From contig CM059440.1 in assembly GCA_030390025.1 (NCBI GenBank), forward strand, positions 69,998,001-70,062,000: a DNA stretch of 64,000 nucleotides, in the 5' to 3' direction. This DNA is from Squalus acanthias (taxonomy: Eukaryota). Below are positions 1-64,000 of the stretch, piece after piece (position 1 is the stretch's first letter; each line of letters begins with the position of its first letter). Both the position numbers and the translations under genes were made by a program. The notes beneath the pieces were generated by a model. The model made no database searches. It was not told the DNA's origin and worked only from the letters and a program-made list of their open reading frames with translations.

Positions 1-1707
1 TGTTCTCCATGCCAGAAGCCATTTCCTCAGTAGGGGCCTAGAAGCGGCTTGTTATCAGTCGTTGACAGATGGCCCTTGCAGTTTCTACATTGTGGGCCTC
101 CCTCCCACCTTGGTGCTGCTGCTGATCATCCTCCTCCTCTTCCTCCTCCTCTTCCTCCTCCTCCGGTGGTGCTCCAAGGCCTGGTGGCATTGGCTGGGTC
201 CTGAGGATTGCCAGGTTATGAAGAATGCAGCACACAACTATGAAGAGGGAGACTCGCTCAGGCGAGTACTGCAGGGCTCCTCCTGAGTGGTCCAGACAGC
301 GGAACCGTTGCTTGAGCACGCCGATCGTCTGCTCAATGATGTTCCTGGTGGCGAGATGGCTCTCGTTGTACCGCAGCTCAGCAGGGGTGTTGGGGTTACG
401 GAGCGGTGTCATCAGCCAGGTGCAGAGTGGATAACCCTTGTCCCCGAGGAGCCAACCACTTGGCTGATGCCGTGCCTGGAAAGGTTCTGGCACACCAGTC
501 TGGCGCAGGATGAAAGCATCGTGGCTGCTGCCAGGATAGCGGGCATTGACAGCGAGTATCAGCTGTCTGTGGTCACAGACCAACTGGATGTTTGAGGAGT
601 GGAACCCCCTGTGGTTTCGGAAAACCTCTGCATTCTCATGCGGTGCCCTCAATGCCACATGCGTGCAGTCAATGGCGCCCTGCACCATGGGGAAGCCCGC
701 TAGCCTCACAAAGCCCAATGCGCGTTCATGCTGTTTGGCCCGGGTCATCGGGAAAGAGATGTACTGGCGTCTCCTTTTATAGAGGCCATTTGTTACCTCC
801 CGGATACAGCAATGGACCGCGAACTGGGAGATATTGGCGATGTCTCCAGTAGCTGCTTGAAAGGAGCTGGTGGCATAAAATTTCAGAGCCACTGTGACCT
901 TCACTGCCACCGACAGAGACGTCCTGGTCCTCAGTTGAGGCTGCAGATCTGGCTGCAGCAGGTGGCAGAGCTCAGTGACCACTCCTTGCTGAAGCGCAGC
1001 CTGTGCAAACACTGCTCCTCAGACAAATTAATGTAGGAGAATTGTTCCCGGAATACCCTGGGGGGGGGTAAGGTCTCCTGTGCAGAGGCCTGTTGGCCCT
1101 CCTCCATCTGGCCATGATTGCCACTCTCTCTCTGCGTCTCTGATGCCTCCAATTCTGCAGGCGCAGGACGACACCTCGAATCAGTGCAGCCCCCACAATC
1201 TCTTGGCAATCGAAGTAATGAAGGTCAAATCCAAAAGTACCTGCAAAGTGATGCTCAGTAGCCAAAACTACTTCACACAGCATTGACTCCACACAGAAGT
1301 CTCTCTATCTCTCTCAGAATCTCTCTCTCTGTCAGGATGAGTGGTGCAAAAATGTCTACCACAGAAAAAGCCAGGAAGAGGGCGCCTTTAAATAGTGCCC
1401 CCCCCCCCAGCCCCACACCGACTGGGAAACGTTCCAGTCTCCCTGTTGTTGCTTGCGCCAGGCGGAAAGGAGGGGGCGCCACTCAATATCCGGTCTGGGG
1501 CACCACCAGGGCGTTACACGTTCGACTGACGTCACGATCTGCGGGCGCAGCAGATCGGGGCGGTAAACTTTTGCGGCGCCGCAAAAACTCTAGTCAATTA
1601 AGGGAGCGGCGCAAACATCGCCGCGCCCGGGCGCTAGTTGCTTTGTGCCCCATTAGCGCCCTCTTAAGGCACAAACGGGAGGCGCAAACAAACGGAATTT
1701 TTCCCCC
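1..1707 (-). mobile_element. PIF/Harbinger DNA transposon, partial (continues left of the window)
   Basis: Terminal inverted repeat ...GAATTTTTCCCCC ends at 1707; CpG-rich subterminal region shared with 4489-5381 and 46459-47354; contains a Harbinger transposase. Confidence 0.9.
38..1197 (-). pseudogene. Harbinger (HARBI1-like) DDE transposase with two N-terminal frameshifts
   Basis: Motifs GAIDCTH, YPGSSHDAFIL, LLGDKGYPL, IEQTIGVLKQRFRCL, CCILHN; N-terminus split across ORFs 972..1292, 931..1209 and 38..1012 (shifts near the G-run at ~1060 and at ~980); poly-Glu C-terminal tract. Confidence 0.9.
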
Positions 1708-2064
1708 GTTATCATTGTGTGTGACAGTGAATGAGCATACATTGTGCTGCTAAGTTGTATTCGAAGAATTCACTGTTTGAAGCCATTTAAGATTTTAATG
1801 AGACAACAGTTTCAGATATAAGTTGTAGTTTGTACTGAGGCTTGATTGCCCGAGTGAGAAGTCAGGGAGTAATTTTCCAGAGTGTTTCCTGACATTGCCT
1901 TAGGTTTGTTTTATTCTCTGTCTTTCATACTCCCCCACGAGTTAACGGTTGGTGAGGGCGGTGCACAAGTCTAACGGATAGCACCGTCTAACAGAGCATG
2001 GATGGACCGACTAGTCTTTCCTCATCCATCCTTTCCTATATTTGTGTGAGTCACTCTCTCGTAC

Positions 2065-2126
2065 CTTCAAGTAGCCAGTTGAAGAGCAGCATCAGTGGAG
2101 GTCTTGGAGCAGGTTCATCAAGTTGC
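2065..2126 (-). other. Candidate 62-bp host exon
   Basis: Minus strand: long polypyrimidine tract then CCAAAG acceptor, donor GAAG|GTACGA; one open frame QLDEPAPRPPLMLLFNWLLE; no homology recognised. Confidence 0.3.
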
Positions 2127-3205
2127 CTTTGGTCAACAGGAGGAAGGAGAACAGGAGGCAAAAGAAGAAAAAAAAATCAAAGACTAACCTCTCCAAATAG
2201 AAAACAGCAAAAAATAATGACAGAAACATGTATTATCTTATATATATATATTGCTTTGTTGCAGAAGATTACTTCTTATATACATTCACTAATATGCATT
2301 TACCTTACTGAGTAAGCGATGTCAGGTTTGAATACAGTATTCTGGAAGCCTGCATGCTGTATTCCTAATTCTGCTCACATAACATTTTCCCTGTGGATGC
2401 CCCTTTGCTAATTTCTTTTTTCCACTAAATTATTTTTGTGAAGCTGGTGAGTAAACTGTGGAAAATAACTCGAAAGGGGCTGAGCTGATGAACAGTCTGT
2501 GGCCCATGTCGAAAGGTGCTAGGTTCAGATTAACAGCTCATCCATCATATGAGCTGCATGAGACAGGGAGAGGATAGCCATGCAACCGCTGAGAGTTCCA
2601 CCCCCAACAAGCCTGCTGCTCTCAAACAGATGTTGGGCACCTTTCCCTAGCTGTCGCAGACAGAAATTATTTGATAAGAAATTTACATATTTAAAAGCAG
2701 CACGAAGCATAATTAGTGAAGAGTTTAAATTCAAAGTATGAAGGATCGACTACAACAGACATTCTTCAGGTTCCGAGCCTCCTATCTGTTGTTAAAGGGG
2801 CATTGTCATTCTGGTTAAGTGAGAGGGCTGTAATTTTACTGGGCTTGTAAACAAGAGATCCGAATTGGTTTGATTTGTGATGCAATGCCAACGTACCCCT
2901 GACTGAACTAAAACAAAACGAAAATGATTAAAATTAAATTACAAAGCCTCACGAACTTTGCGTCACAGTGCTTTTGTGCGTCTTTACTGCGGCAGTGCAG
3001 ACTTTCCTGGCGGACAGTTCCCGCCTGACAAAATGACAGCCTGTGGAAACAGGATTTTCACAATGGACTGTTTTTGGCTATCTCAGGATCTAAGACCAAC
3101 TGAAAGCTCCTTGAAAAGGTCATTCCAACTACACCTCTACCAATGTTAGTTTAAATGTGAGAAGTCGCACAACACCAGGTTATAGTCCAACAGCTTTATT
3201 TGAAA

Positions 3206-3242
3206 TCACAAGCTTTCAGAGCGCTGCTCCTTCGTCAGGTGA
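3206..3242 (-). ncRNA. Minimal hammerhead ribozyme motif (inverted copy, one stem II change)
   Basis: Reverse complement of 3311-3347. Confidence 0.6.
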
Positions 3243-3310
3243 AGTGAAGAGATGCATATAGGCATATAGTCTCTGACTATATATGCTGTGCCTAATTGCA
3301 TCTCTTCACT

Positions 3311-3347
3311 TCACCTGACGAAGGAGCAGCGCTCCGAAAGCTTGTGA
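3311..3347 (+). ncRNA. Minimal type I hammerhead ribozyme motif
   Basis: TCAC-CTGACGA-A-GGAGC-AGC-GCTCC-GAA-AGCT-T-GTGA: CUGANGA and GAAA core, stem I TCAC/GTGA, stem II GGAGC/GCTCC, palindromic AGCT stem III. Confidence 0.8.
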
Positions 3348-4488
3348 TTTCAAATAAAACTGTTGGACTATAACCTGGTGTTGTGTGACTTCTCACATTT
3401 GTCCACCCCAATCCAACACCGGCATCTCCACATCAATGTTAGTTTAATTCTCGTGCACTGTCGGCATCGACAACTCTCACAATCCCATGTTCTGATGTCA
3501 TTATTTAATCAAAATGATCATAAGTAAAATAGAAACTAACAAGAAGATGTACGGGCATGGAATTCTTAACAACCAGAAAAGGTAATTTGGCCAAACCAGC
3601 TTACAGCTTTGATTGATATCAGTCCAACATACTCACCTTCTCAACATGTTACCCAATCCTCTTTCCCGTGCAGAAACACATTTAGCTGCCTCATGAACCT
3701 ACTTCATTATTCACTACAATGGCCTTCCCTAGTAACTTACTCCACAAGTCTATTGCTCTTCGGAGGATTTTGCAGTGTTTGAAGCTTCTGTCCAAAGCAT
3801 AGGGGAGCTTCATTAGCCTTTGCAAAAAGGGTGGGATTTGCAACATTATATTTTATGGCACGCGGATGTGCTTGACGCCAGTTCCCCAAATGGAAACCTG
3901 GTGAGAAAGGGTCTCAGGTTGGTCCTGCCGACAGGCATACCTTTCAAAGATCAACAGGCATACCTGTCAAACTTGTGTGCCTACAGGAGTTTTAAAGGCC
4001 CTTTTCATAATTTTGTTCCTATTATTTTCTGTTTGCACTCAGGCTTTGTGCCAGTTTTTATCTTGGCCCCCCAGCTCCCTTTCCTGGTACCACTGAGTTT
4101 TCCAATGGGGATCCTATGAGCTGACATGTCTCAGGGGAAGGGAAGAACCTGTGGAGGGTTTTGCCAGGCAGGTCAGTCTGCCTCAGAGGTGCTCCATACC
4201 CTTCCAGCAGCACCTGCACACTGTATCTAAGGACAGAGGTCACATTACTTTGCTTTAGAAGACATTATGCTGATGAGGTTCCTCTTCCCAAAGAAGAGTG
4301 TGCCAACAGCCTTCCAGTAGCATCACTAAGGGATGTAAATGCCTAACTAGCCAACATGCTGAAAGGTCCTTCATGATACCCAATCACAGCATATCATGCT
4401 TTACATGGTACTGCATGAATGAAGGCATACCAGGATGATCAGGAGCCAGCTTGGGCTGTTTGGTTGCACCTGCCAAGATAGAGTCATA

Positions 4489-5381
4489 GGGGTAAAAATT
4501 CAGTTGGTTGCGCCTCCCGTTAGCGCCTTAAGAGGGCGCTAATGGGGCGCAAAGCCGCTAACGCCCGGGCGCAGCGATGTTTGCGCCGCTCGGGAACTTA
4601 ACTAGAGATTGTGCGGCGGCGCTAAACTTTACCGCTGCGACCACCTGCGCGCGCAGATTGTGACGTCATTCCATGGTGCAACGCCCTTGTGGCGCCCCGG
4701 AGCGGAAATTGAGTGGCGCCCCCTGCCTTACCGCCTGGCGCATCCAACGACCAGAAGACTGGAACGCTATCAATCGCTGTGGGGCTGGGGGGGGCGCTAT
4801 TTAAAGGGGGCCTCTTCCTGTCTTTTATTGTTGGTGGCATTTTTGAACTACGCATTCTGAGAGAGAGAGGGAGAGACTTCTGGAGAGATTCAACGTTGTG
4901 TGAAGGAGTTTTGGGTACTGAGCAGCACTTTGCAGGTTCATTTTGATTTGCCATTCCTTGTGTCGATTTAGCAGAGACTATGGGAGCTGCACTCTGAGCT
5001 CTTTGCCTGGTACTCTCCATTGTTCTTTCCAGCACATTTGATGTGCAAGTCTCTCCAGGCCGAGATTCAAGGCTGCAATGAACAGGATGTGGATGGAAAG
5101 CAAGATTAAGCATCCCCTTTAAGAACTGGCCCGTGCCATTGTGTGTGTGTTCCATTGCTGACTGACATTACATGAGCTTCGTCAGCGCTCTGAGTTAGCG
5201 CCTCACTCCTTGGCCTTTGCGCCTTAAGACAGGTGTGCAGCACTTGATTTAGCGCTCCACTCACCTCCTGGGGCGGTAAAAGTGAAGTTTCCAGTCAGTG
5301 CCGATAATTAGCGCCAGGCGCTAATATTTGCGTCCAGACGATATTTGCGCCCCAAATGGGGCGCGACCTAATTTTTCCCCC
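4489..5381 (+). mobile_element. Non-autonomous Harbinger derivative (MITE)
   Basis: TIRs GGGGTAAAAATT / AATTTTTCCCCC; TSD ATA; first ~500 bp match the end of the 1-1707 element; inserted in a CR1 (CATAGAGT)n tail. Confidence 0.9.
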
Positions 5382-6068
5382 ATAGAGTCATAGAGTTATA
5401 CAGCACAGAAAGAGGCCCTTCGGCCCATCGTGTCTGCGCCGGCCATCAAGCCCTGTCTATTCTAATCCCATTTTCCAGCACTTGGTCCGTAACCTTGTAT
5501 GCTATGGTGTTTCAAGTGCTCGTCTAAATGCTTCTTGAATGTTGTGAGGGTTCCTGCCTCTACCACCCTTTCAGGCAGTGAGTTCCAGATTCCAACCACC
5601 CTCTGGGTGAAAAAGTTTTTCCTCAAATCCCCTCTAAACCTCGTGCCCCTTACCTTGAAACTATGCCCCCTGGCTATTGACCCCTCTACTAAGGGGAAAA
5701 GTTCCTTTCTATCTACCCTATCTATGCCCCTCATAATTTTGTACACCTCAATCAGGTCCCCCCTCAGCCTTCTCTGCTCTAAGGCAAACAACCCCAGCCT
5801 GTCCAGTCTCTCTTCATAGCTGAAGCGCTCCAGCCCAGGTAACATCCTGGTGAATCTCTTCTGCACCCTCTCCAATGCAATCACATCCTTCCTATAGTGT
5901 GGCGACCAGAACTGCACACAGTATTCCAGCTGTGGCCTAAGTAACGTTTTGCACAGCTCCATCATAACCTCTCTGCTCTTATATTCTATGCCTCGGCTAA
6001 TGAAGGCAAGCATCCCATATGCCTTTTTAACCACCTTATCTACCTGTCCTGCTGCCTTCAGGGATCTT
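5382..6068 (-). mobile_element. CR1 LINE 3' fragment
   Basis: ORF 5462..6034 RPQLEYCVQFWSPHY...RRLRGDLIEVYK...FFTQRVV is the CR1 ORF2 C-terminus; octamer tail. Confidence 0.9.
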
Positions 6069-6432
6069 CAGATGCCGCCACTCATTTCTGCAGGGCTGTG
6101 GGGACCTGTCTTCTGGGGATCAGGGTCATCAGGGAAATGCAGTGACAGTAATGGTCAGCTGTGGTGTGAAACTTGGCTGCACTTCCCTGCAGGCACGCTG
6201 CAATGCTGACCTATGGGATGGGGCGGTGGAGAGGCACAGAGGATAACCCTGCTCATAAGCAGCATGTGCAGCATCTTGATTTCGGCAGCCATTAAAAAGC
6301 AGCTCGAGTGCTGGGCTGCTCCGTCACTTGTCTCTAGATTCATGCCTGCACATACGATCCCCATTTTGGCCCACCACTTTTTAATCCCCTCCCCATTCTT
6401 GCCTTAAAAAGGGCTGCTGATGAGTTGCAACG

Positions 6433-7235
6433 CCTTTTTTTAAATTTGTTTATGGGATGTGGGCGTCATTGGCAGGGCCAGCATTTATTGCCCATCCCTA
6501 ATTGCCCTTGAGAAGGTGGTGGTGAGCCGCCTTCTTGAACCGCTGCAGTTCGTGTGGTGAGGGTACTCCCACAGTGCTGTTAGGGAGGGAGTTCCAGGAT
6601 TTTGACCCAGCGACGATGAAGGAACGACGATATACTTCTAAGTCAGGATGGTGTGTGACTTGGAGGGGAACTTGGAGGTGGTGGTGATCCCATGCACCTG
6701 CTGCCCTTGTCCTTCTAGATGGAAGAGGTCGCGGGTTTGGGAGGTGCTGCCGAAGAAGCCTTGGTGAGTTGCTGCAGTTCATCTTGTAGATGGTACACAC
6801 TGCAGCCACGGTGCATCGGTGGTGGAGGGAGTGAATGTTTAAGGTGGTGGACGGGGTGCCAATCAAGCGGGCTGCTTTATCCTGGATGGTGTCGAGCTTC
6901 TTGAGTGTTGTTGGAGCTGCACTCATCCAGGCAAGTGGAGAGTGTTCCATCACACTCCTTGACGTAAGAAAACTACTAGGCACTTGGTCTAAGCGTTAAA
7001 CAAAGCTTTAATCAACTGTTTTACAACATGGAGGTCTAGTTGTGTCCTTCACTAGTTCCTGTTAAGAATGTCCTGCGCAAGCTGGGCCCGTGCCCGAGTA
7101 TTTATACTCTCCCTGGACAGCGCCACCCGCAGGCCACTCAGTATTATTTCATAAGTCTTTCTTTCATGAATGACAGATTCATGTCACTCCTTACTTGTGC
7201 CTTGTAGATGGTAGAAAGGCTTGGGGTCTCCAAAG
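6433..7235 (-). mobile_element. LINE family B (CR1/L2 group) 3' fragment, interrupted by a solo LTR
   Basis: Matches the 3' end of 24322-26210 (RSVMEYSPLAWMSA...HHHLLKGN; CCCACATCCCAT + A-rich tail). Confidence 0.85.
6960..7186 (-). mobile_element. Solo LTR (~227 bp)
   Basis: TGAC...GTCA termini, 5-bp TSD CTCCT, TATAAATA followed by ATTAAA on the minus strand. Confidence 0.8.
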
Positions 7236-8539
7236 ACTTTCTCAATTTTTGTTCCCTCCCCCCCACTCCGAAAGTCCGCTTTAACTGCCCCCATCCCTAC
7301 ATGCAATTTTCCTTCCCCACCACTAGTGGCATCCCTGGAACATCTGAGTTTGCTCCGAGGGTTATGAATAATGATGGGAATGTGCTTAGACTGGAGGTTG
7401 AATGCTATTTGCACTTGAGATTCAGGTGGGTATAAAAGCATTGCAAACCAAATTCGAACTGACCGACACCTGAAGATGAAAATCACCCCCTGTGCGTCTG
7501 GCTGCTGACTCTGTCACCCACTGACAGAGCTGTGGTGGTGATAATGAGGAATCACAAAAAAGTAGAGATAATTGCTTCTTAAATAAAAAAGGAATGGGGA
7601 AGAAATGAATAGTTGCTTCTCTTTGTGTTGGCTTTGCCTTTCTGCGCGAGTGGGAACAGACTGAAATATCTTATCCCTGAGGATTACCGTTGCAGCTTCC
7701 CAGCAGCACTGTACAATGGAACCAAAGTGCTGCACAAGCAAGATATTTTAAACTTAATCACAGAATGCATGTGTGTCAGGAAGCCTAATACTGTACTGTA
7801 ATTAAAATGAGTGCTGATTGATAAGGGTAAAATCAGCCAAGGCACGTGATGTTGGAGAGTCTCACCATCAGCATTGTGTTTAATGGGAATGCTGATGGTG
7901 AGACGCTCTCTTTAAAACAAGTAATGATAATGTGACATCCGCTATAAATGGCATGCTACTGGGCAGATATCCTCATTAAAATGATTGCTGGTGTGAGGAT
8001 CGCTCATCAAAATGGATTTTGATAGTGATCATCCTAGTATAAAAAGGCACTCTTCCAATCAACATGTCTTTTCATCCCATTAGTTTGTGTTACATTCAAG
8101 CCTGTGTCCCAGGGGTGAAAAAACATTGCCCCAGCCACCAACACCAACCTACCTCCTCCTCCCACATAATTACTTAATGTGTGTGGGAGTTTTACACAAT
8201 AAATTTAAAAAGGGGTCATCACATTGGGAGCCAAGATTCTTAATACCTCATTTATAAGGTAGAGCTCCCATTGATTACCATGATCACAGTATAAATGATA
8301 CTGTGCTGTTGGAGGCTTCAGACGTTAAAAGAACAGTGGTGCGCTTTTATTTATATTTTTTCCAAACTTAAAAAGGCCACCACTAGTTTTGAGAAAGTGT
8401 CAGTCAGACTCAATTTCTGTACAGCAGGAAAAACCTACTCCACTAATTCAGTATCAGCTACTTTCAGAACATCTAGCTCACCTTCTAGCATCCTAGCATG
8501 ATTCAACGATAATGGAATTGTTGACTAATCATAGCAATC

Positions 8540-8990
8540 AATCGCTATCAATGAGTCCACAACACACCCAGACAGGACACGAGAAAACCCCAATAGTGGA
8601 GAGCTTTGGGAACCATAGGTCCAAAGCCACCTGTTCCTTCCATGCATGTTACACTTACCATGTCATGTCTCAAATTACTCATATAATGTAACACAAAATG
8701 CTATTTTCTGAAATAAATCTATCTAATTTGCATTTGAATAAATCGATATTAGCTGCTTCCGCCAGCTCCTTAGAGGGCCTGCCCATAGATTGACCTCTCG
8801 CTCACTGAAATATTGATTCCGCAGATTAGTTTTGAACTAACCCCCAGCCCTTCAAGAGTAGGCCGTGTCCTCTGCTTCTACTGTTCTGGACAAGGCGAAA
8901 CAGCTTGCCATGGCCTACATTATCTAGTCCCTTTAGAATCCTAAAAACAGTAATCATATCACCTCTTAAACTTCTCTTTTCCATGGAGAA
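8540..8990 (-). mobile_element. Old CR1 3' fragment
   Basis: ORF 8826..9107 SLRGDMITVFRILKGLD...SRSRGH. Confidence 0.6.
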
Positions 8991-9315
8991 CATTCCCTTT
9001 ATCTGCTGGTGGACAGTATATGCCACGTCACTTTGTTTCAGTTTTCTGTGATTTCTGTGCTTATCAAGGTGAAGGATGCTGGTGCCGTGCAATGAAGCAC
9101 CTGCCATTTCAGGTAGCCAGCATCCGCATCAAACACTCGCAAGTTACTTACAGCATGGTTAGATGTAGATTAATCCTCCTGCTACTCTGCCCCATTCTGT
9201 TTGTGGCTTTTTTAAAAAAAATAAACTGTCCATGACCTAGAACATTTTTAGCAGCATGTCATCAATACACACTTCTGTTTACAAAACAGTGAGAATCGCG
9301 TGCCAGAAACATAGT

Positions 9316-9491
9316 GGGGGAGAAATTGGTCTTGGGTGGCAGTGCAAAATGGACGGTATCGGATCGGATTGGCTGCCCATTATCCGCCCGCCTGATATTC
9401 AATTCCACTAACTGCAATGGAACTGAATATCGGGCGAGTATTTAATCGGTGGCCAATGCAATACCGCCCATTTTGCGCCAGTTTCTACACC
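9316..9491. mobile_element. Short palindromic Harbinger-type MITE
   Basis: GGGGGAGAAATTGG / CCAGTTTCTACACC termini, TSD AGT, internally self-complementary. Confidence 0.7.
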
Positions 9492-11039
9492 AGTGGCTTT
9501 TTAAAGATTAAAGATATTTAAAGAATTTCATTCATCCCTCCAGGTTATTGTTTCATTTTTTTTTATATATATAGATATATTGAGTTAGGAGTTAAGGCAA
9601 CACTTCCTCACCTAATCTGTTCCACCCCCCGCCCTCCTGCCATCCTATCTCCAGGCCAGCTACAGTGACAGACACAATAATGAATCTATCACATCTCACA
9701 CTACCTGAGAATGACTGCCAGGCTTCATGTGGCTTGAAGCACACATCCACAATTGAAAACAATTGGCCTATTGAGAGTTATAGCAGCATTGCTCCACTTT
9801 TCTATAAAAACAGTAATTTGTCAATTTAAAACATGTATTTATTGTAAATTTGGCAGTTTGTTAGCAGTAGAATCAGAACACCTGTAATTTTACCAAATGA
9901 AGGGATATCACTCCTTTAATAGAACCATTCCCTAAATATAAAGCAGCCTGATTTTATGACTCCTTCCTTCATTATCTTTAAGTCTGTTGCTATAAATGTA
10001 CTTTAAATATATATATAGTGATTCAATGTACTGACAGATTCGCACTGTAAAAAATATGGCAATGAGCTCACGTGTTGTCTTCACAATAGCAGCGATTCGC
10101 AAGCTAATGACGTCAGGGCACATAATCCAATGCTCATTGTTGACAGAAAGTCAAAATCTTGCAGACAACATGCCAAACCACCAGTGGCCGTTTTACACCC
10201 TCCAACACTTTTCTGCAGCTCAGAAACTTGCCCATTACATTCAAAAGATCCGATCAGATAATTGGATTTCTATGTAAATCGAAAGCATCCAATTAGAAGA
10301 TCAGATTTTCTTCCACATGCTGCAATGTTAAGGTATTGCAGGATATAGACTACAAAACTCTCAGCAGAAGCAGTAATGCAATTATAAAAGAATAATCAGG
10401 TTTATAAATTTAAATATCTTTATATTGAGAGCGTGGTTATACTTAATTAAGACATTTTCTCTTCATATTTTAACAAGATCGCAGGATTATTTTAACAGTT
10501 GACTGGTGTTAGGAGTGAGCTCCGGCACCCGAATAGGTAAGGCCTAATCCACATCCTACATGGCTACCCGTTACATTATTGTCATCTTAGCCAACCGACA
10601 CTTGGAGCTTGACATTTCCTGTAACTAGGTTGCTTGCCTCAGTTATACAGTGAGAATTCTACATACTCTCCTTAAAGTATCTGAAGGGCCGCAAATCAAA
10701 AGTCTCAGAGGACTAGAAATTCATTATAGCCAAGAAATGGCCAGTGTTTAGACTAAAAAAGATTAAGCTGCGCCACCCAAAAATCATCTAGGATTCACGC
10801 AAGATTCGTGCTCACTCCTCATTAAAATGATTGTAGTCATGATTCTAGTCTAAAAACTCGAGCTCTTTGGCGTTACACTGAAAAGCTGGACCAATATCGG
10901 GGGCAGTCTAATTGCAAGTCATGATTGCCACAGGTTTTTTCCACTACCTAAAGGGGAGGTTCATTGATGCTGCAGCACCTCATTGTAAGGCTTGCTGGGT
11001 CTGCGGCTGCCCCAACAGCAAAGCAAACAACAGTCAGAA

Positions 11040-12841
11040 GACATCCATAGCAACCACGGCAGACCGGCGACGGAGGCAGAGAGCCCGTAGGTTCTCCGAT
11101 GAAGCTCTTCAGGCATTGGTGTTCGCGGTGGAGAGGAGGCGGGCGGTCCTATACTCGCCAACTGGCAGGAGGCCCTCGCCACAAGTCTGTCGCACTATGT
11201 GGAGGGAGATAGCAGACCACATCGTGGGCAGCACTGTGGTCCCTAGGACCCACACCCAGTGCAGGAAGAAGTTTCTCACACGGGTGGTCAGGGTGAGTGA
11301 AGGCTTCAGCAAATGCCACATACCACCATCTGTACCACAAGCTTCAGAATGCACCACACCCCTAGCACTCACCCACCAACAATCTCTACCTATCAACACT
11401 CACACCCACATCTCACGCCTTGTACATAATGACAGCTATTCAACTATGGCAGGCACATCACACAAACACATTGCACCACACTCACTGACACACTTCCCTT
11501 GCTCTTGCGGGCTAAGGTTGCTCACAATTGTTCGGAGCAGGAGCAGACAGGCAGGGGCCAGGTAGACATTGAAGAGCTGAGCCAGCTAGAGAGTCGAGTG
11601 CTGGAGATCATTGGGCACCAGGTGGTTGGCACTGTGGCCACCGGTGACGTTGACCCCCTTGGGAACAACAAGGGTAGGTTCATTCCTAATCCTTCTTCTC
11701 ACATCCCACTTCCCCCTCAGCCCACAACCTTTTCTCACTTTCAAGCTACTCATGCATTTCTGGCTTCCCCGCCCCCCTCCCCTCACCATAACCCGACTCT
11801 CGTGCCTTTCTCCTTTCAGATAATCAGCAAGCACCCGAGCAGCCTGTCCCCAAAGTCACCGCTGAGAGCGAGGGGGGAAAAGAGGAGGAGGAAGAAGACA
11901 CCACATCACTGCATCTCTCACTCGCAGACACCAGCTCAGATACTGGCACTGTGCGTTATTTAGAGGCTAGTGTAGTAGCGGGATCTGCACAGAGTGAGGC
12001 ACCGGGGATGAGTGGGCTGCAGCAAGGCCAGGGGGAAAGACTAGCTTGGGAACCAGCCCTCCGGAGGGCGAGTTCGCGTGCATGTTCTGCTGCACAGGAC
12101 TCAGATGAGGACCTCGATGGGGAGGCCTTCAGAAGAAGGGTGATGGGCATGCACACAGAAATGATGAGTGCAATAGCAAGGCTGCCAGAGAGCCTCTCAG
12201 CAATGTCAAAGAGCGTGGAGGAGTCCACCTCCAACATTGCACAGGGCTCTATGCAGAGCATGGAGCCCAGGAATTCCAGTCTGGAAATGACGGTACACTC
12301 CCAGAGAGACCGTGGTGACCCAGATGTGATGGCACGCATGATGGGCAACGTCACAGCTTCCATTGCAGCACAGGCGGAAGCAACGCACCATCTTAGTGCT
12401 GCAGTGGAAGCTCAGACTGCTCTCATGCAGTCTCGGCTTGAAGACTCCCAAGCTCTGACTGCTGCCATCGTGGCTGGGTCTACCACCGTCGACCAGGGCT
12501 TTCACAGTGTCGTAGCAGGCCAGCAATCTGTGCTGCAACAGATTGTTAGGGATGCTGAGGCCCTGCCCTGGGAGAGTGGCAGTGGATCAGTGGAGCAGGA
12601 ACCTGCTGTCCTCTTTCAGGATGACAGCATTCCTGCTCCCACCACTGCCTGTCAGCCAGCCAGCCCAGACTGCTGCCGCACATGCCGAGGTGGTGCAGTC
12701 TACAGCCGGGCCGTCTAGGTCTACAGCTGGTCAACATCTGAAGTCTCCCACACGGAAACACAGCAGCCTTCCACCAGCCGTGCTGCAGCCACTGAGGGAG
12801 CACTGCGTAGGAGCACTAGATCAGGAAAAGACAGACACTAA
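11040..12841 (+). pseudogene. Harbinger Myb/SANT-like DNA-binding protein gene, three exons, degraded
   Basis: RARRFSDEALQALV...WREIA...RTHTQCRKKF; donor GTGAGT at 11293; exon 2 at 11511-11673 (acceptor mutated); exon 3 from 11820; ends LRRSTRSGKDRH* (TAA 12839-12841). Confidence 0.75.
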
Positions 12842-14442
12842 GGCCGCGATTTTCTTCTCGGTGTCGGGATGGGTGCAGGTCAGCTGGTTTCCGGGTTCCA
12901 GTCCTGGCCCCAGCTGCCTCTGGCCTTACCGGCCAATTACAAGAAGCGGGTCTGATGCCGTCATTTGATGACGCGTCATCTGCCGGTTTCCTTAAAGGGA
13001 CCATGCACAATATTATTTTGATGGTTGATTTTTCAGTGTTTGACAGCATTGAGGCAAACCCAGCCATGATGGCAGCAGTCAGAGCTTGGGTAGCTTCAAG
13101 CTGACACTGCATGACATCACTGCACAAAGGTGAACTCTTGCACCCAGGCTCTCCAATGACTCCCTCCATATGCTTATGGAGGGAGTCACAGTACTCAGGG
13201 AGGTTCTCTTCCCTTTCAAGGGCGGAAGGGACCTCCCCAGGACACCAGCTTACCTTGCACCTTCACCCAACCCTCTCTATCTACTTTATCACTTCCCCAT
13301 CTCACTAGCCACCCCTCACACTCACCCTCATTCTACTGCAAGCATACCAACTAACAACACACATGGATGGGCACTTTAGAGGTTTAGCCAATGTCCATGT
13401 GAAGTTTCTGGTAATGTGTTGTCATACACTGAAGTCTCTTTTTCAAAAAGTGCCCCTTATTGGACAGATCTGAGCGCACATTGAGAAGTATCTTACTGAG
13501 TTCCAGTGATTGTTCGGTCATAACTCCACCCGCCCCACCCACCCCCCCCCACCCCGCCCACCCAGCTATAGTGATGTGTGTGCATGGAATGGCTTGGACA
13601 TTAAAGGGATGCTTCACGGTGCTGGTGTGGGATGGTGTCAACCTGGCACATCATGTGGCATCCAGGGTTTACAGCATCAAGTGAAGAAAGTCTGGCCATG
13701 CTGATACCATCGCTGGCCTCCCAGCCAACAATTTTGTCAGGGGCTGATGCCCTGTGTCCAGTGCAGCATCAGGTGATGGCGGCGAAGGTTGGTGATGAGG
13801 TTGGTGATGTTGGTGTGCCTGGTGATGTTGGTGTTGGGGATGATTGTGGAAAGATTCGGAGGACCAAGGTCTGATTGTTTCATTGGCTCAGATGTTGCTG
13901 CAATAGATGGCAGCTGCATGTGAGGTGACAGAAGCGATAGTTAACTGGTGAGAGAGGTTCTCCCAATGAGGTGGCACTGGACATACAGTTGGATTTTAAA
14001 ACTTGTAAGCTAAAGAAATCTGTATATGTTTTAAAAATGCAGTAACCAACATTTTCTTTGCTCTGAAACTCACCGTGTGCAACACGGCATCCTTGACACC
14101 ACTTCTGCAGCTGTCATCTTTTCACAAACATTAGACCAGACTCACAACACATCACACTTACCTGGTGTGTTGTCCGGACGTCGTGAAACCCAACCCAGAA
14201 GCTGGAAAATCGAAAAAGACCCTGAAAATTGCTCACAAGTACCTGGTAATAGGCAGTTAATTGCCTTTAATCCGTTTCCCGCCGCTAGGTGTCGGGTCCA
14301 TTCGCAAATCGGGGACCCGACACTTGGGAAGGTTGTGTGGAGGCGGGTTGATGGCGGGTGTGGAACTCGCCGTCAATCAAAATGACTTTAACCTCTGACC
14401 CGCCTTCAAACCCACCCTCTGAGCGCAGGCAAAATCGCGGCC
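12842..14442 (-). mobile_element. Non-autonomous Harbinger derivative (1.6-kb family), copy 1
   Basis: TIRs GGCCGCGATTTT / AAAATCGCGGCC; TSD TAA/CAA; Myb remnant APRLSNDSLHMLMEGVTVLREVLFP; opposite orientation to copies 2 and 3. Confidence 0.85.
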
Positions 14443-14644
14443 CAAGGGATTGCACAAGGGTGATTAGTTAATAGCATTAATGTAAATATGTGTGATATGA
14501 TTATAGATAAATTTATTAATTGTGTTTGGAATCTTTTGTGGTATCTCTCATTTCAGCTTTGTGCCCAGGAGGATGCTGTGATATGGCATGAGACAGGGAT
14601 GGTATGATGGGGATGTGGTGAGCTACGGGGATCTGGGGTTTCAT

Positions 14645-15792
14645 TCATGGGAATTGGAGTCGGATGAGCCAGTCATGGACAGCCCGTCCGGAAGGCCAAT
14701 TGTCTGCCTGCCTCCTCCCTCCCTCCTCGTCCTCCTCCTCCTCCTCGTCCTCCTCTCCCTCGTCCTCCTCCTGAGGTGGTCCCGCAATCCCTGCTGGCAA
14801 GGGCTGCGCCCTCATGGTGGCCAAGTTGTGGAGCATGCAGCAGACCACCACAAAATGGGTCACCCACTCAGCCGAGTACTGGAGGGCTCCTCCCGAGCGG
14901 TCAAGGCAGCGGAACTGTTGCTTCAGTAGGCAGATGGTCTGATTGATAATGTTCCAGGTGGCAGCATGGCTTTCATTATATGAGTGTTGGGCACGAGTGT
15001 TGGGGTTGCGAAGGGGAGTCATGAGCCAGGTGGAGAGCGGATAGCTCTTGTCTCCGAGCAGCCACCCTCGAGCCTGACGTGATGGCTGGAAGAGTGCTGG
15101 CACACCGGTCTAGCACAGGATGACGGCATCGTGGTTGCTGCCAGGATAGCGGGCATTGACATTGAGGATTCGCTGTGCATGGTGCACACCAATTGCACGT
15201 TAAGTGAGTGGTTACGGAAGATCTCAGTATTGTTATGCAGTGCCCGCAAAACCACGTGGGTGATGCCAGTGGCGCCCTGCGCCATGGGGAAGCCTGCTAT
15301 CCTGGCAAAGCCACATGCATGCTCGTCCTGCTTCTCTCTGATCGGGAAGCCAATGTTGTCCCTTCTCCTGGTGTAGAGAGCCTCTGTGATCTCCCGGATG
15401 CAGCAATGGACGGCGAACTGCGAGATGTTAGCTATGTCTCCTGTTGCAGACTGGAAGGATCCGTTGGTGAAAAAATTGAGGGCAATGGTGACCTTGACTG
15501 CCACTGGGAGAGCCGTGGTCGACCTGGTCTGAGGCTGGAGGTCTGGTTGCAGGAGGTGGCAGAGTTCTGCGGCCACCTCCTTGGTGAAGCAGAGTCTCCT
15601 AATACACTGCTCCTGGCTTAAATGAAGATAGGAGAAGTGCTGTTGGCAGACCCTAGGTGGGTAAGGCCTCCTGTTGAGAGCCCTGATGGCCCTCCTCCTC
15701 CCCCTGCGTACATGTTCCCGTCTTTCTCGCTGCCTCTGTTCCCTCCGCCATAGATCCTGGAGGGCGAGGTCGACTGCCAGTACAGCCCCCAT
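14645..15792 (-). pseudogene. Harbinger transposase pseudogene
   Basis: ORFs 15019..15804 and 14645..15103; frameshifts; first catalytic motif and the Glu motif altered (GATGITH, INQTI). Confidence 0.88.
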
Positions 15793-17309
15793 GACTTTTA
15801 GCAAGTGTTACAGTTTGAAGGGTGTCAAAAATAATTAGGGTGTTTTGTACTTGCCAGAACACTCCCTGATACCAACTAACCTTGAAATAGCTAAACAAAA
15901 CAGTTGCAGGAAGTAGCACACAGCCACTCAAACTGCAAAAGCCTGTCAGGTGCGAGGGATTGGTGACGATCCCTTTAAATATCGTCGCTGGAGCCAGCTT
16001 CCAGTAGCTGCACACCAGCTCTACCTGCCGTTGCTTTCTCCAGCCGATAACTGCAATGGCCAAAACGAGATTGGGAGATCGGGTGTCAAGTGAGCATTGC
16101 ACACTGACTGATGTCATGATCTCTGTGATTGTGATGTCCCCCAGCAATCGAGTTTAGCGGCAGCGCTACCGGCAACACGCAAATGCCATGCGACGCTAGA
16201 ATCGGCATCAGTTGGCGGTAGAGCACCGACCAGCATTTTAGCGCCATCTTGTGGTGCTAACGTGTGACGCTAAACACACGGATTTCTCCCCCCTCAAAGA
16301 AAATACAGGTCTTGCACTAGTGATGGTCTAAGTTCTCCCTTGGATTAAGATAAAAGTTTTTTTTACATTTGATGAAATTTTTGCAGAAAAAAGAGTCCCA
16401 TGGTGGGCTGAAAGAGAATGTATTTACACTTTTAAAGGCACGCTACATTTTTATATTTGTTTTCTCCTTTAAGAAGAGCAATATTGAGATTTGAGGTGGT
16501 GAATTGAATGGCTTTGTACAATAGGTGAACAGGTGAGTCCTTAATTGAGGCAAGTTAGTGACAGGCTGATTAATTAACTGTGTTCCTTCTGGCAATCATG
16601 CTCATGTGACAGCCTTAACCTTCAATTAAGAATTTCAGAATAAACTGTAACTGTTGTGATGGACACTGATACATTTCACAACCGTGGCATGCCACCAAAC
16701 GCATTAAGATTCAAACAGAAAAGTCAGGTACTCTGGCATGGTAAGTATTGCTTACATTGAAGTGCATTAATACACATCCATTCAACATGTTGTGATAGAT
16801 CCATTCCAACCTTGCTGATGGCTGCAGTCATTTGACGTAGGAAGAGTTCAAAGGGCGTATGCGCTGGGAACACATGTCCGAGGCACGTGGTGTATTGGAT
16901 AACGTGTGTAATTTATTACAATTGTTTTAAACAAGTCTCCTTTATTCACTAATGCACTTTTTGTATTGGCCTTTCTGTATTCCTACCACTCTAAATTAAA
17001 GCAACAGAATAGTGACCTTTTCGTGAAGCACTGGAAAGTGCTGGGAAATTGAAACCGAATGATGAAAGACCATAGTGCAATTTTTCCAGTCCCAGTGCTG
17101 AAACAGCAGGAATGCAGTGCCGTGGGCTTTACAAGGGATTAGAAGGGATGTGGCCACTTAAAGCTCAGTGTCTGCCTATATGGGGACTGAGATTTATAGG
17201 TAATCTATTAAAAGCCTTTATAAAGGCTGTTTGAAATGTGTGGATTCAGGAAATGGAGTCTGCCACCAAGAGATGGAGCAGTGGTTCATGAAGTGTCAGT
17301 GCTGCTGCA

Positions 17310-17313
<4 letters not shown>

Positions 17314-17345
<32 letters not shown>
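17314..17345. repeat. (GT)16 microsatellite
   Basis: Seen directly. Confidence 0.95.
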
Positions 17346-17348
<3 letters not shown>

Positions 17349-17925
17349 AGGAGGGCTGCCCTGTTTAGTACTCTCTCCAGAGGGCAACAGTGCTGCATGG
17401 TTCACAGGAGGTGGCAGCCAGGCTCAGCTCTGTGTGCACTATCCGTGTGACTAGTAAACCGATGTGGAAAAAGACGGCAAACCTTAAGGAAGCTGCCAAG
17501 ATAAGCCTACCCAATGGTACCATTTACACAGTACATCGCTCATCTATGCAAGCCACAATGTGCTGCCAGGCAAACTGTTACGCATTTGCTGCTGGCCCCT
17601 GTACTTGGGGGAAATGGAGCACTGCAGTGATATTGAGCAGCCATGATTTGGTCCTAGTGCTAGTCCGTAGCAAAAGAGAGTAAATAACTGGCTATATTGA
17701 CCTATGCATCAGTCACTTGTTCCATATATCTGTGGGCAGCACATTGACTGACAGTGCAGATGATCCCTTTGCTAGACTGACATGTTGAACTACATAGACA
17801 AAACAGTACAATACAAGCCATAAGAAGTTGGGATCAAACTGTACCGTGCTCTGGTTAGACCACACCCCGAGTACTGTATTCAGTTCTAGTCACTGAGAAA
17901 CAAGGAAGACATTCAAACTCTAGAG

Positions 17926-18955
17926 GCTATCCTTGGCCCCCTCCTATTTCTCATCTACATGTTGCCCCTCGGCAACATCATCCGAAAACACAACGTCAGA
18001 TTCCATATGTATGCTGACGACACCCAATTCTAACTCGCCACAAACTCTCTCGGCCCTTCCACTGTCTCTAATTTGTCAGACTGCTTGTCCGACGTCCAGT
18101 ACTAGATGAGCAGTAATTTCCTCCAACTAAATAATGGGAAGACCGAAGCCATTGTCTTCAATCCCCGCCACAAACTCCGTTCCCTAGCCACCGACTCCAT
18201 CCCTCTCCCTGCCAACTGTCTGAGGCTGAACCAGATCGTTCACAACCTTGGTGTCGTATTTGACCCTGAGATGTACTTCCAACCACATATCCGCTCTATC
18301 ACCAAGACTGCCTACTTCCACCTCCATAACATTGCCCGCCTCCACCCCGCCTCAGCTCATCTGCTGCTGAAACCCTCATCTATGCCTTTGTTACCTCTAG
18401 ACTTGACTATTCTAATGCTCCTGGCCGGCCTCCCATCTTCCACCCTCCATAAACTTGAACTCATCCAGAACTCGGCTGCCCATGTCCTAGCTCGCACCAA
18501 GTCCCGTTCACCCATCACCCCTGTGCTCGCTGACCTACACTGGCTCCCGATTAAGCAGCGCCTCAATTTTAAAATTCTCATGCTTGTTCTCAATTCCCTC
18601 CATGGCCTCGCCCCTCCTTATCTCTGTAACCTCCTCCAGCCGTACAACCTCCGAGATCTCTGCACTCCTCCAACTCTGACTTCTTGCGCATCTCCTATTT
18701 TAATCGCCGTGCTTTCAGCAGCCTATGCCCTAAGCTCTGGAATTCCCTCCCTAAACCTCTCCGCCTCTCTACCTCTCTCTCCTCCTTTAAGATGCTCCTT
18801 AAAACCTACCTCTTTGACCAAGCTTTTGGTCAGCTGCCCTAATATCTCCTTATGTGGCTCGGTATCAAATCTTGTTTGATAATCACTCCTGTGAAGCGGC
18901 TTGGGACATTTTACAACGTTAAAGGCGCTATATAAATACAAGTTGTTGTTGTTGT
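17926..18955 (+). mobile_element. L2 LINE 3' fragment
   Basis: [43 protein letters not shown]; tail GCGCTATATAAATACAA(GTT)n. Confidence 0.9.
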
Positions 18956-19216
18956 AGAGGCAGTACAGCGAAAAGCTATGAATCTGATCCTTAGGGCTCG
19001 ATTTTAATAGCCCTGAGGAGGCGGGTTTGGAGGCAGGTGGGCAGTGAAAATCAGAAAAAAATATCTTCAGACTGCCAACCCGCCTCCATCCCGCCCCCAC
19101 CCGATTTTCGTGAGTGTCGGGTCAGCCGCTCCCAAACTGACCCGACTGGAACCGGTGGGACAGGTAGTTAAAGCAATTAAGAGCTTGTTAACTGCCTTGC
19201 TAATCCTATCGGCGCA

Positions 19217-19916
19217 TCGGTACATCGGCGAGACCATGCAGACACTGCGACAACGTATGAACGGATACCGCGCAACAATCGCCAGGCAGGAGTGTTCCCT
19301 CCCAGTCGGGGAACACTTCAGCAGTCAAGGACATTCAGCCTCCGATCTTCGAGTAAGCGTTCTCCAAGGCGGCCTTCGAGACACACAACAACGCAAAATC
19401 GTCGAGCAGAAACTGATATCCAAGTTCCACACCCATGAGGACGGTCTCAACCGGGATCTTGGGTTCATGTCACGCTACATGTAACCCCACCTGACGTAGA
19501 GTCATCCAGACTCGAGTCGTCGTTGGCTTGTTCTCTCTACACAGATGCGGCCGGACCTGCTGTGATTTCCAGCAAAAAAAGTTTTTTGTTTTCCATACAG
19601 ACCCCAGCATCTGCCACCTTGTCTTTGATGTAATGTTTGCCTGACTGACCTGTTTGGACACCATCCACACCTTTGATTGCCGAGATTATCTGTCTGCCGA
19701 GGTGTGATAAAGGGCAGTTGGAAAGATTAACTGCAATCATCTGGCTGTGTTCTCTGACTATATATGCTGTGCCTATATGTATCTCTTCACTTCACCTGAC
19801 GAAGGAGCAGCGCTCCGAAAGCTTGTGATTTCAAATAAAACTGTTGGACTATAACCTGGTGTTGTGCGACTTCTCACATTTGTCCACCCCAGTCCAACAC
19901 CGGCATCTTCACATCA
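19217..19916 (+). mobile_element. Penelope-like family A, 5'-truncated (GIY-YIG C-terminus plus 3' UTR)
   Basis: YIGETMQTLRQRMNGYR...PVGEHFS...RKIVEQKLISKFHTHEDGLNRD; ends with the same tail as the palindromic minis. Confidence 0.9.
19792..19828 (+). ncRNA. Minimal hammerhead ribozyme motif
   Basis: Identical to 3311-3347. Confidence 0.8.
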
Positions 19917-22900
19917 TATTTTTATAGTGGTTTCCCATTTTGGTGCTTCTGGCTCCTGTTTCCCGTCTTGTCAGAAACACGCCAGCTGCAAGGAGACGAG
20001 GTTCTCACGGACATGATTTGTAGTCATTGTAAAGCGCTCCTGTAACATGGCTGACATTCAAATGCAACAACTTTGTTGTTGGAGGTTTGGAATAAGATTT
20101 TGCAAATCTACTGACCTCGTGACTGTTCAATCTGACACCCATCTGCAGTGTTACCTGATTGGAATAATTTCAGGTCACATTGAGTGCGATTGCAAGCTTT
20201 TTGCCTCAACTGAAATCTATAGCAACGGGATGGGAACCATTTACATCCTCTCATCCTGGTCGTCAGATTCGGAGGAAGAGCAGCTGCGGCAGCACCACAA
20301 CCAGCCACAACAGCAGCACCAGCACCAAGAGCGCCAACCTCCTCCTCACCCACCTGATGCTGCACTGGACACAGGGCATTAACCCTTGACAAAATTGCTG
20401 GCCGGGAGGCCAGAAAAGGCATCACCATGGCCAGATTTTCTTCACTTGATGCTGTAAACCCTGGCTGCCACTTGATGTGCCAGGTTGACACCATCCCACA
20501 CCAGCACCAGGAAGCATCCCTTTAATGTCCAAGCCATTCCATGCACACACATCACTATAGTGCGGGGGGGTGGGGGGATAATGGAGGAGTTATGACTGAA
20601 CAATCACTGGAACTCAGTAAGACACCTCTCAATGTGCGCTCAGATCTGTCCAATAAGGGGCACTTTTGGAAAAAGATATTACATTGCATGACAACACATT
20701 ACCAGAAACTTCACATGGACATTGGCTAAATCTCTCAAGTGCCTACTCTTGTGTGTTGTTAGTTGGTATGCTTGCAGTAGGATTAGGGTGATTGTGAGAG
20801 GTGGCTAGTGAGATGAGGAAGTGATAAAGTAGATAGAGAGGGTTGGTTGGAGGTTCAAGGTAAGTTGGTGTCCTGGTGAGGTCTCTTCCACCCTTGGAAG
20901 GGAAGAGAACCTCCCTGCATGCTGTGACTCCCTCTATAAGCATATGGAGGGCGTCACTGGAGAGCCTGGGGCCACGTGTTCACCTTTGTTCAGTGATTGT
21001 CAGTGTTCGCAGCATCTCAATGCTGTCAAACACTGACAGATCAACTGTCAAAATTAAATTGTGCATGGTCCCTTTAAGGAAACCGGCAAATGACCTCATC
21101 AGACCCGCTTCCTGTTAATTGGCCGGGAAGCCCGCAGGGCGGGTTTAACAAGACCAATCAAGGGAAAATTACGTCTGCTGAGCGGAGGCAGCTGGGGGCG
21201 GGACCGGAACCCATAAACCAGCGGACCCGCCCCATCCTGCCTCCAGAATTAAATTCGCGGCCTTAGTGTCAAGAGGTCTGAGCTATCTAGTGCTTGAGAA
21301 TCTTAGGCTTTTCACTCTGTAATGGAGGCATCTGAGAGATGATCTTCTAGAGGTATATAGAAAACGACTTTAAATTTAACTCTTGGTGTAGAACAAGGGG
21401 GCTCAGGTTCATACTAGTAAAAGATCATTTTAGCACTGATATCAGAAAGTTTTTCCTCATCCAGAGTGGTCAACCCTTGGGATGGACTTCCAAATAAAAC
21501 TTCCAAACAATCAGATGTTGCAGACAGGGGACTATAGGGTCTCGATGGATGGATGAACTAAAGGGCCAAATGGTCATCTTTATCCATAAGTATCCCGTGA
21601 TCTTGCGAAAATCAAAAAGTTGAATAAACTGGTAGCCTTGCTTGCCACTGACAGTGCTGTCCCTATGGTGAAGGTTGGATGTGGGCGTCTTGCCGCAGAT
21701 GGAATAGGTCTTCAAGAGGCTTCGTGCTGATGCAGAACCTGCAGAATCAACCCCACATGATCATTGTCAGGTAGGTGTGCCAAAGCCTTCAGAGATGGGT
21801 GGTAGCGTCACGGTAGGTATGGCCAATCTGGCTCTGATGCCTGCTGATCGCCATGGCATGTCTTTTTTTTTAACCTTCTGCCACTTAAATCGCAAAATAC
21901 TCTGTGTCAGATGTCTTCACAGCAAACAACAAGTTTAAGAGAGCAAAGTCTTGCCAAAGGGTACTCCATTTGGTGTAGTTTCCAGCTAGATGCTGTGCGC
22001 ATGCTGTGGTGGTATCAACGCTGACATTATGGGACACGCTTTACGGATTCTGCCGCCTTTAAGGGTCTCCCATTCTGCTGTGATATCAGTACCAATAAGG
22101 GTGCTCCCACGATTCCCCTGGTCCCAGCAGAGAGTACTGGTTGGAGACAGGGTACAACATTGTGGATGACATTCTACGGCCTGCAATCCCTGTGAAAGTG
22201 GTTCATGTTGGTCGCGTGGGATCGGAGAATCACATGGAAAGATTTTTGCTGTTTCTCAAGCATTCCGACCCAGCCTGATCTGGAAACACAGGAAAAATAC
22301 ATTAAATATGAGCTGGGAAAAGAAATAAAATAAAATTGCTTGCTCCTAGATTTTACCCTTTAATGTCTGTTTATAATGGACAAAGGTATCGATAGGCAAC
22401 ACCTCCTCCCAAACACTGGAAATGTAAATGAGCCTGCTAAATGTCTTCATTATCATGCTGTGTGTATCCATGATTAGGCTCCCACGCAGAATGAGCGGGA
22501 ATGGATATTGTCAACGTATAGCCTGTAAGCAAATCACCATGGGGCACGTTTGCAGTGAGGAATAGACCGGGGGCACTTTGTCCACAGTTGCCCGAATCCC
22601 GCCAGTGATACCAATACTGCATCACTAGGAATATAACTGTGTCAGCAACCATCCTGTGAAACAGCCTGACCATGCAATTATGATTGGTAAGCCAGCCGTT
22701 ATTAAACAAAAGTTTTAAAAATTGATGATGAAAACATTTTTATTCATCATTTTTTAATTACGGTTGTTCTAAAAAAAAAAATATGATGGGAATGAATTTT
22801 TTGGACAGTTACTTGAGGATCGGGCTATTGCAGGATTTTATCCTAAGCAGCTCCTTTAACCATTAAAATGAGTAGTGACCACTTTTGATGGCAGCTGCTC

Positions 22901-22994
22901 TATTAAATGCAGTAATTTTATTTGAAAGAACAGTGCTTTGATGCAACATTATAAAACCGCGCTGATGCTGAGCACAAAACTAACACTAATTGAG

Positions 22995-23125
22995 CAGTCT
23001 GAGGAAAGGTTATACATCTGAAATGTTAACCCATTTTTTCTCTTTACCGATTCGATCGGACCTCTTTTACGATTCCACCATTTTCTGCTTCTACTTCAGA
23101 TTTTCAACATAATGCAGTTTTTCTT
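22995..23125 (+). mobile_element. Degenerate PLE family B 3' module with decayed hammerhead
   Basis: CTGAGGAAAGGT...ATCTGAAATGTTAAC followed by sequence similar to 46210-46320. Confidence 0.55.
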
Positions 23126-23338
23126 TAATTATAATCCAGCACCAATGGACACTAATTAGGATTCTTAGCATAGCTGGTGTGTCTTATTGATGCTGCCAGG
23201 GTTGGGGATAATGTACATTTTGGGACAGCATAGAAGGAGCTTTAATCTGCACACACCCTGTTCTATGGCTGACTTGAAAGTACACAAAAATGAGAAGTCG
23301 CACAACACCAGGTTATAGTCCAACAGATTTATTTAAAA

Positions 23339-23376
23339 TTACAAGCTTTCGGAGCTGTTGCCCCTTCATCAGGTAA
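23339..23376 (-). ncRNA. Minimal hammerhead ribozyme motif
   Basis: Minus strand TTAC-CTGATGA-A-GGGGC-AACA-GCTCC-GAAAGCTT-GTAA. Confidence 0.75.
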
Positions 23377-23678
23377 AGGTACAATGAGGGAATCTACAAT
23401 ATTACACAGTATATAAACACCGAAAGCAATTTGTCTGCAGAGATACAATCTTTCAGGGAGGCATTACATCAAAGACACACCAGAGTACAGCCAAGGCAAT
23501 GAGATGGGTCACAGGGGGTCCAACGTGTCAAATCCGAAGGACCCCCTGTGACCCATCTCATTGTCTTGGCTGTGCTCTGGTGTGTCTTTGATGTAATGCC
23601 TCCCTGAAAGATTGTATCTCTGCAGACAAATTGCTTTCTGTGTTTATATACTGTGTAATAGATTCCCTCATTGTACCT

Positions 23679-23716
23679 TTACCTGACGAAGGGGCAACAG
23701 CTCCGAAAGCTTGTAA
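23679..23716 (+). ncRNA. Minimal hammerhead ribozyme motif (covariant stem I)
   Basis: TTAC-CTGACGA-A-GGGGC-AACA-GCTCC-GAAAGCTT-GTAA. Confidence 0.8.
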
Positions 23717-24321
23717 TTTTAAATAAATCTGTTGGACTATAACCTGGTGTTGTGCGACTTCTCATTTTTGTCCACCCCAGTCCAACACCGGCATCTCCGC
23801 ATCTTGAAAGTACACAGTCATGATACCTTGTGCACACAGTGGAACCATGCCTATCCCCCGAGATCCCTCAACTGGGTGAGCAAAAAATGAACCCCAAAAT
23901 TGTTTTGTATAATTAAAAAAAACAATGAAGCCTGTATTAACTGATCATGTTTAGGGCCTAGTTGTTCATGAAGCAGTAGGTGAGCACACTTACACACTGC
24001 ATTAAAGAATGGTGAGATGTCAATGTTATGGTTTGGCTGCTTCCCAACACTTTTGTCTTTGGTCACAATAATAAGACAGTTTCTATATTCAGACCAAGTC
24101 TCTTGTGCCCTTAAACATGCCTTTTATGGGTTAGTTTGCCCAGGTTTAACAATCAACATCCAACTCCTTTATATAGTTCACTGGGAATCACATGGGATGC
24201 CCACCTTATTCTCCAGTCTCCCCTAAAAGGTGGCATCTACCATGCCATCAGACCAATGTGTACAAGCTAAAACTATTAGTTAGATTTATCTATGGGTTAA
24301 TTAATATGTAGAAGCCAAAGA

Positions 24322-26210
24322 CAGGGCTAAGCGATCCCACAATCAACGGATCAGATCAAAGCTCTGCAGTCCTGTCACATTCAGTCGTGAATGGTGGTGG
24401 ACAATTAAACATCTAACGGGAGGAGGAGGCTCCATGAATATCCCCATCCTCAATGATGGTGGAGCCCAGTACATGAGTGCAAAAGACAAGGCAGAAGCAT
24501 TTTCAACCATCTTCAGCCAGAAGTGCCGAGTGGATGATCCATCTCGGCCTCCACCTGAGGTCACCACCACCACAGAAGCCAGTCTTCAGCCAGTTCGATT
24601 CACTCCACGTAATATCAAGAAACGACTGAGTGCACTGGATACAGCAAAGGTTATGGGCCCCGACAACATCCCGGCTGTCGTGCTGAAGAATTGTCCTCCA
24701 GAACTAGCCGCGCCTCTAGCCAAGCTGTTCCAGTACAGCTACAACACTGGCATCTATCCGATAATGTGGAAAACTGCCCAGGTATGTCCTTTCCACAAAA
24801 AGCAGGACAAATCCAATCCGGCCAATTACCGCCCCATCAGTCTACTCTCAATCATCAGCAAAGTGATGGAAGGTGTCCTCGACAGTGCTATCAAGCAGCA
24901 CTTACTCACCAATAACCTGCTCACTGATACCCAGTTTGGGTTCTGTCAGGACCACTCAGTTCCAGACCTCATTACAGCCTTGGTTCAAACATGGACCAAG
25001 GAGCTGAATTCCAGAGGTGAGGTGAGAGTGACTGCCCTTGACATCAAGGCAGCATTTGACCGCGTGTGGCATCAAGGAGCCCTAGTAAAACTGAAGTCAA
25101 TGGGAATCGGGGGTGGGGGGGGGGGGGAATTCGCCACTGGCTGGAGTCATACCTAGCACAAAGGAAGATGGTTGTGGTGGTTGGAGGTCAAACATCTCAG
25201 CCCCAGGACATCGCTGCAGGAGTTCCTCAGGGCAGTGTCCTAGGCCCAACCATCTTCAGCTGCTTCATCAATGACCTTCCCTCCAACATAAGGTCAGAAA
25301 TGGGGATGTTCGCTGATGACTGCACAGTGTTCAGTGCCATTCGCAACTCCTCAGATAATGAAGCAGTCTATGCCCGCATGCAACAAGACCTGGACGACAT
25401 TCAGGCTTGGGCTGATAAATGGCAAGTAACATTTGCACCACACAAGTGCCAGGCAATGACCATCTCCAACAAGCGAGAGTCTAACCACCGCCCCTTGACA
25501 TTCAACGGCATTACCATTGCCAAATCCTCCACCATCAACATCCTGGGGGTCACCGTTGACCAGAAACTTAACTGGACCAGCCACATAAATACTGCGGCAA
25601 CAAGAACAGGTCAGAGGTTGGGTATTCTGTGGTGAGTGTCTCACCTCCTGACTCCCCAAAGCCGTTCCACCATCTACAAGGCACAAGTCAGGAGTGTGAT
25701 GGAATACTCTTCACTTGCCTGGATGAGTGCAACTCCAACAATATTCAAGAAGCTCGACACCATCCAGGACAAAGCAGCCCGTTTGATTGGCACCCCATCC
25801 ACCACCTTAAGCATTCACTCCCTCCACCACTGGCGTACCGTGGCTGCAGTATATACCATCTACAAGATGCACTGCAGCAACTCGCCAAGGCTTCTTCGGC
25901 AGCACTTCCCAAACCCGCGACCTCTACCACCTAAAAGGACAAGGGCAGCAGGCGCATGGGAACACCACCACCTCCAAGTTTTCCTCCAAGTCACAAACCA
26001 TACTGACTTGGAAGTATATCCCGATCCTTCATTGTCGCTGGGTCAAAATCCTGGAACTCCCTCCCTAACAGCACTGTCGGAGTACCCTCAGCACACGGAC
26101 TGCAGTGATTCAAGAAGGCGGCTCACCACCACCTTTTCAAGGGCAATTAGGGATCAGCAATAAATGCTGGCCTTGCCAGCGATGCCCACATCCCATGAAT
26201 GAATTTAAAA
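24322..26210 (+). mobile_element. LINE family B, 5'-truncated, RT domain frameshifted
   Basis: NYRPISLLS, QFGF, ALDIKAAFDRVWH, GVPQGSVLGP, FADD; TSD AAGCCAAAGA at 24312-24321 and 26211-26220. Confidence 0.9.
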
Positions 26211-27497
26211 AAGCCAAAGAGTGTAGAAAGAAATAGAAACAGAAATTGCTGGAAATACTCAGCAGGTCAGGCTTCTGTGGAGACAGAAACAGAGTTAACG
26301 GCCGCGAATTTAATAGCACTCAGGGGGCGGGTTTGGAGGTGGGTCCACTGTCAAAATAGCAAAGATTGACAGCGGGTAGGAAACCCGCTGTCAACCCGCC
26401 TCCACGCGAGTCTCCCAGGTGTTGGGTCTGTCAGCGGAGAACTGACCCGACACCAAGCAGTGGGGGAGACAATTGAGCTCATTAAATGGCTTCTTAACAG
26501 CCAATTTAATACTATTTTGAGGCTTACTTCTAATTTTACGTTCTCCCCCACGGGTTACCCGCTGTTCGGGGAACACGCCAGCTCAACCTGGCATGTTTTG
26601 AGTCTGCTCTGATGTTTGTGAAAAGCTGACAGCTGCAGAAGTGGTGTCAAGGTTGCCGTGTTGCTAATGGTGAGTTTCAGAGCACAGAAAATGTTGGTTA
26701 CTGCATTTTTAATACATATAGAGATTTCTTTAGCTTACAAGTTTTTAGATCCAACTCTATGTCCAGTGCCACCTCACTGGGAGAACCTCTCTCACCATTG
26801 ACAGATCGCTTCTGTCATCTCACCTGCAGCTGCCATCTATTGCAGCAACATCGGAGCCAATGAAACAATCAGACCTTGGTCCTCCGAATCCTTCCATGAT
26901 CAGCCCCAACACCAACATCACCAACCTCATCACCAACCTTCTCCGCCATCACCTGATGCTGCACTGGACACAGGGCATCAGCCCCTGATAACATTGCTGC
27001 CTGGGAGGCCAGCGATGGCATCACCATGGCCAGATTTTCTTCACTTGACGCTGTAAACCCTGGCTGCCACATGATGCGCCAGATTGACACCATCCCACAC
27101 CAGCACCGTGAAGCATCCCTTTAATGTCCAAGCCATTCCATGCACACTCATCACTATAGTGGGGGGAGGGGGGCCGAAGTTATGACTGAACATTCACTGG
27201 AACTCAGTAAGACACTTCTCAAGGTGCGCACAAATCTGTCCAATAAGGGGCACTTTTGGAAAAAGAGATTTCACTGTATGACAGCACATTACCAGAAACT
27301 TCATATGGACATTGGCTAAACCGTTATAGTGCCTACCCTTGTGTGTTGTTACTGGTATGCTTGCAGTAGGATGAGGGTGCATGTGAGGGGTGGCTAGTGA
27401 GATTGGGAAGTGATAAAGTAGATAGAGAGGGTTGGGTGGAGGTGCAAGGTAAGTTGGTGTCCTGTGGAGATCTCTTCCACCCTTGGAAGGGAAGAGA

Positions 27498-30400
27498 ATG
27501 GGGATGTTCGCTGATGACTGCACAGTGTTCAGCACCATTCGCAACTCCTCAGATAATGAAGCAGTCCATGCCCGCATGCAACAAGACCTGGAATTCCTGG
27601 AGTGTATACGGGATGGTTTCCTGGACCAATATGTCGAGGAACCAACTAGAGATCAGGCCATCTTAGACTGGGTATTATGTAATGAGAAAGGATTAATTAG
27701 CAATCTTGTTGTGCGAGGCCCCTTGGGTCGGAGCGATCATAATATGATCGAATTCTTCATTAAAATGGAGAGTGAAGTAGTTGACTCCGAGACGAGGGTC
27801 CTGAATTTAAATAAAGGAAACTACGATGGTATGAGGCGCGAGTTGGGTAGGATTGATTGGGGAATGTCACTCAAAGGGTTGACGGTGGATAAGCAATGGC
27901 AAACATTCAAAGATCGCATGAATGAACTACAGAATTTGTTCATCCCAGTTTGGCATAAAAATAAAACAAAGAAGGTGACTCAACCGTGGCTAACAAAGGA
28001 AATTAGGGATAGCATATGATCCAAGGAGAGGACATATAAATTGGCCAGAAAAAGCAGAAAACCTGAGGATTGGGAGCAGTATAGGATTCAGCAACGAAGG
28101 ACAAAGAGATTAATTAAGAGGGGGGAAATAGAGTATGAGAGTAAGCTTGCAGGGAACATAAAAACTGACTGTAAAAGCTTCTATAGATATGTGAAGAGAA
28201 AAAGATTGGTGAAGTCAAGCGTAGGTCCCTTACAGTCAGAATCAGGGGAATTTAAAATGGGGAACAAAGAAATAGCAGACCAATTAAATACATACTTTGG
28301 TTCTGTCTTCACAAAGGAGGACACAAATAACCTCCCAGAGATGTCGGGGAACATAGGGTCTAATGAGAGGGAGGAACTGAAAGAAATCAGTATTTGTAGG
28401 GAAATAGTGTTAGGGAAATTGACGGGATTGAAGGCCGATAAATCCCCAGGGCCTGATAATCTACATCCTAGGGTACTTAAGGAAGTGGCCCTAGAAATAG
28501 TAGATGCATTGCTGGTCATCTTCCAAAATTCTACAGACTCTGGAACAGTACCCATGGATTGGAGGGTAGCTAATGTTACCCCACTATTCAAAAAAGGTGG
28601 TAGAGAGAAAACGGGGAATTATAGACCTGTAAGCCTGACATCGGTAGTGGGGAAAATGCTAGAGTCCATTATAAAAGATGTAATAGCAGAGCACTTGGAA
28701 AACAGTGACAGGATCGGACAAAGTCAACATGGATTTACAAAAGGTAAATCATGCTTGACTAATCTACTGGAATTTTTTGAGGATGTAACTGGTAAAATAG
28801 ATAAGGGAGAACCAGTGGATGTGGTGTATTTGGACTTTCAGAAGGCTTTCGATAAGGTCCCGCATAAGAGATTAGCATGCAAAGTTAAGGCACATGGGAT
28901 TGGGGGCAAGGTATTGACTTGGATAGAGAACTGGTTGGCAGACAGAAAGCAAAGAGTTGGAATAAACGGGTCTTTTTCTGAGTGGCAGGCAGTGACTAGT
29001 GGGGTACCGCAGGGATCGGTCCTGGGACCCCAGCTATTCACAATATATATTAATGATCTAGACGAGGGTATTGGATGTAATATCTCCAAGTTTGCAGACG
29101 ACACAAAGCTGGGTGGGAGTGTGTGCCGTGAGGAGGATGCCGAGAAACTCCAGTATGATTTGGATAGGTTGGGTGATTGGGCAGAAGCATGGCAGATGCA
29201 ATATAATGTGGATAAATGCGAGGTTATCCATGTTGGTGTCAAAAACAGGAAGGCAGATTATTATCTGAATGGAGATTGGGAGAAGGGGAAGTGCAACGAG
29301 ACCTGGGTGTCCTTGTGCACCAGTCACTGAAGGTAAGCATGCAGGTGCAGCAGGCGGTTAAGAAGGCAAATGGTATGTTGGCCTTCGTAGCGAAAGGGTT
29401 CAAGTACAGGAACAAGGATGTCTTGCTGCAGTTGTACAGGGCCTTGGTGAGACCACATCTTGAGTATTGTGTGCAGTTTTGGTCGCCTTATCTGGGAAAG
29501 GATGTTCTTGCCATGGAGGGAGTGCAGCGAAAATTCACCAGGCTGATACCTGGGATGGCAGGAATGACGTATGAGGAGAGATTGGGTCGATTGGGCTTAT
29601 ACTCGCTGGAGTTTAGAAGACTGAGAGGGGATCTCATTGAAACTTATAAAATTCTAACAGGACTAGACAGACTAGATGCAGGAAGGATGTTCCCGATGGC
29701 CGAGGAGTCCAGAACCAGGAGTCACAGTCTAAGGATAAGGGGTAAGCCATTTATGACTCAGATGAGGAGGAATTTCTTCACCCAGAGAGTGGTGAACCTG
29801 TGGAATTCTCTACCACAGAAGGCAGTAGAGGCCAATTCATTAAATATATTCAAGAAGGAGTTAGATATATTTCTTAAAGCTAAAGGGATCAAGGGATATG
29901 GGGAGAAGGCAGGGACAGGGTACTGAATTTGGATGATCAGCCATGATCTCATTGAATGGCAGAGCAGGCTCGAGGGGCTGAATGGCCTACTCCTGCTCCT
30001 ATCTTCTATGTTTCTATGTTTCTATGGACGACATTCAGGCTTGGGCTGATAAGTGGCAGGCAACATTTGCGCCACAGAAGTGCCAGGCAATGACTATCTC
30101 CAACAAGCGAGAGTCTAACCACCTCCCCTTGACATTCAATGGCATTACCATCGCTGAATCCCCCACTATCAACATCCTGGGGGTCACCATTAACCGGAAA
30201 CTTAACTGGACCAGCCACATAAATACTGTGGCAACAAGAGCAGATCAGATGCTAGGTATTCTGCGGCGACTGTCTCCCCTCCTGACTCCCCAAAGCCTTT
30301 CCACCATCTACAAGGCACAAGTAAGGAGTGTGATGGAATACTCTCCACTTGCCTGGATGAGTGCAGCTCCAACAACACTCAAGAAGCTCAACACCATCCA

Positions 30401-30847
30401 GGACAAAGCAGCCCGCTTGATTGGCACCCCATCCACCACCTTAAACATTCACTCCCTCCACCACCGGCGTACCGTGGCTGCAGTGTGTACCATCTACAAG
30501 ATGCACTGCAGCAACTCGCCAAGGCTTCTTCGGCAGCACCTCCCAAACCCGCAAACTCTTCCACCTAGAAGGACAAGGGTAGCAGGCGCATGGGAACATC
30601 ACCACCTCCAAGTTCCCCTCCAAGTCACACACCATCCTGACTTAGAAGTATATCGCCGATCCTTCATCGTCGCTGGGTCAAAATCCTGGAACTCCCTCCC
30701 TAACAGCACTGTGGGAGTACCCTCACCACACAGACCGCAGCAGTTCAAGAAGGTGGCTCACCACCACTTTCTCAAGGGCAACTAGGGATGAGCAATAAAT
30801 GCTGGCATTGCCAGCAACGCCCTGATCCCATAAACAAATTTTAAAAA
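27498..30847 (+). mobile_element. LINE family B 3' part, interrupted by CR1
   Basis: GMFADDCTVF...ARMQQDL | DDIQAWADKW...HHHFLKGN; A-rich tail. Confidence 0.88.
27592..30023 (+). mobile_element. CR1 LINE, 5'-truncated ORF2 (end of endonuclease + RT) with a stop and a frameshift
   Basis: PLGRSDHN, NYRPVSLTS, YLDFQKAFDKVPH, GVPQGSVLGP, KFADDTK; (TCTATGTT)n tail; TGGA at both junctions. Confidence 0.95.
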
Positions 30848-33800
30848 AGAACCTCCCTGCGCGCTGTGACTCCCTCCATAAGCATAAGGAGGGAGTCATT
30901 GGAGAGCCTGGGTGCAAGCGATCACCTTTGTGCAGTGATTGTCAGTGTTTGCTGCACCTCAATGCTGTCAAACACTGACAGAACAACTTTCACACTCCAT
31001 GTGGACGTGGTCTCTTTAAGGAAACCGGCAGATGACTCGTCATCAAATGACGTCATCAGACCCGCTTCCTGTTAATTGGCCAACAGGTTTTAAGTAAGTC
31101 TAGAAGCAGGTGAGAGGAGGGGAGGAAAGAACAAAAGGGAAGAGCTGTGATAGGGTGGAAGGCAGGAGAGATTAAATAACAAAAGGAATGATGGTGCAAG
31201 ACAAAAGGAGGTGGTAATGGGACAAGTAAAGAAACAAAACATGGGTCTAGAGGAGCTGTAAATGGCCACAACAGAACCATTACCAGTACCTGCTGTCTGG
31301 GGAAAAAATGGGAGCAGAGGTTATGACCTGAAATTGTTGAACTCAATGTTGAGTCCAGAAGGCTGTAAAGCGCCTAGCCTAATCGAAAGATGTGGTGCTG
31401 TTCCTTAAGCTTTCGTTGAGCTTCGTTTGAACAGTGTAAGACGCCAAGGACAGAGAGGTCAGAGTGGGAGTGGAGCAGAGAATTAAAATGGCAAAGCAAC
31501 TGGATGCTCAGGGTCACGTTTGCGGACTGAACGGAGGTGTTCAGCAAAGCGATCACCCAATCTGCGTTTGGTCTCCCCAATGTAGAGGAGACCACATTGT
31601 GAGCAGCAAATACAGTATATTAAATTGCAAGAAGTACAAGTAAATTGCTATTTCACCTGGAAGGAATGTTTGGGGCCCTGGATAATGGGAAGGGCAGGTG
31701 TTGCAACTTCTGCGCTTGCACGGGAAGGTGCGTGTGAAGAGGAGTGGGTGTTTGGTGTGATTGAAGAGTGGACCAGGGTGTCGCTGAGGGAACGGTCCCT
31801 TCAGAATGCTGGGAGGGGAGGGGAAGATGTGTTTGGTGCTGGTATCATGCTAGAGGTGGCGGAAATGGCAGAGAATGATCTGTTGAACGTGGAGGCTGCT
31901 GGGGTGGAAGGTGAGGACAAGGGGAACCCTATCGTGGTCTTGGGAGGGAAGGGAAGGGGTGAGAGCAGAAGTGCGGGAAATGGGACGGACACGGTCGAGG
32001 GACCTGTCAACCGTGGTGGAGGGGAATCCTTGGTTGAGGAAAAAGGACGACATGTCTGAAGCACTGGTGTGAAAGGTGGCATCGTCAGAACAGATGCAAC
32101 GGAGTCAGAGAAACTGGGAGAATGGAGTGGCGTCCTTACAGGAAGCGGGGTGGGAGAAAGTGTAATGTAGAAAGATGCTGAATCAGCATGATACTTAAAA
32201 ACAATAAAATAGGAATCCTTTGTAAGGGGTTAAAATACCCTTTGCAAGATAGCATAATCAGAGGTTTGACAATTTTGATTAGAAAACTGATCAGGCACAC
32301 TCAACAATGGAAGAATCTAAAAGTATGAAAGAAAATAATTTATATAATTGAAGGGTGCATGAGGAAGGAAGAGATTACAACCTTTCTTAAAGTTAGGTTG
32401 GTCATAAATATTTCTACAATAATGAGCAGAATACAAAAAAAACTGGTACAAAATAAGATGTGAAACTTTGTTATTATCCAGGCCAGCTTGTAGTTAATTA
32501 GCCACAGTTGTTAAGTTGTTCTAACCGTTAGCGTTCAATGGACTGTACTCTGCTTGAATCAATCAATAGAGATTTTAGCAGATCAGTCCATGTCCTGTTT
32601 TTCTGGTTCATCTTATCTCTGATGAGAAATTAATTTTCAACCCTGAATACATTAACTTTATTGTTCGTGTTTCAGCGTACATTTCCAATTACCTCGCTGA
32701 CATACATTTTTCTGGGCACCTTTGGCCTAATCTCCATAGAGTGACAACATCACAAAAATAGAATAGAGTAGCTGATCCTCGTCAGATCAGACGACTATCT
32801 TCCTCGGCATGTGTTACATTTATACAAAACTGGTATCAGCATTCAGATTGTCCAAAACTCTTATGTATTCCTCGGGAGTAGCAGATGATCTGTGACACCT
32901 GGATGACTATATTAAAGAGGACTTTTTTTTTTGGTCATCTCAGTTCAGGCAACAGCCTGTTCTTAAAAAGTCTTCTGTAGAAGAATACATTGAAATCCCA
33001 TTACCCCTCCCGAATCGATCACAGTCCACCATTCACTGGTGAACTTTCATTCAAGAGCATGGGAATTATGAAGCTAATAGTCAACCTGTGCAACAAGGGA
33101 GGCATAACTTAGAGGTAATGGTGGGCGTGCTTAGGCCAGGGATGGAGCTTCTTGCTCTCGGTCTAATCGTGCAAGGGTGGGTGCTCAGTGGCACTTTCCC
33201 AGAGGGAGAGCAGAAAGGAAGCAGTATCATGGAGTGAGTGAACCGACTTTTCCAGTTGCCAAGTGTCTGGAGGAAGGAACAAGGCAGTCATTTTCATTAT
33301 TCTTACATCCGATATATGTTAATATGGGTATGGTTAGAAGAATCATAGAAAGTTACAGAAGGAGGCCAACTGGCCCGCCATGTCTGCTAGATTTCTTTGG
33401 TTGGGGATTATAAAGTATTCACTGTCCTGTATGTATTATATCTCTTGATGTACTTGAATAGAAAGTTACTTTATCATCACTAAAAACTATTGTCAAAAAG
33501 TTTTTGGGGCATTTCTGATTAGGAAATAATTGAAAGACTTTCTCTGGAATCACTGCCTACATGACAAAATCTGTAAAAATAAGCATTCTTTAAGCTCTTG
33601 AAAGATGATACCGAGCATGACAGGCAGCGTAATATTAGCTACTCAAAGCACTTGAGACAAGCCTGGCATGTTAGGAATATGCTACTTAAAGCTGCATGTG
33701 GTGATGGGATTGCAGATGGCATCAGTCATAACATTGACCACACTAATAATGATAGACAAGTGAGAGATTTTAATAAGGAATGCCAAAGTCTTTCTCTTGG

Positions 33801-33957
33801 CGCCGCCAATTATTCTCTGTGAGCTTCTCGCCTGAAGACACTCGCATGTTTTTGCACAATTACCTCATTTACATACATCTCTCGGAACACCACTGATATA
33901 AATCCACTGAATGATGACATCATAAGACTAGAAAAGAACAGTACAGAAAGCAATTAT

Positions 33958-34630
33958 ACATAGAAATTACAACAAGGAACCAGGCGATTCAGCCTAACAA
34001 GTCCGTGTTGGCATTTATCTCCATTTAATTATCATCGCATTTACCTGCCCTATTCCCATATACCTTCAACCCCTTTCCTTCATCCATGCATGCAATATAA
34101 TCTTGAATGTTCACATAGTTTCTGTCTGAACCATTAACCCTGGCAATAAATTCCCACATCTTCACAACTCTCTGTGTAAAGAAGCTTCTAAATTTCTTGC
34201 GTTTATCTTGTATCTACGGGCCCACGTTCTTGACCCCTTAACTACTGGAAACATTCCATTTCTATCCACCCTCTCCCATCTTCTCATCATTTTAAACACC
34301 TCTATCTTATCACCCCATGATCTGTGATGTTCTAACAGAGAAACTCTTTCTTCATATTTGTATTTCCTCATACTAGGCAGCATCCTAGTAAATCTGCATT
34401 CTATACTCTCTGAAGCCTCAATATCCTTCCTGTAGTGTGGAGCCCAATAGTGCACACAGTACTCTAACTGAGGCCAAATTAAGGACTTATACAGGCTCAT
34501 TATTATGTCTTGGTTTTCATATTCTATACCTTTTGTGATTTAACGTAGAATTTAATTCGTTTTTTTTTACAACCTTATGAACCCAATGTCCTGTGATCCC
34601 CAAATCCCTTTGCTGTTCCACAGCACCGAG
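33958..34630 (-). mobile_element. Old CR1 3' fragment
   Basis: ORF 34162..34500 PQLEYCVHYWAPHYRKDI. Confidence 0.75.
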
Positions 34631-34909
34631 CCTACTTCCATCTCTTCAAAAACCAAACATTGCCCTGGTAGTGATGTACTATTGTGTTTATTTCACTGAG
34701 AATTCCCCACAGCTGCAGGGTTCATGAATAATGAATCTTTTCGTTATTTATTTCATTCATTTCCAGGTAAATTTTCCTATTTTTTGTCCCCATTTTATTC
34801 CCTGGACAACGCACCATCTGCAGCACAGAGGCCAAGCAGGGAATTCGCTCCATACCAGCTGTAAGCATAATCGCATAGTTCCAAAGATTTCCATGTGTTC
34901 AAACACAGA

Positions 34910-36123
34910 GGGCTAAAAATTCGAGGATGCTGGTAACAGTGCCGGCCAAGGCTAATGGCCGCCCGCCGAGAGAGCACAGGCAGGACCGGTATTTTGGTAC
35001 TGCCCGCTAATTAACATCAGCATAGTGTTGATTTTGTGGTGCAACGCGCACTTTCCAGCGTTGAGCTCAGCAGGAGGCCGAAGGTCGCGTCTGTCTCCCG
35101 CTTGCAGTGAAGGGGAACGGGGAAGAAAGGAGCGAACCTGTCGGCCATGTACGAAACAGTTGCCGTACTTGCTACAAAAATATTGCCTGCCACCCGATAT
35201 TTGTTGATTTTTTAAATAATTCATAAAATGAATGCATCTGCGTTCTCTGTAACACTAATCTTTCCCAATGGTTACTCTTGAAAGTGTCTAAATGTGTAGT
35301 AATTGTGCCAGCTTTTGGTGGGTCTTGCATACTCGACACAAAATAATTATTTGATAAACAATTGGTTTTGGAATTTTGAATAAATTAATTATAATTCCTT
35401 ACAATCTTAAGCAGTCGAGTCCAGATTTGCTAGGGGGTGACGTTCTGGTGACGCTATCATGAAGATAAAAGAGATCTTATCCGAAATGATCTTCAAACTT
35501 GCAATGGAGTTCGAGGCAATCTGAGGCTCTTTAGGAATTCATTTCTTTTATTTGCTGGGAATCCGCCGAGGGATTTGCAGTTTTGTGCAGGTGTTCAGTT
35601 CTGAACTAAAAGTTTGTTCCACAAGGTTTCACCCATTGATTTACTGACCCACAAACACTGTAGGCCTCCCGGAAAGCTGCCAGAAGATGCAAACCCCCTC
35701 CCCGCCCGCCCCACTGATGGGCAAAAATTGACAGTATGAAAGAAGAACCTTGGCAAACGAGGCGTTTGAAGATCCAGCCATCTGAGGTGTTTCCCACTTG
35801 TCAGCCTCCATCCTCGTATACAATCTGCCAAGTACTGCCAGATACCTCATGGCCATTAATGCTACTGAAACACTTTTAGTGGCTGCACGCACTAGCGTGC
35901 TTTAGAGAGGGCGGCAATAGGAGCAGAGAAATCCAAAATGGATGAGCGGGTATCAACTTATTACAATACTATTGGCGAGTGCAGGCAATGGCAGCGCTGC
36001 CGACTTGTCAAAAATAGCGGCGGCCACGGGTCCCTCTGGCAACGGGCGACAGTGTGGCGGCCGCCATTTTCCCCCCCGAATCTGGTGGTAATTGGTGGTA
36101 CTAAACCCCCGAATTTTTAGCCC
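34910..36123. mobile_element. Harbinger-type MITE (1.2 kb)
   Basis: TIRs GGGCTAAAAATTCG / CGAATTTTTAGCCC; TSD AGA/TGA. Confidence 0.8.
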
Positions 36124-36265
36124 TGAGTTTGAGACTCCGATATATGGCCAATCTATATATTCACACTTTGTGCATCAGAAGCATTGGCACAGTTACTCCC
36201 AATGCACTCATACACAATGTCTGAGATGTTTGGTTATTGCTCTTTTCACTGCCTACATGCATTTG

Positions 36266-39243
36266 CATAGGAACATAGGAACAGGAGTAGGCCATTGAGC
36301 CCCTCGAGCCTGTTCCGCCATTCAATGAGATCATGGCTGATCTGTGACCTAACTCCATATACCCGCCTTTGGCCCATATCCCTTAATACCTTTGGTTAAT
36401 AAAAAGCTATCAATCGCCGATTTAAAATTAACAATTAATCTAGCATCAATTGCCATTTATGGAAGAGAGTTCCAAACTTCTACCACCCTTTGTGTGTAGA
36501 AATGTTTCCTAATTTCACTCCTGAAAGGTCTGGCTTGAATTTTTAGACTATGCCCCCAGTCCTAGAATCCCCAACCAGTGGAAATAGTTTTTCTCTATCT
36601 ACCCTATCTGATCCCTTTAATATCTTGAAAACTTCAATCAGATCACCCCTTAACCTTTTAAATTCTAGGGAATACAACCCTAATTTATGTTATCTCCCCT
36701 CGTAACTTAACCCTTGAAGTCCGGGTATCATTCTGGTAACCCTACGCTGCACTCCCTCCTGGGCCAATATATCCTTCCTAACATGTGGTGCCCAGAACTG
36801 CTCACAATACACCAGGTGTGGTCTAACCAGGGTTTTGAATAGCTGCAGCATAACTCCTACCCCCTTGTATACTAGTCTTCTAGATATAAAGGCCAGCATT
36901 CCATTAGCCTTTTTGATTATTTTCATGACTTTTTTTTATTCGTTCCTGGGATGTGGGCGTCGCTGGCAAGGCCAGCATTTATTGCCCATTCCTAATTGCC
37001 CTTCAGAAGGTGGTGGTGAGCCGCCTTCTTGAACAGCTGCAGTCCTCGTCACACAGTGCTGTTAGGGACAGAGTTCCAGGATTTTGAGCCAGCGACGATG
37101 AAGGAACTTCCAAGTCAGGATGGTGTGTGACTTGCAGGGGAACTTGGAGGTGGTAGTGTTCCCATACGCCTGCTGCCCTTATCCTTCTAGGTGGTAGAAG
37201 TCGTGGGTATTGGGAGGTGCTGCCAAAGAAGCCTTGGCGAGTTGATGCAGTGCATCTTGTAGATGGTACACACTGCAGCCATGGTGCACCGGTGGTGGAG
37301 GGAGTGAATATTTAAGGGGTGGATGAGGTGCCAATCAAGCGGGCTGCTTTGTCCTGGATGGTGTCGAGCTTCTTGAGTGTTGTTGGAGCTGCACTCATCT
37401 AGGCAAGTGGAGAGTATTCCATCACACTCCTGACTTGTGCCTTGTAGATGGTGGAAAGGCTTTGGGGAGTTAGGAGGTAAGACACTCGCTGCAGAATACT
37501 CAGCCTCTGACCTGCTCTTGTAGCCACAATATTTATGTGGCTGGTCCAGTTAAGTTTCTGGTCAATGGTGACCCCCAGGATGTTGATGGTGGGGGATTCA
37601 GCAATGGTAATGCCATGGAATGTCAAGGGGTGGTGGTTAGACTCTCGCTTGTTGGATATAGTCATTGCTTGGCACTTGTGTGGTGTGAATGTTACTTATC
37701 AGCCAAGCCTGAATGGCGTCCAGGTCTTGCTGCATTCGGGCATGGACTGCTTCATTATCTGAGGAATTGCGAATGGCACCGAACACTGTGCAATTATCAG
37801 TGAACATCCCCACTTCTGATCTTATGATGGAGGGAAGGTCATTGATGAAGTAGCTGAAGATGGTTGGGCCTAGGACACTGCCCTGAGGAACTCTTGCAGC
37901 GATGTCCTGGGGCTGAGATGATTGACCTCCAACAACTACAACCATCTTGTTTGTCTTAGGTATGACTCCAGCCAGTGGAGAGTTTTCCCCCTCATTCCCA
38001 CTGACTTCAATTTTACTAGGGCTCCTTGATGCCACACTCAGTCAAATGCTGCCTTGATGTCAAGGGCAGTCACTCTCACCTCACCTCTGGAATTCAGCTC
38101 CTTTGTCCATGTTTGGACCACGGCTGTAATGAGGTCTGGAGCCGAGTAGTCCTGGCGGAACCCAAACTGAGTATCGGTGAGCAGGTTATTGGTGAGTAAG
38201 TGCCACTTGATTGCACTGTCGACGACACCTTCCATCACTTTGCTGATGATTGAGTGTAGAAAATGATCTACGTACCTGGACCCCCAAGTCTCTTTGGACC
38301 TCGACTGTTTTTAGCTTTTCACCATTTAGAAAGTATCCTGTTCTATCCTTCTTATGTCCAATGTGGATGACCTCACATTTGCCTACATTGAAATCCATTT
38401 GCCACAGTTAAGCCCATTCACTTAATCTGTCGATATCCCTTTGTAATTTTATGCTTTCATCTACACTGCCTACAATGCCGCCTATCTTTGTGTCATCAGC
38501 AAATTTGGATATATGACTATGTGCCATCATCTAAGTCGTTAATAAATACTGTGAATAGTTGAGCTTCCAACCCAGATCCCTGCGGGACACCGCTAGTCAC
38601 ATCCTGCCAATTTAAGTACCTACCCATTATCCCTACTGCCTGTCTCCTGCCGCTCAGCCAATTTCCTAACCAGGTCAATAATTTGCCCTCAATACCTTAG
38701 TCTCTTATGTGGGACTTTATCAAATGCCTTCTGAAAGTCCATATAAATAACATCCATAGACATTCCCCTATCCACTACTTTAGTCACCTCCTCAAAAAAT
38801 TCAGTCAGGTTTGTCAGGCATGACTTACCTTTCACAAATCCATGATCAACTGAATGTTTTTGAGGTGTTCAGTTACCCTATCATTAATTATAGACTCTAA
38901 CAATTTCCCGACAACAGATGTTAGGCTAACTGGTCTATAATTCCCTGGTGACCCTCTCTCACGATTCTTAAATAGCGGAGCGACATGTGCAATTTTCCAA
39001 TCTAAAGGAATGGTTCCTGAATCGAGAGAATTTTGGAAGATTATAGTTAGGGCATCAGCAATGTGCTCACCTACTTCCTTTAAAACCCTGGGATGGAAAC
39101 CATCTGGTCCTGGGAATTTAGTGCCATTATTTTCTTCATTACTGTTATTTTACTTACGTTAATTTTATTGAGTCCCTGTCCCTGATTCAATATTAGTTTC
39201 CTTGGGATTGCTGGCATGCTATCCTCTTCCTCTACTGTAAATA
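36266..39243 (-). mobile_element. CR1 LINE fragment interrupted by LINE family B
   Basis: ORFs 36690..36926 and 38186..38398; (CATAGGAA)n tail. Confidence 0.85.
36930..38258 (-). mobile_element. LINE family B fragment
   Basis: ORFs 37399..37665, 37637..38035 and 38038..38238 match 24322-26210. Confidence 0.88.
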
Positions 39244-39344
39244 GCACATGTAATTGTAGCCTCGATCACAAGCTTCTATTGATCGTGGGGTTGTGGGGTC
39301 CCAACATTACATCCCATCTCAGGGCACCCAAGCACCAAGTGAAA

Positions 39345-39651
39345 TATTCCATTACATCGCTCTCAATACACCATTAAATCTCAATGCACTCATGCACTGA
39401 GACATACCATTGACAGTCTTTTTCAATGCACTCACGCACTGAGAGAGACAAAACATCAAGTTTCATTGCACCTTGCACTCAGTGAGACACCAAATTCCAT
39501 TCTTCCGAATGCACTCACGCTGAGTGAGTCACATACCATTACCGTCCCTCCCAATGCTCTCATGTACTGAGTGAAACACAATATTCGAGTCCCTCTCAAT
39601 GCACTGGAGCAACAGGTGAAACACGCCGTTACACTGCCTCTCAATGCACTC
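39345..39651. repeat. Degenerate ~45-bp minisatellite
   Basis: About 6-7 units with core CAATGCACTCA(C/T)GCACTGAG(TGAG)ACAC. Confidence 0.6.
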
Positions 39652-39900
39652 AACAACAGCTTACATTTATATAGCACTCTTAAGATAAAAAATGTCCCAA
39701 GATGCTTTACACAGAGGGTGAAAAAAATAGATACGGGAACAGGCACCAAACCATGGAGAGATTAGAAAGAGCAGCCAAAAGCTTGGTCGAAAAGAGGAGT
39801 TTTCAGAAAGTGTTTAAAGGTGCAGGGCGAAGAAGAGAAGAAAAGGAAATCAGGAAAAGGAAATCAGGGACATTCAGAGAGTATGACCAAGGGAGCTGAA
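39652..39900 (-). mobile_element. L2 3' end fragment
   Basis: CAACAACAGCTTACATTTATATAGCAC... matches the reverse complement of the L2 tail at 18800-18955. Confidence 0.65.
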
Positions 39901-41744
39901 GAATCAAGCATTTTATGAGACATCATTCCAGGTCCACTCCATGCACTCAAGCATGGAGTACAATAAACATCATTAATGCTTCCCTCTTCTCTATTTAGTA
40001 ACTGCCTACTCATAAAACGCACCTTCCCCATCTCCCAATGTTTCTATTGCTCTTATATTTTCAATATCCACCTTAACTGAACATTACCAGTAACATGGTA
40101 CTTGTTAACTGGCTTGTACTTTGAGTATTTGAAGGGTTATGAAGTAGCAGCAATAGAAAAAAGGTTCAAATTGCTTTCTCAGATATTTCTTCTGAGCAGC
40201 TTTGTACTGACAGCCCCTCATTAGGCAAAGCTTTTAAGGCCTCTTCTTCTTCAAGAGGATAAGCTTAGGTACAAATCCTTTAGAAATGCAGCCCATCTTC
40301 CAAAAGCAGTCTGTACTTTGACATTTCGAACATGCAATATAACCCGTGAGCTGCTTCTTATATTTAAGGCTAAAATGTCCAAGGCAACACTCAGTAAAAT
40401 TGACTAGCAGTGCGCAAATGAAATTCCTAGGTTATTATACTATGACAGCCTGCGGTACACCAAAAAATACTGACAAATGATACACATTGTGTTGGTGTTT
40501 TAAGTATTTCTGTTGGACAATTATTCCTTTTAATCATAAGTAATAATGCAGTATATATTGCTTACTATGGGAGCAGATTTCCTCTGAGGACGAGACGTAG
40601 CGAAATTGTAAATGCATTCTTTATAAGTAGGTTTATGATTTTGTTACAGCTAACACGCACAGAAGAAAGGTTCCCCAAGGTCTCTTTTTATTTTGTTTCG
40701 ACATTTATCATATCATGTCTTAACATCAGTTTCTTATTTATATCTCTATTTTCTGATGCGTTTTTTTTGTTCCCATCAGGAAATTTTAAGGAAAAAAGAG
40801 CAGAATTGTTTTCAAGAGGCCAATTTTGGGAAGGGGGGAGGAACCAAACCATCGGTGACTGTGCGAATCACCACAATTTACCAGTTTAGAAGATGCAGCA
40901 TTGTATAATTTGATCATTCCCTCTTTGATGCTTAGTGAGTTATCACATCATCCTTACACATTATAGATTACTATTTCATTTATTGCATTGTCTATTTTGT
41001 TTATCCCAGAAAAGGATTTGCAACATTTTCATAATAGTTTTAACAATATAGCCCCTGGCTGTTATTTTCTCAAAAGCAATGTGGTCTGACATGCATTCAA
41101 ATCAGTGTTAGACACCAAGTAAGCCCACATGCCATCATATCCAATTATGTTTCTTTTAATTCTTGGTGGAACCCCTTTCAAGGTATATAAAAGTAGTCTT
41201 TTATCTGTTAGTGTTATCCTTCTCTATTTCAATGCCTCAGCTGTCCAAGGTGTGGAAAACAAATTGATATAGCAATGCTTGTTTAAAGGGAACATTTTGT
41301 GAAATGTTGATTTAACCACGTATCCCAGTTGAAGTCACCTACAGGTCTACATTTTAAATTGGGATTCCTGCTTTGCAGGCAGGATTTTTTTTTTAAACCA
41401 CAACCGTATAACCTAGTCCTATAAAGCTCGATGGTCCAGTTTACACAAGATTTTCTTCACTCTTCTCTGGAAGCAGTGACTCGTACTGAGTTATGGTTCC
41501 ACAGGTGTCAGCAACATTCCAGTACCTCTCCCAAGTGACCACTCTTCAACCGGAAACCAGATAGTGAGTGTCAACAGGTTAATTGACGATGAGGGGATCA
41601 CAGATAAACCACCCAATGTCATCACGTTGCATAACCCTTTAAAAGCAATAAACAGCAAATTGTTGGCATGTAATGATTTGAAATAAATTAATCAGCACTT
41701 TACAGTGTTTGTTTTATGAGTTAGCCCTGGGGGAATAGAGCTTC

Positions 41745-43670
41745 ATAGAAAAAAATAGGAGCAGAAGTAGGCCATTCGGTCCTTCGAGCCTACTCCGCCA
41801 TTCAATATGATCATGGCTGATCCTCTATCTCAATACCATATTCCCGCTCTCTCCCCATACGCCTTGATGCCTTTTGTGTCTAGAAATCTATCTATCTCCA
41901 TCTTAAATATATTCAGTGACTTGGCCTCCACAGCCTTCTGTGGTAGAGAATTCCACAGTTTCACCGCCCTCTGAGTGAAGAAATTTCTCCTCATCTCAGT
42001 CCTAAATGTCCTACCCCATATCCTGAGACTGTGACCCCTCGTTCTAGACCCCCCAGCCAGGGGAAACATCCTCCCTGCATCCAGTCTGTCTAGCCCTTGT
42101 CAGAATTTTATACGTTTCAATGAGCTCCCCTCTCATTCTTCTAAACTCTAGTGAATACAGGCCTAGTTGACCCAATCTCTCCTCATACGACAGTCCTGCC
42201 ATCCCAGGAATCAGTCTGGTGAACCTTCGCTGCACTCCCTCTATGGCAAGTATATCCTTTCTTAGGTAAGGAGACCAAAACTGCACACAGTACTCCAGAT
42301 GTGGTCTCACCAAGGCCCTGTATAACTGTAGTAAGACATCCTTGCTCCTGTACTCAAATCCTCTTGCAATGAAGGCCAACATACCATTTGCCTTCCTAAC
42401 TGCCTGCTGCACCTGCATGTTTGCTTTCAGTGACTGGTGTACAAGGACACCCAGCTCTCTTTGTACATCAACATTTCCCAATCTATCACCATTTAAATAA
42501 TACTCTGCCTTTCTGTTTTTCCTACCAAAGTGGATAACTTCACATTTATCCATGTTATACTGCATCTGCCATGTATTTGCCCACTCACTCAACTTGTCTA
42601 AATCGCCTTGAAGCCTCTTTGCATCCTCCTCACAACTCACAATCCCGCCTAGTTTTGTGTCGTCAGCAAACTTGGAAATATTACATTTGGTTCCCTCATC
42701 CAAATCATTGATATATATTGTGAATAGCTGGGGCCCAAGCACTGATCCTTGCAGTACCCCACTAGTCACCGCCTGCCACCCCGAAAAAGACCCATTTATT
42801 CCTACTCTCTGCTTCCTGTCTGTTAACCAATTTTCAATCCATGCCAGTATATTACCCACAATCTCATGTGCTTTAATTTTGCACACTAACCTCTTATGTG
42901 GGACTTTATCAAAGGCCTCCTGAAAATCCAAATACACCACATCCACTGGTTCTCCCTTATCTATTCTACTAGTTACATCCTCAAAAAACTCCAGTAGGTT
43001 TGTCAAACACGATTTCCCTTTCATAAATCCATGTTGACTTTGTCTAATCCGTTGATATTTTCTAAGTGTCCTGTTATCACATCCTTTATAATAGACTCTA
43101 GCATTTTCCCTACTACTGATGTTAGGCTAACCGGTCTGTAGTTCCCTGTTTTCTCTCTCCCTCCTTTTTTAAATAGTGGGGTTACATTTGCCACCCTCCA
43201 ATCTGCAGGAACTGTTCCATAATCTATAGAATTTTGGAAGATGACAACCAATGCATCCACTATTTCCATGGCTACCTCTTTTAGTACTCTGGGATGCAGA
43301 TTATCAGGCCCTGGGGATTTATCAGCTTTCAGTCCCATCAATTTCTCCAGCACTATTTTTTTACTAATACTAATTTCCTTTAATTCCTCCTTCTCACTAG
43401 ACCCTTGGTTCCCCAGCATTTCTGGGAAGTTATTTGTGTCCTCTTCTATGAAGACAGAACCAAAGTATTTGTTTAATTGCTCTGCCATTTCCTTGTTCCC
43501 CATTATAAATTCTCCCGTTTCTGACTGTAAGGGACCTACATTTGTCTTCACTACTATTTTTCTTTTTACATACTTGTAGAAGCTTTTACAGTCCGCTTTT
43601 ATGTTCCTTGCAAGTTTACACTCGTACTCTATTTTTCCCCTCTTAATCAATCTCTTGGTCCTTTTTTGCT
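41745..43670 (-). mobile_element. CR1 LINE, truncated RT region
   Basis: ORFs 43021..43650, 42044..43024 and 41830..42069 with RT motifs. Confidence 0.95.
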
Positions 43671-43717
43671 GCAGAATTACACATCAGGAAGTCAGTTGTA
43701 GAGGAGGGACGGTGAAT

Positions 43718-44230
43718 CATGCATACAAACATACGCAAATGACGAGCAGGAAAAGACCGGCTGGTACATCAAGCCTACCCCGCACGTATGATGGCTGGAG
43801 CATCATGACCAGACACTTCCTAATCCTCCCACCCCTACCCCTGCAGCCATTGAATCTCCTGGAGAGGCACAAAGCCAGGGCCAATAAGGGAAAAAATACT
43901 CCGTAAAATTCTTCTCCAACCCCCTCAGGCAATCAGAACCAGTTCAGGAGATCACATGGACCAAGTGTTACCCGTAAACACACATGCCTTCTATATGATG
44001 CGATCTCTGCCCCAGTCAAGAATTGATTCCAATTCCCTCTTGAAGGCACTGCACCAGCCAGCAACGCATTCCAGAGCTTCACTACTCTCTGGGAAAAGAA
44101 GAACCGACTAACATCCAGCCTATTTCTACTTGTGCATAGTTTGATCGTATGTCCCTACGTCCTCCCCAATCTGTCAAACTGGAATAATCTACCAACAAGC
44201 ACGTTATCCAGCCCCTTTCATTATTTTATA
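43718..44230 (-). mobile_element. Divergent CR1-like 3' end
   Basis: CATACAAACATACG tail; GCATTCCAGAGCTTCACTACTCTCTGGGAAAAGAAGAA encodes an FFSQRVVKLWN-like segment on the minus strand. Confidence 0.55.
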
Positions 44231-44823
44231 ATGAAATATGCTGACCTCTACACCCAAAATGCCCAATATGCACTCCTGCCATGCAAAACTCTGTGCCGAG
44301 AGCATTAACAATTACATTTATTTCTAATCCATCAACATGCAATAGATATTCATTGTTAGACACAGGATAATGACTTTAGCTCATAGCAAGACTGGAAAAT
44401 TCTACTCACAAAGCTATTTTCCAGCTTTAGTGAGCAGTTTGCAGTTTGTTAGTGACGTCAGTGTTTATCTCTCCAGCTCAGATTCTTCTCTGTGTTCTTC
44501 TCTGCTTTCTAGCTGCATTTGATCTTTTATAGCCTGTTCCAACTTTCCCTGCTCCATTGACCAGCTCCTCATCTGTACCAGAAGAATATTTTAATTTTTT
44601 TTGTTCTGATTATCACCCGAGTAATAGTTTCATTTTTGACAAGTGAACCATTAAATTTAGGGGAATTGATTTATTTTAATTCAGACTGCAAAGTAACCTC
44701 TGTTTAAATTAAGTTGGTGCAGCACATTTGTAATCTTGCCAGTCCCATGCACGTACCATCCAGGTCTGTTGTTCATGGCACCTGGGAGATGGGGTTGGGC
44801 TGCAAGGACATTGGGACATCAAG

Positions 44824-46320
44824 GACACTGTTCCAATGAAGCTCAATGCAAGCTCGAGGAACACCACCTCATCTTTCTACTAGATACTTTGCAGCCTTCC
44901 CCCAGCCTTAATATTGAGTTTAAGAATGTTAGATCTTAACCATGCTCCCATTTTCTCTCGCACAGCAGGTGCTGGTAAGGGGGATGGCTGCACTAGAGCC
45001 ACTGAGAGTGGAGGAGATGTGGACTGGTGCTTGGGGTGGGGATCCCATATCGATACACGGCTGGTGGGGTGGTCCGTACCCCTGTGGTCTACCCACCTTT
45101 CTCCACCACATTCCCGGGCCACGAGAGTCTTCTCCTCTTTGTGACATTTTCCATGCTTCCCTTCCCCTCTGCTATTCTGCTGTAACCATTTATACACGCT
45201 CTGGACCCCTCTATTATCACCCTTTGCCTTGCACCATCACCACTTCTGCCATTTAATCACTCCTGCTCTCCACCCTATCACAGATCTTCCTTTTGTTCTT
45301 TTCCAGCACCCCCCCCCCCCCCCCCCCCCGCCACCGCCCGCCATTCTCCCTCCACCCCCCAACCTTAATCTGGCTCTGTATCTACTTACAAGATGTTCAT
45401 CTCTAACCATCTTGCAGTTCTGATGAGAGGTCATCGACCTGAAACATTGGCTCCGATAATAACTGTGAGGTGAGAAGGGAGCAGGGGTGGAGGTGGGGGT
45501 GGGGGGGGGGGGGGGGAGATTTAGTGGGCCAGGAAACCCGGAAGTACGGGTTTCCCGGAGGTCCTGCCGAATTTAACGGCAGGACCGGATTTAGGTTTTT
45601 AGAATCGGTTTCCCAGCCAGATTGAGAGGTAGGACAGCTGGGGAGCGGAGCACAGGTGAGTTGGACATGGGGGGGGGGGGGGTGCTGGGAGAGGAATTGG
45701 ACATTGGATGTCGGAAGGGGAAGTGGGACATTGGGGGTTGGGAGGTGAGTCGTACATCAGAGGTTGTACATCGCTGGTCCGATCGCACGGTGGGGTCGGC
45801 CGATCGAGGGGGTCGAATCGCGGGGTGGTTCCCAGGGTAACTTGGTGGACCGGGGGGAAGCACTCCTGCTCCTCCTGGTCCACAAGCAGTGCTGGAAAGG
45901 CACTTAGCTGTTCCAGCCATTCTCGCCTCCTTTTAGCTGCCGGGTTTCCCGAGGCCCGGGAAACCCGGCCCCAGGAGTTAAATATGAAATAGAGATTAAA
46001 TTTGAGGCAAGCAGCTTCATTAAAATATTTTAAGAATGGACCTGTCTCCGGAGAGCAGGTTAGTCACCCGCCCTCCAACCCGCCTCCGTTAAAATTGGAA
46101 GTGGGCGTGTTGGAGACGGGTTGGGTTTGGGTTTGTCAATTATTTTCTTTTTAACCCCCCTCCACTTCCCCCCTGCAGCCCTTCCTTAGAGGTTAAAAGT
46201 CCCCCCATTGACTCTGTTTCTCTCTCTCTCCACAGATGCTGCCTGACCTGCTGAGTGTTTCCAGCAATTTCTATTTTAATTTCAGATTTCCAGCATCCGC
46301 AGCATTTTGCTTTTTGTTTT
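44824..46320 (+). mobile_element. Penelope-like family B 3' fragment with hammerhead, interrupted by a MITE
   Basis: HCSNEAQCKLEEHHLIFLLDTLQPS...LNIEF; motif AGTT-CTGATGA-G-AGGTC-ATC-GACCT-GAAACATT at 45416-45448, resuming GACTCTG at 46210. Confidence 0.8.
45449..46206. mobile_element. Harbinger-type MITE
   Basis: Imperfect TIRs GGCTCCGATAATAAC / GTTAAAAGTCCCCCC; TSD ATT; removal restores PLE sequence. Confidence 0.75.
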
Positions 46321-46391
46321 AGGCTGCGACATGGCAGAAACTTGGATCCACAGTTCCTTTCATCTATCAGTGATTCCAGTGTAAAAGATGC

Positions 46392-47492
46392 GGGGATGCC
46401 GCTGTTGGACTGGGGTGGACAAAAATGAGAAGTCGCACAACACCAGGTTATAGTCCAAGGGGGAGAAATTCAGTATCGCCCCATTTGGGCCGCAATTATC
46501 GGCCGGGCTCAAAGATTAGCGCCTGGCGCTAATTATTGCCACCGACTGCAAACTTGACTTTTATCGCCCCCTGGAGGTGATTGGAGCGCTAAATCAGGCA
46601 CTTCACACCTGTCTTAAGGCGCAAAGGCCGAGGAGCGAGGCGCTACCTCAGAGCGCTGGCAAAGCTCATGTGATGTCAGTCAGCAATGGAACACACACAC
46701 AATGGCACCGGCCAGTTCTTAAAGGGGATGGTTGATCTTGCTTTCCATCCACATCCTGCTCATTGCAGCCTTGAATCTCTGCCTGGAGAGACCTGCACAT
46801 CAAATCTGCTGGAAAGAACAATGGAGAGTACCAGGGAAAGAGCTTAGAGTGCAGCCCCCACAGTCTCTTCTAAATCGATACAAGGAATGGCAAATCAAAA
46901 TGAACCTGCAAAGTGCTGCTCAGTACCCAAAACTCCTTCACACAGCGTTGAATCTCTCCAGAAGTCTCTCTCTCTCTCGCTCTCAGAATGCGTGGTTCAA
47001 AAATGGCACCAACAATAAAAGGCAGGAAGCGGTTGCCTTTAAATAGCACTCCCCCAGTCCCTTCATGACTGCAATTCGCTCCCCTCAACCTGTCGTTGCT
47101 AGCATCAGGCGGTAAGGCAGGGGGCGCCACTCAATATCTGCTCCGGGGCGATACCGGGGCATTGCGCACTCGACTGACGTCACGATCTGCCGGCGCAGGA
47201 GATCGTGGCGGTAGTGTTTAGCGCCGCCGCAAAATGTCTAGTTAATTTCGCGAGCGGCGCAAACATCGCCGTGCCTGGGCGCTAGATGCTTTGCGCCCCA
47301 TTAGCGCCCTCTTAAGGCGCTAATGGGAGGCGCAACCAACTGAATTTTTCCCCCCAACAGTTTTATTTGAAATTACGAGCTTTCGGAGCGCTGCTGCTTC
47401 GTCAGGTTCCTGACGAAGGAGCAGCGCTCCGAAAGCTCGTAATTTCAAATAAAACTGTTGGACTATAACCTGGTGTTGTGCGACTTCTCATT
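46392..47492 (-). mobile_element. Penelope-like family A palindromic mini-element interrupted by a Harbinger MITE
   Basis: TSD AGTGTAAAAGATGC at 46378-46391 and 47493-47506; hammerheads back-to-back at 47373-47442. Confidence 0.88.
46459..47354 (-). mobile_element. Harbinger MITE, same family as 4489-5381
   Basis: TIRs GGGGGAGAAATTCAG / CTGAATTTTTCCCCC; TSD CAA. Confidence 0.92.
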
Positions 47493-49504
47493 AGTGTAAA
47501 AGATGCCAGTCAAGGTAAACATGGCATTAAAGTAATGTCTTGTCTTGTTTCCAGAACAGTTTAAGGACACTTTACTGCTCATCAGCATGGAGCGTATACT
47601 TGTATTGCAGAAACAAGTGGATGCAAGGAACGTTTTGCCTCCCAAAGGAGTGACCCTATTAAGATCCTTCATTTATATGATAGCCTCCAATCTATCTCAC
47701 ACCACACTCCTGTATCTCTAGTCTATCCATTCTGTAAAAAGACTATATTCATACAAGTCGCTAAGCATTATTCTTATTGAAAGGTGAGTCATTTTAGTGG
47801 CCTTTGCCCAGACTGGTCCATTGAGCAAAAGCTGGCAGATGCAGCAATTAAAACTGATGATACTGGATGCAAACATGGCTGGGGTAAATGTTTAATTTTC
47901 CCACAGGAATTAATTGACCTTTCACTTGATGTCACATCCTGCTAAACTCATACTTAACTACAAAGCTTTTAGCAGTAATTGTATCCACAATACAGTCTAA
48001 TGGCTGAGTATGTGCAGAACCATCCTTTAAAGAGCAGTTAAACTTTCTACAAATCTCAACCCCGCCGCTCCTAGCCCCTTCAGTTAATTATCTTAGCCTG
48101 TAGGTTCTGGCACTTGATGGCCAGCCAACAGTAAGAGGAGGAAATCAGTAATTGGCAGTTTCTAAGCGGACTCCCCCATCCCCCACCACTATTCCTGGGT
48201 GGACAGGCTGCTGCATTTGGAGATGGTTGTAATGATATTTCTTTTTGTCCAGCCAGAAGATATGAGGTTACAGAATTTTGCCGCTAGCAAATGAGAGTGA
48301 TTTCGACCTCCTTCTGTGAGCATCCTGCCCCAGGACCAGGGCAGGCCTGCTTCTGCTAGCCGTGCTGGCCCCTTCACTGTGGTACATAATTGGTTACCTC
48401 GAGCACCTGACTTCCTTCCTTCAATCCATATTTTTTTTTACGTATCACTTTCCATTCTCGTGTTCCACCAACAATCCTTATTGTTGCCATAAGTACTAAC
48501 TTAATTGTAATTCATTGTAACTTGTATTTTTTTTTAAACCAAAACACCTTTTGAAAATAGGAACTAGCTACCAATTGAAATTGAATCTGAAAGAAATAGA
48601 CGGTTGAACATTGCAGGCATCTTAGTAAAGGTAAAGATAGGAAGATATCCAGTGACGAAAATCTATGTAATCCTTCAGGTTTTTCCTACATCTCCAGCTG
48701 TAGAGTGTTGGGTGTACAGCAGTTAACAGTGACAAGCAACAACTACAGAGAAAAAACCTGCAGATATACTAAGGTATCTTACTGAAATGATGACCGGATG
48801 ATACTGAAAATTCAGCAAGGTTCCTTGGCTCTGATTTTTGTCAGTGATACAATTGAATGTTGCCTCTTCTGTTGTTTGGTAAATTTTAACTAGTGATATA
48901 TTGTAGACAAATCTATTTGTTTTCTCTGGTTTTCCTTTCCCTTTTTCTGCCAATTTCTCTCCTTCACTCTCTTCTGAAGCTATTGCCACCTTGCTGGATT
49001 ACAGTTCTATGGGAGCTGGGGGCTCTTGTGTGTGAGCCTAGACATTGAACATCAACAAGCTATTTGAGGAAGCCTGATGCTGTCCTCACCCTATGTAATT
49101 CCAGCAGGGATCACTGGATAGCAATCAGGAGCAGGAACTTTGAACAGTTTCAGCTCCCTAACGCAGGGACCCTGAGGCTAATCACCTACCCACCCCCCGC
49201 CCATCCCCACCCAACTGAGATCAGCTACTGTAGAGCCTATGGTGCTGCTACTCACTGCCTTAATATGCTGAGCTATTGGCCAAGCCCAAGTCCATGGTTT
49301 CTAAAATTAAATGTATTTCTTTAGTTAATAGTAAATACAGATGCACCTTTAGAAAGACAGCAGCTATCCTGTTCTTCACCACCTACTGCAGTTTTAGAAG
49401 TCTGTTTCTTCATAAACTACCTCCCCATCACCTTCCCTTGTGTCGCAAACTACAGGGTGACAGGACACACATCTGAGCCCCAGTTTCTCATGTTAAATCA
49501 TCAA

Positions 49505-49933
49505 TTGGCACCCCATCCACCACCTTAAACATTCACTCCCTCCACCACTGGCGTACCCTGGCTGCAGTGTGTACCATCTACAGGATGCACTGCAGCAACT
49601 CGCCAAGGCTTCTTCGGCAGCACCTCCCAAACCCGCGACCTCTTCCACCTAGAAGGACAAGGGCAGCAGGCGCAAGGGAACACCACCACCTCCAAGTTCC
49701 CCTCCAAGTCACACACCATCCTGACTTAGAAGTATATCGCCGATCCTTCATCGTCGCTGGGTCAAAATCCTGGAACTCCCTCCCTAACAGCAGTGTGGGA
49801 GTGCCTTCACCACACGGACTGCAGCAGTTCAAGAAGGCAGCTCACCACCACCTTCTCAAGGGCAATTAGGGATGGGCAATAAATGCTGGCCTTGCCAGCG
49901 ATGCCCACATCCCATAAACGAATAAAAAAAAAA
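49505..49933 (+). mobile_element. LINE family B 3' fragment
   Basis: Matches 25785-26210; A-tail. Confidence 0.9.
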
Positions 49934-50244
49934 GTCTCAGCCACATCAACAGTGGTAAGTGCTGAACGGCACGTCAGTACCGCCCCCTGCAAGGAGGGAG
50001 GCAACATCGGAGGGTATATCACCCAGGGCGCTTGTGCACTTCCAAGTTGCCTGCTAAAATGTGGTGTTGCCAGGGGCTTGACAACAGATCACCTGGCTGC
50101 CTTGTCCACTGGACGATGCTGGATGACAGAAAGGAACACAAAGAGAAAGGGGGGAACAAGGTATAGATTGGGAGATGGGAAATATAAGGAACAGTTTATG
50201 TTTGCTGAGCTATGTATTTTTTGTACTTGTTTCTGATTGGTAGG

Positions 50245-50360
50245 GGTTCTGGTAAAGGTTGCACACCCGAAACATTAACCTGTCATTTCTCTTTACAGAT
50301 GCTGATTGACCTACTGGAGTCAGCATTTACTTCACATTTCCTGCATTTGCAGTTTTTCCT
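50245..50360 (+). mobile_element. Degenerate PLE family B 3' module
   Basis: GGTTCTGGTAAAGGTTGCACACCCGAAACATTAACC...CAGATGCTG. Confidence 0.5.
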
Positions 50361-51189
50361 TTTTATTTTACAGGACAGAAACACATTAGGGATCCATTAG
50401 CAAACAGCCAGCAATTAACAGACCACATTAACACTGGAATTGCCTGTTTGGTAAATTGCATCCTATGGTGTGTAATGTTATCTTCTACCATAGAATGTTA
50501 CAGGATAGAAACAAACCATTCAGCCCATCAAGTCCGCGTTGGTGTTTATCTCCACATGAGCCACCCAGACTCCTGCTTACTCCCCATACCGTTTAATATT
50601 TCTTTTTGTTTAATTCCCTTCTTCTAAAAGAATTTATGGGCTCTGCCTCAACAATGGTTCATGGAAGGGAAGAGAAAATTTTAACCTCCCCTTTAATTCT
50701 GTTTGTAACCTCTCATTAACGTCTCGTTGACCAGGGAAAACAATCTTTTACTAAATACCTTATCAGAATCCATCTAACTTCTAGCAATTCATCGTTTAAC
50801 CTCCTCAACTTTAGTGTGAAAAGCCCTAACTTCTGAAATCTCTCTTCATAACTGTAAATCCGCATCACTGATAAGATGCTCAGGAATCCATGCTGTGCCT
50901 TTTACATTGTTTTTACTTTCGTATATATGTATATATTCGTATATATTCACCAGTGTTACCAGATAGTTTATGGTGTGTTCTAAAATTGGCTGGTGAGCAC
51001 AGCTACATCTAGGTATCCAGGACATAGGGCATCATAAGTGAAAAGACCAACTACACCACTCCCACCTTCTTATCGAGTTATATGGTCTTCAGCAACTTAT
51101 CCCTCCCCCTATATTATGAAAACATGCAGTTCCTCAAACAAAAATCAAATAAAGCTGATGTTGACTTTCAGGTCCCAGCCTGACAATAA

Positions 51190-51558
51190 GATAGAAAAAA
51201 AGACTTGCATTTATAGAGCGCCTTTCATGACCTCATGACGTCCCAAAGCACTTTACAGCCAACGAAGTATTTTTTGAAGTGTAGTCACTGTTGTAATGTA
51301 GGAAACGTGTTTGCGCAATTTGCGCATAGCAAGCTCCCACAAACAGCAATGTGATCATGACCAGATATTCTGTTTTTGTTATGTTAATTGAGGTATAAAT
51401 ATTGGGCAGGACACTGGGGATAACTCCCCTGCTCTTCTTCGAAATAGTGCCATGGGATCTTTTACGTCCACCTGAGAGAGCAGACGGGGCTTCGGTTTAA
51501 CGTCTCATCCGCAAGACGACACCTGGGACAACGCAGCGCTCCCTCAGTACTGCACTGG
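51190..51558 (-). mobile_element. Deu-domain SINE, headless copy
   Basis: Reverse-complement match to 54035-54365. Confidence 0.75.
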
Positions 51559-51829
51559 ACGTCAAGTAACTTTTTTTACATAATGCAGGACAGCACGCTT
51601 CAGAAATAAAACATTTTTATCTACCACTCAGCATTATTGGAATAAATTATGATCGTTGCCACATCACAAAGCTATTGTCTCCCTGAAACATTGTGCCCAG
51701 GATAAATCTTTTGGTTGTTCTCCCATAACTCCAGCTCTGCTGATAGTTCCTGTATTCTCATGGATTCTTTGGCATCTCTGTATTCTACACTGGTTGATTA
51801 ATTTTAATTATCAGTAATTCAAAAATGGG

Positions 51830-51999
51830 CAACAACAACTTGTATTTATATAGCGCCTTTAATGTAGTAAAACATCCCAAGGCGTTTCACAGGAGTATTA
51901 GAAGACAAAAAAATTTGACACTGAGCCACAAAAGGAGAATGTGGGCAGGTGACCAAAAGCTTGGTCAAAGAGGTTGGTTTTAAGGAGCATCTTAAAGGA
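51830..51999 (-). mobile_element. L2 3' end
   Basis: CAACAACAACTTGTATTTATATAGCGCC. Confidence 0.75.
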
Positions 52000-53290
52000 A
52001 CATACGAACATACAAATTAGGAGCAAGAGTGGGCCATTCGGCCCTTCGAGCCTGCTCCGCCATTCAATAAGATCATGGCTGATCCAATTACTTTTCACCC
52101 CCTTGCTTACCAAGAATCTATCTACCTCTGCCTTAAAAATATTCAAAGACTCTGCTTCCACCGCCCTCTGAGGAAGAGAGTTCCGAAGACTCACGACCCT
52201 CTATGAGAAAAAATTTCTCCTCATCTCTGTCTTAAATGGACGACCCCTTATTTTTAAACAGTGACCCCTAGTTCTAGATTCTCCCACAAGAGGAAACATC
52301 CTCTCCACATCCACCCTGTCCAGACCCCTCAGGATCTTATATGTTTCAATCAAGTCACCTCTTACTCTTCTAAACTCCAGAGGATACAAGCTTAGCCTGT
52401 CCAACCTTTCCTCATAAGACAACCCGCCCATTCCAGGTATTAGTCTAGTAAACCTTCTCTGAACTGCTTCCAACACATTTACATCCTTCCTTAAATAAAG
52501 AGACCAATACTGTACACAGTACTCCAGATGTGGTCTCACCAATGCCCTGTATAACTGAAGCATAACCTCCCTACTTTTGTATTCAATTCCCCTCGCAATA
52601 AACGATAACATTCTATTAGCTTTCCTAATTACTTGCTGTACCTGCATAGTAACCTTTTGTGATTCATGCACTAGGACACCCAGATCCCTCTGCATCTCAG
52701 AGCTCTGCAATCTCTCACCATTTAGATAATATGCTTCTTTTTTATTCCTCCTGCCAAAATGGACAACTTCACATTTTCCCACATTATACTCCATTTGCCA
52801 GATCTTTGCCCACTCACTTAACCTATCTATATCCCTTTGTAGCCTCCTTATGTCCTCTTCACAATTTACTTTCCTACCTATCTTTGTGTCATCAGCAAAT
52901 TTAGCAACTATACCTTCGGTCCCTTCATCCAAGTCATTTATATAAATTGTAAAAGTTGAGGCCCCAGCACTGATCCCTGTGGCACACCACTCATTACATC
53001 TTGCCAATCAGAAAATGACCCATTTATGCCTACTCTCTGTTTCCTGTTAGCTAGCCAATCTTCTATCCATGCCAATATGTTACCCCATACACCATGAACT
53101 TTTATTTTCCGCAATAACCTTTGATGTGGCACCTTATCAAATGCCTTCTGGACATCTAATTGTCTGGAGTGGGCCATTCTGCCCCTTGAGTCTGCTCTGC
53201 CATTCAATTAGATCATGGCTGATCTGTACCTCAACTCCATTTACCCACCTTAGCTCCATATCACTTGATACCCTTGCCTAACAAAAAAAC
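52000..53290 (-). mobile_element. CR1 fragment plus a short second CR1 3' end (53160-53290)
   Basis: ORFs 52201..53007 and 52938..53207 with RT motifs. Confidence 0.9.
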
Positions 53291-53929
53291 AATTGATAAA
53301 ATCTACAACTTTTCCAAAGTTTATTATCGAACTTTGGAGGCCGAGCAACTGTTTCCACATAATGAACTAACTATTATAAAAATGCTACAGAAAATCTCTT
53401 TTGTTCATTAAAGTATTAGCTTTCCTTACTCGTGCATGTTCCAGCTGTGTGTCAGGAGATAATTAACTGAAGGATCCTTTAGTCAGCCAGCCATCATATA
53501 ACTTAATTAGGCAAGTCCACATTTATTAAGAGGATTATGGCTCCCAACATAGATTTCTGAGATAAGAATGGAGAATTAAAAATAAATATTAATATAAAAT
53601 AAGAACAAAGCTGAGCAAATTGCTTTAAGGTCAATTTGCTATTTTTCTCACTTGAGGAATCTAGGTCAGAACCTGTAATCCTCTTATAAAATTAGTCGAC
53701 ATGGAAAGGAACAATTCAAAGAGCAGCCATCCCCTGTTGCCGATATTCTTAAATATATCTAACAGCACTACCCACTCGCTTCTCTAGAATGTTAAAATTA
53801 TTGGCATTTAAGTGGGATATTAGTCACTATCAATATCAAGTGTATTATATCTGCAAACTTTCTTTTCCTCTCAGCGGTTCTTCCATTAAACTGTGTTCAA
53901 TCATTGTACAACACCCCCTTTTGCCTTTA

Positions 53930-53949
53930 GTGTCAGCCATGGCTCAGTT

Positions 53950-53980
<31 letters not shown>

Positions 53981-54365
53981 GTGGGTTCTGAGTCCCACTC
54001 CAGAGACTTGAGCACAAAATCTAGGCCAACACTCCCAGTGCAGTGCTGAGGGAGTGCTGCATTGTAGGAGGTGCTGTCTTTCGGATGAGACGTTAAACCG
54101 AAGTCCCATCTGCTCTCTCAGGTGAATGTAAAAGATCCCATGACACTATTTCGAAGAAGAGCAGCGGTGTCCTGGCCCATATTTGTCTTGTCCCCTGAAC
54201 CAACATCACTTAAAAAAAAGATTATCTGGTCGTTATCACATTACTGTTTGTGAGAGCTTACTCTGAAAAATGGCAGCCGCGTTTTCTGCATTACAACAGC
54301 GACTACACTTCAAAAGCACATTATTGGTTGTAAAGGTGCTTTATAAATGCAAGTCTTTCTTTCTA
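53930..54365 (+). mobile_element. tRNA-derived Deu-domain SINE (SacSINE1-like)
   Basis: A box TGGCTCAGTTGG, B-box-like GGTTCTGAGTCCC, core GAGGGAGTGCTGC...GGATGAGACGTTAAACCG, L2-like tail ATAAATGCAAGTCTTTCTTT. Confidence 0.8.
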
Positions 54366-54649
54366 TTTTCTTTAAACATAGTCTAAAAAAGCTGCAAATA
54401 GTATATGGTGCTGCATTAAATAGGAATCTTCCTCCCCATATTATAACAAAATGGATTTATCACCTAACTGTTGAGGTGATCTACTAGAATGTACTGCTGC
54501 TGGCGTGAGTAGAGAAACCAATTTTTTTTGAAGAGCAGTCTACTACTAAACACATCCATCCCAGTGAGACTGTTGATAGTGGCACTGAGACAGATATCAC
54601 ACTCTACGCATTCCAATGGGGAAGAATATTTGTGCACCAATATTTGTGT

Positions 54650-54925
54650 CATAGGAACAGGAGAAGGCCATTCAGCCCCTCGAGCCTGATCCCCAATTCA
54701 ATAGATCACAGCTGATCTGAACCTCAACTCCATTCATCCGCCTTTAATCCATATCCCTTGATACTCTTACCTAATAAAAATATGTCGCTCTCACTCTTGA
54801 AAATTTCAATTGACCCGGCATCCACAGCCATTTGCGGGAGTGAGTTTCAGATTTCCACCGCACTCCGGGTGAAAAAGTGCTGGCTGATTTCAGTCTTGAA
54901 CGGCCTAGCTCTAATATCAAGATTG
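54650..54925 (-). mobile_element. CR1 3' end
   Basis: CATAGGAACAGGAGAAGGCCATTCAGCCCCTCGAGCCTG. Confidence 0.75.
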
Positions 54926-55085
54926 TAAACCACAGGGTCTGCAATATTTTACTATTTAATCTTTTTACTTTATACATTTACTTTTACACTGAGTGATAAA
55001 TCAGTCTTGCTCTGCCTAACTACCGAGGTACAGTTCTCTTGTTCACTACCCACAAGGCTACGTTCTCTTATTGCTGAATTGCATT

Positions 55086-55982
55086 GGGCCAGATTTGGCT
55101 GCCAAAATAACGTTGCGGCTAATGGCACTCTCTGTTATTTATGCAGAAACGTTACAGCAACTTCAGGCGCGGAACAGATGCGCAGTTAAATGTGAATATC
55201 TAAAAGTTGCTGTCCAGGTTGCTGTTAGCTTTGTGAAAACGGCATATTGCTGCTGCCTCACCACTGAAATGTAGTTAATGTCGTGAAGTTGCTGTATTTG
55301 TGTGGTAGATACAAACTAAACCCGCCACAGATATTTAGGGCTAGTAATTACAAACGTAACAACAACAACAACTTGCATTTATAAATTTCCTTTAACATAG
55401 TAAAACGCCCCAAGGCGTTTCACAGTAGCCTTAACAAACAAAAATTTGACACCGAGCCACATGAGATATTAGGACAGATAGGAGCGTCTTAAAGGAGGGG
55501 AGAGAGAGGTAGAGGTGGCGAGGTTTAGGGAGGGAATTCCAGAGCTTCGGGCCGAAGCAGCTGAAGGCATGGCCGCCAATGAGGAGCGAAGAAAATCGGG
55601 GATGCGCAAGAGGCCAGAATTGGAGGAGCGCAGAGACCTCGGAGGATTGTAGGGCTGGAGAATGTCACAGAGAAAGAGGGAGGGGGCGAGGCCATGGAGG
55701 GATTTGAAAACAAGGATTAGAATTTTAAAACTGAGGCATTGCCGGACCGGGAGCCAAGGTAGGTCAGCGAGCACAGGGATGATTGGTGAACGGGACTTGG
55801 TGCGAGTTAGGATACGGGCAGCAGAGTTTTGGACCAGCTCAAGTTAATGGAGGGTGGAAGATGGGAGGCCGGCCAGGAGAGTATTGGAATCGTCAAGTCT
55901 GAAGCACCAAGGTGTGATTTGATGCTAAGAGCCACACCGACACAGATGCCATGAGATGTCCTGCTACAGCAAAATCTGGCTC
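55086..55982. mobile_element. Harbinger-type MITE containing an L2 fragment
   Basis: TIRs GGGCCAGATTT / AAATCTGGCTC; TSD ATT. Confidence 0.7.
55357..55900 (-). mobile_element. L2 3' fragment
   Basis: LADLPWLPVRQCLSFKILILVFKSLHGLAP; (AAC)n tail. Confidence 0.85.
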
Positions 55983-56399
55983 ATTATCCTCAAGATCGTG
56001 AGATAAGTCAGGCCTGATGTTTAGTGTATGAACTTCAGAGCACAGGTAAACCAAGGTTGGCAGAACCTGCATTTTTATAACATTGAAGATTTTTTGGCTG
56101 AACCTTCAAATGTAATATTTCCATTTGTTTTTTTATTCGCCACCCTCCATCAGCTTAGAGTGCTTTTGTCAGAAAACCTATCAGATCAATATACCAAGCT
56201 CCACAGAATTACATCTCAATCAGGCTGGCCATGCAAGTAATTCCATTTCACTTTGGGGTCAGGCAAGTAGTGCTGAGCCTGCTCCTATAGGTACCTCCAG
56301 AACATTACTCTAATGAATCAAAGTAAGACGTCCCCTACAAACCACACATGGACTAGTGTCAGTGTCCTCACAAAATGTCACTGAGACACCACTGAAGAG

Positions 56400-57017
56400 A
56401 TTTGAACCCATCCCACCCAGGTGGAACAAGATGACCGCACAGTTAAAATTGCCTCCGAAAACCTACCGTCCCATTCTTGCTCCACTCCCACCCACCAGGC
56501 CCTTTTTTAGGCGTCTGAGGCATCTGCCATGAATCTTGTTAATATATGCAAGTCGGGGTCCTAAGATGTCATTACGACCCCGATTTGATTTTAACCACGA
56601 CCTGAGCAGGATGCCCCGCCGCAACCACCCCGCTCTGGTCTGCAAGGAAAAGAGGTAAGGCAAGTATTAAACTTTCTTTGGTGGGACCACGAGAAGCAGG
56701 AGTGCTCCCCCGGGGCCCCACATGGAAATGTCTGGGTCGATGCGGTCCTGCGCGCCCCCCATTCCCACCCACGAGACCTTGCCGAAACCTCCTCCCATGA
56801 CTGGGTGCCAACGGGCCGCCCGATCTTCACTGCCTCTTTATGCCTGTTGCGGGCAGGCAGCTGGGACGGCGGGATATAAATGAGGTCCGGGAGTTAAAAT
56901 AGCCCAGGCTTCAAATTGATGAAGTTTGGGGGGAAGGGTGGGGGGACGGGTAATGATTGCCCCGCCCCCCCCCCCCCCCCCCCCACTCGAAACCTGCTCC
57001 CAGTCAAAGTCCCCCTC
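56400..57017. mobile_element. Partial GC-rich MITE related to 45449-46206
   Basis: Right end GTCAAAGTCCCCC; GGAGCACTCCTGCT motif shared in reverse orientation; left end not found. Confidence 0.5.
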
Positions 57018-58008
57018 CTACATGTGCAGAGTCTTTTTAAAGGGCATTGTCACTCCAAGACCTCGACCATACTGTCCACAATATAAATTTTATTTCTGTT
57101 CTACAAGAAGCTTTGCAATTATTTTTACCAAGCGATAGGCACACCTTTAAAGGAAAAACTGAAGTCTTGCAGTCCATTCCTTTCACCATCTTGCTCACTC
57201 TGCTCTGTTAAAAGGGAGGCATAGGATAAAGTTAGTGCTAATAATACGATATGAGGAATATAGAAAGTGTAGGAGGGAGGTGAAAAGTGAGACTAAAAAA
57301 GGCTAAAAGGGAACATGAAGAAAGACTGCCAGGTAATACAAACATAAATAGTAAAGGTTTGTATAAGCAAATAAAAATGTAAAGTTAAAGAGGGAGCAGG
57401 ACCACTCTGAGATTAAGGAGGGAGTCTAATTTTGGAGGATGAAAAGTATGGTAGAGATATTAAGTAAATATTTTGCATTGCTTTTTACAAATGACGGTAG
57501 AAGTGAGACCTAGAGAATATGGAACAATTGACAGAGTTAACTGTAGATAAGGAATTGATTCTGAAAAAATTACCACAACACAAGGTGGATAAGTCACTGA
57601 GCCCTGATGGCATGTGCCCTAAGCTGTTGAAATAAGTCAGAGGATAGATTGCAGAGGCTCTAAGCACAATTTTTCAATCCTCCTTAAATTGTGTCTTGGG
57701 ACTCTATAGTCACTGATGAAACATCCTTGTGTAAGAAGAGGGAGAGGGATAAACCAAGTAACTACAGACCAGTTTTAGAATCCATAATTCCAGAAAATAT
57801 AGTAAGCATTTACAAATATATGGGTTAATCAAGGACAGTCAGCACAAATTTGTTAAAGGCAAGTTGTGTTTGACAAATTTAATAGCATTTTTTTTGAAGT
57901 GACCAACTGGTTGGCTAAATAGAATGCAATAGATGTAGCGTATATTGATTTTTCAGAAGCAATTTGTTACGATTTCTCACAAGAGGCATGTTATAAAAAT
58001 TCAGACAT

Positions 58009-58852
58009 GGGCTGGATTTTGTCAATGGGGACGTGATGGAGGCGGGACTCCCACTTTTTGGGTTGTAGTCCCGCCTCCATCGATTTGTGGCCAACCCACG
58101 CTACTTTCCCTTGATTGACCTTGTTAAGTCCGCCCAGCGGGCTCAGCAGGCCAATTAAGGGACACCTGGATACTGGTGACGTCAGCGATTGACATTTCAT
58201 CTGTCAAGAGCTTTTGACAGATGAAATATCAGCATTTGACAGCTCTGTGAAGCTGTCAAACACTGACAATCTGTCTTCTAACTTGAGTCCTTCTACTCAG
58301 ACTCAGTTAGAGAGCTGTCCAGACCAGAAAGCAGAGGCTGCAGCTTTTGACAGTTCAGCGGCCATTCTGCTTTCTGTGCCGGTGAGCTGAGGGACTCCCG
58401 AGACCTGAAGGGAGGAAGCCTGGAGGAGAAAGTAAAGGTAAGTAAAATTTATTAAAACACTTTACACACACCAAACACACTTACCTCTGCACTCATACAC
58501 CCATCACTCACCTGTACACCGGACATCTCGACCCCTCCAAGCCCTGCAGACCGACGGTCCGCCTCGCTAACTTGGCATGGTTTGGAGCCATCGGGCAGCC
58601 CACACTTCAGGGCTAAAAATAGGGATTAGCCAAAAAACTGCCTGTTAACTACCTGTTAACAGGCAGTTAATTGGCACTAATCCCCTTCCCGCCTCGGGGA
58701 GGCGGCTCCCAGCACAGGTTGGGTACCCGCCTCCTGGGACATTGGCATGGAGGCGGGTTGGGGGCGAGATGGGTACGTGCCCCCCGAATCTGTAATTTTC
58801 CCACCACTCCCGCCTCCAATCCCGCCTCCACGGGGCTTGGAAAATCAAGCCC
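58009..58852. mobile_element. Harbinger-type MITE
   Basis: TIRs GGGCTGGATTTT / AAAATCAAGCCC; TSD CAT/AAT; subterminal GGAGGCGGGA repeats. Confidence 0.8.
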
Positions 58853-60314
58853 AATATAAGAGAAACTAGCAGCATGGCGAGAAAATTGGTTGGTAGACAG
58901 GAAGCCAAGTGTTGGGGTAAATGGATGTTGTTTGGACTGGAGAAGAGTTGGAGGTGTTGTACCCTAGTTGTCACTGCTGGTTCCACTTTTGTTCTCGGTA
59001 CCATAATTCAAACTTGGGTCTCTGGAACAAAATCTCAAATCTAATGACAACACAAAAGTGGGACATTTGATATGCAGTGAGAAGAACTGTAAAAGTCATC
59101 TGGAAAACATAGCTTAGCGGAATGGGCAGACATGTGGCAGATGCAATTTAGTGTGGATAAGTGCGAGGTAATGCATTTTGGGGAGAAAAAAAACAAGGAA
59201 TGGAAGTATATACTCAATGCAAAGGTGCTGAAGGATATGGATCGAACAAAGATGCCCAAGGGTTCAAGCACATAATTCCCTGAGAGTGTGAGGGCCAATA
59301 GAATTTTGAGTTTTATAAATAGGGAATAGAGTGCAGGGTCAGAGGTTTTACCAGTGAGCTGCTTTGGACTTAATTCTAATTTAAAATGATCTGAACAATG
59401 GGACAAGGGCAATCTAACAAAAGAATCATTCAAGATTGTTTAATCTATTGCGTTATTTAAGTAGGTCATTAATAAAGCACTGCAGTACATTTTCAAAGCA
59501 ATTGTTCGTTATTAAATCTGTTGTACTATCAAGTTTGTTACCAACAATGCAATATCAGAATGATACCGGGGCTAAAGGGGTTAAATTATGAGGACAGGTT
59601 GCATCGGCTAGGATTTGTATTCCTTTGAATATAGAGGATTAGGGGATGATACAATTTTGAGGTGTTTAAGATGATTAAAGGATTTGATAGGGAAGATAGA
59701 GGCCCGTATTTTCCGATCAGAGGCTTCCTGCGTGCTGAGGCCTCCGATCTGGAAAAAATCTACGGACTTACCTGAGGGCTCCCGAGGTGCGGACACTTCC
59801 CCTCCTGGGCCTCTCCAAACTCAAAATGCGCAGGGCCCACGTATCCCAGGGGCGCAGGCGGTTCGCAAGCATCCCTGGGATCACGTGGGCCATGGGGAGC
59901 CAATCAAAGAAGGGAATCTCCCTTCATATACTTGACAGATAGACCTGTCAAATATATGAATGGAGATCACCCCAAAAACACTGTAAAACATTAAATAATT
60001 TTTTTTTAATCACATTTTTTAAATGAATTGAAATTACAATAAATTAAATATTTTAAACAAAAAGTTTTTTACGGGGCTAAAAATAAACTTACCTTTTTTA
60101 AATATTTTTAAATTATAAATGAGTGGAAAAAATAATTTTTTTTTTTTACTTTTTTCAACTCTTATGCTGGTAAAAGCAGGCCTTACGCCTGCTTTTACCA
60201 GGCGTAAGATTTCTAAGGGTTTTCTGCGGGCGGAGGTTCTCCAGAAAGCGGAACTATCCGCCCGCAGAGGCCCTTCTCCAGGGCAGGCGTCCGATCTGTC
60301 AAGAGCATTCTTGA

Positions 60315-61009
60315 TGCGGCGATGCCGGTGTTGGACTGGGGTGGACAAAAATGAGAAGTCGCACAACACCAGGTTATAGTCCAACAGTTTTATTTAAAAT
60401 TACGAGCTTTCGGAGCTCTGCTTCACAAGGCTGATACCTGGGATGGCAGGAATGACATATGAGGAGAGATTGGGTTGATTGGGCTTATACTCGCTGGAGT
60501 ATAGAAGAATGAGAGGGGATCTCATCGAAACATATAAAATGCTGACAGGTCTGGACAAACTAGATGCAGAAAGAATGTTCCTGATGGTCGGAGTGTCCAG
60601 AACCAGGGGTCATAATCTAAGGATAACGGGTAAGCCATTTAGGACAGAAATGAGGAAGAATTTCTTCACCCAGAGAGTGGTGAACCTGTGGAATTCTCTA
60701 CCACAGAAGGTAGTTGAGGCCGAGTCACTAAATATATTCAAGAATGAGTTAGATATATTTCTTAAAGCTAAAGGTATCAAGGGATATGGGGAGAAGGCAG
60801 GTACAGGGTACTGAGTTTGGATGATCAGCCATGATCTCATCGAATGGTGGAGCAGGCTCGAGGGGCCGAATGGCCTACTCCTGCTCCTATCTTCTATGTT
60901 TCTATGTTTCTTCAGGTATAGGTACCTGAAATAGGAGCAGAGCTCCAAAAGCTCGTAATTTTAAATAAAACTGTTGGACTATAACCTGGTGTTGTGCGAC
61001 TTCTCATTT
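60315..61009 (-). mobile_element. Penelope-like family A palindromic mini-element interrupted by CR1
   Basis: TSD AAGAGCATTCTTGA at 60301-60314 and 61010-61023; degenerate hammerheads. Confidence 0.85.
60423..60910 (+). mobile_element. Young CR1 3' fragment
   Basis: Closely matches 29535-30023. Confidence 0.92.
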
Positions 61010-62271
61010 AAGAGCATTCTTGACAGATCGGAAATGCCAGTTTTCAGCGCATGTGCTTGGCATGCCTGAAACCGGCATTTCCGATGTCCCTTCAAATGTG
61101 TACACAGCACGTATACACCCGTAGGGATCGTAATATACGGCCCAGAGAGAAAATATTTCCTCTGGTAGGGAGTCCAGAACAAGGGGACATTACCTTAAAA
61201 TTAGAACTAGGCCAATAAGGGTTATATCAGGAAGCACTTCTTCACACAAAGTGTAGTGGAAATCTGGAACTCTCTCCCCCAAAAGTTGTTGAGGCTAGGC
61301 CAATTGAAAATTTCAAGGGTTACAGAACCAAGGCGGGTAGATGGAATTAAGATACAGATCAGCCATAATCTAATTGAATGGCAGAACCGGTTCGAGGGGC
61401 TGAATGGCCTACTCCTGTTCCGATGTTCCTAATATTAATGTATACATGGATCGTGAGAATGGCAAGTATTTTAACCACCGTTAATATAGAAAAAAATCAT
61501 CCTGAAATAATGAATGTCCTGTAACTGAAAATAACCGCATAATTGACATCATAAATTTTTGGAATTAAATCCTGTAAAAAAAAACTAAGACATCATTCCC
61601 CTACTTCACAATATATACTGCTGTTCTCTCAGAAGGAGGATTACACCTTGCCTTGCCTTTCCCTCCATTTGCTTATTCTCCCAGGGACACTTCAGCTTCC
61701 TTTTTGACAGATGGATCAGGGTGAACAAAGACGACTGGCTACCACTGTTTGCCTATTTTCAGTTGTTCAGTCAAGTTTTACATCTGTGCAGATGGTCAGC
61801 ACCTGCCTGGGGAAGAGGAATCATTTCTCATTAGGCCTCGTGCCCTCCTTCATTCTTTCCCTGCAGAGATCGCGACCTTGCCAGCTGCGCTGCCTCTGGG
61901 CACGGGGCTTCCCTGTAGACATATGACAAGGCCATACCAGATGGTAGGAGGATGAAGTTCACAGATCAAAGCAGTTTTAGATCCAGCCATAGGTTTAGTT
62001 GGGCACTTGACATTTCAATTGGACAGCATAGAAAGAATTAAGATGTTCAACAATTTTCCTATATATATTGTAATATAAAACCATGCATCTGCATGTACTT
62101 CATGCCCATCATACTTTATGCTTCGCACGTAACATAGGCTGATTATATATAAATTTCTTGCAATCTAAAATTCAGCAATAAAATGTCATAGCAATAAATC
62201 AGTAAGAGAAGTAACAAAAATCTACCAATCAAATGAAAACAGAAACTGAACCAAATTACTCAATGTTCTTA

Positions 62272-62852
62272 GAATCATAAAATCATACAGCACAGAAGGA
62301 GGCCATTCGCTCCCATCATGCCTGTGCTGGCTCTTTGAAAGAGCTATCCAACTAGATCCACTCCTGCTCTTTACCCATAGTTCTGCAATATTTTTCCTTT
62401 CAGGTATATATCAAGTTCCCTTTTGAAAGTTAATATTGAATCTGCTTCCACCACCCATTCAGGCAGTGCATTCCAGATCATAACCACTCGCTGCATAAAA
62501 AAAATGTCTCCTCATCTCCCCCCTTGGTTCCTTTGCCAATTATGTTAATCCCATGTCCTTTGGTTACTGACCCTCCTGCCAGTGGAAACTGTTTCTCCTT
62601 ATTTACTCTCTCAAAAACATTCATAATTTTGAACACCGCTATTAAATCGCCCCTTAACCTTCTCTGCTCTAAGGGAAACAATCCCAGCTTCTCTAGTCTC
62701 TCTACATAACTGAAGTGCCTCATTCCTGCCATCATTCTAGTCAACTTCCTCTGCACCTTCTCGAATGCTTTGACATCCTTCCTAAAGTGTGGTGCCCAGA
62801 ATTGGACACAATACTCCAGCTGAGGCCCAGCCAGTGATTTTTAAAGGTTTAG
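62272..62852 (-). mobile_element. CR1 3' fragment
   Basis: ORF 62478..62756 EQRRLRGDLIAVFK. Confidence 0.85.
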
Positions 62853-63076
62853 CAGATAGTATTCTTTTCAAAAATATTTTGGTTGCAACAAATCAGAACT
62901 CATTACACCGTTTTGTTCAAAATTGTTAACACTGGTTAAATACAAAATATGGCAGTTGTTCGGGGGGTTGGGGGGTGGGGGGAGGGGGTGGGGGGAGGGG
63001 GTGGCCGGGCTGGCGGTGGGAATCCGGTACTTCAGGCGGGAGACCAGTGGGAAATGTTCAGTCATCTCGTCGATGT

Positions 63077-63252
63077 GTGGGGAAAGTGGAGGGAGCAGGG
63101 GTTTCTCACTGACCCTCACTGTGGGGAAAGTGGAGGGAGCGGGGGTTTCTCACTGACCCTCACTGTGGGGAAAGTGGAGGGAGCGGGGGTTTCTCACTGA
63201 CCCTCACTGTGGGGAAAGTGGAGGGAGCGGCGGTTTCTTACCAACCCTCACT
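63077..63252. repeat. 44-bp G-rich minisatellite, four units
   Basis: GTGGGGAAAGTGGAGGGAGCGGGGGTTTCTCACTGACCCTCACT x4. Confidence 0.95.
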
Positions 63253-63340
63253 GAGTGAAGGTTCTGGAATTCGCAAGCGCTGCGACCTTTAGGCAGTTTG
63301 AATGTTTACTTTCCCATGCACGCAGCTAACCGCCCTAGTG

Positions 63341-64000
63341 TTTTTTTTTTGTTTTTTTTATTCGTTTATGGGATGTGGGCGTCACTGGCAAGGCCGGCAT
63401 TTATTACCCATCCCTAGTTGCCCTTGAGAAGGTGGTGGTGAGCCGCCTTCTTGAACCGCTGCAGTCCGTGTGGTGATGGTACTCCCACAGTGCTGTTAGG
63501 GAGGGAGTTCCAGGATTTTGACCCAGCGACGATGAAGGATCGGCGATATATTTCCAAGTCAGGATGGTGTGTGACTTGGAGGGGAACTTGGAGGTGGTGG
63601 TGTTCCCATGCGCCTGCTGCCCTTGTCCTTCTAAGTGGAAGAGGTCGCGGGTATGGGAAGTGCTGCCGAAGAAGCCTTGGTGAGTTGCTGCAGTGCATCT
63701 TGTAGATGGTACACACTGCAGCCACGGTACGCCGGTGGTGGATGGGGTGCCAATCAAACGGGCTGCTTTCTCCTGTATGGTGTCGAGCTTCTTGAGTGTT
63801 GTTGGAGCTGCACTCATCCAGGCAAGTGGAGAGTATTCCATCACACTCCTTACTTGTGCCTTGTAGATGGTGGAAAGGCTTTGGGGAGTCGGGAGGTGAG
63901 ACACTCGCCGCAGAATACCCAGCCTCTAACCTGCCCTTGTTGCCACAGTATTTATGTGGCTGGTCCAGTTAAGTTTCTGGTCAATGGTGACCCCCAGGAT
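63341..64000 (-). mobile_element. LINE family B 3' part (runs off the window)
   Basis: Matches 30180-30847; small internal deletion at the GGTGGTGGA direct repeat near 63735. Confidence 0.9.

Follow-up and report, generated by a model that had tools for sequence, protein, structure and literature searches.

The 64,000-nucleotide window analysed here, one continuous stretch of contig CM059440.1 of Squalus acanthias, holds four palindromic insertions, designated E1–E4 by position. With a probability of about 0.8, these are independent 5′-truncated insertion products of a protein-coding Penelope-like element (PLE) of sharks; the mirror arm of each would have been made at integration, and the hammerhead ribozyme motifs in the arms would be passengers locked in a hairpin. 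Target-site duplications, arms, a tail, differing turns, private variants common to both arms, a coding relative and secondary insertions can all be read directly in the sequence. A first-pass annotation of the same DNA had left two options, a self-propagating, retrozyme-like family and repeated abortive insertion; the latter is favoured by the different turns, the coding parent and the lack of head-to-tail hammerhead tandems.

Boundaries, arms and tails

Each insertion is bounded by an exact 14-bp direct repeat (4/4), for which the chance expectation is about 5e-6 per element in a ±10-nt search, and the duplicated targets are 64–79% AT. The first-pass annotation had given every element its own target-site duplication (TSD) of 13–14 bp; the length is a uniform 14 bp, and the earlier range arose because the duplications overlap the tail end by 1–5 nt. 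Between the duplications two inverted arms meet at a turn, and a tail of 32–35 nt extends from one side only, so that a tail-bearing arm (T) and a tail-less arm (N) can be told apart in all four. The mirror-image insertions of the annotation are thus present in 4/4; its order of inverted arm, turn, direct arm and tail holds for E1 and E2, which are sense on the plus strand, and not for E3 and E4, where the tail lies at the left and the sense strand is minus. The arms differ by 5 substitutions in 117 nt and a 7-nt gap in E1, by 4 substitutions in 229 nt in E2, by 1 in 84 (two pieces) in E3 and by 1 in 74 in E4. PLE sequence amounts to 202–516 bp per element, with E3 at ~202 bp and E4 at ~209 bp once later insertions are removed. 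The features are as follows.

3141..3154: E1 left target-site duplication (14 bp)
3155..3271, minus: E1 N arm, inverted; hammerhead C3 at 3238, with a G10.1-U11.1 wobble
within 3155..3271, minus: TATA-like word of the E1 N arm, with a 7-nt deletion
3270..3276: E1 turn, an overlap of 2 nt (3270–3271) and a loop of 3 nt
3278..3310, plus: E1 predicted core promoter of the pLTR; TATA-like word 3278–3284, Inr-like TCACT 3306–3310, spacing 21 nt
3311..3347, plus: E1 minimal type I hammerhead; stem I of 4 bp, CUGACGA and an extra A, stem II of 5 bp, GAA-AGCU-U
3399..3433, plus: E1 tail, ~35 nt, on one side only
3434..3447: E1 right target-site duplication
23273..23816, plus: E2 with its duplications (23273–23286 and 23803–23816); N arm 23287–23521, loop 23522–23538, T arm 23539–23767, tail 23768–23802; hammerhead C3 at 23372 (minus) and 23683 (plus), both arms with TATA-like and Inr-like words
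46378..47506, minus: E3 with its duplications (46378–46391 and 47493–47506); tail 46392–46423, T arm 46424–46458 and 47355–47407, turn 47407–47408, N arm 47409–47492; full stem I missing from the hammerheads of both arms
46459..47354: secondary insertion in E3, 896 bp, with 16-bp terminal inverted repeats and a 3-bp CAA duplication
60301..61023, minus: E4 with its duplications (60301–60314 and 61010–61023); tail 60315–60348, T arm 60349–60422 and 60911–60918, loop 60919–60922, N arm 60923–61009; intact hammerhead core on neither strand
60423..60910, plus: secondary insertion in E4, ~490 bp, the 3′ end of a LINE that codes for reverse transcriptase (RT)
19221..19484, plus: C-terminal 87 codons of a PLE endonuclease ORF in the fifth copy, E5; 91% identity to residues 557–643 of shark protein P0001
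19620..19917, plus: E5 pLTR; TATA-like word 19759–19765, hammerhead C3 at 19796, tail

A coding relative and a minimal hammerhead

When the E1 arm is searched against the window, a fifth copy appears, E5 (~19215–19917), which is absent from the first-pass annotation and runs from an ORF remnant through a tail end near 19917. It is not palindromic: an inverted arm and a target duplication were looked for, at its 5′ junction as well, and neither was found. Over 166 bp, the E1 T arm and E5 share 96% identity. The best named matches of the ORF remnant are shark proteins (38 matches among 50 candidates). P0001 has an RT domain (RVT_1 in Pfam); inspection by eye adds a GIY-YIG-like motif and a CX4CxxC linker, the latter in a region of P0001 that lies outside the part present in the window; in Pfam searches a GIY-YIG endonuclease gave no match. 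Because the ORF that E5 terminates shares 91% identity with a shark RT protein, the E1–E4 family likely has a protein-coding parent, a Penelope-like retrotransposon of sharks, and the PLE origin proposed at first pass holds. The family combines the traits of endonuclease-bearing PLEs: an RT with a C-terminal GIY-YIG-type endonuclease (its motif read by eye), a pLTR with a minimal hammerhead, and an inverted, 5′-truncated, tailed copy within a TSD.

The hammerhead motif of the family combines stem I (4 bp), CUGANGA with one additional A, stem II (5 bp), GAA and a palindromic AGCU; the cut-site residue is U or C. Six sites in the window fit a descriptor of the minimal hammerhead (mean 0.005 and maximum 1 in 200 dinucleotide shuffles), and five of them fall in the family: both E1 arms, both E2 arms and E5. 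These matches agree with the minimal type I assignment and palindromic AGCU of the first-pass annotation, and its predicted cut after 3343 fits the numbering (C3 = 3315). Its statement that each arm carries the core, degenerate in the last copy, is too broad: both core boxes occur in 6/8 arms, stem I reaches at least 4 bp in only 4/8, and the complete minimal hammerhead is found in the four arms of E1 and E2 and in E5, but not in those of E3 and E4. The E3 turn falls inside stem I; one E4 core is split by the LINE and the other carries G8A, A9U and G12A. The search with hammerhead models that the annotation had suggested came back empty, Rfam giving 0 matches at the gathering score and no hammerhead model at E ≤ 10; this null lowers the claim to the canonical Rfam family, not the claim to the descriptor-defined minimal type. 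Rfam matches to E1 by e-value were rejected: they are miRNA and small-RNA models answering the long hairpin, all below the gathering score. Covariation is weak: stem I shows one two-sided change between subfamilies, C-G to U-A, and across the 7 distinct related rows 23 of 500 shuffles score as high.

The sixth descriptor site, at 45420 (45416–45455, plus), belongs to a different family, as does a hammerhead-like core at ~22999 (plus). A local inverted arm was sought at both places and found at neither; within the window, the palindromic form appears specific to the E1–E5 family.

In E1, E2 and E5 a TATA-like word stands 17–22 nt before an Inr-like word, directly upstream of the ribozyme, and the pair is predicted from its sequence to be the pLTR promoter; the A of the Inr-like word lies at 3308 in E1 and at 19789 in E5. 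The TATA-like word is missing from E3 and E4.

Several observations concern E5 and its relatives. Within the E5 3′ region, the segment 19494–19613 belongs to another repeat family and has a decayed hammerhead-like start; since it matches 46223–46267 and contigs of two of the four runs aligned to 19200–19930, out of 24 listed, carry other sequence before 19619, a nested insertion is its probable origin. The two are X1 (15,718 contigs) and X13 (3,480 contigs; its RNA origin is only guessed); X21 gave 19 reads and X22 none. At 19910–19917 the tail end reads CATCAT, and in X1 and X13 the listed loose ends behind 19917 have G as their first letter, though at low agreement, so that the end of the element may fall at an ATG. 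Many annotated shark host proteins (e.g., XRCC5, septin 5a and USP8 isoforms) carry pieces of the endonuclease end, which probably come from gene models that include the repeat. At 31126–32173 (minus) lies a frameshifted remnant of a distant PLE ORF (21% to P0001, E 1e-7) with CX4CxxC and YIG-like motifs, and its downstream part resembles 44907–45301.

Turns, folding and the origin of the mirror arm

Measured from C3, the turns of E1–E4 fall at about −45, −162, −2 and −10 nt, respectively, and differ in both position and sequence in 4/4, with no common junction. The first-pass annotation had held that turns unique to each copy genome-wide would refute a self-propagating family and indicate separate truncation events; the turns are unique among the four copies of the window. 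Over a 31-nt common segment the arms differ by 2, 0, 0 and 1 nt within the elements and by 1–6 nt between elements. Because the turns differ and the arms of each element share private variants, the sequences point to independent insertion events, although later gene conversion could also make variants common to both arms.

The N arm ends within E5 positions 19878–19881 in 4/4, and among the matches listed for X1, loose ends with unrelated flanks pile up at 19917 (at least 68 contigs), 19876 (at least 41) and 19886 (at least 21). At the turn side the two arms end no more than 18 nt apart in 4/4 (chance ≤0.002 in a simple uniform model of independent truncation); compared with E5, the E1 T arm matches from offset −45 and the N arm from −40. 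The T arm is longer in the 3/3 judgeable cases, with E3 and E4 judged against the related upstream sequence of E1, E2 and E5 and not against their own parent; the parent sequence at the E2 turn lies outside the window. E3 and E4 turn at a near-identical place, both within 10 nt of the Inr-like position of E1, E2 and E5; their likeness in size and turn fits a turn hot spot and also a propagating size class.

A route to such units can be proposed from these junctions. The endonuclease of the element would nick both target strands 14 nt apart, and each nick would prime cDNA at one of two internal start sites ~36 nt apart, which would leave one tailed and one tail-less end. The tail-side cDNA may then stop early (at 110–280 nt) and fold back on a 2–5-nt match; a second cDNA would pair with the fold-back copy, and repair would fix the head-to-head palindrome. 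Alternatively, each of the cDNAs could run off the RNA at a common 5′ end. The two routes are rated almost evenly, with fold-back just ahead: it is favoured because the T arm is longer in all judgeable cases and short stems close the turns, and twin run-off because the E3 centre is only 2 nt and the E3 and E4 turns lie near the predicted start. The 2-nt E3 spacer is awkward for fold-back priming. Copies would decay after insertion, and later insertions are found in 2/4 elements while the complete ribozyme is absent from 4/8 arms.

A more specific form of the run-off route, in which both nicks prime at the start sites nearest the RNA 5′ end and both cDNAs run off at the pLTR transcription start, is put forward only tentatively. 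If run-off is true, a stereotyped ~205-bp palindrome would result, with its centre marking the transcription start; shark genomes would preserve, on a very large scale, natural traces of how Penelope integration completes its second strand, a step so far unsolved; and the longer copies (E1 and E2) would be portable pairs of outward-facing TATA-Inr promoters that release hammerhead-led transcripts into the flanks.

The architecture bears directly on the fate of the ribozymes. The predicted fold of E1 (−203 kcal/mol, z = −31) leaves the 35-nt tail unpaired, in keeping with the long hairpin that the annotation had foreseen in read-through RNA. There is one sense hammerhead per strand, and its own complement lies upstream of it; because the antisense arm precedes the sense arm on either strand, the complement already exists when the hammerhead is transcribed. 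Forcing the hammerhead fold costs 53–69 kcal/mol in the 6 arms with a core, versus 1.6 in E5, and the predicted probability of stem II in read-through RNA is below 1e-16, versus 0.13 in the non-palindromic E5. In any read-through RNA the hairpin is thus predicted to keep the motifs locked, and the notion of two back-to-back ribozymes working as one unit finds no support in these calculations. Given the cost of forcing the fold, no dimer is expected in cis, and an AGCU dimer would require two separate RNA molecules. When two isolated hammerheads are co-folded, the domain-swapped dimer is not the minimum-energy form and the AGCU duplex contributes only −2.5 kcal/mol, a result uninformative on activity. 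Neither proteins nor transcripts with a start inside the turn enter into equilibrium folding; in an RNA starting there, from 3308, stems I and II fold at 0.85–0.99, and such a transcript would escape the hairpin lock.

Among the other explanations, the likeliest, though itself improbable, is a self-propagating non-autonomous family, much like a retrozyme: the whole palindrome, or at least a ~205-bp class of it, would be transcribed, and the PLE protein, acting in trans, would insert it anew as a unit. The density of copies (four in 64 kb) and the likeness of E3 and E4 in size and turn position would follow from it, and one X1 contig forms a head-to-tail tandem from the tail end to the hammerhead start through 23 nt; however, all four junctions differ, and E3 and E4 themselves differ at diagnostic arm sites and possess neither the TATA-like word nor a complete ribozyme. 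The units are moreover head-to-head, whereas retrozymes are defined as head-to-tail tandems, and the RT start sites would presumably be buried in fully paired RNA. A test for same-strand head-to-tail units, as in non-LTR retrozymes, gave 0/5 copies in the window. Very improbable is an origin after insertion, whether another PLE copy inserted head-to-head into the first or DNA replication switched templates: the DNA that a PLE protein can nick in vitro includes its own ORF-pLTR junction, according to the text of Frangieh et al. (2024, PMC11167929), and conversion between arms could give the common variants, but a single 14-bp duplication surrounds each whole unit, none is seen at the turns, and the tail-less end is at the same place in 4/4.

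A role for the host is given a slightly smaller chance still. Selection might keep the units because, with cleavage sites on both strands or as a source of dsRNA, they regulate host transcripts or silence the parent element, an idea to which the very stable hairpin, the occurrence of the family in the run guessed to be RNA, and the match of Penelope inverted repeats to siRNAs in transformed Drosophila, as given in the text of PMC3681739, lend some appeal. Against it, the arms have drifted and two copies are disrupted, the long ORFs scanned match transposon-type domains in Pfam (short exons were outside this search), and siRNA could be an unselected by-product. That the units are miniature inverted-repeat DNA transposons of the MITE or foldback type, moved by a transposase, is hardly credible: short size, lack of coding capacity, inverted repeats and target duplication would suit such elements, but the one-sided tail means that the repeat misses one terminus, the same sequence ends an RT-associated ORF, the centre position varies, and the coding parent largely refutes the idea. 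Independent insertion of a truncated PLE remains the preferred reading.

The aligned runs yielded further observations. Of the 7 joints listed, 2 are opposite-strand, in one contig each. The tandem X1 contig joins 19917 back to 19789 via 23 letters, a head-to-tail arrangement of ~150 nt with a hammerhead that resembles a retrozyme. Copy number from the summed depth, which rises towards the hammerhead-tail region, was dropped: depth does not give a copy number and divergence of upstream subfamilies confounds it. An apparent signal of A-to-I editing (A>G and T>C at 29/55 listed places in X13 versus 16/52 in X1, Fisher p = 0.03) was likewise rejected, the samples being different, X13 only guessed to be RNA and the reference copy having its own decay.

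Described relatives and later insertions

Inverted pLTRs with a 30–40-bp tail are standard in PLE insertions according to the texts of Arkhipova et al. (2013, PMC3846280) and Craig et al. (2021, PMC8557442). The shark copies resemble the endonuclease-bearing PLEs of these accounts in the head-to-head inverted 5′-truncated copy, the one-sided tail, the TSD around the unit, the junction palindrome (ascribed there to self-priming) and a TATA word ~20 bp before TCACT in the pLTR. The rotifer pLTR has a TATA-like/Inr-like arrangement as in E1 (PMC3846280). By contrast, the duplications are a uniform 14 bp here and 8–10 bp in the rotifer examples, and unlike the insertions described there, the shark copies keep little but the pLTR end and have near-symmetric arms.

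The shark motif matches the minimal type I hammerheads described from metazoan PLEs (Cervera and de la Pena, 2014, PMC4209133), a paper whose text considered here does not name sharks. In Schistosoma it describes dual opposite-strand motifs ~100–700 bp apart, with no activity as monomers and low activity as dimers; helix II is 5 bp in the shark versus 7–8 bp in Schistosoma. Retrozymes, as described in the texts of Cervera and de la Pena (2020, PMC7229834) and Li et al. (2026, bioRxiv 10.64898/2026.07.22.740005), are head-to-tail tandems whose same-strand ribozymes release circular RNA. The shark elements share with the animal non-LTR type a non-coding nature, PLE derivation, a type I hammerhead and a length of a few hundred bases; unlike retrozymes, they are head-to-head with one ribozyme per strand.

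A biochemical parallel is the Poseidon element of Anolis, PAc, in which a PLE protein cleaves and extends both strands, two internal start sites bracket the tail, and hammerhead cleavage is not needed in vitro (Frangieh et al., 2024, PMC11167929). The shark family likewise has two 3′-end classes bracketing the tail, a hammerhead upstream and AT-rich targets. It differs from PAc in the CX4CxxC linker of its shark relative, a linker placed by Craig et al. in the Neptune and Nematis clades. Symmetric mini-palindromes are not treated in the text of PMC11167929 considered here, which leaves the second-strand steps unvalidated.

Publications already cover inverted pLTRs with tails, pairs of hammerheads on opposite strands and siRNA derived from repeats of this sort: for the most part the pattern is a described one, met in a host that has been little studied, and its value lies in the data. 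A literature search that covered subscription journals thinly and main texts rather than supplements did not turn up any publication on the shark palindromes. The density and young age of the copies permit base-by-base reading of their junctions, and junction counts could separate fold-back from twin run-off and test the Anolis two-start-site model in vivo. Opposite-strand hammerhead pairs also inflate ribozyme counts, because they are predicted to be hairpin-locked in read-through RNA. By analogy with Drosophila Penelope, as described in the text of PMC3681739, the repeats could feed siRNA or editing pathways. DNA patterns of the family had 0 matches in metagenome and viral contigs; a protein scan of metagenomes returned one weak locus, L001 (44% over 33 residues).

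Two of the palindromes were themselves targets of later transposition. The 896-bp insertion in E3, which we take to be PIF/Harbinger-like, has further copies at 4489–5381 and 1183–1707. The LINE piece in E4, presumably CR1-like, splits the T-arm hammerhead and is 91% identical to 29537–30007, which overlaps an ORF at 29216–29926; the claim that none of the elements codes for protein therefore needs a qualification for E4, which holds this foreign coding remnant. Within 60880–60945, the mutated core of the E4 N arm matches the reverse complement of the adjoining LINE 3′ end over 10 nt, which could be due to chance or to conversion within the hairpin. DDE_Tnp_4 transposase and Myb/SANT domains occur at 41–1018, 10912–11562 and 14648–15109; to our mind they fit Harbinger-type transposons, and these could have moved the element inserted in E3.
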